From: a virus
Length of the DNA stretch: 64,000 bases
IMG/VR virus record: IMGVR_UViG_3300045988_184285
Strand: one strand, 5' to 3'
Part shown: positions 1-64,000 of the stretch, piece after piece
How positions within the stretch are numbered: position 1 is the stretch's first letter
How the letters are laid out: each line of letters begins with the position of its first letter
Position numbers and translations under genes: made by a program
The notes under the pieces: model-generated
What the model saw: the letters and a program-made list of their open reading frames with translations, nothing else
Databases searched by the model: none
Told to the model about the DNA's origin: nothing

Positions 1-215
1 TGGTTGAATGTTACGGGTTTCTTTTCCAAGGTTCCATAAAACCGCTGCCCGTACAAGGCATCTACCTTGTGCTCGCCATTGGCGAGCGGCACACGAATGA
101 AACGGTAGTAGCGCCCGGACGGTTTTCCGGTATCGAGAATTGTGTTGCCTTCGAACACGGATGCGCCGGATTTGATAGCCTGCTCAAAATCCTCACGAGT
201 TAAATTGATAGTCAT
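1..215 (-). CDS. hypothetical protein (3' part lies beyond window start)
   Basis: Minus-strand frame open from ATG at 213-215 to window edge, RBS AGGAAG upstream; MTINLTREDFEQAIKSGASVFEGN...; no domain recognised. Confidence 0.4.
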   Translation of the reverse strand, partial: MTINLTREDFEQAIKSGASVFEGNTILDTGKPSGRYYRFIRVPLANGEHKVDALYGQRFYGTLEKKPVTFN

Positions 216-244
216 AATTTCTTCCTTTCTGTTTTTGTTATTTT

Positions 245-991
245 TCAGCTGTTTTCTTCGATGCACAATTTGCTGCTACGAATGTTTTCCAACCATTTTT
301 CATCCATTACATTACCAAAACGATATTTCTTCTGCGACTCGTAGGACAAATCGCAGCCGGAAACGACATCACCGATGGCGTTCAAGTACAGCTCGCCGCT
401 GTAAAAGTCGATGCCGCCGGTTTTGCTGAATTCGTATTCGAGCTTATCTACATAAGGTTCACGTTTCTTATAGATATTCGAATCGAGATTCTTAGCACGT
501 CCCTCGTTGAGAAGATAATTTTTGTGAAAGTCCGTCACCTTATCATCGTAGTTGTATTTCAAACCACTGAGAATACTTGCACTTTCGCTGGAAATTTCTT
601 CATGGAAATCATCGCTGCTGATACAAAGACCACACGAATAGTCATCCTTGTCATCGCAATAATTCCACCACTCCAGACTCGCCATAGCAAGGTCAGCCAT
701 CTTATCGACGGCTTTTCCGTTAGTGACCATATAAAAGCTTCCAACGGCGATACCGCGCTCTTTGACAGCTTTCAAGGTGTATCGAATTGCCGGTATATTC
801 AGAGAGATTTCCCCACCGGTAAAGGTAAGAGAGCTGATATAAGCTTCCGTCTCAAAGCTGTCGAGAAAAGCATCGATGTACTTCTCCTGAATATCGATGC
901 TTTCGGCATCTCCGCGCAGGCAGTGCGCACAGCACATATTGCACCGACGCGTAACTTCTATGAATACGCTGTTTGCGCTATAAATACGCAT
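245..991 (-). CDS. radical SAM domain protein
   Basis: 248 aa; N-terminal CxxxCxxC (RRCNMCCAHC) plus glycine-rich SAM motif TFTGGE; RBS AGAAAGGA upstream of ATG. Confidence 0.6.
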   Translation of the reverse strand: MRIYSANSVFIEVTRRCNMCCAHCLRGDAESIDIQEKYIDAFLDSFETEAYISSLTFTGGEISLNIPAIRYTLKAVKERGIAVGSFYMVTNGKAVDKMADLAMASLEWWNYCDDKDDYSCGLCISSDDFHEEISSESASILSGLKYNYDDKVTDFHKNYLLNEGRAKNLDSNIYKKREPYVDKLEYEFSKTGGIDFYSGELYLNAIGDVVSGCDLSYESQKKYRFGNVMDEKWLENIRSSKLCIEENS

Positions 992-1009
992 TTTTTCATG
1001 TCCTTTCTG

Positions 1010-1339
1010 TTATTCTTCCGTGCAATCGTCGTAGTCATCCATGAAACTCTCGTTGCGGTCAACGACAACATTCACATCCGGCGGCGCAATTTTAGCCAGA
1101 CCATAGTTCAAGAAGAACGAGCCGGGAATGTCATCGACATCGCCCCAGTTCCAGCAACCACAGTTGATTTCAAGCTGTCGTTTGCCTTCGTCCGTCTTGA
1201 GATAATCTTTGATTGCGCCGCGCAGGACGCTTTCCGGGTCATGGATTTGCTCCGGATTATAGCTGAATTGCATCAGCGTGCATTCCGTTGTGGATAAGCC
1301 AATGGCCTCATTGGCAACAATTGTAAAAAGCTTTGTCAT
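1010..1339 (-). CDS. hypothetical protein
   Basis: ORF-track frame; start moved to internal ATG (MTKLFTIVANE...) preceded by GAGGAGG RBS. Confidence 0.5.
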   Translation of the reverse strand: MTKLFTIVANEAIGLSTTECTLMQFSYNPEQIHDPESVLRGAIKDYLKTDEGKRQLEINCGCWNWGDVDDIPGSFFLNYGLAKIAPPDVNVVVDRNESFMDDYDDCTEE

Positions 1340-1361
1340 AGTAATCCTCCTCAATAAACAG

Positions 1362-1817
1362 TCAGGCACAACGAACGCGAATGACATTATCATCATTCGA
1401 CAAGCAAACAATCACGTCCACATCCGGTCCCTCTTTCTCAAGAGCACCTTCAAGGATTGGCTTTATTTTGTGCCATTGATTTTCTGTGATTTTGCAGCCG
1501 GGGCTCATAAGCAGAATATTTGCTTCGGCCAGCTTTGCTTTCATGACCACTTGCAGGAAACAACCGTATAGGTATCCGTAATTCACCTTGTTACTTTCAA
1601 GACAAATCATATCTGCTATTACGGTCCTTTTATTGCCATAGCAGTTCACAACATGTCCCAAGTGATGCTCAGATTTGTCATACCGTACCTTGGCATCCGG
1701 AAACATGCTTTCAATAAATTCGTTTTTGAAAACACCACTGCTATCACAAAAAACACAAACGATATTTTTGCCGGAAAACTCCTGACTTGATAAACAGCTT
1801 TTTGTCTTTTTTATCAA
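1362..1817 (-). CDS. hypothetical protein
   Basis: 151 aa ORF, TTG start; downstream of class B promoter and leader hairpin. Confidence 0.45.
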   Translation of the reverse strand: MIKKTKSCLSSQEFSGKNIVCVFCDSSGVFKNEFIESMFPDAKVRYDKSEHHLGHVVNCYGNKRTVIADMICLESNKVNYGYLYGCFLQVVMKAKLAEANILLMSPGCKITENQWHKIKPILEGALEKEGPDVDVIVCLSNDDNVIRVRCA

Positions 1818-1844
1818 TTCTTCTTCATCATCCTTTCGGCGATA

Positions 1845-1881
1845 ACAAAAAATACCGCCACCTCTTACGAGATAGCGGTAT
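1845..1881 (-). terminator. leader hairpin + T-run between class B promoter and gene 1362..1817
   Basis: minus-strand 'ataccgctatctcgtaagaggtggcggtat' 7-bp stem followed by TTTTTTGTT, then RBS. Confidence 0.5.
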
Positions 1882-1923
1882 GTTGATTTTGAATTGTAAT
1901 TGTATTTTATCTATCGAATATAC

Positions 1924-1953
1924 TTAGTATATCGATTTTGCAGCAATTTGCAA
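1924..1953 (-). promoter_or_regulatory. class B promoter (TTGCAA-N16-TATACT, conserved spacer GCTGCAAA)
   Basis: minus-strand 'cTTGCAAattgctgcaaaatcgaTATACT'; member of 6-copy motif family. Confidence 0.5.
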
Positions 1954-2010
1954 GCGCAGCTATTTAGTGGCGCTTCAACTTTTTCCGGGGGTTTTATTTT
2001 TTCGCTTTAC

Positions 2011-2808
2011 TTACAGCAAACTCATCTCTGCACGATATGCATCGGCATCGTAGCCCCAGATATTACAAGCAAAATCGATTGCTGCGTTACCTTCGCTGGG
2101 ATAACCGTCGTCAACAAAATCTCCTTTGCAAAGCGCATACCAACCACAATTACTTCCGATATCCTCATCCGCATATTCTACACGAATATTGGCGTGTGGA
2201 AATTTACGGCTCAGTTCGACAATGGCGCATGTAGGCGTATTCCAAGGAGTCTTAAAGTTAACAGTGATTTCCGTATCATTTGTTCTACGGATACTCACAT
2301 CGAAGACATCCCACTTTACGCCCCAATTTGCGACACGCCAATAATACCACGAGGCATATCCATAGCTTACGGCGTTTTCCAATGTACGTTCCGCCACAGC
2401 GTCGAACTCCTCGATATTATAGGGGATACGTTTCAGGTTGATGAGTTTGCTATCTTTCACATGTTCCAGTTTGGAGCGAGCTTCCGCAGCTTCCTTGCAA
2501 ACACCAACCATATCTGATGCAGTAAGTTTTTCCTTCCTGTGCAGGAGAAAAGTTTCTCTGCAAATAGCCTTTCTTACGTTTTCCGGATACTTCTCCGGGT
2601 CAATTCCGTATTTATTTACGGCCGCCCATGCGAGCATCCTGTCACATGGCGATACGATTTGCAGTGATTCCGGCATAGGAACAACAGACTGAAGCGAAAA
2701 ATCTTTTTCGCCATCATCGTCTTTTCCCTTGACACGATTCAGAAAATCCTCCAACTCTGCCTGAGAATTGAAAGAAACAAACATGATATTCATGATATTG
2801 TTTGCCAT
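2011..2808 (-). CDS. hypothetical protein (conserved WYYWRVANWGVKWDV motif)
   Basis: 265 aa ORF, RBS AAAGGAG; no confident family assignment. Confidence 0.55.
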   Translation of the reverse strand: MANNIMNIMFVSFNSQAELEDFLNRVKGKDDDGEKDFSLQSVVPMPESLQIVSPCDRMLAWAAVNKYGIDPEKYPENVRKAICRETFLLHRKEKLTASDMVGVCKEAAEARSKLEHVKDSKLINLKRIPYNIEEFDAVAERTLENAVSYGYASWYYWRVANWGVKWDVFDVSIRRTNDTEITVNFKTPWNTPTCAIVELSRKFPHANIRVEYADEDIGSNCGWYALCKGDFVDDGYPSEGNAAIDFACNIWGYDADAYRAEMSLL

Positions 2809-2825
2809 TTATTTTCTCCTTTGTC

Positions 2826-3014
2826 TTACGCGGGTACGCGTACGCAAGAATAGTGGCAAGCTCCACAATTCAGGAACTTTGCCCGCTTCATCGCCTCATC
2901 CAAGCTGAACCGCGTCGCTTCGTTAATGTTGGCAGTATCACTCTTACACTCTACGTAAAAACGCACATCTCCAAAAAACGGGTCTTTACGGCTTAGCGCA
3001 TACATATTTTCCAA
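2826..3014 (-). CDS. small hypothetical protein (62 aa)
   Basis: TTG start with GAGGAGG RBS; a truncated copy of its 5' end recurs at 3541-3598. Confidence 0.45.
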   Translation of the reverse strand: MENMYALSRKDPFFGDVRFYVECKSDTANINEATRFSLDEAMKRAKFLNCGACHYSCVRVPA

Positions 3015-3041
3015 AATAAGTCCTCCTCAAATATACTTCTC

Positions 3042-3121
3042 TCAGAACTTCTCGAATTCCTCGCTCGGCATCTGTGCTTCCGCTTCATCCAGCAGTCTTT
3101 TGTAGGAATCGCTGGAAACAT
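3042..3121 (-). pseudogene. 3'-terminal remnant of a paralog of gene 3611..4350
   Basis: ~80 bp ~90% identical to the 3' end of 3611..4350 (…AQMPSEEFEKF), W codon replaced by stop; no 5' part. Confidence 0.5.
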
Positions 3122-3151
3122 TTCCTTTCCTTATTAGGGTATTTATTTTCG

Positions 3152-3493
3152 TCAAATGATAACGGCTTCCAATGCTACAGCACCAGACCCAATTTCATCA
3201 GCAACTTTTGATGCTGTTGCAAAATCGTGGTGAGCATATGGCCCTTGCGAATCCATATAAGTGACTCGGTAGGCATAATCTGGCTCAAATGATGGGCTTA
3301 CAATAATGTAAATACCAGTATTTAACTGATATGTGATGGCATCAGCTTTTTCGATTTGAGCGATGATTTCCTTTCGACGCTTAGCTTCCGACTGCAAGTA
3401 TTCAGATGCTGCCTCTTTAATAGGGTCACAAAGGAAAATATCGTCTGGATTACCCGTAATCGGGGGTAGGTCACCCGGATAATAGGATATCAT
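3152..3493 (-). CDS. hypothetical protein
   Basis: 113 aa ORF, RBS GGAG upstream. Confidence 0.5.
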   Translation of the reverse strand: MISYYPGDLPPITGNPDDIFLCDPIKEAASEYLQSEAKRRKEIIAQIEKADAITYQLNTGIYIIVSPSFEPDYAYRVTYMDSQGPYAHHDFATASKVADEIGSGAVALEAVII

Positions 3494-3540
3494 GCTTTCA
3501 TCTCCTTCTTTTTGTCTTCAGCGATGACTTTTTGGAACAC

Positions 3541-3598
3541 GTTAATGTTGGTAGTATCGCTCTTACGCTTTACGGCTCAACACATACATATTTTCCAA
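3541..3598 (-). pseudogene. truncated remnant of small ORF 2826..3014 (MENMYVLSRKA*)
   Basis: same RBS+TTG+MENMY start as 2826..3014 but internal ~33-bp deletion creates early stop. Confidence 0.45.
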
Positions 3599-3610
3599 AA
3601 TAAGTCCTCC

Positions 3611-4350
3611 TCAAATGTACCTCTCCCAGAACTTTTCGAATTCCTCGCTTGGCATCTGTGCTTCCGTTTCATCCAACAGTCTTTCGTAAGAATCACTGGA
3701 AACATCGGTGCCAATAAAATCGGCAACGGCATCATGACCGCGCTGCATCAAGGCGTCTTTCAGAATCGCCCAACGACATTCGTGAATGGCATCATCCAGC
3801 GTTTTGTTGCCAGCAGGCTGCCAATACTCGTCTGTCTGCTGAATTCGATAAAACTCATCCAGCGCATCATCAACATTGTTTTCGCTAAGAATATCGTCAA
3901 TAAAATTGACAGGATAATCCTTGCCGTTGATTTCCACTTCTGCATAACTGAAACAGTCGTCATCACACGGCATTGCTGCACAGGTGACATCGAAAATTTC
4001 GTGCGTTTCCTTGTTTACCTTGCAAGGCAACTGGAACGTTGCTCCTGACTCGAAGTAAGAAAAGACGACCGCTTCCTCAACATCGTTGTCGGGGCATTTC
4101 GCAGACTGGATGAATTCCGGCATAGACAGCACATCAATACTCTCTCTTCGGTCGCCCATGGCAGGATAAACCTTCATGATTGTATAACCATCATGCTGCA
4201 GCTTTCGGATAGCACGGCACAGGTCGAGATGCATTTCATGAAGACTGATGTCACTGCCTCGCCCGTCTTTTTTGGTATAGATTTCGACAACTACATCTTC
4301 AGAGGTGGTCTGAACAACATAATAGGTCTTATCATTACAAATCTTAAACA
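3611..4350 (-). CDS. hypothetical protein
   Basis: start set at ATG (MFKICNDK...) preceded by GGGAG RBS; 246 aa; acidic. Confidence 0.55.
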
Positions 4351-4372
4351 TAGCACTTATCTCCCTTCTCAA

Positions 4373-4570
4373 TCAAACAAAAGCCAGAAAATCGTTGGCC
4401 GGAATCTGTCGCTGAGCATCGTAAGCGGTGCCGTAGACATCATCACCCCAACTGATTTGCACATCCTTCGTCCACAGAGCAAGCTCGGACATTTTTGCTG
4501 CCACGGCTTTTGCGGAGCTGCAGATATACTTCTTGACGGCGTTGTTTTCTTTTACGTTAATTGTAAACAT
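4373..4570 (-). CDS. small hypothetical protein
   Basis: start at internal ATG (MFTINVKENN) with AAGGAGG RBS. Confidence 0.5.
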   Translation of the reverse strand: MFTINVKENNAVKKYICSSAKAVAAKMSELALWTKDVQISWGDDVYGTAYDAQRQIPANDFLAFV

Positions 4571-4592
4571 TTCAATTTCCTCCTTAACACAA

Positions 4593-4624
4593 CAAAAAAA
4601 CAGCCATCTCGATTGAGATGGCTG
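4593..4624 (-). terminator. leader hairpin + T8 between class B promoter and gene 4373..4570
   Basis: perfect 10-bp stem cagccatctc/gagatggctg, minus-strand TTTTTTTT follows. Confidence 0.6.
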
Positions 4625-4686
4625 CACGAACAGATTTTGAACTAAAACAAGTCAAGGAATTGATACTTTGATTTATCTTAGTTTCT

Positions 4687-4716
4687 TAATTATATCTACT
4701 TTGCAGCAATTGACAA
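4687..4716 (-). promoter_or_regulatory. class B promoter (TTGTCA-N16-TATAAT)
   Basis: minus-strand 'TTGTCAattgctgcaaagtagaTATAAT'. Confidence 0.55.
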
Positions 4717-4746
4717 GATAGCCACAACAGGAATGCAACATCGTAT

Positions 4747-4968
4747 TCACGGTACTTTTTCAACGACATCTTCACCGTAAACCACGAACAGACCAGAGCC
4801 GTTATCCCAGCGAACCATGATACTGCCGGTATCGTCTATACCTGAAACTGTGCCGAGTGTTCCAATAGGCGGAGCCTGAATATCATCCATTTTCAGCAGT
4901 TTCACGCGTGTTCCGGCTGGATATTCGGCACGGAGCGCAGCAACGATTTCTCGATTTGGAAAAATCAT
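4747..4968 (-). CDS. DUF4314-like small protein
   Basis: 73 aa; ...GTRVKLLKMDDIQAPPIGTLGTVSGIDDTGSIMVRWDNGSGL... resembles DUF4314 proteins common on Firmicutes mobile elements. Confidence 0.45.
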   Translation of the reverse strand: MIFPNREIVAALRAEYPAGTRVKLLKMDDIQAPPIGTLGTVSGIDDTGSIMVRWDNGSGLFVVYGEDVVEKVP

Positions 4969-4984
4969 AAATACACCTCGCCTC

Positions 4985-5533
4985 TTAGTATGTCACGGTG
5001 TCAAAGAACTCCTGACATTCCTCATCGTTCAACACAACACCAAAGTAGGCAACACGCTCGACGGTGGTTTCCCACACCTTAACGGTACGCGTCATAGGCT
5101 GAACGACCCACGAATGCTGTCGCCAAAGGCCATCTTCACTCAGGGCATATCCGGTCGCAATCTGACATCTGCCACGATTTGCATCCCACAGATAAGCAGC
5201 GTTCTGATGGCAACGACAATCTTCGCCCTTCTTCATGTACCTGGAGTTATAAAAAAACTGTCCTCGTTCCAGCACTTTCTCCGCATCTTCGTCACGAGTA
5301 TTGAGCAAAACCTCATCGCCACCGAAAGTTAAAATTCTGTCACGCAGAGCACGCAAAGTCTTTTTCATTTCGTTTGTGAGCCAAGGCGCGGTGGCGTCCT
5401 CGTTGTACAGCTGCATTGCCTCTACTCGTTTTTTCCATTCCTTATCCATTGGATTCCAGCGGACAGGGTTCGCAACCATATCAGGAGAGGTCATGGGCGT
5501 TTTGGCATTCCAACTAAATTTCTTATTTGCCAT
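4985..5533 (-). CDS. hypothetical protein
   Basis: start at ATG (MANKKFSWN) with AAAGGAG RBS; 182 aa. Confidence 0.5.
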   Translation of the reverse strand: MANKKFSWNAKTPMTSPDMVANPVRWNPMDKEWKKRVEAMQLYNEDATAPWLTNEMKKTLRALRDRILTFGGDEVLLNTRDEDAEKVLERGQFFYNSRYMKKGEDCRCHQNAAYLWDANRGRCQIATGYALSEDGLWRQHSWVVQPMTRTVKVWETTVERVAYFGVVLNDEECQEFFDTVTY

Positions 5534-5592
5534 TATAATACTCCTTTTCAACAAAACCGCTTACCTTTTTCAGGTAAGCGGTTATATTTTGA

Positions 5593-6255
5593 TTATGCGA
5601 GCATGGGATATATTTCTTTCTTTACCGCCCTCATAAGAGCGGCAGCATGTGCAGCGTTTTGTGCATTGCCAACACCTGCGCGAGATATTTTTGGATTCAC
5701 ACGCTCAATGAAATTTTTCTTATACGGGGCAGAAATGCTCCTTGCAGCATCGATAATCTGTTTCATGTTTTCAGCGTCGATTTTTTGCTGAACGCATAAT
5801 TCTTGTAACCGTGTGCAAAAAGCGTCTTTGTTGTCCCGTACAGAAGTAGAATGATTTTTTGTTTCTTTATGTGGGATGACTGCCTCACAGGCTATCCGTT
5901 TAACGCTTAACCATTTACTGCACATGGTCTGAATAAGCCCGTCATATCCCTTGTCTGCCGACACGATGATATAATTACTTTTCTTTCCTGTTGTGCAAAG
6001 ACTACCAAGTTTAGCAACAACGTGGAAATCCATGCTGTTTTTCCCTGCATTGGAGACGCAGAACTCTACTTGGTTGACTGGGTACTTTGCCAGAAAAACC
6101 TGCAATTCTTTAAGTGACATGTATGTGGCTTCCGGACCGATGAAGATAATCAGCTTGTCCTTTTTGGTTTTAAAATGCACTACATTTAGCCATTTCTTTT
6201 GGACATTCTCGGTATCTATCAGCCAAATGGTTCGAGTGCAGCTCACACATTTCAC
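5593..6255 (-). CDS. NYN-domain (PIN-like nuclease) protein
   Basis: WLIDTENV ... NYIIVSADKGYDGLIQ motifs typical of NYN/LabA-like domain; probable GTG start overlapping upstream stop (GTGA). Confidence 0.45.
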   Translation of the reverse strand: MKCVSCTRTIWLIDTENVQKKWLNVVHFKTKKDKLIIFIGPEATYMSLKELQVFLAKYPVNQVEFCVSNAGKNSMDFHVVAKLGSLCTTGKKSNYIIVSADKGYDGLIQTMCSKWLSVKRIACEAVIPHKETKNHSTSVRDNKDAFCTRLQELCVQQKIDAENMKQIIDAARSISAPYKKNFIERVNPKISRAGVGNAQNAAHAAALMRAVKKEIYPMLA

Positions 6256-6548
6256 CCCCACACTTCGGTGACTTTTCTGGGGATTCCGTGCTTGTCGATA
6301 CACTGCCGGTAAATTGTAAACTTACTGTTCGGGTGCGCCTTCATATAGTCAGCGCGTGCCGCGTCCGTGTTCGCAATCAGCAGATTTTTATCAGCAATAA
6401 GAACGCTTTCCCATCCGGAATCGAGAAGCGTACTGGCAACATCCTTGAAAGATACGTCTGCAGGCGTGTCGCACTTACAAACCCCTCGTGCGATAGGATG
6501 CGCAGTGGCAATGATTTTTGCTGCCGTTATCACAGTCTCGTAACTCAT
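6252..6548 (-). CDS. hypothetical protein
   Basis: 98 aa, AGGAGG RBS. Confidence 0.5.
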   Translation of the reverse strand: MSYETVITAAKIIATAHPIARGVCKCDTPADVSFKDVASTLLDSGWESVLIADKNLLIANTDAARADYMKAHPNSKFTIYRQCIDKHGIPRKVTEVWG

Positions 6549-6560
6549 AGTGTCCTCCTA

Positions 6561-6818
6561 TCACGCCACCTCGAAATACTTTTCGACATCGCTGTTGATA
6601 GAACGCGCAGGAACACCCTTGGTCTTCTCACTGTAGTAGCCACGCTTTTTCAGCGTGTTCTTAACAATAGAAATGCTCTTGTCGCTGCGCATGGTACGCT
6701 TTCTCTTTTCGATGCGTGCAGAACGAATGCGCTTTTCGTACTTCTGCATACGAACAGCGTCCATAATGATAGGAGCAGTAGTCTCCGCGACATACTCGTT
6801 AAAAGTTTTCATATTCAC
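6561..6818 (-). CDS. hypothetical basic protein
   Basis: 85 aa, RBS GGAGGA. Confidence 0.5.
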   Translation of the reverse strand: MNMKTFNEYVAETTAPIIMDAVRMQKYEKRIRSARIEKRKRTMRSDKSISIVKNTLKKRGYYSEKTKGVPARSINSDVEKYFEVA

Positions 6819-6845
6819 ATATCCTCCGTAATATATTATTTTTCT

Positions 6846-6884
6846 AAATAAAAAAGGCAGCTATTTTCTCAAAAATAGCTGCCT
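6846..6884 (-). terminator. leader hairpin + T-run between class B promoter and gene 6561..6818
   Basis: stem aggcagctattttt/aaaatagctgcct, minus-strand TTTTTTATTT follows, then RBS. Confidence 0.55.
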
Positions 6885-6973
6885 TTAGTACATTGTGATT
6901 GGCGATAATTCAATCATACACGCCCATAAAACTCTGGTACGATGCATTGTGTGATTTTATTTATCGGATAACT

Positions 6974-7003
6974 ATATATTATTAACTTTGCAGCAATTTG
7001 CAA
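6974..7003 (-). promoter_or_regulatory. class B promoter (TTGCAA-N16-TAATAT)
   Basis: minus-strand 'TTGCAAattgctgcaaagttaaTAATAT'. Confidence 0.5.
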
Positions 7004-7016
7004 GTACAGGATACAA

Positions 7017-7049
7017 TAAAAAGCGCCTCCCATATTACGGGGAAGCGCC
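7017..7049 (-). terminator. intrinsic terminator after gene 7060..7659
   Basis: hairpin ggcgcttcccc…gggaggcgc followed by TTTTT on minus strand. Confidence 0.55.
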
Positions 7050-7059
7050 TTAGTGTTAT

Positions 7060-7659
7060 TTATTCTTTGTTGTCCGAAGAAATTTTCGGAGACTTCTTCT
7101 TCTCAACGAAAGCATCAATCGTTCGGCCGAAACGATTAAGAAGCATTGCGCCAAGATAAAGAATGATGCCGCTAATCATGATACCAACATCAAGCGTCTC
7201 AAATCCTGCAAAACTCTTGCAATAAATAGAACTAACTGCGAGAGCGCCAAGCGTTGGCAGCGAAGCAATCGTTACCGTAAGTGCCGCATACACAACACTA
7301 TTCAGAACAGTACCAATACTTGCAATGATGCCGCGCTTTTTAAAAGTGCGCTGCTTATCGTAGGACATCTGATAAGCCCCGATAAGACTTGGTTCACGAA
7401 TAATGTCGCGCAGATGCAGCAGACACCACGCCAAAACAGCACACCCGATGCCGCAGCCGACCTTATAGGCGCTCATGCGAGAACCCAACAGGTCATTTGC
7501 GTTGACGGGAACGATGAACGCCAGAATGTTGAACAGGACGGCAAACAAGACGAACATTGCCATGTGGGGATTCTTGGCAGTGTTGCGAGCCTCGTTCTTT
7601 GCCTTACTTGCGACTTCCTCGGTCTGATTGTGAATTTTCACATTGAGAATCTTTTCCAT
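7060..7659 (-). CDS. membrane protein (about 4 TM)
   Basis: 199 aa, hydrophobic segments, RBS AAAGGAAAGG. Confidence 0.55.
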   Translation of the reverse strand: MEKILNVKIHNQTEEVASKAKNEARNTAKNPHMAMFVLFAVLFNILAFIVPVNANDLLGSRMSAYKVGCGIGCAVLAWCLLHLRDIIREPSLIGAYQMSYDKQRTFKKRGIIASIGTVLNSVVYAALTVTIASLPTLGALAVSSIYCKSFAGFETLDVGIMISGIILYLGAMLLNRFGRTIDAFVEKKKSPKISSDNKE

Positions 7660-7706
7660 TTTTTACCTTTCCTTTCGTGCGAACGATTTAGTTATAAATC
7701 GTTTTT

Positions 7707-8018
7707 TTAGTCGTGATAGCGGTGCGAAATACCGTATATGATTGCGAGCGCTAATGCAATGTAGATATAAAGATATCCCTTCTCAATCATGTTCAGAATC
7801 GCAATAGTTAAGTACGAAAAAGCACCGCAAGAAGAAGCGGCACTCATTTTGCCGAAAAAGAACATCACCATCTGGGAAGCGATTGCTGCAGGAATGGTAA
7901 TCTGGAAGCACCAAGCCTCAATGATTCCGTTCCAGTCGAGAGCGGCGATGAAGCTGACTCCCATGGCAAAAGTCCATAAAAACGCGGCAACGAGAACGAT
8001 ACTGTCAAACACATTCAT
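7707..8018 (-). CDS. small membrane protein (3 TM)
   Basis: start at ATG (MNVFDSIV) with GGAGG RBS. Confidence 0.5.
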   Translation of the reverse strand: MNVFDSIVLVAAFLWTFAMGVSFIAALDWNGIIEAWCFQITIPAAIASQMVMFFFGKMSAASSCGAFSYLTIAILNMIEKGYLYIYIALALAIIYGISHRYHD

Positions 8019-8073
8019 AGTAAATACCTCCATAATTTAAAGAGTTGTAAACATCGGACATCTATATAAACAG

Positions 8074-8107
8074 CAAAAAGCCGCCGATGGAACAATCCAT
8101 TGGCGGC
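8074..8107 (-). terminator. hairpin + T-run downstream of class B promoter; also candidate terminator of the sec-sortase operon
   Basis: 11-bp stem gccgccaatgg/ccatcggcggc (1 mismatch), TTTTTGCTGTTT follows on minus strand. Confidence 0.5.
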
Positions 8108-8159
8108 TCAGTTGCCGATTGCAATAATACAGTTAAATCATTTGATTTATGTTATGTTT

Positions 8160-8190
8160 CAATTATATTAACTTCGCAGCATAATGCAAG
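8160..8190 (-). promoter_or_regulatory. class B promoter (TTGCAT-N16-TATAAT)
   Basis: minus-strand 'TTGCATtatgctgcgaagttaaTATAAT'. Confidence 0.5.
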
Positions 8191-8196
8191 TGTTTT

Positions 8197-16720: not shown

Positions 16721-17699
16721 CGCCTTCTACGTTAGAATCTTTATCTGCGCTGTTTGTCGTACTGGCAGACTGTAAAATGCTTGCACCCTGCTCATTCAGA
16801 ACATCCTCGATTGTCTTGTTGCGTAGTTTGATGCTGGACAAAACGACATCGTAAGACCCCCCAGACGAAGTAGTTACCCGTGCGATATATTGAATGGTCG
16901 TATCCCCAGCAAGCAATGCGCCGTCTATTGTTTGCTTCTGACGATTTCCATCCTTATCTTCGGTTTCAACCACATACATATCCTGTGACGCTTTTTGTGC
17001 AGATACAGAAGACGTCATAACAATATCTCCGGCCTTCATATCAGAGGTCGCGAACTTATTTACGATGGAACCTGTTCTATCCACAAAGAACACAGGAGTA
17101 TCCTGCTGCATCTTCCCATCGCCATCTACGAAATGCGAACCGCATAAGGATTCGTATTCGTTGACACTCAAAGTCTTATAGCTGAGTTCTGAATCCTCGA
17201 TGGTATCCCCGGAAGGAATATCCACATTTACGACAGCGACCTTATACTCTCCGGTAAGCTGTCCACTGATTTGGACCCAATTTGTGTATACGAAGAAGCC
17301 AATAGCGATGGCGACAACGGCAACAATGAACATTGCGATACCGATGTTACGCTTGTTGTTGTTTTTGATGATTTGTGCCTGTTCAAGGATTTCTTTGCTG
17401 GCATGCTTAGTATCTTTAAGCGTCTGGTTTGCTTCATCCAGTGTATCGCTTGTCTTTGTAAGCACTTCGTAAGCTTTGGTTTCTCTATGGCCGACATTCA
17501 CATTCAGCCCTTTTGCGCCATTGTTATTGGCAGACTTTGCGTTGTTGTATTCGGCGCGAAGCGTTTCCACAACAGAATCGTCAAGCGTCATCTGTTCCCC
17601 GTTAGGCAGAATTACCGTACCATCATCATAGACATCGAAAACACGTTCTTTGCCTTCATACATGGCGCGTACCTGACCGATAACATAATGTTCGTTCAT
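16713..17699 (-). CDS. membrane-anchored protein (possible SAF/CpaB-like domain)
   Basis: start at ATG (MNEHYVIGQ); single TM then YKVAVVNVDIPSGDTIEDSEL; family call weak. Confidence 0.4.
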   Translation of the reverse strand: MNEHYVIGQVRAMYEGKERVFDVYDDGTVILPNGEQMTLDDSVVETLRAEYNNAKSANNNGAKGLNVNVGHRETKAYEVLTKTSDTLDEANQTLKDTKHASKEILEQAQIIKNNNKRNIGIAMFIVAVVAIAIGFFVYTNWVQISGQLTGEYKVAVVNVDIPSGDTIEDSELSYKTLSVNEYESLCGSHFVDGDGKMQQDTPVFFVDRTGSIVNKFATSDMKAGDIVMTSSVSAQKASQDMYVVETEDKDGNRQKQTIDGALLAGDTTIQYIARVTTSSGGSYDVVLSSIKLRNKTIEDVLNEQGASILQSASTTNSADKDSNVEGGE

Positions 17700-17713
17700 G
17701 TTTATCACACCCC

Positions 17714-18208
17714 TTATCTCTTGTACTTTTCGAACACCTTGCGCGAAGGAGCTCTCGGACCGCACATCTTGCACTTTTTACTCTGCTCAACATAATCAAT
17801 GAGCATCTGACGTTCCCATTCAAGGTATTCGTCCATATTTTTTTCTTTCCATGAATCGAATTTGCCGTATGAAACACCGAGATAACTGGCGAATATGCTG
17901 ACAGCATTCAGCATATAATCATTCGGGATTACAACCCTTTTTCCGTCCAGATTGTAAGCATGTCCCGTAGTGATTTTATTTCTTGTCTGTCCTATCTTCA
18001 TTCGCCTCGTTTCTGTGTTCTTCTTTACCTGAGTTTCTCTTCTTAGGGTACTGCAGAACTTACAATATTGAGTGTTTTTGGCGGTAGAATAAAAAATCCT
18101 GCCGCATTCCTTGCATTTGCGCTCGTACGTTATGGTTTTAGGAGTTGTACTTTGTTTTTGGGTTTCTGTATGGTTGATGTTTTCAGAAGTACAATGATTC
18201 CGAGCCAT
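17714..18208 (-). CDS. zinc-ribbon protein
   Basis: 164 aa; CKECGRIF...CKFC and C-terminal CKMCG. Confidence 0.45.
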   Translation of the reverse strand: MARNHCTSENINHTETQKQSTTPKTITYERKCKECGRIFYSTAKNTQYCKFCSTLRRETQVKKNTETRRMKIGQTRNKITTGHAYNLDGKRVVIPNDYMLNAVSIFASYLGVSYGKFDSWKEKNMDEYLEWERQMLIDYVEQSKKCKMCGPRAPSRKVFEKYKR

Positions 18209-18224
18209 AATCTGTACCTCTTAT

Positions 18225-19286
18225 TTAAACGCGAGCGTCAATCAGGCAATTAAGCAGCCCGTTCGCGTCACAGCCAAACAATAAGCATCCGAACACACCA
18301 ATGGCATGTCCTTTTCTGGTAGAGAATGTTCCTGCCGTAACACCAAGATGCCCGGCAATCTGCTCATCTGTCCAGTTGTACTTTTTCCCCTCAATCATTG
18401 CAAGGATAACGTCATAATAACGTTGGCCAAGCGGGAACTGTTTCATGATTTCGATAGCCCCTCGTACGAGTTTTACATACTCCACAATGAGATAGGCATC
18501 GCTTCTGTTTTTATCAGAAACTTTGATTTTACTCAAATCTTCGTACGAAGAAGACCCAAGCAGCTTCATGGCGGGGTCCTTTGACCGTGAGGCACGATAC
18601 AGAATACGCGTGTATTCCGTAAGGAGCAGCGGAACATTATGATAAAGGCTTGCTTCTTCTACCCCGTCCACATCACTGCTTGTCATCAGGATTTTATAAT
18701 ATTCCTTGATAACACTACCTGCTGTATTGTAAACGGATTCAATGCACCGCTCGCAATACTTCATGATTTTAATGCGGCCATTCTTCGGAAGAACAGCGGG
18801 ATTCAGAAAACAGTCAAATACCTCCCGCATGCTGGAACAGTAGTCGACTTCGTACAAAAGCTCTGACCGCGATTCCTCAATAGCATCGAGAAGCATCTGA
18901 CAACTTTCGAAGTATTCTTTGCGTTTTCTGAAATGCAAAGACTCTTCCTCAATGTTCGGAGCCAGCCAGCTCTGGATGCGGCGCAGACGGGAAATGGCTT
19001 CGACGTCGCACATCTCATCGTCGTGAACGCTTTCACAGTTCTGCATCATGACATCAAGGTCTTTCGCCTGCATCATCCATTTGAGTGCCGGATACAATAT
19101 CATCAGAACAGCCGCTTCTTTCAGTTCCGGCCGCTCTTCCACGACACGATTTACACACTTCGTCAGCACATAAGAATTGGGGATGTCTCCGCCAAAGCTT
19201 CTACGCAGAACAATGTTGTCATGCATAATGGCATCGAGCAATGCGTAAAGCTGCTGTTCTTGGGCTTTATTCAATGCTTCGGACAA
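18225..19286 (-). CDS. transcriptional regulator with C-terminal sigma-70 region-4-like HTH
   Basis: C-terminus WTDEQIAGHLGVTAGTFSTRKGHAIGVF fits region-4 HTH; probable TTG start with AAAGGAGGG RBS; N-terminal 300 aa unassigned. Confidence 0.5.
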   Translation of the reverse strand: MSEALNKAQEQQLYALLDAIMHDNIVLRRSFGGDIPNSYVLTKCVNRVVEERPELKEAAVLMILYPALKWMMQAKDLDVMMQNCESVHDDEMCDVEAISRLRRIQSWLAPNIEEESLHFRKRKEYFESCQMLLDAIEESRSELLYEVDYCSSMREVFDCFLNPAVLPKNGRIKIMKYCERCIESVYNTAGSVIKEYYKILMTSSDVDGVEEASLYHNVPLLLTEYTRILYRASRSKDPAMKLLGSSSYEDLSKIKVSDKNRSDAYLIVEYVKLVRGAIEIMKQFPLGQRYYDVILAMIEGKKYNWTDEQIAGHLGVTAGTFSTRKGHAIGVFGCLLFGCDANGLLNCLIDARV

Positions 19287-19726
19287 TTTGTCTTCCCTCC
19301 TTTCGCAAGATTCGTTTCGATGTAAATGCACGTGTTGTCATGTACGGTTTCGGATAAAAGGCCACTGTAATAGAACATGACCTTGTATTTCTTTGCGGTA
19401 CAGGCATATTTGAGCCGCGCCCAAAGGTCTTTGTTATGGCTGGGCTCAGTGTCTCCGTCCTCTACCCCAAAAGAGGCACCGGTGCGTGCAATCACACTAT
19501 CACTGCTGAATACTGCGATTTGAGACCCTGTCGGCAATCCGATATTCTCAATAATGCGACAAAGCTCTGCCAATTTCAGCCTCGTATAACCAATCGGAGC
19601 GGCCATAAAGTAAGTATCCTTCTGCCTATCCGACTTGGCGGAAGGATTTACGACAAAACTGTGGACGCACACCTCACCGTTCAACTCCGGCGTTTTGACG
19701 ATATCAAGATAGATAATAGCGGCCAT
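19271..19726 (-). CDS. hypothetical protein
   Basis: 151 aa, RBS AGGGGGA. Confidence 0.45.
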   Translation of the reverse strand: MAAIIYLDIVKTPELNGEVCVHSFVVNPSAKSDRQKDTYFMAAPIGYTRLKLAELCRIIENIGLPTGSQIAVFSSDSVIARTGASFGVEDGDTEPSHNKDLWARLKYACTAKKYKVMFYYSGLLSETVHDNTCIYIETNLAKGGKTNCPKH

Positions 19727-19752
19727 AAACTGCTCCCCCTAACGTACAGTAA

Positions 19753-19784
19753 TTGACTTTTTCGCGTTTTTGTGGTATTATATA
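19753..19784 (+). promoter_or_regulatory. class A-type promoter on plus strand (TTGACT-N14-TGTGGTATTAT)
   Basis: plus-strand 'TTGACTttttcgcgtttttgTGGTATTAT'; followed by inverted repeat ATTACCGG-N18-CCGGTAAT (19808-19841). Confidence 0.55.
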
Positions 19785-19880
19785 AGTGCAGTAAAGGTAT
19801 AATTTATATTACCGGTTACAAAGATTGTTGCTCCCGGTAATTGTATGAACTTGTCTATCAAACCAAACAGGAGGGGAATT

Positions 19881-20543
19881 ATGAGTAATAACATCAATGA
19901 GAACTCCAAGCCAGTAGAGAACATCTTCGACGCTTTCTCAATGGGGAGCAAGATGAATACCGCTTCAAAACAAGAACGAGCCAAAATTGTGGCTGCATTT
20001 ATGGAACAGGCAAAATCTTGCTTTGTTGACACGGAGAATACCGTGAAATATCTGAACGTCCTGATGGAAAGAACGAGACTCCGCTACGGGTTTTCCGCTG
20101 ATGAGTTCGCGGCAATGCTGGGATTCAGTAGCACTGCTGCCTACAACAAGACATTCATGCAACCCAATGCGAACTTTGGAACTGTGTTATTCCCCTATGT
20201 GGTTCAGTTTTGCTATCTGTTTGGCTATAATCTGTCAATTCCGGATTCCGTATCTACTCCGCAGACGGTAGCAGACCTGTACTCTTTGGAACTGGCCTCT
20301 TTTCTGATTTCTCTTGGCCCTGATGCAATGGATGATATTTCAAGAACATTGGTCGGTGCCGAATACCTTGACCCGAATTTAAGAAAACTGAGTTCTCAAA
20401 TCCTTTCAAAGGCAAAGAAATACTTCTATGGTAACAATGGTGAAGCGCTACCTAATGAAATCCAGTATCGCAACAGATTAGATAACGCCGAAAGTAGGAT
20501 TGAGCGTCTCGAGAAAGTAGAGAAGGCCAATCTTGATAAATGA
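19881..20543 (+). CDS. HTH DNA-binding protein (XRE-like)
   Basis: start ATG with AGGAGGGG RBS; LMERTRLRYGFSADEFAAMLGFSSTAAYNKTF resembles XRE HTH; divergent from minus-strand operon. Confidence 0.5.
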   Translation: MSNNINENSKPVENIFDAFSMGSKMNTASKQERAKIVAAFMEQAKSCFVDTENTVKYLNVLMERTRLRYGFSADEFAAMLGFSSTAAYNKTFMQPNANFGTVLFPYVVQFCYLFGYNLSIPDSVSTPQTVADLYSLELASFLISLGPDAMDDISRTLVGAEYLDPNLRKLSSQILSKAKKYFYGNNGEALPNEIQYRNRLDNAESRIERLEKVEKANLDK

Positions 20544-21008
20544 TTAACCGCCAAACATATCGGCTAACTGTAATGCAAGCATCGCCTCTTCCGAAATGGG
20601 AGGCGGTGCTTCTTCTGCTTTGGGGGTTGCGTTAATGATTTGTGTGTCTGTGATGTTTTGGGAGGAGTAGTTTGAGGTTTGCGCAGCTACCGCAATTCCG
20701 TTCTTCTGAATGCTGCTGGTCACCGCATCCACAATCTGGGGAATGCAACTTCTGATTTCTTCAGCTATCGTATTTTGCAGTTCCTCTTTTAGAGCGGACT
20801 GCGCCTCCTGCATCTCATGCTGTTTTGTGGCCTTGTCGATTATTGCATTTACAACCGCATCGGTTTTTCCACCGCGCTGCAAGCTGTTCAGGTAATCGTA
20901 TACGAGTACATGATTATCCTTGCTTAAATCGAAAACAAGTGTGGTTCGTACCGTCGTGCCAACGGTCTCTTTTTCTGTTTCGTTCTTCTTGGGGCGTCCA
21001 CGCGGCAT
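20544..21008 (-). CDS. parR: ParR-like partition adaptor (ribbon-helix-helix N-terminus)
   Basis: immediately downstream of parM; N-terminus VYDYLNSLQRGGKTDAVVNAIIDKA resembles pSK41 ParR FDFLENVPRGTKTAHIREAL. Confidence 0.45.
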   Translation of the reverse strand: MPRGRPKKNETEKETVGTTVRTTLVFDLSKDNHVLVYDYLNSLQRGGKTDAVVNAIIDKATKQHEMQEAQSALKEELQNTIAEEIRSCIPQIVDAVTSSIQKNGIAVAAQTSNYSSQNITDTQIINATPKAEEAPPPISEEAMLALQLADMFGG

Positions 21009-21041
21009 TCGGTACTCACCACGCTTTCACAATCAGTGTTT

Positions 21042-22001
21042 TTAAATCTCACCGTTCATGGTCAGCTTAGCACGAGCCATGATTTCATATCCCTTTGCGT
21101 TTGCCGTTACATCCGTCAAGAAGAAGAGGTTCTTGGTATCGATAGCCCGCTCGATGCTTTCACGCATCATGGCAGAACCGCCGCCCATAAAAATGAAATA
21201 GGATGTCTTGAAATCATCCTTGATTTTCTCCGAAATCGTACGAATCAATGCTGTTGCATAATTGTCTGCGGTCTCCTTGGCAATCTTTACAGCATTTTCA
21301 TCAACCAGCATGTTGTTGTTCCCCGCGAGAATTGCTTCGGCCATGTAGTCATCGACCGACAGAGAACAATGCACACGCAGTTCGCTCTCGACAGTGCTCA
21401 GGAGCTCAATGACGCCACGGTCATAGCTTTCGCAGAAAGAAAGGTCCGGAGCGTAAGTGTTGCCACGACCAGAGAAACGAATCACATCCGTTGTATACCC
21501 GCCGATGTCTACAACATAAGAACGGGGATAGCGCTTGATTTCCTTCTGAATTTCGCCTGCTGCCGTAATAGAAAAGCCCTGAGGATAGACAAAGACATGC
21601 TTGACAGTAATCTCGAACGGGATATCTTTGTACATGAAATTGATGAGTTTCCCGTTTTTGCCGAAATATTCATCGTACTTCGCTTTCAGGGACATATGCT
21701 GCGGGGGCAAACCCATCGCGAGGCATACATCGTATTTGTAGAACTTCTGATTGGGATACTTCTTCATGAGGTTCTTTGCTACAGCAATCAGCGTCAGCAA
21801 AAAGTAAGTATCATCCTTCGTCTTATCTTGCTGATAAGGCGTGCGGCTGTCATTGAGGGAATAATACTTCCCCATGTAGCACATCGTCTCTCCCTTGATA
21901 GCCGGTTCAGTCGTACCATGACGAACAAGACCAGTAGGAAACGGCTCACAGCCAGGCGTCTTCATTGCCTTGTTTCCAGTATCTACTCCAATAATCTCCA
22001 T
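21042..22001 (-). CDS. parM: ParM/StbA-family actin-like segregation ATPase
   Basis: MEIIGVDTGNKAMK N-terminus, VVDIGGYTTDV phosphate-2 motif, FIFMGGGSAMM; GGAGG RBS. Confidence 0.75.
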   Translation of the reverse strand: MEIIGVDTGNKAMKTPGCEPFPTGLVRHGTTEPAIKGETMCYMGKYYSLNDSRTPYQQDKTKDDTYFLLTLIAVAKNLMKKYPNQKFYKYDVCLAMGLPPQHMSLKAKYDEYFGKNGKLINFMYKDIPFEITVKHVFVYPQGFSITAAGEIQKEIKRYPRSYVVDIGGYTTDVIRFSGRGNTYAPDLSFCESYDRGVIELLSTVESELRVHCSLSVDDYMAEAILAGNNNMLVDENAVKIAKETADNYATALIRTISEKIKDDFKTSYFIFMGGGSAMMRESIERAIDTKNLFFLTDVTANAKGYEIMARAKLTMNGEI

Positions 22002-22163
22002 AAAAAATCCTCCGAACGAGTCGCAATATAGTTGAAAGTACGAATTTTGGGATACTCTGCGTGATAAAATATAAGTGTCTACCAGATAACAATGGGACTC
22101 ACTGACTGATGCATAGCGGTTGTTAAAACGGAAAGAACAACTAATATACAACTGCCTGTTGTT

Positions 22164-22200
22164 ATCATGATACCACATATGCAGTTGTCCGGCAACGAAC
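22164..22200 (-). promoter_or_regulatory. candidate promoter upstream of parM (TTGCCG-N14-TGTGGTATCAT)
   Basis: weaker variant of class A extended -10. Confidence 0.35.
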
Positions 22201-22238
22201 TTTTGTTCGCGTAGACAACAAAAAGAAAGGAGTTATTT

Positions 22239-22469
22239 ATGCCATCCACCTTTGACACTATGGTAGGAAAGCGAATCAAAAAGCAACGAATGGAAATCAA
22301 TTACAGCCAAGAACAGTTGGCGGCGAGTACAAATTGTTCCTATCGCTGCATCCAGAAATGGGAGTCAGGAAAGACGCTGCCGCGAGCTCAGATGCTATGC
22401 AATTTAGCAAAAGCCTTACATGTTTCGTCTGACTGGCTGCTGGGCATTTCCAATGACAGAAACGGTTAA
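22239..22469 (+). CDS. XRE-family HTH transcriptional regulator
   Basis: 76 aa; GKRIKKQRMEINYSQEQLAASTNCSYRCIQKWESGKTLPRAQMLCNLAKALHVSSDWLLG is a canonical Cro/CI-type HTH. Confidence 0.8.
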   Translation: MPSTFDTMVGKRIKKQRMEINYSQEQLAASTNCSYRCIQKWESGKTLPRAQMLCNLAKALHVSSDWLLGISNDRNG

Positions 22470-23815
22470 TCGTTTACCGGGAAAACCAGCGTCTTAGCGA
22501 TTGTCTCGGCAAGGTCCTGAAACTCACTCTCAACGTGCTCCGGGATAAAACCGATAGCAGCTTCCCTCTTCAAAACGTCGATAGCCTTCGTAAACTGAGA
22601 ACGGGTGTACGAATACCCCCAACGAAGACCATCGGCGTTTTGCTGTAGAATTTCGCAAAGCGGGTCCAGCACAACAAACATGATTTCCTTCACGTTGTTT
22701 TCCGTGCAGATACGCATAGCCTCGATAGCTCCGGCAAAGCCGTATTCCCATTCATCACTCGTGTGCCCGCACATGCCGTGAATGACCCGTTTGTCACCCA
22801 TATCAACTACGATACCGTAAGCGCCTTCGCGCGTCTCGTCGTTGTAAACGCAGGTGAGAAATACATTCGTACGGAATGCATTTGATGCCTTCATGGCGGA
22901 ATCATATTTTGAACCACGGTCGCTCTTCATCGGAACAATGCCGGTAATGGAAAGCTTGTCTGTCTTAGGCTTCTCCATCTGCATACCAGACTGTCCACGA
23001 GCCATGATTGCACTATTCCCTTTCTGAGGAGATTCTGTGCGCTGTGCAGGCTGTAAAACAGGCTTCTGAACGGGTTTCGCCTCTGACTTCATTTCCGGTG
23101 CAGAAACCGTCTTATCCGTCACGGGCTTTTTATCCTTAGCCGGAATGACAGGAGGCTTGGGCTGTTCCGAAATCTGTTCGGAAACAGGAGGCTTTGCAAT
23201 CACCGGAGCAACCTTCTTCTGTTCCGGTTCGGCATCTTTCGGCCTCTGTTCGCTCTCTTCCGTTTTATTCAGAACCGTTTCAAAAATATGGAGCGCTTCC
23301 TGCGTTTTAGACTCGGTAGCCTCATTCTTGGATTCGTTCTTTGCAGGAAGAGATTTTTCTTTTACGGGTTCATCCTTTGTTGCAGGCTTGACGGCGGGAT
23401 TTGATTGCGGTTTCGGTTCTTTCTTAGCGGTGACACCGAAAAGGTTTGCGAGACGTTCTTCCTCTTTCTTCTTCCTTTCAGCTTCCTGCTTCTTGCGTTC
23501 TTCCGCAAGCTTACGTTCCTGCTCTGCCTTTTCGGCTTCTTCCTTTTCAATTTGCTTGCGCATCTTTGCGCGGCGAGCTTCCTCGATGCGCTTTGCTTCT
23601 TCTTCTTCTTTCTTTTTCTTTTCGAGATACTCAGAGTGAATCGGACGAGATGTCGTGGGCGCTGCCTGCAGAGGCTTCTTTGCTTCCACCTGTTCCCCCT
23701 TATTCTCCTCTTTCTTGAGTTTTTCCTTTTCTGCGGCATCAACTTTGCGCTGTGTCATATTGTTAAACAGCTTATTCAACGCCTCAGACTCGGCGATATA
23801 AGACTCCTTACTCAT
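22466..23815 (-). CDS. hypothetical protein with Lys/Glu-rich coiled-coil region and possible RNase H-like C-terminal domain
   Basis: 449 aa; central KE-rich low complexity; C-terminal fold call weak. Confidence 0.4.
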   Translation of the reverse strand: MSKESYIAESEALNKLFNNMTQRKVDAAEKEKLKKEENKGEQVEAKKPLQAAPTTSRPIHSEYLEKKKKEEEEAKRIEEARRAKMRKQIEKEEAEKAEQERKLAEERKKQEAERKKKEEERLANLFGVTAKKEPKPQSNPAVKPATKDEPVKEKSLPAKNESKNEATESKTQEALHIFETVLNKTEESEQRPKDAEPEQKKVAPVIAKPPVSEQISEQPKPPVIPAKDKKPVTDKTVSAPEMKSEAKPVQKPVLQPAQRTESPQKGNSAIMARGQSGMQMEKPKTDKLSITGIVPMKSDRGSKYDSAMKASNAFRTNVFLTCVYNDETREGAYGIVVDMGDKRVIHGMCGHTSDEWEYGFAGAIEAMRICTENNVKEIMFVVLDPLCEILQQNADGLRWGYSYTRSQFTKAIDVLKREAAIGFIPEHVESEFQDLAETIAKTLVFPVND

Positions 23816-25478
23816 TACCGGTTGCCTCCTTTTTTGTGATGAGTGTATAGATTAACTCCTCTGTAAGAGGAATAGATGTAACATTGGGCAGATGCTCGAA
23901 TCGAATACCACGAGCCTTACAAATCTGCTTCGCCTTTCCGTACAAAGAATGACTCATCTGTGTAACACGGAAAATAACAATGTCACTGTTTGCGATAAGC
24001 GCATCGCAGGTAGCCAGATTACACTGGTCAACATACGAGATGTCCGGCTGTGCATTGCGAAGCATGTTGACAAAGTTCTGCTGTCCACCGCAGAAAACAA
24101 TTTTCTTGTTCTTTGCCATCTGATTCAGCTCTTTATGATAGTCAATGACTTCTGTTTCCTGTTCACAGATACCTGCATCAGAATCATCAAAGTCATCAAA
24201 CTCGGAAGTTTCTGGCCGAAGCTGAATGAGTTTTCGCTCTGCGTTCGCCAACAGCTTTTCAAGTTCATGGATTCTACTCTCGGCATCATCGTTCTTTTTG
24301 CGCAAAGCCGTTTCTCGTTTCATGGATGTGGCCTTGAAATCGTAAAGTTCTTTCTTGACCTTTTCCAGTTTGGCGTTTGTGCTTGCCTCAGCCACTTCCT
24401 TTTTGACTTCGGAAGCCTTTTGCTTTAGCTGCTCCTCGTATTTTTTGTTTTCGAGTTCGCGTTTTCTCAGCTTTCTCTGGTTATAGATTGTAGTGCTCTT
24501 TTCGAGAATCGCATTCTTTTGCTGCTTTTCTCCAAAAGAAGAAACAACATATTGCCAGACAAGAGCAATATAAGCATCACGAATCCCTCTGTCAATAGAC
24601 GCTCTATGTACCATCTTTCTCGGGTCTACTGTGCAGCTCATTGCCATAATTGCACAAATTCGCTCTTTCATTTTCTCAGTGATAGGGAACTTATAAAGCG
24701 AATGATGATTGACACCGATACTGGTAGAAATCCGGAAAGAACTCATACACATATCGATACGCGGACGACTGGACATATTTAACGGAGGCGCTGGAGCAAC
24801 GCCATTCTTGACGGCTTGCGTAAAGAAATCCGCCATTTCCGGCATATCCCAGCTGTTACAGTCACTGTCGTATCGCAGCGCATAAATCATATCGCCGAGT
24901 GTGGCGACATCCCAGATATCGGATACTGCTTCTTTTACAAAGGCCATCATCGCTTCCGTGCCGCTGTCAGAGAAGGAGTTATCGAAATCTTTGACGATTT
25001 TCCTAATACTGTCTCCGTCTTTCACAGATGCTGCCTGAAAAATGTCCAATGCAGCCTTAAATCCACGCGTGATGGTCCTCTTACTCAAATCATTCTCGTG
25101 GAACATCTTTTCGAATAGCTTATCTGATTCGCCGTCGATTTTCTTTACAATCTGGTACAGCGTGGGATTCGTCTTATCGGCTTTGATGACCAGATACGAA
25201 AGAATATCAAGTGCCGTATCTGTCAATCCATCATTCCCTGCAAGAATGATGGTAAGGTCATTTTCGCCTTTAAGGATTTTCCTTTTCATCTTCTGGCAAT
25301 CGTTGTCTGACTGAGCCAGTTCAATGATTTCTTTCCTCAGAGGGAAGCACTCGATTAGAAAAGCAATTCGCTGATACACGAAATCAACGGTGCTGATTTT
25401 AAATTCTCTCGGGAAATCCCTGATTTCAGCAATATCATCAGGAATTACAAAGCCGTTAATCACATTCTGTGTAACCAA
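23808..25478 (-). CDS. hypothetical protein with coiled-coil and DUF2325-like C-terminal domain
   Basis: 556 aa; C-terminus KKIVFCGGQQNF...SDIVIFRVTQMSHSLYGKAKQICKARGIRFEHLPN. Confidence 0.4.
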   Translation of the reverse strand: MVTQNVINGFVIPDDIAEIRDFPREFKISTVDFVYQRIAFLIECFPLRKEIIELAQSDNDCQKMKRKILKGENDLTIILAGNDGLTDTALDILSYLVIKADKTNPTLYQIVKKIDGESDKLFEKMFHENDLSKRTITRGFKAALDIFQAASVKDGDSIRKIVKDFDNSFSDSGTEAMMAFVKEAVSDIWDVATLGDMIYALRYDSDCNSWDMPEMADFFTQAVKNGVAPAPPLNMSSRPRIDMCMSSFRISTSIGVNHHSLYKFPITEKMKERICAIMAMSCTVDPRKMVHRASIDRGIRDAYIALVWQYVVSSFGEKQQKNAILEKSTTIYNQRKLRKRELENKKYEEQLKQKASEVKKEVAEASTNAKLEKVKKELYDFKATSMKRETALRKKNDDAESRIHELEKLLANAERKLIQLRPETSEFDDFDDSDAGICEQETEVIDYHKELNQMAKNKKIVFCGGQQNFVNMLRNAQPDISYVDQCNLATCDALIANSDIVIFRVTQMSHSLYGKAKQICKARGIRFEHLPNVTSIPLTEELIYTLITKKEATGNE

Positions 25479-25502
25479 GTTATCAACTCCTTCACCGGCA
25501 GT

Positions 25503-25784
25503 TTAAGTTCGATGGACTTTATTTTTCATACAACAAGGAAGGCAACAGATGCCGTATGTGTTATTGCCCCACTCGCAGTGCGCCCGACTGCAAATAACAC
25601 CGCGTTGGGCTTTGACGGTTTTCTTCTCTTCTTTCTTCTTTTCGATTTCGCCTTCCCGAAGGATGGTCTTTACTTCCTTTGTTGTGATACCATACTTTCT
25701 GGCAATCTGAACGACCGTTTTTCCTCCGTTGAATTCCTCTACAGCCTGTTCATGTGTTACGCCACAACCAAATTTTCCGTACAT
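25503..25784 (-). CDS. small HTH/cysteine-rich DNA-binding protein
   Basis: N-terminal TVVQIARKYGITTKEVKTIL HTH, Cys-rich C-terminus. Confidence 0.45.
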   Translation of the reverse strand: MYGKFGCGVTHEQAVEEFNGGKTVVQIARKYGITTKEVKTILREGEIEKKKEEKKTVKAQRGVICSRAHCEWGNNTYGICCLPCCMKNKVHRT

Positions 25785-25808
25785 GATTTAACCCTCACTC
25801 TAAATACG

Positions 25809-25856
25809 GCAAAAAGGCCATGCGCTCTATTTCCTATAAGAAATGGCGGTATGGCC
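25809..25856 (-). terminator. putative terminator after methylase gene
   Basis: long imperfect hairpin ggccat...atggcc followed by TTTTTGCC on minus strand. Confidence 0.4.
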
Positions 25857-25868
25857 TGTTTGCCTCGC

Positions 25869-26387
25869 TTAAATAATCGAGAACTTACGCTTTTTGTTTG
25901 TGAACTCAACAATCATAGAAGGACGACGACTGCCGATAGTCTCTTTCCGATTCTCAGAGTCAATGAACAGATAAGGGTTCGTCATCTTGATTCTGGCTGG
26001 CAGAAACTTTACCCTTACTCCCTGCTGTCCATAAATGTATCTCTGGAACCAGTCAGAGTCCGTAGAAACGGGTAAAAGCATGACGACCGTGGTATTCTTT
26101 TTCCTTGACTCCTCGTACGCCTTGCGCACCCACAACTTAAAGGACTTATGCCCTGTCGGGGGATTGCAAAATACTGTTTCACCTTTCCAGTCCTGCAAGA
26201 GACCATCGACACGCTCCGTGTAATATTTCTTGCATTTATGATTTTTGTCCGATGCAGCCGCATCCAGAGTGAAACCGTATTCCTTGTTCAGGTCATCGAA
26301 AAGCCCCTGAGGCGTCTCCCATTCCTGTTTGTGAGTATTCTTGACTGCATAAGCCTTATCCGTTGTTTTCGTTTCTACGCTGTTCAT
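25869..26387 (-). CDS. phage-type DNA N6-adenine methyltransferase (Dam, PF05869-like)
   Basis: ETPQGLFDDLNKEYGFTLDAAAS ... VFCNPPTG ... VVMLLPVSTDSDWF pattern; catalytic tetrad reads NPPT rather than NPPY. Confidence 0.55.
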   Translation of the reverse strand: MNSVETKTTDKAYAVKNTHKQEWETPQGLFDDLNKEYGFTLDAAASDKNHKCKKYYTERVDGLLQDWKGETVFCNPPTGHKSFKLWVRKAYEESRKKNTTVVMLLPVSTDSDWFQRYIYGQQGVRVKFLPARIKMTNPYLFIDSENRKETIGSRRPSMIVEFTNKKRKFSII

Positions 26388-26416
26388 GGCAATCTTCCCC
26401 TTACGATTGATGATGT

Positions 26417-27055
26417 TTATTTCGTGGTCTTTGGGCCTTTTAAAAGCCCCTTGGTTCTGAGAATGTTCCGCACATATGCAAGGCGTCTTCTGCCAAAACC
26501 ATGTGCATTCTGCTTACTTTTGTTTTCGGCATAAGCCATATCAGAATACTTGATGCCGTCTTTGTAATGCTTCAAGAGATAATCTGTAACAGTCGTATCT
26601 CTGATTGCAAGAATAGCATCGACAATTCTCGCTTCTTCTTTTTTCGAATAAGGATAATCATCGATGTTATACCTGACCCCGTCCAGCCCGCAAATGATAT
26701 TCACGGGCCAACCCTTACGGAAGGCAATGTTTGCTTCGCGGATATTCCGTTCTGTCATGACATCGCCGGTCTTATCTCTTCTGTGCCTATACAATGTTCG
26801 CTGCGCACAGGCTTTGCATACGCCACGCGCATATATGATAGAAAGCCTATTACAAATAGGACATTCTTCGATTCGGACATGCTTTCCTGACTTAACGGTT
26901 TGATAATCCAATCCGTTGATGTAAGTCTTATTGTTAAAGGTGATTGTTTCCGCACCCTTGTATTCAGGGAACTCATCTCCCGTATAAGTTCCCTTCATCT
27001 CTGCGGGGAGGGTATCTGCGTCGCTTTGAAGTACGTAGAATTTCTTTTTGCTCAT
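26417..27055 (-). CDS. hypothetical protein with CxxC zinc finger
   Basis: 212 aa; CPICN...CKAC. Confidence 0.45.
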   Translation of the reverse strand: MSKKKFYVLQSDADTLPAEMKGTYTGDEFPEYKGAETITFNNKTYINGLDYQTVKSGKHVRIEECPICNRLSIIYARGVCKACAQRTLYRHRRDKTGDVMTERNIREANIAFRKGWPVNIICGLDGVRYNIDDYPYSKKEEARIVDAILAIRDTTVTDYLLKHYKDGIKYSDMAYAENKSKQNAHGFGRRRLAYVRNILRTKGLLKGPKTTK

Positions 27056-27074
27056 GGTCTACCACCGTTTCTGC

Positions 27075-27794
27075 TTATCCTGCGATGCTGCTTTCAGCAA
27101 CCTCGAATGGCTTTACATCAACAAGCCTTACAGAAACAATGGTAGCAAGCAGGTCTTTGGTGCTATTGAAGATGATGTTCTTCTTCTCGCCAAAGGTATC
27201 ATAGAACTGAGCAGAGCAGCGATTCGGATTGTCATCGGTATCCAGCATTTTGAATCCGCTCTCTCCTCTGCACAGCATCGTGGTAATATAACTACCCATA
27301 TTGCAGAAGAAATCGGTTGTAGTGAACCGGAATACCGGAGGCGTTTTCTTACGGATGGTGATGTACCGCTCGTAAAGTTCTCCGTTGATTTCCGTAACCA
27401 TCAGAAGTTCAAAGGTACAGACGAACTGCCCTGCTGTCGGTGCCGGAATTCCGTGTGTAGGCGTTCCCTTGTGCTGTGCTGCACTCTCCGCCTCGTACAT
27501 GATTCCGTACTGCGTAACATTGACGGTGCCGAGGTTGTCAATCTTCTTGACAGTCTGATGCTTGACGAGATAGCCATCGTACATAAGACGGTCAATGATT
27601 CTCTCGCCCTTGGCTTTCAGATTGTCGCCCTCAATCGTTGAAACGACTTCGTCAGAACCCTCGTACTGATAGCCAACGACACGACCAAAACATGCAGGCG
27701 CATCGTTTTCACTTTCTACTTTCAGGGACATAACTGACCCGAAAGGGCAATACTCCGGAATTCTTTTCTTTGCTACATAACGTTTTTCTACCAT
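27075..27794 (-). CDS. hypothetical protein
   Basis: 239 aa ORF; 5' UTR ~160 nt from class A promoter. Confidence 0.5.
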   Translation of the reverse strand: MVEKRYVAKKRIPEYCPFGSVMSLKVESENDAPACFGRVVGYQYEGSDEVVSTIEGDNLKAKGERIIDRLMYDGYLVKHQTVKKIDNLGTVNVTQYGIMYEAESAAQHKGTPTHGIPAPTAGQFVCTFELLMVTEINGELYERYITIRKKTPPVFRFTTTDFFCNMGSYITTMLCRGESGFKMLDTDDNPNRCSAQFYDTFGEKKNIIFNSTKDLLATIVSVRLVDVKPFEVAESSIAG

Positions 27795-27954
27795 TGAATC
27801 TGTCCCCCGTGTTTGCTTGTTGATTCGTATGATATTGCCTATTTATTCTAATATAGTCAACATCAAAAAACTGCGTAAAAAATCGCACAGATGTTCTTCT
27901 GCGCTGTTCCACCATAGAAATATCACCGATATTCCCTGTTCATCTTGAACATAT

Positions 27955-27990
27955 CTATATTATACCACATTAAAACAAGGTAGTCAACGA
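27955..27990 (-). promoter_or_regulatory. class A promoter (TTGACT-N14-TGTGGTATAATATAG)
   Basis: minus-strand 'TTGACTaccttgttttaaTGTGGTATAAT'. Confidence 0.65.
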
Positions 27991-28030
27991 CAAAAACCGT
28001 CGCAAATGTTAGTTTTCGCATTTACGACGG
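27991..28030 (-). terminator. intrinsic terminator after flotillin gene
   Basis: 12-bp stem ccgtcgtaaatg/catttgcgacgg followed by TTTTTG on minus strand. Confidence 0.55.
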
Positions 28031-28055
28031 CTGAAGTTATATTTTTTTGAGCAAA

Positions 28056-29591
28056 TTATTTTATATCGCTTGCGTTTTCGTCAGGTTCGATGTGTGCATT
28101 GTCATCAGCCTTCTCGATTACAGGCAAACCGTGAATGTTGATATTGCGGTCAGTCTTAGCATTGATACTATTCGCACGAACGATATCGGCCATATCAATA
28201 CCGGTAGCTTCCTTGACGGTCTGCATGGTCTGTGCCATCAGCACGGGAACATTCCCGGACACGCCGGACACGCCAGATGCATCGCCGCCGATGATAGATA
28301 CCTTATCGATTGCGGACAAGGGCTGAGCCACATTCTTAGCAATATCAGGCAGGACTTTGATAAGCATTTCAGCGACAGCGGCATCGTTGTACTGCTTGTA
28401 AGCCTCCGCCTTTTGCTTCATAGCTTCGGCTTCAGCAATACCCTTCTGACGGATAGCCTCAGCTTCTGCCTTACCTACAAGGGCAATACCTTCGGCTTCC
28501 TGCTGCTTTGCAAATTTCTGAGCCTCAGCAGCGCGTTCGGCTTCGTATTTTTTTGCTTCTGCTTCTTTTTGGCGTTTATACAATTCGGCATCCGCAGCTT
28601 TGCGAACCTCTGCATCCAGTTTTCTCTGCTGAACCTCGGCTTCCTGTGCAGCAAGGTCGACCATCTTCTTCTGCTTTGCGATTTCCGCATCAGCTTCGGC
28701 TTCCTTGATTTCCTTGGCGCGAAGATTTGTCTGAATCTGTCCTGCAGCGTTGGCATCAGCAGCAGCCTTGTCAGCCTCGGCCTTCAATTTGGCCTTTGCC
28801 AGCTGCAATTCATTGTTGCGCTGTGCAATAGCAGTCTGGGCTTCAACTTCCTTTTCATTGGCTGCCATTTCAGCGTCAGCCTTTGCGCGAGCAATATCAC
28901 GAGCGGCTTCGGCACGAGCAATCTCTGCACGTTTCTTGACGGCTTCTTCCTGCTCAATACCAATAGCCTCAATGACGCCGTGATTGTGACCCTGCGCATC
29001 AACGGCGTCTTTTACATCCTGCACATTGAAGGTTACAACTTCGAGGCCCATCTTTGCAAGGTCAGGACGGGCATTTTCGATTACTGACAGCGCCATTTGT
29101 TTACGATTTGTGAGAATCTGGTCAACCGTCATATCCGAAACGATTTCGCGCAGGTTGCCTTGCAAGACATCATTTACTTTGTCATTGATGCCTTTTTCGT
29201 CCATACCAAGGAAGTTCGAAATAGCCGACTGCTGACGACCCGTAATATATTCTTTGACATCCTTTGCACCAGATGCCTGAACCTCAGAGTCGAGAACAGT
29301 AGAATTATCGCTGTATACCTGAATCGTTACAACAGAATCAATCCAGAGCGATACGCCTTCTTTTGTCTTGACACCCGTCTCGGGGGTTTTGACATCAATT
29401 TTCAGAAGACGCATATTCAGCTTATCTGCACGCTGCAGCACAGGGATGACAAATGTACCCTTTCCACAAACGACCTTGGGCTTTTTCAAGCCAAATCCAG
29501 TCACAACGATGGCTGCTGTGGGAGGCGCTTTTTTGTAGCATGTGAATGCGAACAAAACAAACAATACGACAATGATGATTCCTAAAAACAT
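28056..29591 (-). CDS. flotillin-like SPFH/band-7 protein
   Basis: N-terminal TM, SPFH domain, long EA-rich coiled-coil repeats typical of bacterial flotillins. Confidence 0.8.
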   Translation of the reverse strand: MFLGIIIVVLFVLFAFTCYKKAPPTAAIVVTGFGLKKPKVVCGKGTFVIPVLQRADKLNMRLLKIDVKTPETGVKTKEGVSLWIDSVVTIQVYSDNSTVLDSEVQASGAKDVKEYITGRQQSAISNFLGMDEKGINDKVNDVLQGNLREIVSDMTVDQILTNRKQMALSVIENARPDLAKMGLEVVTFNVQDVKDAVDAQGHNHGVIEAIGIEQEEAVKKRAEIARAEAARDIARAKADAEMAANEKEVEAQTAIAQRNNELQLAKAKLKAEADKAAADANAAGQIQTNLRAKEIKEAEADAEIAKQKKMVDLAAQEAEVQQRKLDAEVRKAADAELYKRQKEAEAKKYEAERAAEAQKFAKQQEAEGIALVGKAEAEAIRQKGIAEAEAMKQKAEAYKQYNDAAVAEMLIKVLPDIAKNVAQPLSAIDKVSIIGGDASGVSGVSGNVPVLMAQTMQTVKEATGIDMADIVRANSINAKTDRNINIHGLPVIEKADDNAHIEPDENASDIK

Positions 29592-29606
29592 GGTATACTC
29601 CTTTTC

Positions 29607-29837
29607 TTATCTGCAATGTGATTTGCAATACTTTGACACTTTGCTGGCGACCTCTTTCTTGAATGCATATTCATCACATTGTGCCAAACGCATTTTATAT
29701 ATCTCCTGCTGTTTGGCAACACGAGCCGAATAGCCTTCGCATATGGAATGACATCCAGCTTTGCGATGTGGGCATTGATAACAGGTTCTAAAAATGTCGT
29801 GTTCGCTCGCACTTCCAGTATTGCTGTTCGATGTCAT
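29607..29837 (-). CDS. small cysteine-rich protein
   Basis: 76 aa, RBS GGGGGA; alternative overlapping frame 29582..29812 not excluded. Confidence 0.35.
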   Translation of the reverse strand: MTSNSNTGSASEHDIFRTCYQCPHRKAGCHSICEGYSARVAKQQEIYKMRLAQCDEYAFKKEVASKVSKYCKSHCR

Positions 29838-29867
29838 AAATGGAATTCCCCCTGTCTTTCCAATTGA

Positions 29868-29908
29868 TATATTATATTATACCACAAATAAGCAAGCGAA
29901 TCAATCAA
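29868..29908 (-). promoter_or_regulatory. class A promoter (TTGATT-N14-TGTGGTATAATATAATA)
   Basis: minus-strand 'TTGATTcgcttgcttattTGTGGTATAAT'. Confidence 0.6.
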
Positions 29909-29955
29909 AAAGACGAGTAAGATACTTCTCACTCGCCTTCTACTCTTTTGTATTG

Positions 29956-31044
29956 TTAGGTTTCTTCGCTGTCTTCGCTATCTTCTTCTTTGCGACTATC
30001 CTTAGAGAACCCAACAAAACCGCATGCGCCTGCAGAAATTCCAAAGATTACTGCCATGATGGGCATGATGAGTCTGTTTCGATATACAGCGCCTACAATG
30101 AAATTGGCGTTAGCTACCTGCTCCAATACATAGTGTGCAATCGCACAAATCGTAAGTTCGGAAGCATTACCGAACGATTCATCAAGACCGATGCTGAGCA
30201 GCGACATGGAATAGGTTGCGCTGGCTACATACTTGATTTCGATAGGTGCAGCGGTTTCATATACAGCTACATAACTCTTGCCTGTGTTCTTTTGGCCGTA
30301 GATAGACAGTGTACGGTAGAAACCACCCTCTGCTCTCGCCACCGGGCCGCTCGTCCATTTACCGCCTGTGATTTTGTAGGAATCACTACTCAGACCGATG
30401 GCAGACATCAAGTCATTCTTATATCCATCCCAGAGCGGCGTGGCGGGGTTGTATGGATGGATTTTTCCGAGATAGACATATGCGGTGGCACCTTCCGGAA
30501 TTACGACTTGTCCATCAATCGTGAAATCGACCCATGTATCGGTGTCCTCGACTTCATTGACCTCTTTCAGAACGCCTTCAACTTCCGTACCATCATCAAG
30601 AGTGAAGGTCTTGTTTTGCGGGGCGTTCGGTTTTTTGTCTTCGCCCTTGTACTCCACTGTCATTTCCGTAGGAATATCCGCCTGCTCCTCCGTATACTGA
30701 ACATCTTCGAGCGGCAACTCATACTGTTCTCCACCCAGCGTTACAGTATAGGTCTGAGGAACTTCTTTTACAGTCAAATCCGTATATTCTACGGTTTCTT
30801 GATACTTGGTATTGAGTTCCCTTTGCTGATAATCTACGCTGTCTTCGTCGAGGACATAGGTATTGCCGTTCTCCTCAATTTCCTTCGGAAGAGGATTGGC
30901 ATCGGCTTCTTCTTGGTCCTTGTAATTGAACTCACGAGTGATATCAATATCAACATCGCCAAGAGAAGTCAACGCTTGTGTAGAAATACATCCTACACAA
31001 AGCAGCGCACTTACAAAAGCAAGCACTCTCATTACATTTTTCAT
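29956..31044 (-). CDS. lipoprotein with C-terminal TM segment
   Basis: start at ATG (MKNVMRVLAFVSALLCVGC) lipobox; acidic T/E-rich; C-terminal hydrophobic helix. Confidence 0.6.
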   Translation of the reverse strand: MKNVMRVLAFVSALLCVGCISTQALTSLGDVDIDITREFNYKDQEEADANPLPKEIEENGNTYVLDEDSVDYQQRELNTKYQETVEYTDLTVKEVPQTYTVTLGGEQYELPLEDVQYTEEQADIPTEMTVEYKGEDKKPNAPQNKTFTLDDGTEVEGVLKEVNEVEDTDTWVDFTIDGQVVIPEGATAYVYLGKIHPYNPATPLWDGYKNDLMSAIGLSSDSYKITGGKWTSGPVARAEGGFYRTLSIYGQKNTGKSYVAVYETAAPIEIKYVASATYSMSLLSIGLDESFGNASELTICAIAHYVLEQVANANFIVGAVYRNRLIMPIMAVIFGISAGACGFVGFSKDSRKEEDSEDSEET

Positions 31045-31106
31045 AGCTTTTTTGGGCGTCTTAGCAGCTTGTCTGCTTGTACGCCGCCTCCTTTCGAATT
31101 CTCCTT

Positions 31107-31138
31107 TTATTGTATCTACTTTGCAGCAAATAGCAAAG
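31107..31138 (-). promoter_or_regulatory. class B promoter (TTGCTA-N16-TACAAT)
   Basis: minus-strand 'TTGCTAtttgctgcaaagtagaTACAAT'. Confidence 0.45.
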
Positions 31139-31169
31139 AAAAAAGCCGAGCGGCTTATCACCGCTCGGC
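31139..31169 (-). terminator. intrinsic terminator after gene 31184..31735
   Basis: stem gccgagcgg/ccgctcggc, TTTTTTC on minus strand. Confidence 0.6.
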
Positions 31170-31183
31170 ATCCCCATCACATA

Positions 31184-31735
31184 TCAATCTTCATCGACGT
31201 CTTCGTTGACAGTCGTGTTTACTCGTTCCTCTTTCGGAATGTACTTAGGTGTGGGCTCACAACGACATTTGAGTACATATTCACTATCACCAAACGCAAG
31301 TTCCATCAATGCTAACGGGTAGGCAAAAAATAGTTTCTTGGCAAACGCTTCATCCTTATCAAATGCTTTGGCAAGCTTCTTGTAAAAAAACCAACAATAA
31401 ATCGCCAATGCAATGGTACAGACTACATAATCGCAATCCAAAATCGTAAAGCGTGGATGTTGAACTCTATCCATAAAGAACGCAATCCAAAAGAACGACG
31501 GAATGCATGGGGCAATAGAACCGACACCGTATACTATGGGATATACACCGTAAGAGCCGTATGCGAAAATTAACGGCGATGCGCCTTTCTTGTACGCTTT
31601 ATAAGACATTTTCATAACGCATACAAAAACAGTTATGAGCACGGCGTAAATCGGGAGTATGGCGATGACATGGAAAATACCGAGCTCTCTTGTAAAGGTG
31701 TACAAAAGTGTGCTTAAAAATAAAATAACTGGCAT
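31184..31735 (-). CDS. membrane protein (about 5 TM)
   Basis: 183 aa hydrophobic; GAGGAGG RBS. Confidence 0.55.
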   Translation of the reverse strand: MPVILFLSTLLYTFTRELGIFHVIAILPIYAVLITVFVCVMKMSYKAYKKGASPLIFAYGSYGVYPIVYGVGSIAPCIPSFFWIAFFMDRVQHPRFTILDCDYVVCTIALAIYCWFFYKKLAKAFDKDEAFAKKLFFAYPLALMELAFGDSEYVLKCRCEPTPKYIPKEERVNTTVNEDVDED

Positions 31736-31752
31736 TTTTATTCCTCCTCTTT

Positions 31753-31788
31753 TTTATATTATACCACATTTCGCTTTAATGGTCAACT
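31753..31788 (-). promoter_or_regulatory. class A promoter (TTGACC-N14-TGTGGTATAATATAA)
   Basis: minus-strand 'TTGACCattaaagcgaaaTGTGGTATAAT'. Confidence 0.65.
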
Positions 31789-31982
31789 TGCATAATACAA
31801 AAAAGATAGCCACCCATTTCTGAGCGGCTATCTGAAGATTTGAGGTCCGCATTCAGTGCCTAAACACTGTTTTGTCTCCCTGATGACTGGTTTTATCGTT
31901 GCTCACCAACCGCAGGTCTATACATCCTGCATCGCACTTGAGAAAATAATCGAGTTTATGTGCCAGCCTCACAAGGTGTCTT

Positions 31983-32642
31983 TTAGCCTACTGCAGTTTC
32001 GTCAGCAGGGGCCTCGGACTCAGCAGCAGAATCAGCCTCGGCAGTATCCTCAGAGGAAGCCTCCTCAGTGGATTCGGCGGCATCGCCATCAGTCTCGGTG
32101 CTTTCAGCCTCGCTGTCGGAAGTCTCACTGTCAGCAGCTTCAGATTCAGCAGTGCTCTCAGTCTCGGATGCGGCCGCTTCCTCAGCAGGCACGGAGGTAG
32201 CCACCAGCAGATTGCCCTCGGCGTCAGCCTGACCACAGTTGTACAGATATGCGAACGCGGCGCTCAGATTGTCGAACTTGGACAGGTCAGGGACCTCAAC
32301 GGTAGAACCGTCCTCAGCGGTCTTGGTGCCGTCGAAATGAACGCTGCCATCCTCGTCATAGCGAACGGCGACAGTGTAACCATCGCTTGCCAGAGCTTCG
32401 GTCATATAAGCGGCATAAGCGTTCATGGTGGTCTTCATCTGGTCCTCACTCAGAGAAACACCATCGGGCATCTCAGTCAGCTTGCTGTTATCCAGAACCT
32501 CAACTGCGGACTCACTGGTCGCGCCGCTTGCACTGGCAGCATCATCCTTCTTGCCACAACCAACAAATGCAGTGCAGGCCATTGCCATAGCGAGACACAG
32601 CGCAGCACCCTTCTTTACAGAACTCTTGTTAACCTTCTGCAT
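31983..32642 (-). CDS. lipoprotein, acidic Ser/Thr/Glu/Ala-rich
   Basis: start at ATG (MQKVNKSS...LAMAMAC) lipobox; AAGGAG RBS. Confidence 0.6.
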   Translation of the reverse strand: MQKVNKSSVKKGAALCLAMAMACTAFVGCGKKDDAASASGATSESAVEVLDNSKLTEMPDGVSLSEDQMKTTMNAYAAYMTEALASDGYTVAVRYDEDGSVHFDGTKTAEDGSTVEVPDLSKFDNLSAAFAYLYNCGQADAEGNLLVATSVPAEEAAASETESTAESEAADSETSDSEAESTETDGDAAESTEEASSEDTAEADSAAESEAPADETAVG

Positions 32643-32705
32643 GAGTAACTTCTCCTTTTTCATGTGTGTTTGTTTGACGTGCATAAACAAGCTTCATGCA
32701 CTATG

Positions 32706-32741
32706 CTTATATTATACCACCAAAAGCATAAATAGTCAACA
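32706..32741 (-). promoter_or_regulatory. class A promoter (TTGACT-N14-TGGTGGTATAATATAA)
   Basis: minus-strand 'TTGACTatttatgcttttggTGGTATAAT'. Confidence 0.6.
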
Positions 32742-32777
32742 AAGAATAGCGCCCCACAGATTTACCTGTGGAGCGCT
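32738..32777 (-). terminator. putative terminator after giant gene 1
   Basis: 12-bp stem agcgctccacag/ctgtggggcgct, U-rich tail interrupted. Confidence 0.45.
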
Positions 32778-32818
32778 ATATGTTATCTCTTACGCGGAGT
32801 AGAGATTATTTCAGTTGG

Positions 32819-35800
32819 TTACTGCTTCTTTTCCTCGGTTTTATCCTCGGTCTTTTCAGCAGCTTTTTCTTCGCTATCGCCCTTCTTCTTCTTAACGATG
32901 ACAAATGCGCCAACGCCAATCAGAGCAACAACAACGATAACAGGAACGATGATGTCTGCGCCAAAACCAACGCCAGTCTTGTAGTTGACTACAACAGGTG
33001 CCGGAGTGGGAGCGGGTTCATTCTTGACTACAGGAGTCGGAGTCGGTCTGCTTTCTTCCGGAGGATTCTCCAGCTTAACACTTGCTACCCGAACATCACC
33101 GTAGTTGCCTGCCTTATCGACTGTACGGGTCACAATGTAACCAGTCCAATCGGGGCTCAGCTTGAAGGTAACATAACCGTTGTCCTTATCAATGTTTGTA
33201 ACATTGACAGTCTCGAACTTGGTTTCGTCGAAGGTGTAATCGCCATCAGCACTCTTGGCAATAGCAGAACCATTGACCTTGTAATACTGAATCTTAGCGA
33301 CACCGGAGTTGTACTCGCCATCCAGAGCGGAGATAGCAGGAACGGAATCCTTGACCTTTACAACAGGCACGAAGTCGGGGTCTTCGGTATCATCCTTGCC
33401 ACCGTTTTCGTCGGGAGTAGCAACGACATCGTTACCGTTTTCATCACCGGTCTCGTCGCCGGTTGTGAAGAGAGCGGGCTTACCATGAGCAATACGAAGC
33501 GTAGTGGCTTCGGTCTTGTCATTGGTCGTTTCGGTCTTTTCGGACTCGGCGGGAACCTTCTCATCTGTACCGGATTCGGTTTCATCCTTCTTACCGGAAT
33601 CTTCCTTCTTGTCGGTATCGTCCTTCTTATCGTCGTCCTTTTCGGGAGCCTTGCCAGTCTCTTCACCAGTAATGAACACATTGATGGTGCTCTCGAACTT
33701 GACGAACTTCTCGTTCAGCAAATCGGTCTTATTGGTGGAATCAACCTTATCGGCAGCGAAAGCAGAAGCAACGACAGGAGCTTCGGTATCAACAGATGTG
33801 GTGATAGTTCCCATCTCGGTAATGGCACCGGTCTTCAGGTCAATCAGGTAATAGGTAGAAGTAACCTTCTCACTATTAGCGGAAATGACCATCTTCTCGG
33901 CCCACTCAGCATCGGTCAGGGAATCGCTGGTTCCGATTGCGTAACCCTTAGGAGCGATAACTTCAACCTTAGAGTTGAAGTACAGGCCACTCAGGTCATC
34001 AGTCGTCTTCTTGGTAACCTCAACAGGCTTACCGGTCTTTTCGTCAGCCACAGTACCAACGATAGTTGCGGGCTCTACATCGGAAAGATGCAGACGCTGA
34101 ACTTCGAGGTCTCCGGTGGTAGGCAGGTAATTGTAGTTGTCGTAAGCGCCGCCAACATACTTGAAAGCGTCCTTCGTCAAGCCAACATTACCGAAAATAC
34201 CATCGATGCTGGAAGCAACAATGAGTTCGAAGGAAGGCAACTTAACGGTTTCAGCAGTCTCGTCGAAAGCGTAACCACTGGTCTTGATTTCGGGAATCTC
34301 CGTCTTGGTGCCATACAGCTTGACGACGGGGTTCGGGTCGAGAGTAACCGTCAGGTCTTTGCGAGCGATAACGAACTGACCATCGGCTTCGTTCTTATCA
34401 GCATCAACGACCTTGATGGTTACTGCGTAATTCTGCTCGACAGCGGCATCATAATCAGAGGTAACGGTGTAGGTGTAAGTACCAGCGTTCTTGACGTTTT
34501 CAGTCTTGAACTGGCTGTCACTCTCCACGCCGTCATCGCCGCTTGCGATATCAGGAGTCAGAGTCGCCTTTGCATCAGCAGTCAAGGGAGCAGTCTGTGC
34601 ATTGTCGGTGGTCTTGTCGTTCTCGAAAGGAGTATAAACAAGTGCCATTTTCAGGCCCAGAGAATCAGGCTTGACAGCTGCACCGTGCGTACCATCGCCA
34701 TTGGTGGCAACAGCATTTACGGTAAAGTCGGGGTTGGTGGTGTCGCCGTAAACGATATCCTTCGGCTCGGTGACAGTGACTTCGACCAGACGCTCGCCAA
34801 TGGTGTAGACGCCATTGACAATCGTAATCAGATAGTCATCGTTGTCATAAGAACCGACCATATCGTAAGCGCCGTAGTCCTTCACGGACTCGGGCACGCT
34901 CTCCGCAACCAGAGAAGCAGCACCATCAACAGACTTCATGGAAATCTCTTCGGCAACCGCATTCTCAACATCCTTCTTGGTGATGCTGATAATAGCTTTC
35001 AGGTCATCGCCATTCACGATAGTCTTCTTATCGGCATCGCCAGTATAGGTGAGGGTATTGCTCAGTTCGGCCATTTCATTGCCGTAGACAGAACCAACAG
35101 TGCCGATGGTCCAAGTCAGAGGACGCTGAGTGACCGTGTAAGTGCCGTTCATGGCAGTTACCAGATAATCCTGATAAGAAGCCTGACCGACGCGGTGAGC
35201 CAGACCGGAGAAGGAAGGAACGATGTCGTAGCCTCCGACATGGCTTGCAGAAGTGACGAGGCACAGGTTCGTGCCTTCCAGAATATCACCATTGACCAGA
35301 GCTGCCTTGGCAGTGTCGCCAGTGTATTCCAGAACGTTCACTGTGCCGTAATCAGACCAATCTTCAACAGCAACATCGTCGCCATAGATGGAAGTCTGGG
35401 GCTTAGCAGTGATAGTGATGGGACGCTTGTTGATAACGAAATCAACAGGGGCGTAAACAAAGGTGTAGTTGTTTGCGGCGGCATTCTCAACATTTGCAGG
35501 AACGACCTTGCCGGTACCAGCGTGAGAAGCTACCGTTGCAGGAGCACCCTCAGCGTCAGTAAAGTTGAAGGTCAGGTTCGCAACGCTCAGAACACCAGCG
35601 TCATCAGGAGTAGTGTTGCCCTTGACGGGTTTTACAACGAATCCATCGAAAATCAGGTTATCGCCGGAGAGAACAGGGTTCTCATCGCCGTAAATCTTGC
35701 TCTGAGCTGCCAGAGTGACATTCAGAGTAGCAGGAGTGATTTCGAAGGTGTTGTTTACGCGGGTGATGTTGAAGTTGACATCGTCACCTTCAATAATCAT

Positions 35801-38800
35801 CGGATGCTTGCCGACATCCTCACCAGCATCGGTGCCAGCGTCAGGGCGAACAACCTTCAGGTTTGCGAGGTCACCTGCATTCTTGCTTACATAGTAAGCG
35901 CCGTCGCCAGTTGCAGTCCAAGTCAGTTCGGGGTCAGCCTCGCCGTAGACCTTCTTCTGGCCTTCATCAACAACCACGATTACATCGCGCTTATCGACAT
36001 GCAGAGAACCATCCACATAGACGATGGGGTCATAGTTCTTTGCGCCATTGTTTTCCAGACCGCTCATGGTGATGACATAATCGCCAGCAGCAGGACGAGC
36101 GGGAATCTCGGACAGAGAACCGTCAGCATTCTTGATGTTGTAGACAACCGAGCCAGTGAATGCGGAAGCAACGGTGTCATTGTTCTTCAAGCCAGTAACG
36201 GTGTAGCTGAACGTGGGAACGGTGCCGCCATAAATCATGGAATAACCGCCAGCCACAGTAAAGGTGACCTTAACGGGCTTGATGGTCAGAGTAGCAACTT
36301 CCATAGCTTCGGGCTCGGTGGTGGAAGAACCAACGTCGACGGAAGTGCCGGAGCCAGTCACGATGGTGATGGCGTAGTTGCCGTACTTGTTGTACAGAGT
36401 GGAGCTGATGGGGTATTCACCAACATCCTCACCGGCTTTGCGAGTGACAGAGCCGCTCAGAGCACCAGTAGTCAGTTCCAGCGTATTCTTCTTCAGACCA
36501 TCGTTGGAAATGTTGCCGGAAATCTCGCTGTAAGAGAATGCGGGGTCTGCATCGCCGTAATCCTTCTCGTAGTTGGAGAAAGTCAGGGTGATGGGACGAG
36601 GAGTGATGGTGATGGTAGAATCAATCACCGTCAGGTCGTAGTTGGCAGGCTGTGCGTAGATAGCTTTCAGAGCATAAGTGCCAACGCTTGCGGAAGCAGA
36701 AGTTGCACCGGAAGTCAGGGTAATGCCCTTAAGAATCTTTTCGGCTTCTGCTGCCTGAACATCAGTAGTAGTCAGCAGACCAGTGCCGCCCTTGATGTAA
36801 TCCTTCACGTTCATAGAAGTGAGGGTCTCACCATAGGTCTTTTCGGTTTCGAGCAGGTTGATAACGGCAGTACGCTTATTGATGGTGAAGCGAACATCAT
36901 TGGTGAAGCTGATACGATAGTTCTTTGCCATCGTCTGCTCATAGATGTTACCGCTGTAAATCGGATAAGTGCCAGCGTTCTCGCCTGCTTCACGGCTCAG
37001 ACGAGCCTGTGCAAAGTCGGCCTTGGGTTCTGCGAAGCTGGTGGTGTTGTAGTCGAAGATGACATAGGTATCGTTGACTGCAAAGCTGGGGTCAGTCTCG
37101 CCGTAAGTCTTGGACAGACCATAGCGAGGAGTGATGGTCAGGGGCATCTGATGAACAATCAGCATGTTCTTGCCATCGGGCTCAGACAGCTTAACGCTGT
37201 TTGCAGGCTGGTTATCCAGACGGAAGGTCAGGTTGTAAGAGCCTGCATCGTACAGACCAGAAGCGTTCGCAGTAGCCTCAACAGCGATACGAACAACGCC
37301 CAGAGAAACATCCTTGCCGTCCATCTTGATATTGACGGTTTCGCCATCGTGGTAAATCTGAGTGCCATCGGAGGTATTCACGTTGACGGAAACTTCCTTG
37401 GCGATGGTATCGGGCTTCTTCTCACCGTAAGTAGTCTGCAGTGCGTTGAAGGTGACAGAGACATCAGCCTCGGTAACTTGGAACGTGGCCTGCGGAGCAA
37501 TCGTTACGATGTAGTTGGGGTTCTCATCATAGGAGATGGTAGCTTCATAGTTGCCGACAACCGTAGTGGGGTCTTCCCACTTGGTCAGGTCGATGTGGAT
37601 GTTCAGCGGGCTGCCCTGCGGGTCAACCACATTGATAGCCTGAGAACCGGTCTCGTCATACAGCGCATAGCTGGGGGTATTCTTACCGGCAACGCCGTAC
37701 TTACGGACGCTGTTGGTAGTACCCTTGATGGTGACAGGCAGTGCATTGATAGTCAGCGTACCGCTTGTACCATCGCTGTAAGTTCCGGTATAAACGATGT
37801 TGTAGTTGGGGTTGGTGTAACCGGAAACAACAATAGGATAGGTACCGACACCAGTCAGCTTACCAACAGTATTGTCAACGCCATACTTGATGGTGACAGT
37901 GCCGCCCAGAGAAGCGACGGTATCATGGATGCCGATTTCATCGTTGCTTGCGAAGTTCTTGTATTCCAGTGCGCCGGTAATGTCGGCATCGCTGGGATTC
38001 TCGGAACCATACAGACGTTCACGGTTCGGAACGGTGATAGTCAGAGTACGCTTGGTGATAGTGTACTTATCGGGGGCATTGAAGGTGATGTCGTAGTTCT
38101 TGGCGATTTCAGCAGTCTGGAACTGTGCATCGCTGTAAGCGTAAGAACCAACGGTCTCGCCGACCTCACGGGTCACAACGCAGCCAGCAAAGTCGGAACC
38201 AACACGGCCGCCCTTGCCATTGACGGGGTCAAGAGTAAAGGCAACGCCGCCCTTGGCATCACTGTCGCCGTAAACCTTCGTCTGACCACCCATCACATTG
38301 ATGGCGATAGGACGCTTGGTGACGGTCAGCTTGCTGCTGACAAAACGAACCAGATAGTTGTCGTAACGGTCGTAGTTCTTGCCATCGGCATTGGGGTCCC
38401 AGTCAGAAGACCAACGCTCCTGAGAAGCACCCTGCACAGATGCGCTGACGGTGTATTCGCCAACATTGGCTGTTGTAGGAGTACCGCTGTTGCCAGCCGC
38501 ATCTACCATAGTAAAGCCAAGCTTGTCCTCGGTCAAACCGATGCTTGCCTGTGTATCGTTCAGCTTGAAACCTTCGATGGATTTAATCTTACCGGAACGA
38601 GCAGCGCCATACATTGCGGACAGGTCATCGAGAGTAACAGTCAGCATTGCGGGATGGATGATGTACTTGCTGTTGATGACCTTGACGTCATAGTAAGCAG
38701 TGCATGCAGGGGGGACTTCGACAGTCATCGGATATTCGCCAACATTCTTATTGTCGATATCCTGACGCTGTGTTGTCAGAACCATGCTGACCAGCTTGTT

Positions 38801-40765
38801 CACACCGTCATCAGCGGTGATGTCGGAACCGGCGACAATACGCTTATCGGAGGCCACTGCCTGAGCAGCACCGTTATAAGCAACAGCGTCGAAGGTAATG
38901 GTGGAAGACTTGCCCTTTTCAGCCTCACCATAGATGGCATCAATCTGGTCGTTGGTGATGGTTACGTTACGCTTGGTAATCTCAAACGTTGCGGTAGCAA
39001 GGTTGATGTTATAACCATTGATAGGCGCATTCGTCTGGATATTGCCGATTGTAACAGTGTAGCCACCGGGAGCAGAGGTGATGCTGGGCAGAACAACGGT
39101 GGGTTCACCGCTCAGGCCAAGCATTTCTTTCAGAGCAACTGCGTTGGACTTGTGTTCATTATTGGTCTTATACTCGAAATTGGTTTTATCGGTATCAGAC
39201 CAACCGGTAATCACGAAGTCAACCTGAGGATTCTGCTGACCATACTGACGAGTGGCTTTGCTGCCGGTCGTCTGTACGCCATCATTGCCCTTGAAGACAA
39301 ATACGGGAGTCAGGGTCAGAGTCTTTTCGGAAACGACAACATACACATCGCCGGTATTGGGCTGAATGTCGATGTTGTAGTTCGTGTTGCTCTTCGCGGA
39401 GGAACCTAAGATGATTTTGTAAGAACCGGTAGTGTCCTTATCAAAGTTCTCTGTGGTCAGAACATCCGCAGGAAGCAGGTCGCCGTCAACCAGACCACCA
39501 TTGGTATCCATAACGGTGTAGTTAATCTGGCTGATAGTATTGCCCTTCGTAACATAGGTGGTATGAGGGACAATGTAAATCTGACGTTTGTTGATAGTCA
39601 CACCCGTGTCATTGCGGATATTCTTGGAGGAATCCAAGTTAGAACCGTCAATGATGGTATAGTTCAGACCATTCACAGTAACACTTGTTGCACCCGTATC
39701 GACATAAGTCGGATAAGTACCGGCATTGCAATGAATGTCTGTAGGATTCTGGCCGTCGCCGTCAGCCGGAGCGTACATGATGAAGCTCAGACCGTCGATA
39801 GCTGCCTGAATATCCTTTTCAACTTCCTGAGAAGTACGGGAATCAGCAGTGCTGTATTCGATGGTCAGGCCCTTGGACTTGAAGGAATCACCGTAGGTGT
39901 AGGTAACAGTCTGGGGCAGGATACGAATAACGTTTTCCTGACCGCCAATCTTGGTGTACTGAATACCAGTACCAGCGGCAATCTGCTTACCAGTCTCAGC
40001 GGCAGTGATTGCCTGATAGTCACCGATGACAGTGGTTGAACCGCCGCCACCAAATGCGCTGGCACCGCTTGTGTCTATGGGGTTTTCCTGACGGTCACAA
40101 ACCTGCAGATACAGGTCAGACATATCAAGGTATGCATTCATGACGGGCTCGGCGACCTGCTCATCCTCGCTCAGAGAATAATACATGTCCTCAATGGGTT
40201 CCCAGTCATAAACTGCATCCAGTTCCTCAGTGCGACGCGTGACCATCGCATCAAGAACCGCATTTTCCTTGTCAGCCTGCCATGCCTTGCTTGCAAGGCC
40301 GAAGTTGTTTGCAGCAGTCAGAATTTCATCTTTACGGCTTACGAGAGCGTTGGCCGCATCGATAAATGCCTGTGCCGCTTCGCTGATGTTGCTGCCAGTG
40401 GTAGAAGCTTCGCTGGAAGTGCTGGTGCTTGCACCAGTATCAGAGGCAGCACTGTTTGCGGAGGCAGTGGTCGTCTCGGCCCCTGCCTGACTTGTAGCCT
40501 CAGAAGCAACATTGCTCGTTACAGAAGTATCGTTGGACGCGGAACTTGCTGTGTCGGTAACATCGCTTTTCGGCGCGGGAGTAGTAGCGGAAGAGTCGGA
40601 GTTTGTTGTCGTAGTGCTGAGCGCATCAGTTTCCTTCGGAGCTTCCTCACTCTGCGTGATTCCACTCGCGCTCTCTACTGCATAAGCAGTGACAGGAGCA
40701 AACTGAGACAGGCACATTGCTACGGCGACAATCGCACTCAAAAACCGCTTACGAGGTTTCTGCAT
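32819..40765 (-). CDS. giant cell-wall-anchored surface protein (2648 aa) with MBG/YGX-type and Ig-like repeats
   Basis: signal peptide MQKPRKRFLSAIVAVAMCLSQFAPVTAYA (AGGAGGG RBS); many K-x-YGE/D-x-DP repeat units; C-terminal NYKTG + TM + KKKK sorting signal. Confidence 0.9.
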   Translation of the reverse strand: MQKPRKRFLSAIVAVAMCLSQFAPVTAYAVESASGITQSEEAPKETDALSTTTTNSDSSATTPAPKSDVTDTASSASNDTSVTSNVASEATSQAGAETTTASANSAASDTGASTSTSSEASTTGSNISEAAQAFIDAANALVSRKDEILTAANNFGLASKAWQADKENAVLDAMVTRRTEELDAVYDWEPIEDMYYSLSEDEQVAEPVMNAYLDMSDLYLQVCDRQENPIDTSGASAFGGGGSTTVIGDYQAITAAETGKQIAAGTGIQYTKIGGQENVIRILPQTVTYTYGDSFKSKGLTIEYSTADSRTSQEVEKDIQAAIDGLSFIMYAPADGDGQNPTDIHCNAGTYPTYVDTGATSVTVNGLNYTIIDGSNLDSSKNIRNDTGVTINKRQIYIVPHTTYVTKGNTISQINYTVMDTNGGLVDGDLLPADVLTTENFDKDTTGSYKIILGSSAKSNTNYNIDIQPNTGDVYVVVSEKTLTLTPVFVFKGNDGVQTTGSKATRQYGQQNPQVDFVITGWSDTDKTNFEYKTNNEHKSNAVALKEMLGLSGEPTVVLPSITSAPGGYTVTIGNIQTNAPINGYNINLATATFEITKRNVTITNDQIDAIYGEAEKGKSSTITFDAVAYNGAAQAVASDKRIVAGSDITADDGVNKLVSMVLTTQRQDIDNKNVGEYPMTVEVPPACTAYYDVKVINSKYIIHPAMLTVTLDDLSAMYGAARSGKIKSIEGFKLNDTQASIGLTEDKLGFTMVDAAGNSGTPTTANVGEYTVSASVQGASQERWSSDWDPNADGKNYDRYDNYLVRFVSSKLTVTKRPIAINVMGGQTKVYGDSDAKGGVAFTLDPVNGKGGRVGSDFAGCVVTREVGETVGSYAYSDAQFQTAEIAKNYDITFNAPDKYTITKRTLTITVPNRERLYGSENPSDADITGALEYKNFASNDEIGIHDTVASLGGTVTIKYGVDNTVGKLTGVGTYPIVVSGYTNPNYNIVYTGTYSDGTSGTLTINALPVTIKGTTNSVRKYGVAGKNTPSYALYDETGSQAINVVDPQGSPLNIHIDLTKWEDPTTVVGNYEATISYDENPNYIVTIAPQATFQVTEADVSVTFNALQTTYGEKKPDTIAKEVSVNVNTSDGTQIYHDGETVNIKMDGKDVSLGVVRIAVEATANASGLYDAGSYNLTFRLDNQPANSVKLSEPDGKNMLIVHQMPLTITPRYGLSKTYGETDPSFAVNDTYVIFDYNTTSFAEPKADFAQARLSREAGENAGTYPIYSGNIYEQTMAKNYRISFTNDVRFTINKRTAVINLLETEKTYGETLTSMNVKDYIKGGTGLLTTTDVQAAEAEKILKGITLTSGATSASASVGTYALKAIYAQPANYDLTVIDSTITITPRPITLTFSNYEKDYGDADPAFSYSEISGNISNDGLKKNTLELTTGALSGSVTRKAGEDVGEYPISSTLYNKYGNYAITIVTGSGTSVDVGSSTTEPEAMEVATLTIKPVKVTFTVAGGYSMIYGGTVPTFSYTVTGLKNNDTVASAFTGSVVYNIKNADGSLSEIPARPAAGDYVITMSGLENNGAKNYDPIVYVDGSLHVDKRDVIVVVDEGQKKVYGEADPELTWTATGDGAYYVSKNAGDLANLKVVRPDAGTDAGEDVGKHPMIIEGDDVNFNITRVNNTFEITPATLNVTLAAQSKIYGDENPVLSGDNLIFDGFVVKPVKGNTTPDDAGVLSVANLTFNFTDAEGAPATVASHAGTGKVVPANVENAAANNYTFVYAPVDFVINKRPITITAKPQTSIYGDDVAVEDWSDYGTVNVLEYTGDTAKAALVNGDILEGTNLCLVTSASHVGGYDIVPSFSGLAHRVGQASYQDYLVTAMNGTYTVTQRPLTWTIGTVGSVYGNEMAELSNTLTYTGDADKKTIVNGDDLKAIISITKKDVENAVAEEISMKSVDGAASLVAESVPESVKDYGAYDMVGSYDNDDYLITIVNGVYTIGERLVEVTVTEPKDIVYGDTTNPDFTVNAVATNGDGTHGAAVKPDSLGLKMALVYTPFENDKTTDNAQTAPLTADAKATLTPDIASGDDGVESDSQFKTENVKNAGTYTYTVTSDYDAAVEQNYAVTIKVVDADKNEADGQFVIARKDLTVTLDPNPVVKLYGTKTEIPEIKTSGYAFDETAETVKLPSFELIVASSIDGIFGNVGLTKDAFKYVGGAYDNYNYLPTTGDLEVQRLHLSDVEPATIVGTVADEKTGKPVEVTKKTTDDLSGLYFNSKVEVIAPKGYAIGTSDSLTDAEWAEKMVISANSEKVTSTYYLIDLKTGAITEMGTITTSVDTEAPVVASAFAADKVDSTNKTDLLNEKFVKFESTINVFITGEETGKAPEKDDDKKDDTDKKEDSGKKDETESGTDEKVPAESEKTETTNDKTEATTLRIAHGKPALFTTGDETGDENGNDVVATPDENGGKDDTEDPDFVPVVKVKDSVPAISALDGEYNSGVAKIQYYKVNGSAIAKSADGDYTFDETKFETVNVTNIDKDNGYVTFKLSPDWTGYIVTRTVDKAGNYGDVRVASVKLENPPEESRPTPTPVVKNEPAPTPAPVVVNYKTGVGFGADIIVPVIVVVALIGVGAFVIVKKKKGDSEEKAAEKTEDKTEEKKQ

Positions 40766-40904
40766 GTTAGTTGCCCTCCTAATAATGTGAGTGTTCTGTG
40801 GCTTGACCACAGTCGGATTTATATACACCCTTACCTACTCCCTAGTGTGCAGCCTTGATTGTAGATAAGAAAGTATATCAAAACACAGGCAATCAAATTG
40901 CATA

Positions 40905-40940
40905 TTTACAATATGCCACAAAAAGACATAAAAGTCAATC
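40905..40940 (-). promoter_or_regulatory. class A-like promoter (TTGACT-N14-TGTGGCATATT)
   Basis: minus-strand 'TTGACTtttatgtcttttTGTGGCATATT'; ~140-nt 5' UTR to giant gene 1. Confidence 0.5.
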
Positions 40941-41074
40941 AAAAATTTCGGCACAAAAAGGCCACCCATGAGCGCATAATCGTATTTCGTATGGACATGG
41001 ATGGCTGAAACATTAACACAGAACCTGCTTGACTATTATTTATTCTGAAAAATTTGATGCTGTATTTATATCTA

Positions 41075-41104
41075 TTATATTACTCACTTTGCAGCAGCGG
41101 TCAA
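41075..41104 (-). promoter_or_regulatory. class B promoter (TTGACC-N16-TAATAT)
   Basis: minus-strand 'TTGACCgctgctgcaaagtgagTAATAT'; in tandem upstream of the class A promoter. Confidence 0.45.
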
Positions 41105-41136
41105 TAATAATTCTGAAAAACAGAAGTTTTTTATGC

Positions 41137-41172
41137 AAAAAAAAGAGCGGCGGCTCTTTCGAACCACCGCTC
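41137..41172 (-). terminator. intrinsic terminator after giant gene 2
   Basis: 9-bp stem (one G-U) gagcggtgg/ccgccgctc followed by TTTTTTTT on minus strand. Confidence 0.6.
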
Positions 41173-41186
41173 TATTGTTTTACCGC

Positions 41187-44100
41187 TTATTCAGCGGAAT
41201 CATCCTTATGGTTATCTTTGTTGTCGTTTTCGTCCTTCTTGCGCTTGTGGTTTACTACCACCAGAGCAGCGACGCCAATGCCAACCATTGCTGCCAGACC
41301 AACAATGCTCTGTGCAAATCCGATACCAGTCTTCTTATTGCTCGTGAAGATAGAGAAGAGGGAGAAGGGTTTGCCGTCTACCTTGAAGATATCGAGCCAG
41401 CCAATCGGCGGGGTCTTGGGCTTCTCAGTAGGAACAGGTGTCGGAGTAGGCTTCGGGTTGTCGGGAGTCGGAGTCGGCTTAGGCTCGTCAGGCGTTGTGG
41501 GAGTAGAGGGCTTCACAACAGGGACTTTTACCTCGTTGGAAGGTTTCTCTACATCTTCATCAATCGGCTTGGACGGGTCCTTACCATGACCCGGATTCTC
41601 GGGGTCTTCGGGATTCTGACCCGGAGCCTTAGCGACAGCCACGTTAATGACATCGTGTCCGGCATCCGCGTCAACGGCAACATAAGAATAGGTCAGAGTG
41701 AAGGATTCGCCAACGGGGATACGAGCAATAGTGAACGTTGTCGTTGCGCTATCGTAAGTATATCCATCACCGTTCTTGGCTTCAATATGGCTTGCGCCGT
41801 CATTGTTGTCCTTTACGGTTACATTGACAAGGTCTACCTCACCGGTATTGGTTACTACCACACGATAATTGATGGTTTCACCGACATTGACTTTCGTCTT
41901 GTCAGCACTCTTCACAATCGTGAGGCTCTTTTCCAGCGGGATGTCAGTTTCCGTACCGGAACCCGGAACTTCCACATCAACCTTGTTGGACGGAATATCC
42001 GTATCAGGGTCAATCGGTTTCGTCGGGTCTTTACCCTGTCCGGGATTCTCCGGGTCTTCAGGGTTCGTGCCGGGAACATGAATCGTCGCTACGTTTTCGA
42101 GGATGTGCGTAGTCACATCGGCGATACCAACAGTATAAGCGTAGTGGACAACCACATCGCCGCCAGCAGGAATCGTGTCGATGGTGAATACACCATTCTC
42201 ATAGTGATAACCAGCGCCATCCACTGCGAAGATGCTTCCGGAGAAGTTATTCTCATCAGTCAGAGCAGCATTCTGAATATCGTGGTTTTTGCCATTGTGT
42301 ACCGTTACGGTATAGGTGACAGTCTCACCCGGCTTTGCGACAGTCTTGTTTGCAGACTTCCAGATGGTGACAACGCCATCATCAGGCTTCTTCACATCGA
42401 CTGTATTGGACGGGATATTATACTGCTCGCCATCGTGCGTGTACTTAATGGCTGCGGTATTTTCCATAACGCTCTCATCGGTCGTCTCTACCGTATAGGT
42501 ATAAACGATATCAAGAGCCTCACCGGCATCCAGATAACCGATAGTCCAAGTACCGTCTCCGTTATAGGTATAGCGGTTAGAACTCTCAGCCGTAACATCA
42601 CCCGCAAAGTTGTTATGGTCTGCGACAGTGATATCGTTTACGGTTTCGTCTGTCGTGTTCTTCACCGTAATGGTGTAGGTCACAACATCCGTCACCTTAG
42701 CAATATACTTATCGGCATCCTTTTCAACATCGATAGGCGGTGTCGGGTCTTTCACAACAGCAGCGTTCAGGACCTTAGGAGCATCAGCGGTAACTACCAC
42801 ATAGGTAAAGTTAAGCGTTACGCTCTCACCAGCCTTTACAGTGCTGATGGTATAGGAGTTGTCGCCGTTATCCGCAACGCCATCCATGGGCACAAAGTTG
42901 AGCGTTCCGTTGCCATCGAAGAAGTCTTCGACCACAACATTTTCCGCATCAGCCTTGCCCTTGTTGGCGACAGTAACCGTATAGTTGAGCGTATCGCCAA
43001 CCTTAGCTTCTGCCTTATCAACGGACTTGGTGATTTCGATTACAGGAATCTCTGTTTCGGTTTCAGAGCCGGGAACTTCCACATCAACCTTGTTGGACGG
43101 AATCTCCGTATCGGGGTCAATGGGTTTCTCGGGGTCTTTACCGTGACCCGGATTATTCGGGTCTTCGGGATTCGTGCCGGGAACATGGATTGTTGCAATG
43201 TTTTCGAGAATCTGCGTGGGCACATCAGCAATTTCAACCGTATAGGTGTAGTGGATAACCACATCACCGCCTGCGGGAATCTTATTGATTGTGAATTCGC
43301 CGTTCTCGAAGGTGTAATCCGCACCGTCAACGCTTACGATTTCACCAGCAAAGTTGTTGGTGTCTGTCAGACGAGCGTTTTCGATGTCGTGATTCTTTCC
43401 GTTATGAACCGTGACGGTATAGGTTACAACCTCACCCGGCTCAGCCTTTGTCTTATCTGCAGCCTTGCGGATGGTGACAACACCATCATCAGGCTTTTCG
43501 ACATCGACGGGGTTAGAGGGGATATTGTAATCTGTGCCATCCTTGCTGTAAGTCACATTTGCAATGTTTTCGATGACGGTGGCATCCTCAGCCTGCATCG
43601 TATAGGTGTAGGTGATATGGATGGTCTCGCCAGCGGCAATAGTCGGAATAGTCCATGTCTTATTGCCATTGTAAGTGTACTTGTCAGCGTTTTCGGCCTT
43701 GATTTCGCCCTTGAAGTTGTTAGTATCGGTGACAGTTACATTGTCAACAGGCTCAGAAGTGGTGCTCTTCACGGAAATCGTGTAGGTTACAACCTCATCT
43801 ACCTTTGCAATGTGCTTGTCGGCTTCCTTCTCGACATCAATAGGCGGTGTCGGGTCTTTGATTACTGCGGCGTTCAGTACGAGAGGTTCGTCTCCTTCAA
43901 CTACAACATAGCTGAAACGAAGCTTTACGCTCTCCCCTGCTTTGACCGTAGAAATAGTGTAGGTGTTGTCTCCGTTATCTGTCACACCATCCATGGCCTT
44001 GAAGTTCAGCGTTCCGTTTCCGTCAAAGAAATCCTTAATCAGGATATTCTCAGCATCCGCGTTACCGCCGTTCTTGACAGTGACGGTGTAGTTTAGCGTA

Positions 44101-47100
44101 TCACCAATCTTGGCAGTAGGCTTATCTACAGACTTGGTAATAGAGATTTCCGGAATCTCGGTCTCAACTTCGGAACCGGGGACTTCCACTTCGACCTTAT
44201 TGGACGGAATGTCCGTATCGGGGTCAATAGGTTTATCCGGGTCCTTGCCGTGTCCGGGATTTTCAGGGTCTTCCGGATTCGTGCCGGGCACATGTGCCGT
44301 GGCAACATTTTCCAGAATGTGAGTGGGTACATCTGCAATCTGCACCGTGTAGGTGTAGGTCAGAACAGCGTCTGCACCTGCAGCAATCTTGTCGATTACA
44401 AAGTGTCCGTCAACGAACTTGTAGCCGACACCATTCGAGCCTGTAATCGTTCCAGCAAAGTTGTTGGAATCGCTTACGACCACGTTGGTGATGTCATGCG
44501 CCTTGCCGTTGTGAATCGTAACCGTGTAGGTCACGACCTCACCGGGCTCTGCAATCTTCTTGTCACCGCTCTTGACAATCGTAACTTCGCCATCCTTCGG
44601 GACAACGACTTCAACGGGGTCTGCCTTGATGACATACTCGCCGTCATCGGTCGTGTAGCGAACATCAGCTTCGTTGACCAGCGTAGAGGGGTCGGTAGTC
44701 TTCACCGTATAGGTGTAGAGAATATCGATGCTCTCACCAGCCTTGATGCTGGGGATAGTCCAAGTATGGTTGCCATTGTAGGTGTACTTGGCGTTGTCTT
44801 TAGAGGCGATTGCACCTGTAAAGTTGTTGGTGTCGCTGACCAGCAGGTCGGTAACGGCCTTATCGGTCGTGTTCTTCACCGTGATGGTGTAGTTGACGAC
44901 TTCATCGACCATTGCTACATGCTTGTCTGCGGTCTTCTCGATGTCAACGGGAGGAGTCGGGTCTTTCACAACAGCAGCGTTCAGGACCATCGGCGCATCT
45001 CCGGCAACGACCGTGTAAGTGAAGCGGAGCGTAATGCTCTGACCCTTCTCCACATTCGCAACCGTGTAGGTGTAATCACCGTTATCCGTCACACCGTCCA
45101 TCGGAACGAAGTTCAGGACACCGTTACCGTCAAAGAAATCCTTGACGACAGCGTTCTTGACTGCCTGTCCGCCAACATTCGTCAGCGTAATCGTGTAGTT
45201 CAGCGTATCGCCAACCTTGGCTTCCGTTTTGTCTACACTCTTAACGATTTCGAGCTTGCCTTCCGGCACATCAACATGCGTGCCGTCACCGGGAACTTCA
45301 ACATCGACCTTGTTGGAAGGAATCTCCTCGTCAGGGTCGCCGGGGTTCTTGCCGGGGACATGAGCCGTTGCAACATTCTCAAGAATCTTAGTCGGAACAT
45401 CGGAAATCTGGACTGTGTAGGTGTAGTGAACCACTGCGTCACCGCCAGCAGGAATCTTGTCAATGACAAATTCGCCGTTGATGAACTTGTAGCCAGCACC
45501 GTCAACGCCCTCAATCTTGCCCGCGAAGTTGTTCGCGTCAGTCAGACGGACATTCTTGATGTCGTAATCCTTACCGTTGTGAATTGTAACTGTATAGGTA
45601 ACGACCTCGTTCGGTTCAGCCTTGGTCTTGTCGGCAGTCTTAAAGATGGTAACGACACCATCGTTAGGCTTCTCAACATCAACCGGGTTGGACGGAATAT
45701 CGTAGTCAGTACCGTTGTGGCTATAACGCACATCGGCAGTGTTTTCAATCACGGTTTCATCGCTTGCCTGCATCGTATAGGTGTAGGTAATGTCGATGGA
45801 CTTGCCGGATTCGAGCGTTGCGATGGTCCAAGTCTTATCACCGTTGTAGGTGTAGCCCTTGCCATCCTTGGCTTCGATTTCGCCCTTGAAGTTGTTCGTA
45901 TCGCTTACCAGCAGATTCGTCAGCGTGTCCTTAGAATTGTTCTTCACCGTGATGGTGTATGTAACAATCTCATTGACCTTGGCGATATGCTTGTCTGCGC
46001 TCTTCACAATATCCGTGGGCGGTTCGGGAGTTGTGATGACTGCCGCGTTCAGAACCTCAGGTGCGTCACCGTCAACCACCACATAGGTGAAGTTAAGCGT
46101 TACGCTCTCGCCAGCCTTGACGCTTGCAATCGTGTAGGTGTTGTCACCGTTATCGGTGACGCCATCCATAGCCACGAAGTTCAGTGTGCCCTTGCCGTCG
46201 AAGAAGTCCTTGACTGTGACATTCTCAGCATCGCCCTTGCCGTTGTTCTTGACAGTAATCGTGTAGTTCAGAGTATCACCGACAACGGCTTCATTCTTAT
46301 CCACACTCTTTGTCAGAACAAGGTCAGGAATCTTGGTTTCAGTCTCGGAACCCGGAACCTCAACATCGACAGGATTCGAAGGAATCTTCTCATCGTTATC
46401 GATAGGCTTGTTCGGGTCTTTACCGTGACCGGGGTTGTTCGGGTCTTCGGGATTCGTTCCGGGAACATCAGCCGTAGCGATATTCTCCAGAATCTGAGTA
46501 GGCACATCACCAATTTCAACCGTGTAGGTGTAGGTCAGAGTGACCGAAGCGCCTGCGGCAATCTCAGCAATATGGAACTCACCGTTCTCGAAGGTGTAAT
46601 CTGCGCCGTCAACGCCAGTGATTTTACCAGCGAAGTTATTAGCATCGGTTACTACAACATCGTGAACATCGAAGCCCTTGTTGTTAGTAACGGTGACATT
46701 GTAGGTGACGACCTCACCCGGCTTAGCCATCTTCTTGTCCGCTTCCTTGTGGATGGAGACAGTGCCCTTATCGGGTACGACCACATCAACAGTCGGCGTA
46801 TCAAGTTTCACGGTATCGCCGTTCTCGGAATACGTCACATCAGCCTTGTTCTCGAGGAGCTTCTCATCATTGCTCTGTACCGTGTAGGTATAGGTAATGT
46901 CGATGGTCTCCCCTGCTCCGATTTCCGGAATCGTCCAAGTATTATCGCCGTTATAGGTGTACTTGTCTGTATTGGTGGCATTGATGCTGCCAACAAAGTT
47001 ATTGGTATCCTTGACAGTGACATTCGTCTTTGCCTTGGTGTCGGGGTTATACACGCTGATGGTGTAAGTCACGATTTCATCGACAAATGCGAACTTCTTG

Positions 47101-50100
47101 TCAGCCGTCTTGGTGGGTTCGAGCGGCGGGTCAACGGGCGGTGTCGTGACGACAGCGGTGTTCAGGACCTCAGGCTCATCGCCTTCCACGATAACATAGG
47201 TGAAGCGGAGCTCCATGAATGTACCGGCAGGCAGTTTGTTGATGGTGTAAGTGCCATCACCGTTCACTACAACACCGACAGCCGGGATGTAGTTGAGTTT
47301 ACCGTGTCCATCGAAGAAGTCTTCGACCAGAATATTTTTCAGTTCGCCATCGCCAACATTAGACACCTTAACGGTGTAATGCAGCATATCGCCAACAGAA
47401 GCACTCTTCTTGTCTACGAATTTCTCGACTTTCAACTTGCCCTCGGGCGGGTTGACAGGAACAGGTACATCACTGCCGGGAACCTTGACGGTGACCTCGT
47501 TAGAAGGCTTCGTCTTTTCATTCTCAGGAGTCTGGTCTTCGTCAGCGAACCAGTAATGCAGCGTAGCCACATTCTTCAGCTCGTTGTAAGTATCCTGACC
47601 CTTACCGGCATCGGTGTTTAGCACAATGTAATCATACTCTACCGTGACAGTCTTGCCAGCCGGAATAGTGCCGACCTTGATGACTGCGGAACCGGCAGAT
47701 GCAGATTCCAGAGTGCCGTTCTTGACATTCGTGATAACGCCGTTGAAGTTGTTCTTGTCGTACAGCGCTGCATTCACATAGTCAACAGTGTCATTGTTGT
47801 GCATGACGACAGTGTAATGCACCGTATCGCCGATGTTTGCAATGGCCTTATCTGCCTGTTTCACAACGGTGGGTCCGACATGTTCCGGCGTGGGAGTTTC
47901 GGGGATGATAGGGATATCAACCTCATTGGAAGGAATCTTTACCTTGCCAGAATCCGTCACATATGTCATTTCGGCGTTATTGACAAGCATGGTATTAGGA
48001 GCATCTTCATTCATTACCGTGTAGGTGTAGACAATGTCTACGCTCTCACCAGCGCCGATAGAAGAAATATTCCAGACCTTGTCGCCAATATAGCTTACAA
48101 CATCAGTGTTTTCGGCAGGCGTGATAACACTCGTGAAGTTGTTTGTATCCTTGACCTCAACATTCGTCTTGGTCTCGTTAGTCGTATTGGTAACGGTAAT
48201 GGTGTAAGTCACCACCTCGCCAACCACTACGGTCTGTTTATCTGCCTTTTTCTCGATTTTGGGAACTTCCGGAATCTCGACAGCAGCATTGTTTACGGTG
48301 CCCTTGTCGCCTTCCTGTACGGTATAGGTGACAGGAATCTCAACGACCTCACCAGCCGCAATTTCTGCGATGGTGAAGGAATGAGTCGCTGCGTCATAGG
48401 TGTACTTGTCGGAACTTGCAGCATTGATTTCACCAATGCCATCATTGAAGTCGCGCACAACTACATTCTGAGCAGTCATTGTACCGTTGTTCGTAACGGT
48501 AATGGTGTAGTGAATGGTATCGCCAATCATCACACTGGATTCAAGAGAAGCCTTCACAACGCGAATATCGCGGTCAGGCACTTCGCCTACATGGACAGTC
48601 TCAGTATCGGGGTCGCTCGTAACAGTCTTGTTGTCGGGGTTCTTGCCCTCAGCAACAGCTGTATTCACGATGTTACCGTTATCGAGGTTCATGTCCTCTG
48701 CCACAGCAGTATAGACATAAGTGATTTCAACGGAATCGCCTGCGTTCAGCTCAGGAATCATCCACTTGCCGTTTCCGTCATACATCAAATCGCCAGTGTA
48801 CTCGACAGTGCCGTTGCCGTTGGATGTATCGGTAACGATAACATTCGTCAGCTTGGTATTGCCACTGTTCTTAACGGTCAGAGTATAGGTTACGGTCGTG
48901 TCATTGCCGTTCATATCAACGAAACTCTTGTCAGCGTTCTTTACGATGGTCAGTTCATCACGGAGCACATCAACCTCAACAGGTTTAGAAGGTTCTTCGA
49001 TGTCCTTGTCACCCGGAATCTCAGTATTGGGATTCTTGGGAGCGTGAGCAGTAGCTACGTTGATAATCGTTTCGGGGTCACCGTTCTGCACAATATACAG
49101 GTAATTCAGAGTAACGGAATCACCGACATTCAGAGCAGGAATGGTGAACAATCTGGTTTCGGGGTTATAGGTATATCCGTCGCCGGTAGAGACGATAAAC
49201 ATACCCAGAGCATTGGTGTTATCGGAGACGGTAACATTCGTCATATCGACAGTGCCGTCGTTCGTGACAGTGACCTGATACTTGACGACTTCGCCGGGAT
49301 AAGCGTGGTCGCGGTCTGCAGACTTGACAATCGTCAGGTGCTTGTAGTACAGCGGCACGATTACTTCGTTGGAATCGACAGGTTTCTCAGGAATAGTCGG
49401 GTCTTTGCGAGCAGGAATCGTTGCGGTAGCAATGTTATCCAGCTTGCCGTTTGTGAGGTCATCTGCGACAACCGTGTACTTATAGGTGATGGTTACGGAC
49501 TTACCAATGCCAAGGCTGGTGATTGTCCATGTTCCATCATCGTTGACACGATAGCCGAAGTGGAGCTTCGTGTTCTCGACAGGCTCGCCCATGAAGTTGT
49601 TCGTATCCTTTACGACAACATTTTCAAGCTTCGTGTTGCCCGTATTGGTGACTTTCAGCGTGTAAGTGACGACATCACCTACGCCAGCCTCAGTCTTATC
49701 AGCACTCTTTTCGATGGTCAGATTCTGACGGATGATTTCCACATCAACATCAGGAGTCTCAACCAACCATTCCTTGTTAGGCTCGGTATAGTTCGGAGTG
49801 GTGCTGCCATCAGGGTTCTCAGTATAGCTCTCGACTACCTTCATATCGGTAATCTTGGCGTTGTTTTCGAGGATATCGTTGTTGTTGGTGCCGTGGTCGG
49901 TCGGGTCTACCGTGTAGGTATAGGTGAACGTTACGGCATTGGTATGGGTTTCATCGCGCAGATGGGAAATCTCTGCGATAACGAACTCGCCCTTCTCTGC
50001 ATCATAGGTCACACCGTTTGCCTGAGACAGGACAGGAACACCAACGAAGTTGTTGGTATCTTTAACGATGACGTTGTGCAGGTCATGACTGGTCGCGTTC

Positions 50101-53100
50101 GTAACGGTAATCGTGTAGCGAATCACATCGTAATCCGTAGCGCGTTCACGGTCAGCAGATTTCTCGATAGAGACAATTTCCTTATCGCGAACGGTCAGAG
50201 TACCATCCACATACTTGATGATGTAGTTGGCATTGCTGCCGCTGCCATCTTCGGTGTTGATGATAACTGCATCGCTGGGAACGTTCTTGCTGGAACCCAC
50301 TTCGGTCTGAGAACCGGTTACGGTCACGGAATCCATCTTATCGTGAATGCCAAGCAGGTCGTTATCTACGAGTTCCGGAGCGTAGGTATAGCCGGGTTCC
50401 GTCAACGGAGTGCCGTCATATACCTTTTCTGCGGAGTTTGCAGTAATGGTTACCTCACGCGGGTCAATGAAGAAATGTCCGGGAGTTACTGTGCCAATCT
50501 CAATATTATCTACCTCGGTATAGGTAGGAACAATGGAATAGCCGGGGTTCTCAGTACGAACATTCTCACCCGGAACACGAGCCGCATCCAGATTCAGGGC
50601 ACGGTCGATATAATCGCGCAGGTCCTTATCCGGAGTGTAAGGCTCATCTTTCTCGTTCGTGAGCGTATAGGAAACATTGAACTTGTCGGGGTCGTTATCG
50701 CCGTAGGTCTTGCGGTCGTCCTCCGCCTTGATGTTAATAATCAAGGGTTTGACGGTCAACTTACCATCGATGTAAACGAAATCGTAGTTCGGGTTATGGA
50801 AAGTAGAATCCTTGGCAGATACAGGATATTCACCAACAGGGCTCCACTTCTCTGCGTCCGTCTTGGTCTTGAGCGCATCCTTGCCACCGATATCATCGAT
50901 GGTATCACCGCGCTTATAGCCGGTAATGGTTACGTTGGGTTTCGGGTTATCTTCGCCGAAATACTTTTCGTCATCAATAACCGTAACAACGATAGTTGCA
51001 GGAACGATGGTCAGAGTACCGGGAGTGGTAATGATTTCATAGTTGCCGGACGGGTCAGTACCATCAATGGTGATGGGATACTTGCCTACCTGCTCACCGT
51101 CATCAGTATCAGCACCGGGACGCTTCGTGGTGATATCGAAGAAGTCCTTGTCGCCTGGATTGACCAGTTCTTCGGGGTCAGTAATCGTCCAAGTCAGCGG
51201 GTCGGGGTCTTTCTCTCCGTAAACCTTCTGCTGGTCATCTGCCTTCACATGGATAGGTTTCTTACCAATCGTCAGGTCACCGCCAACATAGATAAACTTG
51301 TAATTGCTGTTGTCAGCAACCAACTGCTGTCTATCGTAGTTGATGGGATAATTACCAACTTTCGTCTTATTCGTTACGGGATTGCCAGCGTTATCGTTGC
51401 AGTACATTGTGGCAGTACCGGAAACCTTGGATTCGTCATCCTTGATACCGGTGCCGGTTTCATCCTTAACGTCACGACCGACAAAGCCAGTGATGGAGTA
51501 AGTGAATTCGGGAATCTCATCGCCGTAGGTGGTCTTGTATCCGCCATCGACCGTAACAGTAAGTGTTGCGGGGACGATTTTCAGAGAACCATCGTATACG
51601 GTGACGGTATAGTTCTTGTTGTTTGTATCGTACTTTGCGGAAATGAGGTAATCGCCATCATAGAGGGTGGTTCCCCACTTATTGAGAGAATCGGCTGCGG
51701 TAACATCGCCGCGCACAACATTCTCACCCTTGGTGCGGTACAACTCAACGTTCAGTGGGCTGTTTTCGGGGTCAATCAGGCCAATCACATTGCCAGCATT
51801 GTCTTCGTAATGGAAGGTAAATGCCGGGTCAGCGGTGCCGTAGGTCTTGACCTTATGGTCAATGCGAACAATCAGTTCCTTCGGGTTAACAGTGATATCG
51901 CCATTGACATAGCGGATAACATAGTTCTTCTCGAAGTTTGTGTTGCTCTTGACTTCGAAAGTGGAGCCGATATGCTCTTCACCGTCTTCCAGAACAACGC
52001 AATCCGGGTTCACCGCATCCTCATTGTTGTTGCCAGCAGTTACAATGTACTTGCCAGCGTCAGACAGGTCGAAGCACAGAGTAGCGAAGCCAAGTTCACC
52101 GTTCAGAACGGTTTCCTTCGTGTCATCACGCTTGAAGCCGGTAATATCGGCATCAAATGCGGGATTCTCTTCGCCATAGGTCTTGGAATAGCCACCCTTT
52201 ACGGTAACAACCAGCTCAGCCGGAGTAATCGTAAAGTTGCCATTCTCCATGGTAATAACGTAGTTGGTGATACCATCCTTGCTGACAGGGCTGATATCGT
52301 TGGCGTTGATGGCGTAAGCCTTGCCGAACGAATGCTCGCCAGTCCAGACATCTTCACCGGGTTCACGAGTCACGCCAGTACCTTCGAGGTCGCCGGGCTG
52401 GACAGGCACATCCGCGCCTTCCTTCTCGGTGAGAACGGGACCGTTTGCGTACTCGATGTAGTAGTTGCCATCTTCGCCACGGACACCGTCATGGAGCGTG
52501 TACTTCAATTCGGGGTCAGCATCGCCGTAAACCTTGGTGTTATCCGCAGCAATAACGGAAACGGGGCGAGGAATGATAGTCAGGTTGCCAGCTGTAATCG
52601 TGATGTCGTCATCATCATAGATGGTGCTGTGGACACCGGACAGGCTGATGCAATTCTTGTAGGTTCCGCTGGAACTGGTCTGCGTATCCAGATGCGTGAA
52701 GGTGAAGGTGGAGGTATTGAGTCCTGCCTCTTCTGCCGTGATTTCAACAGCTTCGCCGTTTTCTACCTTGAACACATGATATGTGTAATCGGAAGAACCA
52801 TCGTAGAAGCGGTTGACACGGTCGCCGTAATAGCGAACCTTATCATCCACGGTAATCATCAGACCCTGACGCTTGACAATGAGGTCGTTTGCGTAACGAT
52901 ATTCAAAGTCATAGTTCGGGTTATCCAGCTCAAGCTGTTTCTGGTCATTTGCTGCGAGGTTTCCAATCTGACGGTCCTGCGGCGTGGAGTAGACGGGATA
53001 AGAACCGACTTCTTCACCCTCTGCACGAACCAGATTGAAGACGATGGGAACCTTATCGGGGTTCACAACAACGCTTGCATCCGTGATGCGGCTGCCTGCG

Positions 53101-56100
53101 CCGAGCTTCTGCTGACCATTTACGGAATTATGGGTAATCATATCGGTCAGGGTGAAGTCCTGAACCTTATCAGCATCGCCCAGTTCCTTCTGCCAGCCAG
53201 TGACTTCCAGCAGCATCGGACGAGGTTTGATAGTCAGAACACCGGGCGTGTAGTTCGCAATCGTATAGTTATAACCGCCATCTGCGTTTTCACGAGGTAC
53301 GAGAATCGTATGCTCTTCGCAGTAACTCTTATCGCCATACAAGTAATTGGAACCGACATCGGTGTACTTGTTGTAAGTCAGGTTGATGTAATCGCTCAGA
53401 ACATTCTTTGCGGTTTCAAGAACCTTCGCGGTTGCGCCATCGTTATTCTTCAAAGCAACATCAGCAGTATCGCCGTGCTTCAAGCCAACAACGGTCAGCG
53501 TGTAGTCGTTTTTGTTATCTTCGCCGTAGTAACGCTCCTGATTACCAAATACGATTGTCAGCGGGACAGGCGTAATGGTCATCTTAGCGTCGTTCGTTTC
53601 GACGATATAGTTGCTTGCTGTGCTCTTTTCGTAAGAAATACGGATGGTATATCCTTCGTCACGGACATTCTCGCCGCTGTCACGAACTGCCTTGATGCCG
53701 AACATTTCGCTGGTAGGCTTAATGATTTCGCCATCGACAGTCCACTTCAATGCGGGTTCCGTGCCGCCGTATGCTTTCGTTGCATCCAGAGCCGCAATGC
53801 GAATCAGACGAGGATGTACTTTCAGAACATTGGACTCATAAACGAGTTCGTAGTTGGAAACTACCTGTCCTTCACTGTTCGTGACGGTCTTGATGCCAAG
53901 AGTATTGCCGTAACCGGTGTTTTCGTTCACGGATACAGGATATCCATTTACGGGAACATGGGTATGCGGGTGGTCGCCGTCATGATAATGCTCATGACCC
54001 TTGTGCATTTCGTTGTATTTCTCCAAGCAGTAAGCACATTCTTCTTCGGGAACATCCGTCTGATAGATTACATCACTGCTCTGTGTAGCGGTTGTCAGAT
54101 AAGGCAGATTAGAAGTGCCGTTCTTGAATGCCAGAGCGGTGCGAGAAGCACCGTTTACGACTTCAACCACATTACCGATGGTATCATTACCAATCAGATG
54201 CATGTTGTTGTAATCAACGGTAGCGTCATCGCCCAGAACGGTCCAGTTGTTCTCGTCCGAAACATCCAGTTCATTGCCTTGGTCATCTGTGCCAAGAACC
54301 TTGAATGTGGAGTTGAAGAACGGGTTCGTTGTACCGTAAATCTTCTGGCTTTCGTCAACGGAAATCATAATCTTGCGGGGCTTGACCTCGATAGAACCGG
54401 GGTCTTCCGTGACAACATAGTTTTTCAATACATCATAGTTGAACTCGTTCAGACCAATGTAAGATACAGGGTAAGAACCAGCATCCGTCGTCTCGCTCGG
54501 TACTACATTGTATACGAATTTACTCTGATAATTGTTTGTCTTTTTCGCTTTCAGGTCGAGTTTTTCGTCGTCCGAAGAAGCGGTCTTATGGTCTTCGACC
54601 AGACCTTCCATGGTCAGCCAGCTATCAGAACCCTTATTCCAGTAGTAGACATCGTCTGCATACGGAAGTTTGATATTCTTGAAGCCATGTCCATAAGTGG
54701 TGCTTACGCTCTTGACCTGCGCACGCAGCGTCGTACGGTAAATACCACCGCTGAAAGTCTTGTCTGCGATATAGTAGTCGTTGTAGTTATTGTTCACAAG
54801 GTACATTTCATTGTTCTGTTCAATGTCACGCACCAGTGCGTTCGTATCATCGATATCCTGTACAGTGTACTCGAATACGATGTTTACTGTGCCGCCAACT
54901 GGAATTGTGTCAATGTAGAACTCTGTGCCCTGCTGATTCATACGAATGCCATTTGTGGATTTCAGGGTGATGGGACCATTACCTGCAAATCTGCTCTTCA
55001 GACGCAGGTTCTGGATGGCAACAGGAGCAACATAGTTGTTTTGTGCGGCCAGACCATATCCGGTATCCTTGTTCGTAACTGCAATCGTAACAGTCATCTT
55101 CTGACCAACCTGCGGGGTGGTCGTGCTGTAGCTGTACTTTACAGAATACGGCAGATGGCGAATCGTATTCATCGAAAGACCATTGTAACGGTCTTCCTTG
55201 ATGACACCATTGTCGCCGTTTGCATCATACCCGGTCAGCTGTTCGCCAGCATTGCTGTCAGCATAAGAACCAACATAGGTCTGAGCATTCAGTTCAACGG
55301 AATCATAGTTGGTGATATTATCAATATAGATATTTCCCTGTCCTTCTTCACCGATATTGGCGTTGTAGTAGGAATCATATACCTTGATGTTGTTCGGATT
55401 CACTACCGTGTTCTGGTAGTTATCCTGTTCGGTCTTGGTATAGCGGGTAATATCGATGTTTTCCTGTTTACCAGCAAGAATCATTTCATATGCCTGCTCG
55501 ATAGTCACATTCTGATTATCGTAGACAGTCGTATCTGTCAGATACTTGCCGTTTCCGATATCATTGGAGTTACCATCGTAGTTCCACTTGTATTTGTTCA
55601 CATCATGATACTGACTGTGAACATACAGAGGACGAGGATTGATGGTACCAGTGAAATCTTCACTTGCAATATAATAGTTGTCGAACGGGTTGTTAATCAG
55701 TTCAAGAATCGTAACGGTCTTGATACTGTGCAGACCCGTGTGGATGGACTCTCTGAAACTCGTCTTTGCGAAGTCCTCAGGAGCATAGTTTTCGCAATAA
55801 TAGCCGTAAGCCAGTGTACTGTTCAGCGCGACAGTATCGCCGTGAACAATACCGGAATCAGCAGTTGCTGCTTTGATTTTAATATCAGATACCTTTGCGG
55901 TGCTGATATTGTCGTAAATCTTATTGTTGTCATAGCTGTAAAGATGCAGCGGGCGCGGATAAATATCGAAGTATACGACATTACCGTTGCCGGATACATA
56001 TTCATCAGGTGTAGTGCTTTCTCCACGGACTACATAAGTCTTGCCGGGCTTCGTGTTCTCCCAGCAGAAAGTAACTTCGTACTTGCCCGTGTAGGTTGCC

Positions 56101-59100
56101 GTAGCAGTGTAGGAGCCGGTACGAACGAGAGGCTTCTTCTTGCTATCGGTAGTAGCGTTTGTAGGATATGTGATGTTGGGAGATTCGTTGTTCGAATAGG
56201 TGATGTTTACGCCACGCAGGATTTCCTGTTCATCGATACCTGCATCGGTATCGCCGTCCCATACAACGTGTGCGGCAACAGTCAACTGGTTGCCGTCGTA
56301 CATCTTGTTAGCAACAGTCAGCATGACCTTGGCACGAGTAGGAGTGCATTCGTTTGCATCCTCGAAGCCAATATCCATTGCGTTCTTACCAACGCGACGA
56401 TACAGACGTTTGTTCAGGTCAACGACCTTGATTTTTGCACGACCAGCCTGACCAATACCGGAACCGGCACCGTCATTCAGCTGGTCTGCACCAGTGACGT
56501 TTGCTTTAATGATGATGTTGCCGTTGTCAAGGTTTTCACCAACAGAAGCGGCATAAGAAGAACCACGCAATGCACCATCGGTAGAAGCAGACTGCCAACC
56601 AGAACCGCCGCCGTTTTCGTGCAGTGTGTTGTTGTAGCCTTCCTCGTCTTCTCGCTGCATTTTGATATCACTGCTGTGGGTGCCACTGTAAGTCCAGCCA
56701 CAGATATCGCCATGATGGTATTCGTAGCCGTCGCTGAAGACCTTGTCTTCCTTTAATGCACAGTGATAACGCTGACCACTGTTGTTTGAACCAGAACCGC
56801 CGACACCGCGCGTGGTGTATCCGTTGCCGGAAATTATTGCAGCACCGGAACCACCGCCAGCAACGCCGAACATCGACGAACCGTCACCGTAGTTCTTCAG
56901 CTGTCCGTCACCGATAAGGCCAAAAGCAACCGTGGTAGCGCCACCACCACCGCCAAAGCCTATGGGAGAATTGCTGTGGTAGCTGTGGTCAGGGTCGCCT
57001 CCCCCTTTATAGCAGTCATAGAACACTGCGCCGACACCACCGGAACCACCGCCGTTATAGCCACCGGAACCACCGGAACCACTGCCGGTAGAACCGCCAC
57101 CGGAACCACCACCGGAACCGCCACCGCCTGCACCGCCAGCGACAAAGTAGAGGGTCGTGCCTTCCTTAATGTCTGCTGTGATAATGGTGTGGCTGCCGGA
57201 GTTGCCGCTGATACCATCTGTCATACTTGCATTGCCGCCGCCAGCACCCCACAGGTCAATCTGATAGGTTGCATCGAACGGAGCGGTCCAAGAAGAAGTG
57301 GGATTGTTTCCGTCATTGGCTTTGAACGACTTGTCGGCCGCACGAACATTCTTTTCATCGATGTAGAAGAAAACCTGTTCGTTGGTGCCGTCAAACTCTT
57401 CCATGTCGTAGCAATGATACTGGATAGCATTGCGCCAGAACCATTGCCAGATTTCCTTCGGGTAAGAATAATCGGACCATAATGCATAGCCGTGGTCCAG
57501 ATAAGGTGCATAGTCCTCGTTGTTCTTGTCCAGATATCCGCGTTCATCGAGAGAAATGCCAAGTTCAGCCATCGTTTTGCCCTGAACATCAATCTGAGAA
57601 GGATTGCCGTTCATGTCATAGCGAGTAACGGTTGTCATTTGTCCCTGATACGGGGTATTGAGGTTAACACTCAGATGGTCGCTCTGGCTGAACACGGTAC
57701 GAGAAGTGTCTCTGTGCTTGCCGTACGGGAACTCATTCACAATCTGATAGCGGGACATAATGTACCGAAGTCCATTAGGCGCTTCAATTGTCAGTTCGGG
57801 ATACATGAAAATAGAGTGTTTATCAACGCCACAACTAACAAGATTGCGCTCGTTTGCATGGATACTGATATTGTAATCCAGCCACAACTCTGCACCAGTG
57901 TCGGTGTTATCTTCATCGATACCGCCATTCACATAGTCAAAGTTATGAGCAAGGGTATTTGTGATGGTCTGACTCTTCAGTTTCGTGCTGTTGTAGCCAC
58001 GAATGTATTCCAGATATGGTTTGCACTGGAAATAGAAGTGCTCAGTACCAAAATCCATCGGGTTCGTTGCGGATTCGATATGCAGGCTTGTGGTAATACT
58101 CCACTTCGCATATGCGCTGTTGATGTCGAACGGCTGACCGTTCAGCATCGTATCCTCAACAGGTCTGATATCATCAATGGTGATGTAGGCAGTAAACTTA
58201 CCGAACGGAGAACCGGAGTGCTCGGTTTCGATTGCGTCAACAACCTGCTTCATTACAGAACTGTCATCTGTATTGATGTCGTATCTGGTTTTGACGATAT
58301 TTGCCCAGTCTTTGTAGTTTTCGGTGGTCAATCCGTTTCCGCCATTTGCATACCCGTTGATATTGATGGGGGCAATGACAGGCTTATAGTCGGTGGATTC
58401 CGAATTCAAGTCGTCTTGGAATCCCCACTGCAATACAGGGGTAAGAATACGGTTTCCAGATTCCGTCAATTTACCGGGGGAGAATGTGATAGTCGTTGTA
58501 TAAACGGCCACGTTCTTATCGGAAATCAACGGGTTATTAGAACCACCTCTGCTGGCATTCCAGTTATCTACTTGGTCCTGTGTAGTCTCAACAGACCAGT
58601 AATTCTGACCAAAATCGCCAGTCGCATCGCCCTCGCTGTTATGCTCCTGCATCATCAATGCACGGGCTTCCAGCATAGTTGCGGAAACGAAAGGTGCATC
58701 GACCTGCAACAGGCCATAACGGGAAGTATCGAACCCTGCATTGTCAGCATCGCCGATTGCGCTGTAGGAGTTCTCGACCTTGGTTCTCTTTTCGTTAAAG
58801 CGATAGCTTGCAACGATACGGAAATAATATCCGGACCAGTTGTAATCTGCCGCGTGCAGAGTAAGGGTGATAGTAGTGTGTTTCTGAGCACACTGCTGGT
58901 CAGTGAAACCATCAGGACGCCAGAAATCGGCAGGCAGCCATTTGTTGTCATGAATCATACTTGCGGTCTCTTTCCCCTTTGCGAGGGTATCGACCGTATG
59001 TGCTTCGATGTCAACCTTGTTTACCTGACTATTATCTACGGTATTCAGTGTATAAGTACCGCCGAATGTGACGGATGTAGCAAGAGTCTGCCAATCGTCA

Positions 59101-62100
59101 TCATGGGGGTCTTTGTACTGAACATCGTAGCTGTAGCCCTTGTCATCAAGGCCCTTCCAGTAATCTGTTTCAAACACGAAGGTTGCTTCGTCCTGAGTCA
59201 TAACACGCTGATTCGGTGCCTGCGTCATGGACATGGGGCGCTCTTCGATTTGAATGATACCGGAAGCTTCCGGAGTGATTACGCCGGGGTCGATGGTGGA
59301 ATAAGTTTTGCCCTCAACCTCGTAGTCTGTACGAAGCTGAATAGCGTTTCCTGTATATGCCAGCATTTGCAGCTGTACATCCACGGAACTGTGCGGGTAA
59401 TTATATACACCATCATTACCGTCATGGAATACCGGCGTTTTGATGATACCTGTTACGGCACCGTCTTCGGTAGTGAACTGACCGTAATGACCAATCTTGA
59501 CCCAGTCGCTCAGAGCATTATTGGTATTACGCAGGTCAACCACGCGGTAATACCATGTTACGGATTCATTGCTGATGGGCTGATTGTAGATGATACCGGA
59601 ACCTTCGAGAACCTTGGTGGTCTCGCCTTCCCAGTAACGGTAGTTCTCAATAGGTGTTGCTTCGATTGTCAGCAGTTCCAGAGGAACCGTTTCACAGTCG
59701 TTCCAGAAATGAGGAGGAACCTTTGCAACGATAGGACCGTATTTAGTGACTTCGTTGCCAGCCTTGTCATATACGCGGGCACGAAGAATCGTTTTGCCGC
59801 CTACATAGATACAAGGCAGGTTAGAAATACAATACTGGTCTACGTTGTTGACTACGCAGCTGAAGTCGTCGCCTTCCTGCAGCAGCGCAGTATTGTCCTC
59901 ATACCGGATATGGACGGTGTATCCCTCGTGAACCTGACCATCGTTGAACAACTTTGCGTCGCTCAGCTTGCCGTAGATACGAGCGATACCGGTGGTACGA
60001 ACGGACGGAGAGCTGTTACCGCTGTCCTTAAAGACAGTGTCCCAGCCTTTCAGTCTATCAGTACCAAGGTTCCAGTCGTTGCCGTCTCCGGTACGGTATG
60101 CACCCAAATCACCGGTGGTGTTATCGAACAGAGCACCGTTTTTGGGGACTTTTACATCGAAGTATTTGCTGTTCCAGTGACCTGTGAAGTTCTTGATAGG
60201 CTTCCAAGTCGTGGAATCAAAGCCCAGCTTCGTCAGGTCGAGGTCTTCCATCAGTTCGTAGCAATCGCTCAGAGGATACCAGTAGCTGCCGCCATTGGCG
60301 AGAGCTGTCAGAATCTTCTTGGCGTTTGCTGCATTGACACGATGGACGAAGTGCGTCATCTGCTGGTCGGCTTGGTCAGCGGCACAGACTTCACACTGCT
60401 TGCGCTGAGAAATCCACATCAGGGTGTTGACGCAAAGTTGCATTTCTTGAGGAGAAGCGCGGTTAATATGACCACCGCCATCATCCAAAGGAAGGTGACC
60501 AATCTGGTTCATAACAAAGTTGCCGGAACCAGCCAGATAGAAGTTATTGGTGCCGCTGCGTCCATCGACGGTGGGCTCATACAGCTTACCAAGGCCAGCA
60601 TTTGTGAAATCAGATGCGCAGCCGTTGTACTGAACCCAGATATCGTCGAATGCGACCTGACCATTACTGTGTGTCAGAGCAGCAGGGACTGTCTGCCCTA
60701 CACTGAACTTATAAGGCCAGTTAGTCGGTGTACGGTGCTTGATGTCGGGGTTGACCATTGCCTCTTCGTATGTGAAACCACCATTAGAACGGATACGAAG
60801 ACTTTCAGAACCGTAGATTGTTGTCTTTAAGAACGGCCCATGCGAACCACCGGAAGACATAATAGCGGAAGGTACAGTCAGCGGGTCAACAATCCAGCCG
60901 AAATACGCTTCATCGCTTGCAGAGTAGTAGCCGGAACCAACGAGTGTGTTGGAATTGTTTTCACCCATCAGAGCGTTCATATTCCAGTGACCACCGCTGA
61001 CTTCCCAGCTATTTACCTGATAATAACGAGTAGCAGTATCGTTCGGGTCAATCTTTCTTTCGTCATAAATGTTGTTGGGGTAGCCACGGCCACCGCCATG
61101 TGCATCGAACCAGGCACCGGCATAGGCGTACATGGTATCGTGACCAATACCAAAGCCGTAACCATTGCCAATATAGTTCTTCAAGGCATAATAGGCTTTG
61201 CCAGACAAGTCAGGTTCCGAAAAATAGCATGTTCCCCAGTATACAGAATCGACTCGATAATTTCCTTCTGCATCCTTTAAATATCTGTCAGGGTCGACGT
61301 TAAAATCGTTGCACGAAACTGTATTCAAAGTGATGTGAGCCATACCATTCTGAGAATAACCATTTGTCATGGCTTGATTTACATATTCTTTAATGGTAAG
61401 GGGAAATGTCCTTCCATCTTCCTCCTTGGTATAGCAGAACAGAACCTGAACAGCATCCTTGTAGGAAGTGCCGCGACCAGATGCGGGAATAGAAACCGCT
61501 GCACCAGTAGCAGTGTTACCTACGATATTGCTATTGTGATAACGGAAGTAAACTGTTTTGCCGTACCATTCGGAGTTGATTTCGAGTTTGTTGCCGTCCG
61601 TGAGCGCAAACGATTTATATTTTCTTGTTCCTCCGGTTGGTTTCCCTTCCGAATCAAGTTCGTTTGCATTGGCATTGCCATTAAAATTGCCGCCAATATA
61701 CGACCACATGCGGTCGGCTTGCTGTCCTGTGATTTCGCCGTTTGCAAGCCAACCGCTTTTGCCGTCTTGTCCATAAATCTTGGCATACATATCAGCTGTC
61801 AGGTATTCCATGCCAGCAGACAGACCGGTCACCCACTGAGGATTTGTCTGGCTGTCAAGTTGGACGCCTGCTGCATAGGTAGCAATGCCAGAAAGGGCAA
61901 GACGCTGTTTCAACTTGTCCTCTACAGACAAGTCATTGTACATTTCGTCTTCACTCTTTTCCATCGACGGGATAGAAACAGTGATTTCTGTTGTGATGGT
62001 ATTGTCGAGTGTATCATCGGTGAGCTTGTTTTCATCTGCGCCGTTTGCAATCAGTTCTTCCTTGGCGGCAGCAATATAATTGTCGTCATCGATAGTGATT

Positions 62101-63158
62101 ACACAGCGGTAAGTGGTGTAAGCATCATACTCATCGATGGTATGAGTGTAGGTATCAGAAGTTGCTCCCTCAATAGCTTCCCATCCATTGGCCGTAAGAG
62201 TATCCTGACTCTCCTCACTTTGTTCGGTTTCTGCCGACTGCACAGCGACATCATTTGTCGTGCTCTCGGTAAAAACAAATTCATTGTTTTCATTCAGCGT
62301 TGCGGAAGCATGTTCGTTACCCTTGTCAGCAGAAATAACGATATTGCCGTCCACGTTTGCTGCGGTGATTTCGAATCCTTCCAGCGCATAGTTGCGGGTA
62401 TTGAATTCGATGTTAATGTTGCTGGCGTCTGCTCCGATTGCAGCCATTGCATCGGCAACTGCACGATATAACTCGATACCGGACCAAGTAGCATCCGGAT
62501 TGTCTGCCAATGTTTCGGCAGGAGTTTTATCATCGTTCAGATAACCGTATGTAGTAGGCTCTGCATCGCTGTAATCGTACTCCATCACATCCATATCGTA
62601 ATCGGTATCCTGAGGCTCAATGAACCTCTTGTACCACTGATAGTGGAGATTGACGTCATTACGATTTACGTGAGCATTGAAAGTGACTTCATCGCCAATT
62701 TCGGCCTCGACTTGACCTTCGGTCGCATCATCAGCCAAACTGACAGCCACAAAATCACTTTCATCAACGTCAGGAGTTTCCGTTGCTTCCGGAACTTCTG
62801 TAGGCTCAGGCGTAGCCGTCGCATCAGGAGTTTCGGTGGGTTCCGGAGTGGATGTTGGAACCTCGGTGGGCTCCGGAGTCGCCTCCGGTTCTGAGGAATC
62901 CGTTTCATCAGGCATTTCTGTGGGGACGGGTGTCCCTACAGGTTCGGTAATCTCTTCTTCAGACGAAGAAGAGCTGGCAGAGTCTAACGCTTCAACAGTC
63001 TCAGTAGAAGTGCTTTCGGATACGGCATCCGTAACAAGACTACTGTCAGTCGTGATGGGTTCTGCTGCATAAGCGATTGTGGAGCTAAATGTAGACATCG
63101 TCATCATGACTGCCAAAACTGCTGAAGCGACACGCTGCCATGTTTTGCCTTTTTGCAT
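41187..63158 (-). CDS. giant cell-wall-anchored surface protein (7323 aa) with DUF11 conserved repeats, MBG/YGX repeats and a Gly-rich domain
   Basis: signal peptide MQKGKTWQRVASAVLAVMMTMSTFSSTIAYA; C-terminal third made of DUF11/TIGR01451-like units (VDKTEAKVGDTLNYTITV.N.G...); Gly-rich segment (GGAGGGGSGGGSGGGS..., ~56.7-57.2 kb); C-terminal NKKTG + TM + KRKK sorting signal. Confidence 0.9.
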   Translation of the reverse strand: MQKGKTWQRVASAVLAVMMTMSTFSSTIAYAAEPITTDSSLVTDAVSESTSTETVEALDSASSSSSEEEITEPVGTPVPTEMPDETDSSEPEATPEPTEVPTSTPEPTETPDATATPEPTEVPEATETPDVDESDFVAVSLADDATEGQVEAEIGDEVTFNAHVNRNDVNLHYQWYKRFIEPQDTDYDMDVMEYDYSDAEPTTYGYLNDDKTPAETLADNPDATWSGIELYRAVADAMAAIGADASNINIEFNTRNYALEGFEITAANVDGNIVISADKGNEHASATLNENNEFVFTESTTNDVAVQSAETEQSEESQDTLTANGWEAIEGATSDTYTHTIDEYDAYTTYRCVITIDDDNYIAAAKEELIANGADENKLTDDTLDNTITTEITVSIPSMEKSEDEMYNDLSVEDKLKQRLALSGIATYAAGVQLDSQTNPQWVTGLSAGMEYLTADMYAKIYGQDGKSGWLANGEITGQQADRMWSYIGGNFNGNANANELDSEGKPTGGTRKYKSFALTDGNKLEINSEWYGKTVYFRYHNSNIVGNTATGAAVSIPASGRGTSYKDAVQVLFCYTKEEDGRTFPLTIKEYVNQAMTNGYSQNGMAHITLNTVSCNDFNVDPDRYLKDAEGNYRVDSVYWGTCYFSEPDLSGKAYYALKNYIGNGYGFGIGHDTMYAYAGAWFDAHGGGRGYPNNIYDERKIDPNDTATRYYQVNSWEVSGGHWNMNALMGENNSNTLVGSGYYSASDEAYFGWIVDPLTVPSAIMSSGGSHGPFLKTTIYGSESLRIRSNGGFTYEEAMVNPDIKHRTPTNWPYKFSVGQTVPAALTHSNGQVAFDDIWVQYNGCASDFTNAGLGKLYEPTVDGRSGTNNFYLAGSGNFVMNQIGHLPLDDGGGHINRASPQEMQLCVNTLMWISQRKQCEVCAADQADQQMTHFVHRVNAANAKKILTALANGGSYWYPLSDCYELMEDLDLTKLGFDSTTWKPIKNFTGHWNSKYFDVKVPKNGALFDNTTGDLGAYRTGDGNDWNLGTDRLKGWDTVFKDSGNSSPSVRTTGIARIYGKLSDAKLFNDGQVHEGYTVHIRYEDNTALLQEGDDFSCVVNNVDQYCISNLPCIYVGGKTILRARVYDKAGNEVTKYGPIVAKVPPHFWNDCETVPLELLTIEATPIENYRYWEGETTKVLEGSGIIYNQPISNESVTWYYRVVDLRNTNNALSDWVKIGHYGQFTTEDGAVTGIIKTPVFHDGNDGVYNYPHSSVDVQLQMLAYTGNAIQLRTDYEVEGKTYSTIDPGVITPEASGIIQIEERPMSMTQAPNQRVMTQDEATFVFETDYWKGLDDKGYSYDVQYKDPHDDDWQTLATSVTFGGTYTLNTVDNSQVNKVDIEAHTVDTLAKGKETASMIHDNKWLPADFWRPDGFTDQQCAQKHTTITLTLHAADYNWSGYYFRIVASYRFNEKRTKVENSYSAIGDADNAGFDTSRYGLLQVDAPFVSATMLEARALMMQEHNSEGDATGDFGQNYWSVETTQDQVDNWNASRGGSNNPLISDKNVAVYTTTITFSPGKLTESGNRILTPVLQWGFQDDLNSESTDYKPVIAPININGYANGGNGLTTENYKDWANIVKTRYDINTDDSSVMKQVVDAIETEHSGSPFGKFTAYITIDDIRPVEDTMLNGQPFDINSAYAKWSITTSLHIESATNPMDFGTEHFYFQCKPYLEYIRGYNSTKLKSQTITNTLAHNFDYVNGGIDEDNTDTGAELWLDYNISIHANERNLVSCGVDKHSIFMYPELTIEAPNGLRYIMSRYQIVNEFPYGKHRDTSRTVFSQSDHLSVNLNTPYQGQMTTVTRYDMNGNPSQIDVQGKTMAELGISLDERGYLDKNNEDYAPYLDHGYALWSDYSYPKEIWQWFWRNAIQYHCYDMEEFDGTNEQVFFYIDEKNVRAADKSFKANDGNNPTSSWTAPFDATYQIDLWGAGGGNASMTDGISGNSGSHTIITADIKEGTTLYFVAGGAGGGGSGGGSGGGSTGSGSGGSGGYNGGGSGGVGAVFYDCYKGGGDPDHSYHSNSPIGFGGGGGATTVAFGLIGDGQLKNYGDGSSMFGVAGGGSGAAIISGNGYTTRGVGGSGSNNSGQRYHCALKEDKVFSDGYEYHHGDICGWTYSGTHSSDIKMQREDEEGYNNTLHENGGGSGWQSASTDGALRGSSYAASVGENLDNGNIIIKANVTGADQLNDGAGSGIGQAGRAKIKVVDLNKRLYRRVGKNAMDIGFEDANECTPTRAKVMLTVANKMYDGNQLTVAAHVVWDGDTDAGIDEQEILRGVNITYSNNESPNITYPTNATTDSKKKPLVRTGSYTATATYTGKYEVTFCWENTKPGKTYVVRGESTTPDEYVSGNGNVVYFDIYPRPLHLYSYDNNKIYDNISTAKVSDIKIKAATADSGIVHGDTVALNSTLAYGYYCENYAPEDFAKTSFRESIHTGLHSIKTVTILELINNPFDNYYIASEDFTGTINPRPLYVHSQYHDVNKYKWNYDGNSNDIGNGKYLTDTTVYDNQNVTIEQAYEMILAGKQENIDITRYTKTEQDNYQNTVVNPNNIKVYDSYYNANIGEEGQGNIYIDNITNYDSVELNAQTYVGSYADSNAGEQLTGYDANGDNGVIKEDRYNGLSMNTIRHLPYSVKYSYSTTTPQVGQKMTVTIAVTNKDTGYGLAAQNNYVAPVAIQNLRLKSRFAGNGPITLKSTNGIRMNQQGTEFYIDTIPVGGTVNIVFEYTVQDIDDTNALVRDIEQNNEMYLVNNNYNDYYIADKTFSGGIYRTTLRAQVKSVSTTYGHGFKNIKLPYADDVYYWNKGSDSWLTMEGLVEDHKTASSDDEKLDLKAKKTNNYQSKFVYNVVPSETTDAGSYPVSYIGLNEFNYDVLKNYVVTEDPGSIEVKPRKIMISVDESQKIYGTTNPFFNSTFKVLGTDDQGNELDVSDENNWTVLGDDATVDYNNMHLIGNDTIGNVVEVVNGASRTALAFKNGTSNLPYLTTATQSSDVIYQTDVPEEECAYCLEKYNEMHKGHEHYHDGDHPHTHVPVNGYPVSVNENTGYGNTLGIKTVTNSEGQVVSNYELVYESNVLKVHPRLIRIAALDATKAYGGTEPALKWTVDGEIIKPTSEMFGIKAVRDSGENVRDEGYTIRISYEKSTASNYIVETNDAKMTITPVPLTIVFGNQERYYGEDNKNDYTLTVVGLKHGDTADVALKNNDGATAKVLETAKNVLSDYINLTYNKYTDVGSNYLYGDKSYCEEHTILVPRENADGGYNYTIANYTPGVLTIKPRPMLLEVTGWQKELGDADKVQDFTLTDMITHNSVNGQQKLGAGSRITDASVVVNPDKVPIVFNLVRAEGEEVGSYPVYSTPQDRQIGNLAANDQKQLELDNPNYDFEYRYANDLIVKRQGLMITVDDKVRYYGDRVNRFYDGSSDYTYHVFKVENGEAVEITAEEAGLNTSTFTFTHLDTQTSSSGTYKNCISLSGVHSTIYDDDDITITAGNLTIIPRPVSVIAADNTKVYGDADPELKYTLHDGVRGEDGNYYIEYANGPVLTEKEGADVPVQPGDLEGTGVTREPGEDVWTGEHSFGKAYAINANDISPVSKDGITNYVITMENGNFTITPAELVVTVKGGYSKTYGEENPAFDADITGFKRDDTKETVLNGELGFATLCFDLSDAGKYIVTAGNNNEDAVNPDCVVLEDGEEHIGSTFEVKSNTNFEKNYVIRYVNGDITVNPKELIVRIDHKVKTYGTADPAFTFHYEDNAGNVIGLIDPENSPLNVELYRTKGENVVRGDVTAADSLNKWGTTLYDGDYLISAKYDTNNKNYTVTVYDGSLKIVPATLTVTVDGGYKTTYGDEIPEFTYSITGFVGRDVKDETGTGIKDDESKVSGTATMYCNDNAGNPVTNKTKVGNYPINYDRQQLVADNSNYKFIYVGGDLTIGKKPIHVKADDQQKVYGEKDPDPLTWTITDPEELVNPGDKDFFDITTKRPGADTDDGEQVGKYPITIDGTDPSGNYEIITTPGTLTIVPATIVVTVIDDEKYFGEDNPKPNVTITGYKRGDTIDDIGGKDALKTKTDAEKWSPVGEYPVSAKDSTFHNPNYDFVYIDGKLTVKPLIINIKAEDDRKTYGDNDPDKFNVSYTLTNEKDEPYTPDKDLRDYIDRALNLDAARVPGENVRTENPGYSIVPTYTEVDNIEIGTVTPGHFFIDPREVTITANSAEKVYDGTPLTEPGYTYAPELVDNDLLGIHDKMDSVTVTGSQTEVGSSKNVPSDAVIINTEDGSGSNANYIIKYVDGTLTVRDKEIVSIEKSADRERATDYDVIRYTITVTNATSHDLHNVIVKDTNNFVGVPVLSQANGVTYDAEKGEFVIAEISHLRDETHTNAVTFTYTYTVDPTDHGTNNNDILENNAKITDMKVVESYTENPDGSTTPNYTEPNKEWLVETPDVDVEIIRQNLTIEKSADKTEAGVGDVVTYTLKVTNTGNTKLENVVVKDTNNFMGEPVENTKLHFGYRVNDDGTWTITSLGIGKSVTITYKYTVVADDLTNGKLDNIATATIPARKDPTIPEKPVDSNEVIVPLYYKHLTIVKSADRDHAYPGEVVKYQVTVTNDGTVDMTNVTVSDNTNALGMFIVSTGDGYTYNPETRLFTIPALNVGDSVTLNYLYIVQNGDPETIINVATAHAPKNPNTEIPGDKDIEEPSKPVEVDVLRDELTIVKNADKSFVDMNGNDTTVTYTLTVKNSGNTKLTNVIVTDTSNGNGTVEYTGDLMYDGNGKWMIPELNAGDSVEITYVYTAVAEDMNLDNGNIVNTAVAEGKNPDNKTVTSDPDTETVHVGEVPDRDIRVVKASLESSVMIGDTIHYTITVTNNGTMTAQNVVVRDFNDGIGEINAASSDKYTYDAATHSFTIAEIAAGEVVEIPVTYTVQEGDKGTVNNAAVEIPEVPKIEKKADKQTVVVGEVVTYTITVTNTTNETKTNVEVKDTNNFTSVITPAENTDVVSYIGDKVWNISSIGAGESVDIVYTYTVMNEDAPNTMLVNNAEMTYVTDSGKVKIPSNEVDIPIIPETPTPEHVGPTVVKQADKAIANIGDTVHYTVVMHNNDTVDYVNAALYDKNNFNGVITNVKNGTLESASAGSAVIKVGTIPAGKTVTVEYDYIVLNTDAGKGQDTYNELKNVATLHYWFADEDQTPENEKTKPSNEVTVKVPGSDVPVPVNPPEGKLKVEKFVDKKSASVGDMLHYTVKVSNVGDGELKNILVEDFFDGHGKLNYIPAVGVVVNGDGTYTINKLPAGTFMELRFTYVIVEGDEPEVLNTAVVTTPPVDPPLEPTKTADKKFAFVDEIVTYTISVYNPDTKAKTNVTVKDTNNFVGSINATNTDKYTYNGDNTWTIPEIGAGETIDITYTYTVQSNDEKLLENKADVTYSENGDTVKLDTPTVDVVVPDKGTVSIHKEADKKMAKPGEVVTYNVTVTNNKGFDVHDVVVTDANNFAGKITGVDGADYTFENGEFHIAEIAAGASVTLTYTYTVEIGDVPTQILENIATADVPGTNPEDPNNPGHGKDPNKPIDNDEKIPSNPVDVEVPGSETETKIPDLVLTKSVDKNEAVVGDTLNYTITVKNNGKGDAENVTVKDFFDGKGTLNFVAMDGVTDNGDNTYTIASVKAGESVTLNFTYVVVDGDAPEVLNAAVITTPEPPTDIVKSADKHIAKVNEIVTYTITVKNNSKDTLTNLLVSDTNNFKGEIEAKDGKGYTYNGDKTWTIATLESGKSIDITYTYTMQASDETVIENTADVRYSHNGTDYDIPSNPVDVEKPNDGVVTIFKTADKTKAEPNEVVTYTVTIHNGKDYDIKNVRLTDANNFAGKIEGVDGAGYKFINGEFVIDKIPAGGDAVVHYTYTVQISDVPTKILENVATAHVPGKNPGDPDEEIPSNKVDVEVPGDGTHVDVPEGKLEIVKSVDKTEAKVGDTLNYTITLTNVGGQAVKNAVVKDFFDGNGVLNFVPMDGVTDNGDYTYTVANVEKGQSITLRFTYTVVAGDAPMVLNAAVVKDPTPPVDIEKTADKHVAMVDEVVNYTITVKNTTDKAVTDLLVSDTNNFTGAIASKDNAKYTYNGNHTWTIPSIKAGESIDILYTYTVKTTDPSTLVNEADVRYTTDDGEYVIKADPVEVVVPKDGEVTIVKSGDKKIAEPGEVVTYTVTIHNGKAHDITNVVVSDSNNFAGTITGSNGVGYKFVDGHFVIDKIAAGADAVLTYTYTVQIADVPTHILENVATAHVPGTNPEDPENPGHGKDPDKPIDPDTDIPSNKVEVEVPGSEVETEIPEISITKSVDKPTAKIGDTLNYTVTVKNGGNADAENILIKDFFDGNGTLNFKAMDGVTDNGDNTYTISTVKAGESVKLRFSYVVVEGDEPLVLNAAVIKDPTPPIDVEKEADKHIAKVDEVVTYTISVKSTTSEPVDNVTVTDTNNFKGEIKAENADKYTYNGNKTWTIPTIAAGETIHITYTYTMQAEDATVIENIANVTYSKDGTDYNIPSNPVDVEKPDDGVVTIRKAADKTKAEPGEVVTYTVTVHNGKNHDIENARLTDTNNFAGEIVSVDGADYTFENGEFTINKIPAGGDVVIHYTYTVEIADVPTQILENIATIHVPGTNPEDPNNPGHGKDPEKPIDPDTEIPSNKVDVEVPGSETETEIPVIEITKSVDKAEAKVGDTLNYTVTVANKGKADAENVVVEDFFDGNGTLNFVPMDGVADNGDNSYTISTVKAGESVTLNFTYVVVTADAPKVLNAAVVKDPTPPIDVEKDADKYIAKVTDVVTYTITVKNTTDETVNDITVADHNNFAGDVTAESSNRYTYNGDGTWTIGYLDAGEALDIVYTYTVETTDESVMENTAAIKYTHDGEQYNIPSNTVDVKKPDDGVVTIWKSANKTVAKPGETVTYTVTVHNGKNHDIQNAALTDENNFSGSIFAVDGAGYHYENGVFTIDTIPAGGDVVVHYAYTVGIADVTTHILENVATIHVPGTNPEDPENPGQGKDPTKPIDPDTDIPSNKVDVEVPGSGTETDIPLEKSLTIVKSADKTKVNVGETINYRVVVTNTGEVDLVNVTVKDNNDGASHIEAKNGDGYTYDSATTTFTIARIPVGESFTLTYSYVAVDADAGHDVINVAVAKAPGQNPEDPENPGHGKDPSKPIDEDVEKPSNEVKVPVVKPSTPTTPDEPKPTPTPDNPKPTPTPVPTEKPKTPPIGWLDIFKVDGKPFSLFSIFTSNKKTGIGFAQSIVGLAAMVGIGVAALVVVNHKRKKDENDNKDNHKDDSAE
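41300..47520. repeat. about five tandem ~1.1-kb near-identical super-repeats (each ~370 aa, 3 DUF11 units) inside giant gene 2
   Basis: recurrent blocks, e.g. 'gggaacttccacatcaaccttgttggacggaat...' at ~41965, 43075, 44180, 45295, 46355. Confidence 0.75.
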
Positions 63159-63261
63159 AGCGTTCTCCTTTCAAAATATTGCCAAGTTATACCTTTACGC
63201 AATCTTGTTCACATATCTGCACATATATTTGCAAAATTGCATAATCAGCACACTTGGCGGT

Positions 63262-63298
63262 ATCTATATTATGCCACATTTGGGCGCAATAGTCAATC
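63262..63298 (-). promoter_or_regulatory. class A promoter for giant gene 2 (TTGACT-N14-TGTGGCATAATATAG)
   Basis: minus-strand 'TTGACTattgcgcccaaaTGTGGCATAAT'. Confidence 0.6.
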
Positions 63299-63310
63299 AA
63301 AATTGCAAGA

Positions 63311-63345
63311 AAATAAAAGAAAAAGTCCGTCTAAAAAAGACGGAC
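63311..63345 (-). terminator. intrinsic terminator downstream of the mini-CRISPR array
   Basis: stem gtccgtct/agacggac, minus-strand TTTTTCTTTTATTTT follows. Confidence 0.6.
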
Positions 63346-63388
63346 CTGAAAACTGAAGTATCTGTTATAGTGTATTTGCCATTGCTGT

Positions 63389-63489
63389 ATTTCAATCTAA
63401 CGCAACCAATGCGGGTTGCAACGGTCTCAGCACTCAGACCATCAGGCACAACACCATTTCAATCTAACGCAACCCATGCGGGTTGCAAC
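63389..63489 (-). CRISPR. orphan mini-CRISPR array: two 34-nt type I-C-like repeats, one 33-nt spacer
   Basis: repeats 63389-63422 and 63456-63489 differ at one position; in transcribed (minus) orientation 'GTTGCAACCCGCATGGGTTGCGTTAGATTGAAAT', palindromic stem plus ...GATTGAAAT tail as in I-C repeats; spacer 63423-63455. Confidence 0.7.
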
Positions 63490-63659
63490 AGCAAACTTGT
63501 ACAAACGAAGCAATAAGTTGTCATGCATTCTGTACAATGTTTGTCTGCTTTTTGACCAAACAATATGGTCAGATACTACTTACCGCAATGGAATCATATC
63601 CTTTCATCATATTATTTGGTGCGAAGCGACCAGCAAAAATAGCTAATCCGCGAAGAATA

Positions 63660-63695
63660 ATTATATTATACCACAGAAGGTATGAATGGTCAAGT
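63660..63695 (-). promoter_or_regulatory. class A promoter reading toward the mini-array (leader promoter)
   Basis: minus-strand 'TTGACCattcataccttcTGTGGTATAATATAA'. Confidence 0.6.
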
Positions 63696-63779
63696 CGAGC
63701 GAAGAGCCGTTGAAAACAGTGCAAGAAGTTGAGATAAGCGATGTATCGAAAAAGTAGGTTGCATATCAGGTGATGAGAA

Positions 63780-63811
63780 TTGAAAAGGAGACCGATTTGT
63801 GGTATAATATA
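63780..63811 (+). promoter_or_regulatory. class A promoter on plus strand (TTGAAA-N14-TGTGGTATAATATAG)
   Basis: plus-strand 'TTGAAAaggagaccgattTGTGGTATAAT'; 44 nt upstream of ATG at 63855. Confidence 0.65.
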
Positions 63812-63854
63812 GACAAGAAACTAACGATACGAGGCAAAAAAAGAGGTGAAAATT

Positions 63855-64000
63855 ATGCGAGTTTTGGTAATCCCGGACTGCCATTTGAAACCGTGGATGT
63901 TTGAAAAGGCAACAGCTATCATGAGCGGCGAAAGGACAGATAATGCTGTTTGCTTAATGGATATTCCCGATGATTTTGGAAAAGATGACCCGGATTTGTA
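63855..64000 (+). CDS. putative metallophosphoesterase-like protein (N-terminal part; continues beyond window)
   Basis: MRVLVIPDCHLKPW... resembles calcineurin-like phosphoesterase N-terminus (D-x-H); RBS AAGAGGTG. Confidence 0.35.
   Translation, partial: MRVLVIPDCHLKPWMFEKATAIMSGERTDNAVCLMDIPDDFGKDDPDL

What the first reader, a model, noticed from the sequence alone, without database searches (positions are those of the whole stretch)
1845..8190. Class B promoters with a conserved spacer element, each followed by a leader terminator (antitermination-like architecture)
Six intergenic sites share -35 (TTGCAA/TTGTCA/TTGCAT/TTGCTA/TTGACC), a conserved spacer core 'TGCTGCAAAGT', and -10 (TATAAT/TAATAT/TACAAT), all on the minus strand. 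They lie at 1924-1953, 4687-4716, 6974-7003, 8160-8190, 31107-31138 and 41075-41104. In the four copies within the 1-8 kb block of small hypothetical genes, a strong hairpin plus U-run terminator lies 45-90 nt downstream of the -10 and immediately before the RBS (1845-1881, 4593-4624, 6846-6884, 8074-8107). A promoter, short leader and terminator, with a conserved element between -35 and -10, is the layout of lambdoid PR'-qut-tR' units that need a Q-type antiterminator. The conserved spacer could be the binding site of such a factor. Small zinc-finger proteins in the window (17714-18208, 13931-14584, 26417-27055) and the regulator with a sigma region-4-like HTH (18225-19286) are candidates. 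The genes so controlled (1362-8018) are all uncharacterised.
Basis: inference. Interest (0 to 1): 0.65.

Follow-up and report, generated by a model that had tools for sequence, protein, structure and literature searches.

The report
Megaplasmid promoter-leader-terminator cassettes
A very common human-gut conjugative megaplasmid ('Hodor') carries dozens of copies of one stereotyped control cassette: a promoter with a plasmid-specific extra motif, a short conserved leader, and a strong terminator placed in front of the genes. This layout suggests that many accessory operons are switched on together by overriding termination, but the factor that would do so is not identified.

Summary
All six sites exist at the stated coordinates. 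They share TTGnnn-N2-TGCTGCAAAGT-N3-TAnnnT with an invariant 16-nt spacer, and a profile search finds exactly these six in the window.

The window is not a phage. It is part of a 'Hodor' conjugative megaplasmid of gut Bacillota, described in a 2026 preprint that does not mention promoters or terminators.

In related contigs I collected 41 non-redundant copies:
- 34/41 (about 38/41 by eye) have a strong hairpin plus U-run ending at +54 to +127, before the first RBS. Only 14% of random same-strand segments do.
- Two further leader motifs appear: box A (RATAARTMAAA, +4 to +14, found only behind this promoter type) and box B (TTCAAAATC, just upstream of the hairpin).
- In diverged lineages the -35 and part of the core change, but GCAAAGT-N3-(-10) plus a leader terminator persists.

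Best reading: a plasmid-wide regulon controlled by promoter-proximal termination and its override.

The strict lambda-Q reading is only partly supported:
- No -10-like pause element is enriched in the leaders.
- No Q homologue was found.

Repressor-operator, dedicated-sigma and short-RNA readings remain open.

The parts
1845..1953 (-). Cassette P1 (type II leader). -35 TTGCAA 1953-1948; core TGCTGCAAAAT 1945-1935; -10 TATACT 1931-1926; box A GATAGATAAAA 1915-1905; box B TTCAAAATC 1893-1885; terminator hairpin 1881-1852 with U-run to 1845. It precedes the 151-aa gene 1362-1817.
4593..4716 (-). Cassette P2 (type I leader). -35 TTGTCA 4716-4711; core 4708-4698; -10 TATAAT 4694-4689; box A GATAAATCAAA 4677-4667, which forms the 5' arm of a leader hairpin; box B 4641-4633; terminator 4625-4600 with U-run to 4593. 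It precedes genes 4373-4570, 3611-4351 and onward to the DUF1281_C gene 2011-2808.
6846..7003 (-). Cassette P3. -35 TTGCAA 7003-6998; core 6995-6985; -10 TAATAT 6981-6976; box A GATAAATAAAA 6965-6955; terminator 6886-6853 with U-run to 6846. An ordinary terminator for the upstream gene (7051-7020) lies just upstream of the promoter.
8074..8189 (-). Cassette P4. -35 TTGCAT 8189-8184; core TGCTGCGAAGT 8181-8171; -10 TATAAT 8167-8162; box A CATAAATCAAA 8151-8141; terminator 8109-8078 with U-run to 8074. It sits directly after the sortase B gene and precedes two small membrane-protein genes.
31109..31136 (-). Promoter P5. -35 TTGCTA; core 31128-31118; -10 TACAAT. It has no box A and no leader terminator, and the RBS follows directly. 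It is preceded by the terminator of the upstream gene (31169-31145).
40952..41104 (-). Cassette P6. -35 TTGACC 41104-41099; core 41096-41086; -10 TAATAT 41082-41077; box-A-like ATAAATACA; long-loop terminator hairpin 41005-40961 followed by CUUUUUGUG. A second, canonical promoter-like site (TTGACT-17-CATATT with TG, about 40930-40900) lies between this terminator and the 2669-aa gene.
5555..5583 (-). Internal intrinsic terminator (dG -19.4) inside the P3 transcription unit, 24 nt before the start of gene 4985-5554. There is no room for a promoter, so that gene can only be expressed by read-through.

Best explanation
**What it is.** These sites are copies of a repeated regulatory cassette of about 110-170 nt belonging to the Hodor conjugative megaplasmid.

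**What each cassette contains.**
- A sigma-A-type promoter (TTGCnn, 16-nt spacer, TAnAnT).
- A plasmid-specific recognition element at -26 to -16 (TGCTGCAAAGT). Its deeply conserved part is GCAAAGT, always 3 nt upstream of the -10.
- A short leader with conserved boxes. Box A is RATAARTMAAA at about +4 to +14. Box B is TTCAAAATC, a few nt upstream of the hairpin.
- A strong intrinsic terminator placed before the RBS of the first gene.

**How it most likely works.** The cassette acts as a promoter-proximal termination checkpoint. RNA polymerase starting here makes a 55-130-nt RNA and stops, unless termination is overridden by a trans-acting factor that recognises the conserved cassette elements. 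Those elements could be the DNA core at the promoter and/or the leader boxes in RNA or in non-template DNA. Dozens of accessory operons spread over the plasmid would then respond together. Terminators that sit inside operons without a following promoter (for example 5583-5555) fit a processive override.

**Shown:** the anatomy, its statistical non-randomness, its family-wide and cross-lineage conservation, and the coupling of core, box A and terminator.

**Inferred:** initiation at these sites by host RNA polymerase, efficient termination, the existence of an override, and the identity of the factor.
For: - **Motif is non-random.** 7 hits against 1.5 expected, and the profile finds only the six sites. 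The spacer is 16 nt in all six.
- **Family size.** 41 non-redundant copies in the window plus related IMG/VR contigs, with consensus c-TTGC-nn-tT-TGCTGCAAAGT-nrA-TAtAmT and a conserved A at about +1.
- **Coupling to terminators.** 34/41 have a hairpin (dG <= -12) plus U-run ending at +54 to +127, against 42/300 random same-strand segments. Folding shows about 38/41. All lie before the first RBS.
- **Box A.** It lies at a fixed 19-20 nt from the core. When searched independently of the core, it is found almost only behind the core (21/24).
- **Box B.** Present in 18/41 leaders against about 0.05 expected per leader.
- **Selection within type II leaders.** In 11 type II leaders, boxes A and B and the terminator are conserved while the stretch between them varies in sequence and length. 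3 of 13 stem pairs show compensatory double changes.
- **Diverged lineages.**
  - L146 has TGTTGCAAAGT plus box A plus a terminator.
  - L147 and L150 have six GCAAAGT-N3-TAnAnT sites, with the -35 lost or shifted. Each is followed by a hairpin plus U-run 60-110 nt downstream.
- **Read-through-dependent genes.** Terminators at 5583-5555, 25857-25815 and 10394-10364 lie 21-31 nt before the next start codon.
- **Published RNA data.** Metatranscriptome profiles were read as co-transcription of the giant gene with its three downstream neighbours, across the terminators at 41173, 32779 and 31833 and the P6 cassette (PMC12934698).
- **Precedent.** Gram-positive conjugative plasmids are already known to use leader attenuators plus processive antitermination (PMC13401043, PMC8191782).
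Against: - There are no transcription start-site or termination data for these sites.
- No antiterminator-family protein was found in about 250 ORFs examined. Most of the >300-kb plasmid was not available to me.
- P5 uses the same promoter without a terminator.
- P6 is followed by a second promoter, so that cassette could be a stand-alone short transcription unit.
- The cassettes are evidently diverged copies of one ancestor; even the terminator stems share a CGCUAUCUC...GAGAUAGCG theme. Part of the conservation is therefore common descent rather than selection.
- Terminators in front of promoter-less genes elsewhere could simply mean that terminators on this plasmid are generally leaky.
Confidence: 0.5

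Rival explanations
1. Strict lambda-Q-type mechanism. A DNA-binding antiterminator binds the spacer element. It is loaded onto RNA polymerase held at a sigma-dependent promoter-proximal pause and makes it resistant to the leader terminator and to later terminators.
For: - A conserved DNA element lies between the -35 and -10 at a fixed phase to the -10. It is kept even where the -35 is lost.
- A terminator always lies downstream.
- Internal terminators without promoters suggest processivity.
- Box A sits at a fixed distance in the initial transcribed region, where lambdoid pause elements lie.
Against: - A -10-like hexamer with A2 and T6 is not enriched or positioned at -4 to +25: 11/41 score at least 5/6 against 11.3 expected. 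Box A itself lacks the essential T.
- There are no Pfam Q families (Antiterm, Phage_antitermQ) in the window or in other Hodor ORFs.
- The candidate proteins are unsupported.
- The system is dozens of units on a plasmid, not one late operon.
- Box B next to the hairpin is unexplained by this model.
Confidence: 0.15
2. Global repressor regulon. The core contains the palindrome TTTGC-T-GCAAA at -28 to -18. It would be the operator of a dimeric plasmid repressor that shuts all these promoters in established hosts, giving a burst of expression after transfer, as with KorA/KorB of RK2 or ArdK of R388. The leader terminators would be constitutive partial attenuators or insulators.
For: - The consensus has an 11-bp palindrome overlapping the spacer of otherwise good sigma-A promoters.
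- The sites are dispersed in front of many small accessory operons of a conjugative plasmid.
- An Xre-type HTH gene lies at 22239-22469.
- P5 shows the promoter can be used without a terminator.
Against: - The palindrome decays in diverged lineages (TGTTGC, TGTCGC), while the asymmetric GCAAAGT and its 3-nt phase to the -10 are kept.
- Several distant copies have no -35 at all. This suggests the core is a positive promoter element, not just an operator.
- The model does not explain why about 90% of copies carry a strong terminator and conserved leader boxes.
Confidence: 0.15
3. Dedicated sigma factor (or sigma-appropriating factor). GCAAAGT-N3-TAnAnT is an extended promoter element read by an element-encoded sigma-70-family protein. 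The cassettes are its regulon, and termination control is a separate layer.
For: - Distant relatives with the same GCAAAGT-N3-(-10) promoters, mostly without a usable -35, encode a distinct sigma-70-family protein next to sortase.
- The phase between the core and the -10 is fixed.
Against: - No homologue of that sigma was found by tblastn in 1.4 Mb of fetched DNA, including the window, or in IMG/VR Hodor contigs.
- Window promoters have good sigma-A-like -35 and -10 hexamers at 16 nt.
Confidence: 0.1
4. The cassettes are genes for short non-coding RNAs of 55-130 nt, with an A-rich 5' box, a hairpin and a U tail. Downstream genes would be expressed from read-through or from other promoters.
For: - P6 is followed by its own terminator and then a separate canonical promoter.
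- The 5' and 3' parts of the RNA are conserved, with a variable middle.
- Box A forms a hairpin arm in about 10 leaders.
Against: - In nearly all copies the terminator is followed within 20-60 nt by an RBS and gene, with no other promoter.
- There is no Rfam match.
- The variable region is short and of low complexity, and no common fold is shared between the two leader types.
Confidence: 0.07

Closest known systems
Lambdoid phage PR'-QBE-tR' late units (Q antitermination)
   Same: A promoter carries a conserved DNA element between the -35 and -10. A short leader follows, then a strong intrinsic terminator before the genes. Further terminators lie downstream and must be read through.
   Different: No -10-like pause element and no Q homologue. 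There are dozens of units on a conjugative megaplasmid rather than one late operon. Leader boxes A and B are additionally conserved.
pLS20-family conjugation operon control: zipper-type leader attenuator plus ConAn processive antitermination (PMC13401043, PMC8191782)
   Same: A conjugative plasmid of Gram-positive bacteria in which a promoter is followed by a leader terminator. Terminators lie inside operons and are bypassed. The proposed role is tight control and suppression of spurious transcription.
   Different: pLS20 has one 456-nt leader and a 260-600-bp conAn2 RNA at the head of one 32-kb operon. Here the leaders are 55-130 nt, repeated more than 40 times, tied to a special promoter motif, and sit in front of accessory operons. 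No long alternative 'zipper' pairing is evident.
PeSL (promoter-early stem-loop) cassettes of T4-type phages (PMC2839356, PMC4122927)
   Same: A conserved composite promoter-plus-stem-loop module is repeated between small ORFan genes in hyperplastic regions. The window's small-gene block likewise shows indels, replacements and an inversion between near-identical copies, some with edges at cassette or terminator sequences.
   Different: In PeSLs the stem-loop lies upstream of the promoter, the normal terminator-then-promoter order. Here it lies downstream of the promoter, inside the transcript.
ops/RfaH, LoaP and other NusG-paralogue systems; HK022 put and EAR RNAs
   Same: A short conserved leader element upstream of terminators confers read-through on long accessory operons, including plasmid tra operons. 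This comparison rests on my own knowledge of the field.
   Different: No NusG/KOW protein was found in the ORFs examined. Boxes A and B have no similarity to ops, and there is no Rfam hit to EAR or others. The promoter motif is an additional element.
Global plasmid regulons with operators embedded in many promoters (RK2 KorA/KorB, R388 ArdK/StbA, Inc18 omega)
   Same: One short conserved DNA motif is embedded in many dispersed promoters of a conjugative plasmid, including blocks of small establishment or accessory genes. This comparison rests on my own knowledge of the field.
   Different: Those systems act by repression only and have no obligatory leader terminator. Here the core behaves like a fixed-phase promoter element and is conserved where the -35 is lost.

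Membership tests
Bacterial sigma-70/sigma-A-type promoter | -35-like and -10-like hexamers separated by 16-18 nt, upstream of a gene on the same strand | tested here: met
   All six sites have TTGnnn, a 16-nt spacer and TAnnnT, and are co-oriented with the downstream genes. Actual initiation is not testable with these tools.
Intrinsic (Rho-independent) terminator | G+C-rich hairpin immediately followed by a U-run | tested here: met
   P1-P4 have dG -18.9 to -22.0 and 7-9 U. P6 has dG -18.3. 34/41 family members pass at dG <= -12, against 14% of random segments.
Lambdoid Q-dependent late promoter unit | Conserved factor-binding DNA element between the -35 and -10 | tested here: inconclusive
   A conserved 11-mer lies at -26 to -16 in fixed phase with the -10. 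Protein binding cannot be tested here.
Lambdoid Q-dependent late promoter unit | -10-like sigma-dependent pause element in the initial transcribed region | tested here: not met
   The best -10-like hexamer (A2 and T6 required) at -4 to +25 scores at least 5/6 in 11/41 sites, against 11.3 expected from shuffles, with no fixed position. Box A lacks the T at the last position.
Lambdoid Q-dependent late promoter unit | Q-family antiterminator protein encoded nearby | tested here: not met
   No Q-family Pfam hit in window proteins, in the precomputed Pfam of all called genes of the equivalent 21-kb loci, or in the Pfam families listed for 146 further Hodor ORFs (top 25 of 59 families over all 146; 25 of 28 for the 53 proteins of 140-260 aa). 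Only part of the plasmid was available.
Lambdoid Q-dependent late promoter unit | Intrinsic terminator between the promoter and the first gene | tested here: met
pLS20-type ConAn / zipper attenuator | Long leader (about 450 nt) with a long stem extendable into an antiterminator, plus a 260-600-bp conAn2 RNA and the ConAn1 protein at the head of the conjugation operon | tested here: not met
   Leaders here are 55-130 nt with at most one small 5' hairpin plus the terminator. A ConAn1 homologue was not searched for, because no reference sequence was at hand.
PeSL cassettes of T4-type phages | Stem-loop located just upstream of the cassette's own promoter | tested here: not met
   Here the hairpin lies 45-110 nt downstream of the -10.
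Known RNA families (riboswitches, T-box, ANTAR targets, EAR, sRNAs) | Match to an Rfam covariance model at the gathering score | tested here: not met
   No match at gathering score over the whole window. Only sub-threshold chance-level hits in 1700-8300.
Hodor conjugative megaplasmid (context of the finding) | SecY/SecG/SecE, trigger factor and sortase B module; a giant protein of about 7300 aa and one of about 2650 aa with MBG domains; ParM; size over 200 kb; human gut origin | tested here: met
   ORFs of 7323 and 2669 aa are. Near-identical contigs of 207-346 kb come from human gut metagenomes and IMG/VR. The published description is PMC12934698.

The most novel reading that the evidence does not exclude
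A promoter-coupled antitermination regulon of a new kind. An unidentified element-encoded factor (sigma-like, Q-like, or something without known relatives) reads GCAAAGT at -22 to -16 together with the -10. It makes only those polymerases that start at cassette promoters resistant to the obligatory leader terminator, and to later terminators. This would insulate and co-regulate more than 40 accessory operons. The system would be conserved across deeply diverged gut megaplasmid lineages and have co-evolved leader boxes.
Probability: 0.25. Interest if true: 0.8.

Novelty: new variant of a known kind. Interest (0 to 1): 0.6.

Why it matters
- **Prevalence of the element.** Hodor megaplasmids are among the most prevalent large mobile elements of the human gut. 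The exact SecY protein of this window occurs in 2294 blocks of the protein collection. The describing preprint reports Hodor reads in more than 9000 metagenomes. Nothing has been reported about how their more than 300 genes are controlled.
- **A regulatory code to test.** A single stereotyped cassette in front of dozens of accessory operons offers a testable code, made of the DNA core, box A, box B and the terminator.
- **A route to the regulator.** It gives a handle to find the unknown regulator, for example by DNA or RNA pull-down.
- **Annotation.** It gives a way to annotate transcription units in these uncultured elements.
- **Mechanistic interest.** If read-through is coupled to the promoter, this would be a multi-copy, plasmid-borne counterpart of phage Q-type control without the sigma-pause signature. 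That would interest researchers working on transcription mechanisms.
- **Genome plasticity.** The repeated cassettes may also drive the modular gene shuffling seen in the small-gene blocks.

Tried and rejected
1. **Phage origin: rejected.** There was no match in 50,697 phage records and PHROG hits were weak or unknown. The gene content and literature identify a conjugative megaplasmid that had been mis-filed among huge phages.
2. **Known plasmids: no match.** PLSDB gave no match to 20 kb of the window, and none to two cassettes in distant mode.
3. **Exact 19-mer in 185,579 species genomes.** There were nine hits, all in unrelated contexts and consistent with chance.
4. **Literature search for the motif string.** It returned only primers and unrelated sequences.
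5. **Sigma-54, Spo0A-box, cre and other known operator consensus sequences.** I compared these by eye with the core and saw no convincing match. This rests on my own knowledge and was not a formal test.
6. **A palindrome overlapping the -10 and +1 region.** It is seen in P1-type copies but absent from many others, so I dropped it (alignment).
7. **The 353-aa 'sigma r4-like' protein.**
   - Only five hits, all 52-98% identical to it.
   - No PDB sequence hit.
   - AF2 mean pLDDT 58.8.
   - Foldseek best E = 0.16.
   - Pfam at E <= 10 shows no sigma domain.
   - hhalign against a true sigma gives a probability of 0.65%.
8. **Search for NusG, Q or sigma domains in 146 ORFs from cassette-rich Hodor loci.** None was listed. 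Only 25 of 59 families were displayed in the first call, so absence is not proven.
9. **The sigma factor of distant relatives.**
   - No homologue by tblastn in the DNA in hand.
   - None in IMG/VR Hodor contigs.
10. **An intrinsic antiterminator (alternative pairing of box A with the terminator 5' arm).** Only 4-5 weak A-U or G-U pairs are possible, so this is not convincing.
11. **Integron attC-like or ssDNA-promoter (Frpo-like) readings.** I considered and rejected both. There is no long imperfect palindrome spanning the cassette, and the -35 and -10 are collinear in duplex form.

Full report
**1. Observation**

Reading the minus strand of 1-8400, 30900-31260 and 40700-41260 shows all six sites as described. 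Every site has TTGnnn, 2 nt, TGCTGCAAAGT (one substitution each in P1 and P4), 3 nt, then TAnnnT. That gives an invariant 16-nt spacer.

The 11-mer with up to 1 mismatch occurs 7 times against 1.5 expected, and 0 of 100 shuffles reach 7. The seventh hit is on the other strand inside the sortase gene. An nhmmer profile made from 41 family members recovers exactly the six sites (E = 2e-12 to 4e-5) and no others in 64 kb.

P6 has one too (41005-40961). Only P5 runs straight into an RBS.

**2. What the window is**

It is not a phage:
- There is no match in INPHARED or PLSDB.
- Pfam finds SecY, an FKBP/trigger-factor protein, an actin-like ParM/Alp7A, Dam, flotillin, DUF1281_C, PIN7 and radical SAM.
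- Pfam also finds MBG repeats in a 2669-aa protein next to a 7323-aa ORF.
- The 323-aa protein at 8197-9168 is a sortase.

Near-identical copies lie on 207-346-kb contigs from human gut metagenomes and in IMG/VR.

This matches the 'Hodor' conjugative megaplasmids of gut Bacillota described in a February 2026 preprint (PMC12934698). Those elements were indeed pulled out of a huge-phage collection. The paper contains no occurrence of 'promoter', 'terminator' or 'antitermin'.

**3. The motif is a family-wide cassette**

A pattern scan of IMG/VR and extraction from the fetched loci gave 41 non-redundant sites. They occur in clusters of 3-6 per 13-15 kb in blocks of small genes, and always co-oriented with those genes.

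The consensus is c-TTGC-nn-tT-TGCTGCAAAGT-nrA-TAtAmT, then 6 nt, then a conserved A (the likely +1). After that comes box A, RATAARTMAAA, at a fixed 19-20 nt from the core.

The core conservation in this set is biased, because the loci were fetched by the core. I therefore re-seeded with the -10 plus box A only. 21 of 24 hits carried the core, and the other three look like chance. Box A is thus coupled to this promoter type.

**4. Coupling to terminators**

With a hairpin-plus-U-run detector, 34/41 sites have a terminator (dG <= -12) ending at +54 to +127. Only 42/300 random same-strand 190-nt segments from the same loci do. Inspection of the folds raises this to about 38/41. All terminators precede the first RBS-associated start codon.

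Two leader types recur:
- **Type I (for example P2).** Box A is the 5' arm of a hairpin closed by a downstream GAUUUAUUUU-like arm.
- **Type II (for example P1).** Box A is unpaired.

A second motif, box B (TTCAAAATC), lies a few nt upstream of the terminator stem in 18/41 leaders, against about 0.05 expected per leader.

In an alignment of 11 type II leaders, boxes A and B and the terminator are conserved. The stretch between the boxes varies in sequence and length, and three stem pairs show compensatory double changes.

The terminator stems of many cassettes share a CGCUAUCUC...GAGAUAGCG theme. The whole promoter-leader-terminator unit is therefore a duplicated and diverged module.

**5. Diverged lineages**

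- **L146.** This Hodor lineage has a sortase 68% identical to the window's. It has TTGC-actt-TGTTGCAAAGT-tcg-TATGAT, then GATAAATAAAA, then a terminator.
- **L147 and L150.** These more distant relatives have a sortase about 50% identical, and L147 comes from a 345-kb contig. They carry six sites of the form (TGTC/AGAC/TGAC)GCAAAGT-N3-TAnAnT.
  - In two of them a TTGAC(A/T) abuts the core, giving a 14-nt spacer.
  - In four there is no -35.
  - All six are followed 60-110 nt downstream by a hairpin plus U-run.
  - Several are preceded by an AAAUCUGUC-like sequence resembling box B.

The invariant features are therefore GCAAAGT at a fixed 3 nt from the -10, and the leader terminator. The fixed phase, and persistence without a -35, suggest the core is read together with the -10 by the transcription machinery. 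It does not look like merely a repressor operator.

**6. Other signs of read-through**

Three further strong terminators lie only 21-31 nt before the next start codon, with no room for a promoter: 5583-5555, 25857-25815 and 10394-10364. The first of these lies inside the P3 unit.

The preprint's metatranscriptome profiles were read as co-transcription of the giant gene with its three downstream neighbours. That stretch crosses the terminators at 41173, 32779 and 31833 and the P6 cassette. This support is indirect and weak.

**7. Testing the Q-type reading**

- **Pause element.** A defining feature of lambdoid units is a -10-like pause element in the initial transcribed region. It is absent as a class: 11/41 sites have a hexamer matching at least 5/6 with A2 and T6, against 11.3 expected from shuffles, and at scattered positions.
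- **Antiterminator proteins.** No Q, NusG or sigma domains appear in the window proteins. None appear in the precomputed Pfam of the equivalent loci. None are listed for 146 ORFs from cassette-rich loci.
- **What those loci do encode.** NrdD, ThyX, NAD-ligase, topoisomerase, NADAR, RNase H, Bro-N/ANT and many ORFans.
  - Its only five hits are 52-98% identical proteins; the ones looked up lie in the syntenic block of diverged relatives.
  - It has no PDB sequence hit.
  - Its AF2 model is weak, with pLDDT 58.8.
  - It has no significant Foldseek hit.
  - It has no sigma Pfam hit at E <= 10.
- **The zinc-finger proteins.** They have no informative hits.
- **Rfam.** It finds nothing.

**8. A lead**

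The distant relatives encode a distinct sigma-70-family protein next to sortase. I could not find a homologue in the Hodor DNA available. Whether G1 and G2 Hodors have one is open.

**9. Interpretation**

The best-supported explanation (confidence about 0.5) is a plasmid-wide regulon in which a special sigma-A-type promoter is obligatorily followed by a leader terminator. Downstream accessory operons would then be expressed only when termination is overridden through the conserved cassette elements.

The sequence anatomy, the statistics and the conservation are shown. Initiation, termination efficiency, the override and the factor are inferred.

Rivals:
- A strict Q-type mechanism (0.15).
- A global repressor operator with constitutive attenuators (0.15).
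- A dedicated sigma (0.10).
- Stand-alone short RNAs (0.07). P6, with a second promoter after its terminator, is the best case for this.

A role of the repeats in modular gene shuffling, as for PeSLs, is compatible with all of these. The small-gene block differs between near-identical plasmids by insertions, replacements, a deletion and an inversion, and some edges lie in terminator or cassette sequences. In PeSLs, however, the stem-loop precedes the promoter.

**10. Comparison and novelty**

The logic resembles:
- Lambda PR'-tR'.
- The leader attenuator plus ConAn processive antitermination of pLS20-type plasmids.
- ops/RfaH- or LoaP-type leaders.

It is not a member of any of these by the features tested. 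It is best called a new variant of a known kind of control, found on a recently described and extremely prevalent element whose regulation has not been studied.

Noticed in passing
window 1-8400 compared with L137-L142: The small-gene block is hyperplastic between plasmids that are about 97% identical. Differences: a ~420-nt insertion between window 8016 and 7965; replacement of 5572-4681, with one edge in terminator 5583-5555 and the other at the P2 +1 region; loss of the PIN7 gene (6249-5635); and a 5.6-kb inversion (7174-1514). Cassette or terminator repeats may mediate the shuffling.
   Followed up: partly
window 5555-5583, 25815-25857, 10364-10394 (minus strand): Strong intrinsic terminators lie 21-31 nt before the next start codon with no room for a promoter. 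The downstream genes (4985-5554, 25503-25784, trigger factor 9180-10343) appear to depend on read-through, or on a promoter overlapping the hairpin.
   Followed up: partly
window 40900-40930 (minus strand): A canonical promoter-like site (TTGACT-17-CATATT with an upstream TG) lies between the P6 leader terminator and the 2669-aa MBG-repeat gene. The P6 cassette may therefore be a separate short transcription unit.
   Followed up: no
L147 10840-11892; L150 10001-11020; L149 292-1374: Distant relatives of the megaplasmid encode a distinct sigma-70-family protein directly after sortase. In L149 it is followed by type I-C cas genes. The family is well separated from primary sigma factors (E = 1e-107, then 1e-35). 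These relatives use GCAAAGT-N3-(-10) promoters that mostly lack a -35.
   Followed up: partly
window 41187-63158 and 32819-40828 (minus strand): ORFs of 7323 aa and 2669 aa (MBG_2 repeats), next to a dedicated SecY/SecE, trigger-factor and sortase B module. These are the published hallmarks of Hodor megaplasmids.
   Followed up: yes
window 22239-22469 (+ strand): A 76-aa Xre-type HTH protein (HTH_3/HTH_19) is divergently oriented from the ParM-like gene. It is a possible plasmid repressor and was not examined further.
   Followed up: no
L142 7055-8158: An IS605-family TnpB/OrfB insertion is present in one plasmid copy, between the homologues of window genes 13931-14584 and 13280-13795.
   Followed up: no
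window 8678-8688 (+ strand): A seventh one-mismatch copy of the 11-mer (TGCTGCAAAAT) lies inside the sortase gene on the opposite strand, without promoter context. It is probably chance.
   Followed up: yes

What the first reader, a model, noticed from the sequence alone, without database searches (positions are those of the whole stretch)
63311..63695. Orphan two-repeat mini-CRISPR array with type I-C-like repeats, its own promoter and terminator, and no cas genes
Two 34-bp direct repeats (63389-63422, 63456-63489) differ at one position. They flank a unique 33-bp segment. Read on the minus strand the repeat is 'GTTGCAACCCGCATGGGTTGCGTTAGATTGAAAT'. It has an internal palindrome (GCAACCC/GGGTTGC) and a 3' ...GATTGAAAT tail, both shared with type I-C repeats such as B. 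halodurans 'GTCGCACTCTTCATGGGTGCGTGGATTGAAAT'. A consensus extended -10 promoter (63660-63695) points into the unit from about 170 bp upstream, which is the leader side. A hairpin plus T-run terminator lies about 40 bp beyond the last repeat. The leader-distal repeat carries the mismatch that weakens the stem, as is typical of terminal repeats. Stand-alone mini-arrays on plasmids and phages can borrow host Cas proteins to attack competing elements.
Basis: partly seen in the sequence, partly recalled or inferred. Interest (0 to 1): 0.8.

Follow-up and report, generated by a model that had tools for sequence, protein, structure and literature searches.

The report
Satellite type I-C CRISPR mini-array
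This is a real one-spacer CRISPR array, one of a dozen or more scattered over a huge extrachromosomal element common in the human gut; close relatives of that element carry their own type I-C Cas genes, and the spacer is aimed at a surface-protein gene carried by rival sibling elements.

Summary
In detail: there are two 34-nt repeats, a 33-nt spacer, an upstream promoter and a downstream terminator. The CRISPR reading is right and the type I-C call is right. The "orphan array that borrows host Cas" reading is probably wrong.

- **No host array.** This repeat family forms no array in any of 185,579 species-representative genomes.
- **Many copies on huge elements.** The repeats occur on 89-346 kb IMG/VR "viral" contigs that are 93-97% identical to the window. 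Those contigs hold at least 12 dispersed mini-arrays, each with the same ~150-nt leader.
- **Element-encoded Cas genes.** One mini-array on those contigs sits directly upstream of cas3-cas5d-cas8c-cas7. No cas1, cas2 or cas4 lies next to it.
- **Live adaptation.** Arrays at matching positions share leader-distal spacers and differ in leader-proximal ones.
- **The target.** The window's spacer matches 36 human-gut contigs (27 perfectly). Every match is preceded by TTC, the canonical I-C PAM, and lies in a ~450-aa Big_2 lipoprotein gene of sibling elements.
- **Same locus.** In those siblings that gene lies upstream of the giant-protein gene, where the window has its array.
- **Reciprocal targeting.** A sibling's array at the same locus targets the window's giant-protein gene.

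Verdict: a crRNA cassette of an element-borne type I-C system used in warfare between sibling elements. It is a new variant of a known kind.

The parts
63665..63693 (-). Locus-specific upstream promoter: -35 TTGACC, a 17-nt spacer, and an extended -10 TGTGGTATAAT.
   Evidence: The promoter scan matched 11 of 12 consensus positions with TG before the -10. It is conserved in the matching arrays L002, L017, L019 and L023, and an analogous promoter precedes the L004 array. Most other arrays lack it. The same TGTGGTATAAT-type motif recurs upstream of other genes in the window.
63490..63641 (-). Conserved ~150-nt CRISPR leader shared by all mini-arrays of this element family. It contains a weak internal promoter-like pair (TTGCTG at 63636-63631, 16 nt, TAATAT at 63614-63609). 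It also contains a conserved hairpin, GACCAtattgttTGGTC, at 63554-63570.
   Evidence: BLAST of the window against the sibling loci gave 78-97% identity to about 25 other arrays over 63389-63641. An alignment of 25 distinct leaders confirmed the shared block. The hairpin varies by paired changes (GACCA..TGGTC versus GACTAT..ATAGTC). The equivalent promoter-like pair is flagged at the cas-adjacent array (TTTACT-17-TATTAT). Promoter function is inferred.
63456..63489 (-). Leader-proximal repeat, GTTGCAACCCGCATGGGTTGCGTTAGATTGAAAT, which equals the family consensus.
   Evidence: The predicted fold is a stem-loop at -12.6 kcal/mol.
63423..63455 (-). Spacer GGTGTTGTGCCTGATGGTCTGAGTGCTGAGACC (33 nt).
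   Evidence: There are 36 protospacers in human-gut metagenome contigs, 27 perfect and 9 with one mismatch. All are preceded by TTC. They lie in a Big_2 lipoprotein gene of sibling elements. The same spacer occurs in six other array copies: L040, L045, L046, L047 (truncated), L057 and L064.
63389..63422 (-). Leader-distal repeat with one G-to-T change in the 3' arm of the stem.
   Evidence: The stem weakens to -8.8 kcal/mol. L064 shares this variant, while L040 and L045 have a perfect second repeat.
63313..63347 (-). Intrinsic terminator (10-bp hairpin plus T-run) about 40 nt beyond the last repeat.
   Evidence: It is conserved in L003 and L034. In L034 the trailer and terminator remain but the array and leader are absent, and homology breaks exactly at the repeat edge.
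61425..61459 (+). Protospacer inside the window's own 7323-aa giant-protein gene. It is matched 34/35 by spacer 2 of the sibling array at the same locus (L003). The upstream flank is ..TTCCTC.
   Evidence: L003's own copy of this site carries 5 mismatches, all within spacer positions 1-7, which is the seed.

Best explanation
The unit is a working one-spacer crRNA cassette of a type I-C CRISPR-Cas system carried by the element itself. That element is a huge extrachromosomal element (about 240-380 kb) that is common in human gut metagenomes. IMG/VR labels its relatives viral, but phage versus plasmid is unresolved.

**Proposed mechanism**
1. Transcription starts at the upstream TTGACC/TGTGGTATAAT promoter, and perhaps also at a weak promoter inside the leader. 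It runs through leader, repeat, spacer and repeat, and stops at the hairpin terminator.
2. Cas5d, encoded elsewhere on the element, cuts each repeat at the 3' base of its stem-loop. This gives a ~67-nt crRNA with a ...UAGAUUGAAAU 5' handle, the 33-nt spacer, and a 3' hairpin handle.
3. Cas8c, Cas7 and Cas5d assemble on the crRNA as a Cascade complex.
4. Cascade recognises the TTC-flanked protospacer in the Big_2 lipoprotein gene. Sibling elements carry that gene at the position the window's array occupies, upstream of the giant-protein gene.
5. Cas3, which has an intact HD nuclease and helicase, degrades the rival genome. Co-resident or incoming siblings are thereby excluded.

**Shown here**
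- The array anatomy.
- The repeat and leader family, and its dispersal over the sibling elements.
- Polarised spacer turnover between matching arrays.
- The I-C cas operon on siblings 93-97% identical to the window.
- The TTC PAM.
- The identity and location of the targets.
- Reciprocal targeting of the window by a sibling.

**Inferred**
- Transcription and crRNA processing.
- That the window's own element carries the cas operon.
- That interference, rather than repression, is the outcome.
- Where the adaptation enzymes (Cas1, Cas2, Cas4) come from.
For: **1. A real family.** The exact repeat occurs at 7 loci, and the degenerate pattern at 24 loci on 9 IMG/VR contigs of 18-346 kb. At least 12 separate leader-bearing arrays lie on the 346-kb contig.

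**2. Every array carries the same ~150-nt leader**.

**3. Matching arrays differ at the leader end and share distal spacers.** Examples are L001 versus L007, L018 versus L027, and L014, L021 and L025. In L057, sp0 (the window's spacer) lies ahead of an older spacer.

**4. A cas operon lies directly downstream of one array on both large siblings**.
- Cas8c/Csd1: Pfam E 1.9e-78.
- Cas7: Pfam E 2e-53.
- Cas5d: weak Pfam match (E 1.2e-5).
- Cas3: helicase and Cas3 C-terminal domains.
- The best solved-structure matches for all four proteins are type I-C components (8zns, 8g9u, 7kha, 8dej, 3kg4), and the Cas3 HD motifs align.
- The best NCBIfam models are the I-C ones, and cas3_HD and cas3_core score above their cut-offs.

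**5. The window is 93-97% identical in DNA to these contigs**.

**6. Targets of the window's spacer.** It has 36 protospacers, 27 perfect, and all follow TTC.

**7. PAM across the family.** Of 30 spacers, 11 have protospacers in the sampled sibling DNA. Ten distinct sites have TTC and one has CTC or TTC.
- TTC is the canonical I-C PAM, and CTC and TCC are weaker functional ones.
- Native I-C spacers are 33-37 nt with a mode of 35, as seen here (PMC5602111).

**8. The target contigs are siblings.** For example, L065 1-10659 equals window 52656-63302 at 95%. The target gene sits where the window has the array.

**9. Convergent targeting.** The matching L003 array has one spacer against the same Big_2 gene, about 200 nt away. 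Its other spacer matches the window's giant gene 34/35, while L003's own copy is mutated only in the seed.
Against: - The cas operon is not in the window. Its presence on this particular element is inferred from relatives.
- No cas1, cas2 or cas4 lies within 10 kb of the operon in either the close group or the ~50%-identity group. The source of new spacers is therefore unknown.
- The element's Cas5, Cas8c and Cas7 score just below NCBIfam's I-C cut-offs. They are only 28-34% identical to bacterial Csd2, so their behaviour may differ from model I-C systems.
- The window's distal repeat has a weakened stem, which could impair formation of the 3' handle.
- There are no expression data.
- Only about a quarter of the 346-kb sibling was sampled.
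Confidence: 0.8

Rival explanations
1. This is a true orphan mini-array on a phage or plasmid. It relies on the host bacterium's type I-C Cas proteins, both to make crRNA and to acquire spacers.
For: The window has no cas genes. The element-borne operon lacks cas1, cas2 and cas4, so at least adaptation may depend on another source. MGE systems without adaptation modules are thought to use host machinery in trans (PMC9071438; PMC7162821).
Against: No array with this repeat family exists in 185,579 species-representative genomes. The exact search gave 0 hits, and the degenerate search gave 5 singletons, which I estimate is about the chance level. Near-identical siblings encode a complete I-C interference set next to a cognate array. 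More distant relatives carry a matching, covarying repeat. This points to a self-contained pairing of effector and repeat.
Confidence: 0.1
2. The unit is an RNA anti-CRISPR decoy (a Racr or solitary-repeat unit). The repeats soak up a host's Cas proteins, and the spacer is irrelevant.
For: Solitary repeats of the same family do occur on the siblings, at L013/L015, L016 and L002 6755-6788. Racrs are known for several CRISPR types (PMC10651486, listed; PMC11656645).
Against: The window unit has two repeats and a spacer of normal length. That spacer has 27 perfect, TTC-flanked targets. The spacer is kept in six other array copies. The element encodes cognate Cas proteins, and no host array with this repeat was found.
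Confidence: 0.03
3. The unit is a regulatory crRNA-like RNA of the CreA/CreR/crlRNA type. It would repress a gene by partial complementarity without cleavage.
For: Mini-arrays with regulatory spacers are widespread (bioRxiv 10.1101/2023.03.03.530964, listed). Another spacer of the family, in L005, matches its own element with 3 mismatches next to TTC at several loci.
Against: The window's spacer has no match with 11 or fewer mismatches in the window or in the array-bearing loci. Its matches are full-length and perfect, lie within a coding region of other elements, and have a canonical PAM. Cas3 has intact HD motifs. The array is not inside or beside the cas operon.
Confidence: 0.03
4. The unit is a decaying relic. 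It would be a leftover of recombination between arrays that is no longer expressed or used.
For: It has only one spacer, and the distal repeat has a weakened stem. Sibling loci show array loss, truncation (L047) and odd-sized terminal spacers.
Against: The promoter, leader, consensus first repeat and terminator are all intact. The same spacer is retained in several contigs, some with perfect repeats. Its targets are abundant and perfectly matched.
Confidence: 0.05

Closest known systems
CRISPR-Cas systems of huge phages and large plasmids (Al-Shayeb et al. 2020, PMC7162821), including a type I-C variant without Cas1/Cas2
   Same: The system sits on an element larger than 200 kb. It lacks cas1, cas2 and cas4 at the locus, its arrays are compact, and its spacers target other mobile elements. 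Cas5d stands in for Cas6.
   Different: Here Cas3 is a canonical HD-helicase protein rather than a substitute helicase. The arrays are not one or two compact loci: at least 12 one-to-four-spacer arrays are spread over the genome, each with a copy of the same 150-nt leader. The targets found so far are near-identical siblings.
Virus-borne mini-CRISPR arrays used in conflicts between viruses (SPV1/SPV2, as summarised in PMC11656645)
   Same: The arrays hold one or two spacers, and those spacers target closely related elements. The implied outcome is exclusion of a sibling.
   Different: Those mini-arrays use repeats identical to the host's and depend on host Cas proteins. Here no host array with this repeat was found, and the element lineage encodes its own interference module.
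Canonical bacterial type I-C systems (D. vulgaris, B. halodurans, N. lactamica, L. pneumophila)
   Same: The gene order is cas3-cas5-cas8c-cas7. The repeat has a central stem-loop and a ...GATTGAAAT tail. The PAM is TTC with minor CTC and TCC. Spacers are 33-37 nt with a mode of 35.
   Different: There is no adjacent cas4-cas1-cas2. Cas7 is only 28-34% identical to bacterial Csd2, and three proteins fall just under NCBIfam's I-C cut-offs. There are many satellite arrays.
Plasmid-plasmid CRISPR targeting and orphan plasmid arrays (Pinilla-Redondo et al. 2021, PMC9071438)
   Same: Arrays on mobile elements preferentially target other mobile elements. Orphan arrays are short, and adaptation modules are often missing.
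   Different: That survey covers sequenced plasmids, and type IV systems dominate the plasmid competition story. This element has no BLAST relative among 72,556 plasmids or 50,697 phage records.

Membership tests
CRISPR array | Near-identical direct repeats separated by unique spacers of similar length. | tested here: met
   Two 34-nt repeats with one mismatch flank a 33-nt spacer. Sibling arrays have 2-5 repeats and spacers mostly of 33-37 nt.
CRISPR array | A conserved leader on one side, and a degenerate repeat at the far end. | tested here: met
   A ~150-nt leader is conserved across about 25 arrays. The most diverged repeats lie at the trailer end.
CRISPR array | Spacer content varies between related genomes, with new spacers at the leader end. 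| tested here: met
   L001 has one extra leader-proximal spacer compared with L007. L018 and L027 share the distal spacer and differ in the proximal one. In L057, sp0 precedes an older spacer.
CRISPR array | Spacers match foreign DNA next to a consistent PAM. | tested here: met
   Eleven of 30 spacers have protospacers. TTC precedes 10 distinct sites, and CTC or TTC precedes one.
Type I-C CRISPR-Cas | The signature gene cas8c (csd1). | tested here: met
   It is absent from the window. It is present on siblings 93-97% identical to the window: Pfam Cas_Csd1 E 1.9e-78, best solved structures 8dej_I and 7kha_I, and TIGR01863 at 201 bits against a cut-off of 218.65.
Type I-C CRISPR-Cas | Cas5d as the pre-crRNA endonuclease, with no Cas6. 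| tested here: inconclusive
   A Cas5d homologue is present: TIGR01876 at 78.9 bits against a cut-off of 85, and solved Cas5d structures 3kg4, 8g9t_N and 7kha_A. No cas6 is in the operon. Catalytic residues and activity were not examined.
Type I-C CRISPR-Cas | Cas7 of the Csd2 family, and Cas3 with HD nuclease plus helicase. | tested here: met
   Cas7: Pfam E 2e-53, and solved structures 8g9s_B and 7kha_B. Cas3: cas3_core and cas3_HD score above their cut-offs, and the HD motifs align to 8zns_A.
Type I-C CRISPR-Cas | An adjacent cas4-cas1-cas2 adaptation module. | tested here: not met
   The ORFs downstream of cas7 have no Cas1, Cas2 or Cas4 hit in Pfam or NCBIfam. None lies within 10 kb in three close and two ~50%-identity contigs. 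The rest of the element was not searched.
Type I-C CRISPR-Cas | A 5'-TTC PAM and spacers of 33-37 nt. | tested here: met
   compared with PMC5602111.
Type I-C CRISPR-Cas | A repeat classified as I-C by a repeat classifier. | not testable with these tools
No repeat classifier is available here. Rfam has no match.
Host-dependent viral or plasmid orphan mini-array | Repeats identical to those of a host CRISPR locus. | tested here: not met
   The exact repeat has 0 matches, and the degenerate pattern has only 5 singleton matches, which I estimate is about the chance level, in 185,579 GTDB species representatives. The host strain may not be represented.
Host-dependent viral or plasmid orphan mini-array | The element itself has no cas genes. 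| tested here: not met
   Sibling elements carry cas3-cas5d-cas8c-cas7. The window's own complete genome could not be examined.
RNA anti-CRISPR (solitary repeat unit) | A lone repeat with no functional spacer. | tested here: not met
   There are two repeats and a spacer with 27 perfect, PAM-flanked targets.
CreTA/CreR-type regulatory mini-array | A location within or beside the cas operon, and a spacer partly complementary to a promoter on the same genome. | tested here: not met
   No cas genes are in the window. No match with 11 or fewer mismatches exists in the window. The targets are coding sequences on other elements.

The most novel reading that the evidence does not exclude
The dispersed leader-array cassettes may do more than guide destruction of rivals. 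They may act as selfish, allele-replacing modules.

- **Array in place of its target.** The window's array occupies the position where siblings carry the very gene it targets.
- **Convergent array.** A second sibling array at that locus targets the same gene.
- **Sharp breakpoints.** Homology between siblings breaks exactly at array edges (window versus L002 at 63389, L034, L064).
- **Insertion at another locus.** A whole leader-array module is present in the 5' UTR of a gene in a sibling (L004) and absent from the same site in the window.

Together these would fit a CRISPR-driven, gene-drive-like process. Cutting the rival allele in a co-infected cell would be repaired by recombination with the array-bearing allele. 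That would spread the array and reshuffle the accessory surface-protein genes of a huge, prevalent gut element.
Probability: 0.12. Interest if true: 0.85.

Novelty: new variant of a known kind. Interest (0 to 1): 0.55.

Why it matters
This would be a natural, apparently widespread case of near-identical huge mobile elements in the human gut fighting each other with their own type I-C CRISPR-Cas system.

- **Prevalence.** The element's Cas7 cluster is indexed in 294 blocks of the public assembly collection, on contigs up to 377 kb.
- **Unusual layout.** The guides are not in one array. They sit in a dozen or more single-promoter cassettes scattered through the genome.
- **Testable questions.** Spacer acquisition can be studied in a system with no adaptation genes at the cas locus. 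So can the spread of leader-array modules, and whether CRISPR shapes which surface-protein cassettes such elements carry.
- **Possible tool.** The divergent, compact cas3-cas5-cas8c-cas7 set with a defined repeat and a TTC PAM could also serve as a Cas3-based tool.

Tried and rejected
- **Rfam.** A permissive scan of 62900-64000 gave only sub-threshold terminator look-alikes.
- **BLAST of the locus.** Searching 63160-64000 against 72,556 plasmids and 50,697 phage records found no match.
- **BLAST of the spacer.** The same two collections gave only chance-level hits with E of 0.3 or more.
- **Exact spacer in IMG/VR.** There were 0 matches. The targets appeared only in the much larger metagenome collection.
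- **Exact and degenerate repeat in GTDB genomes.** No arrays were found.
- **Bulk scan of 130 flanking ORFs.** I scanned them through one alignment against PADLOC and PHROGs. The output lists only the 25 families hit by the most members. TnpB and helicase models filled the list, so single-copy Cas hits stayed hidden. The cas operon was found instead by scanning the ORFs next to one array explicitly.
- **Phage hallmark genes.** Ten unannotated window proteins gave only a ParM-like partition protein in PHROGs. Phage versus plasmid remains open. The "tail protein" hits may come from Ig-like (Big_2) domains; I did not check which ORFs produced them.
- **Jug phages.** I considered whether this element is one of the Jug jumbo gut phages (PMC12880540). 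That paper does not mention element-encoded Cas genes and predicts Bacteroides hosts. This element uses sigma-70-type promoters.
- **Adaptation genes.** None lie within 10 kb of the cas operon. The whole element could not be fetched.
Full report
**1. The observation**

- Two 34-nt direct repeats lie at 63389-63422 and 63456-63489. They differ at one base and flank a unique 33-nt segment.
- A search of the whole window with up to three mismatches finds only these two copies, with none expected by chance.
- On the minus strand there is a near-consensus promoter, TTGACC-17-TGnTATAAT, at 63693..63665.
- About 40 nt beyond the last repeat there is a hairpin and T-run terminator at 63347..63323.
- The repeat RNA folds into a 7-8 bp stem with a 12-13 nt single-stranded tail that ends in GAUUGAAAU.
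- The G-to-T change in the leader-distal copy weakens the stem from -12.6 to -8.8 kcal/mol.
- The window holds no cas gene. Pfam scans of the large ORFs and a tblastn with the Cas proteins found later were both negative.

**2. Where else the repeat occurs**

Bacterial and archaeal genomes do not carry it as an array.
- The exact 34-mer is absent from one genome for each of 185,579 bacterial and archaeal species.
- A degenerate pattern that keeps only the stem and the tail gives five singleton hits there, in unrelated phyla. I estimate that this is about the number expected by chance.

Large contigs in IMG/VR do carry it.
- The exact repeat marks 7 loci.
- The degenerate pattern marks 24 loci on nine contigs of 18 to 346 kb.
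- Extracting the arrays shows at least 12 separate leader-bearing units on the 346-kb contig and at least 5 on a 241-kb contig.
- Each unit has one to five repeats and is followed by its own hairpin and T-run.

The window is closely related to these contigs.
- Window 29203-33158 matches the 346-kb contig at 93-97%.
- Window 52492-63588 matches an 89-kb contig (L003) at 94.8%.
- Window 63389-64000 matches four further loci at about 95%.
- The window therefore comes from the same kind of element.
- That element has no BLAST relative among GenBank phage or PLSDB plasmid records.

**3. These are live CRISPR arrays**

- All arrays share a ~150-nt leader immediately upstream of the first repeat, at 78-97% identity.
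- The leader starts with a weak -35/-10-like pair and contains a hairpin whose stem varies by paired changes.
It exists only at the window's locus, at the matching loci, and at one other locus. Many other arrays are instead preceded by a terminator.
- Arrays at the same genomic position in different contigs share their distal spacers and differ in the leader-proximal ones:
  - L001 has one extra proximal spacer compared with L007.
  - L018 and L027 share the distal spacer only.
  - L014, L021 and L025 differ throughout.
  - L057 has the window's spacer ahead of an older one.
- This is the pattern left by polarised spacer acquisition.

**4. The Cas proteins**

- Explicit scans of the ORFs beside one array found a Cas3 helicase and a Cas5d homologue.
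- Fetching 10 kb on each side of that gene showed array, cas3, cas5d, cas8c and cas7 in that order on both the 241-kb and the 346-kb contigs. Pfam gave Csd1 at E 1.9e-78 and Cas7 at E 2e-53.
- For all four proteins the best matches among solved structures are type I-C components: 8zns and 8g9u for Cas3, 3kg4, 8g9t and 7kha for Cas5, 8dej and 7kha for Cas8c, and 8g9s and 7kha for Cas7. The Cas3 HD motifs align.
- NCBIfam's best models are also the I-C ones. The cas3 core and HD models score above their cut-offs. Cas5c, Csd1 and Csd2 fall slightly below theirs, so the system is divergent.
- The ORFs that follow cas7 have no Cas1, Cas2 or Cas4 match.
- The same four-gene operon, again without adaptation genes, is seen in three more contigs of 62-354 kb. 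It is also seen in a group whose Cas7 is only about 50% identical.
- That more distant group has a covarying repeat, TTGCATCCCGCAAGGGATGCGTAAGATTGAAAT.
- The close Cas7 cluster is indexed in 294 blocks of the public assembly collection, on contigs up to 377 kb.
- Bacterial Csd2 proteins are only 28-34% identical.

**5. What the spacer targets**

- The spacer has no exact match in IMG/VR. It has only chance-level hits in phage and plasmid records.
- A scan of metagenome contigs with its first 22 bases returned 42 loci; all the descriptively named contigs are human-gut assemblies.
- Six of these are copies of the array itself. The other 36 are protospacers, 27 matching all 33 bases and 9 matching 32.
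- Every protospacer is preceded by TTC.
- The protospacer lies in frame (..F GVVPDGLSAET K..) in a ~450-aa protein with a signal peptide, a lipobox-like LVGC motif and three Big_2 Ig-like domains.
- The contigs that carry it are sibling elements. L065 1-10659 matches window 52656-63302 at 95%, and L042, L056 and L034 behave the same way.
- In those siblings the Big_2 gene lies upstream of the giant-protein gene and points the same way. That is the position where the window has promoter, leader, array and terminator.
- In L034 the array's trailer and terminator are retained, and homology breaks exactly at the repeat edge.
- None of the array-bearing loci carries the protospacer, and no match with 11 or fewer mismatches exists in the window.

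**6. The pattern holds across the family**

- Of 30 spacers of 30-40 nt, 11 have matches with 5 or fewer mismatches in the small sample of sibling DNA fetched here.
- The three bases upstream are TTC at ten distinct sites and CTC or TTC at one, with TCC as a minor variant.
- TTC is the canonical type I-C PAM, and CTC and TCC are weaker functional ones. Native I-C spacers are 33-37 nt with a mode of 35, as seen here (PMC5602111).
- The array at the window's locus in L003 has two other spacers.
  - One targets the same Big_2 gene about 200 nt from the window's protospacer, on the other strand.
  - The other matches the window's own giant-protein gene at 61425-61459 in 34 of 35 bases.
  - L003's own copy of that second site differs at five positions, all within spacer positions 1-7, the seed.
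- The window's element is therefore both armed against siblings and targeted by one of them.

**7. Interpretation**

- The unit is best explained as a satellite crRNA cassette of an element-borne type I-C system, used against sibling elements.
- The anatomy, the family, the spacer turnover, the cas operon on near-identical relatives, the PAM and the targets are all shown here.
- Transcription, Cas5d processing, Cascade assembly and Cas3 degradation are inferred from what is established for type I-C.
- That this particular element carries the operon is inferred from relatives.
- Two things are unknown. One is where new spacers come from, since no adaptation genes lie near the operon. The other is whether the element is a phage or a plasmid.
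  - IMG/VR lists the relatives as viral.
  - The window shows a ParM-like partition protein, a second SecY, a trigger-factor-like protein and giant surface proteins, with no phage hallmark.

**8. Rivals**

- **Host-Cas dependence.** This is disfavoured by the absence of cognate host arrays and by the element's own effector genes. It remains possible for adaptation.
- **RNA anti-CRISPR decoy.** This does not fit a normal spacer with perfect, PAM-flanked targets.
- **Regulatory crRNA-like RNA.** This does not fit the lack of any self match.
- **Relic.** This is hard to square with the intact promoter, leader, first repeat and terminator, or with the retention of the spacer in several contigs.

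**9. Comparison with what is known**

- CRISPR systems on huge phages and plasmids are already described. They often lack Cas1, Cas2 and Cas4, have compact arrays, and carry spacers against other mobile elements (PMC7162821; PMC9071438; PMC11656645).
- Viral mini-arrays that exclude related viruses by using host Cas proteins are also described (PMC11656645).
- This case combines the two: it has its own I-C interference module and many one-to-four-spacer arrays.
- I did not find three features described elsewhere:
  - the duplication of one leader at a dozen or more sites across the genome;
  - an array sitting at the locus where siblings carry its target;
  - homology breakpoints that fall exactly at array edges.
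- I rate it a new variant of a known kind, of moderate interest.

Noticed in passing
window 41187-63158 (-) and 32819-40828 (-): Two giant secreted proteins of 7323 aa and 2669 aa fill about 30 kb of the window. The second has seven MBG (YGX-type) domains. Both have an N-terminal signal-like sequence, and the 7323-aa protein also has a C-terminal hydrophobic anchor and many ~300-aa repeats. The 7323-aa gene is itself a CRISPR target of a sibling element.
   Followed up: partly
window 9180-12258 (-), 21042-22178 (-), 28056-29591 (-): The element carries its own SecY (Pfam E 1e-86) and a trigger-factor/FKBP-like protein next to it. It also has a ParM/Alp7A-like partition ATPase and a flotillin/SPFH protein. 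This could be a private secretion and segregation toolkit for the giant surface proteins. No phage hallmark gene was found in the window.
   Followed up: partly
window 32672-32686 versus L004 3475-3782: In the 346-kb sibling, a 307-nt module (part of the leader plus three repeats) sits between the promoter and the ribosome-binding site of the homologue of window gene 31983-32690. The window has the empty site. The first "spacer" of that array is a copy of the downstream flank joined to the last 14 nt of a leader, as if leader-repeat units had inserted twice.
   Followed up: partly
L016 2032-2065 (-): A solitary consensus-like repeat lies directly between a TGTGGTATAAT promoter and the GAAAGGAG ribosome-binding site and ATG of a 554-aa gene. 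It is therefore in that gene's 5' UTR, so Cas5d might process or regulate that mRNA. L013 and L015 carry another leaderless solitary repeat.
   Followed up: no
L002 9727-9761 (also L017, L019, L023); L002 10150-10184: The single spacer of the array next to a tRNA cluster is the 3' end of a tRNA gene plus 7 nt of flank. Its nearest match is the element's own tRNA-Tyr, with 5 mismatches behind a TTC. This suggests it targets a sibling's tRNA allele while sparing its own.
   Followed up: partly
L005 12786-12821 spacer; matches at L005 12570-12605, L002 6573-6608, L030 20709-20737 and others: One spacer matches its own element at several loci. It always has the same three mismatches (positions 7, 11, 14) and a TTC PAM. 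This could be tolerated self-targeting, a regulatory guide, or a repeated genomic motif that was captured.
   Followed up: no
window 63389; L034 about 2439; L064 1091-1342: Homology between sibling elements starts or stops exactly at array boundaries. The window and L002 share leader and flank but have different trailers. L034 keeps the trailer but lacks the array. L064 switches partner within the leader. The repeated leader-array modules may act as recombination junctions.
   Followed up: partly
L065 10879-11569 (-): A group II intron lies between the giant-protein gene and the Big_2 target gene in sibling elements. Rfam matches RF02004 at 86.7 bits and RF00029 at 56.9 bits. It is absent from the window.
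   Followed up: partly
L007 5498-6607 (-); L077 12188-13297 (+); L077 3801-4742 (+): TnpB (IS605 OrfB) genes lie within 1-2 kb of arrays or of the cas operon. In the ~50%-identity relatives an AcrVA2-like gene sits just upstream of cas3.
   Followed up: no
proteins P0006-P0036: Many database "proteins" fuse part of this Cas7 to RlaP, poly(A) polymerase/CCA-adding enzyme, Thg1, metallophosphatase or UvrD domains. The RlaP, CCA-adding, Thg1 and metallophosphatase genes lie just upstream of the cas-adjacent array; the UvrD helicase gene lies elsewhere (L007). These fusions look like assembly or gene-calling chimeras, possibly created at the repeated leader-array modules.
   Followed up: no
window 13833-13856, 27956-27969, 29871-29886, 31754-31786, 32707-32739, 63798-63811: The extended -10 motif TGTGGTATAAT(AT) of the array's promoter recurs upstream of several genes in the window. 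One copy belongs to the divergent promoter of the metallophosphoesterase-like gene that starts at 63855. It looks like the element's standard strong promoter.
   Followed up: no
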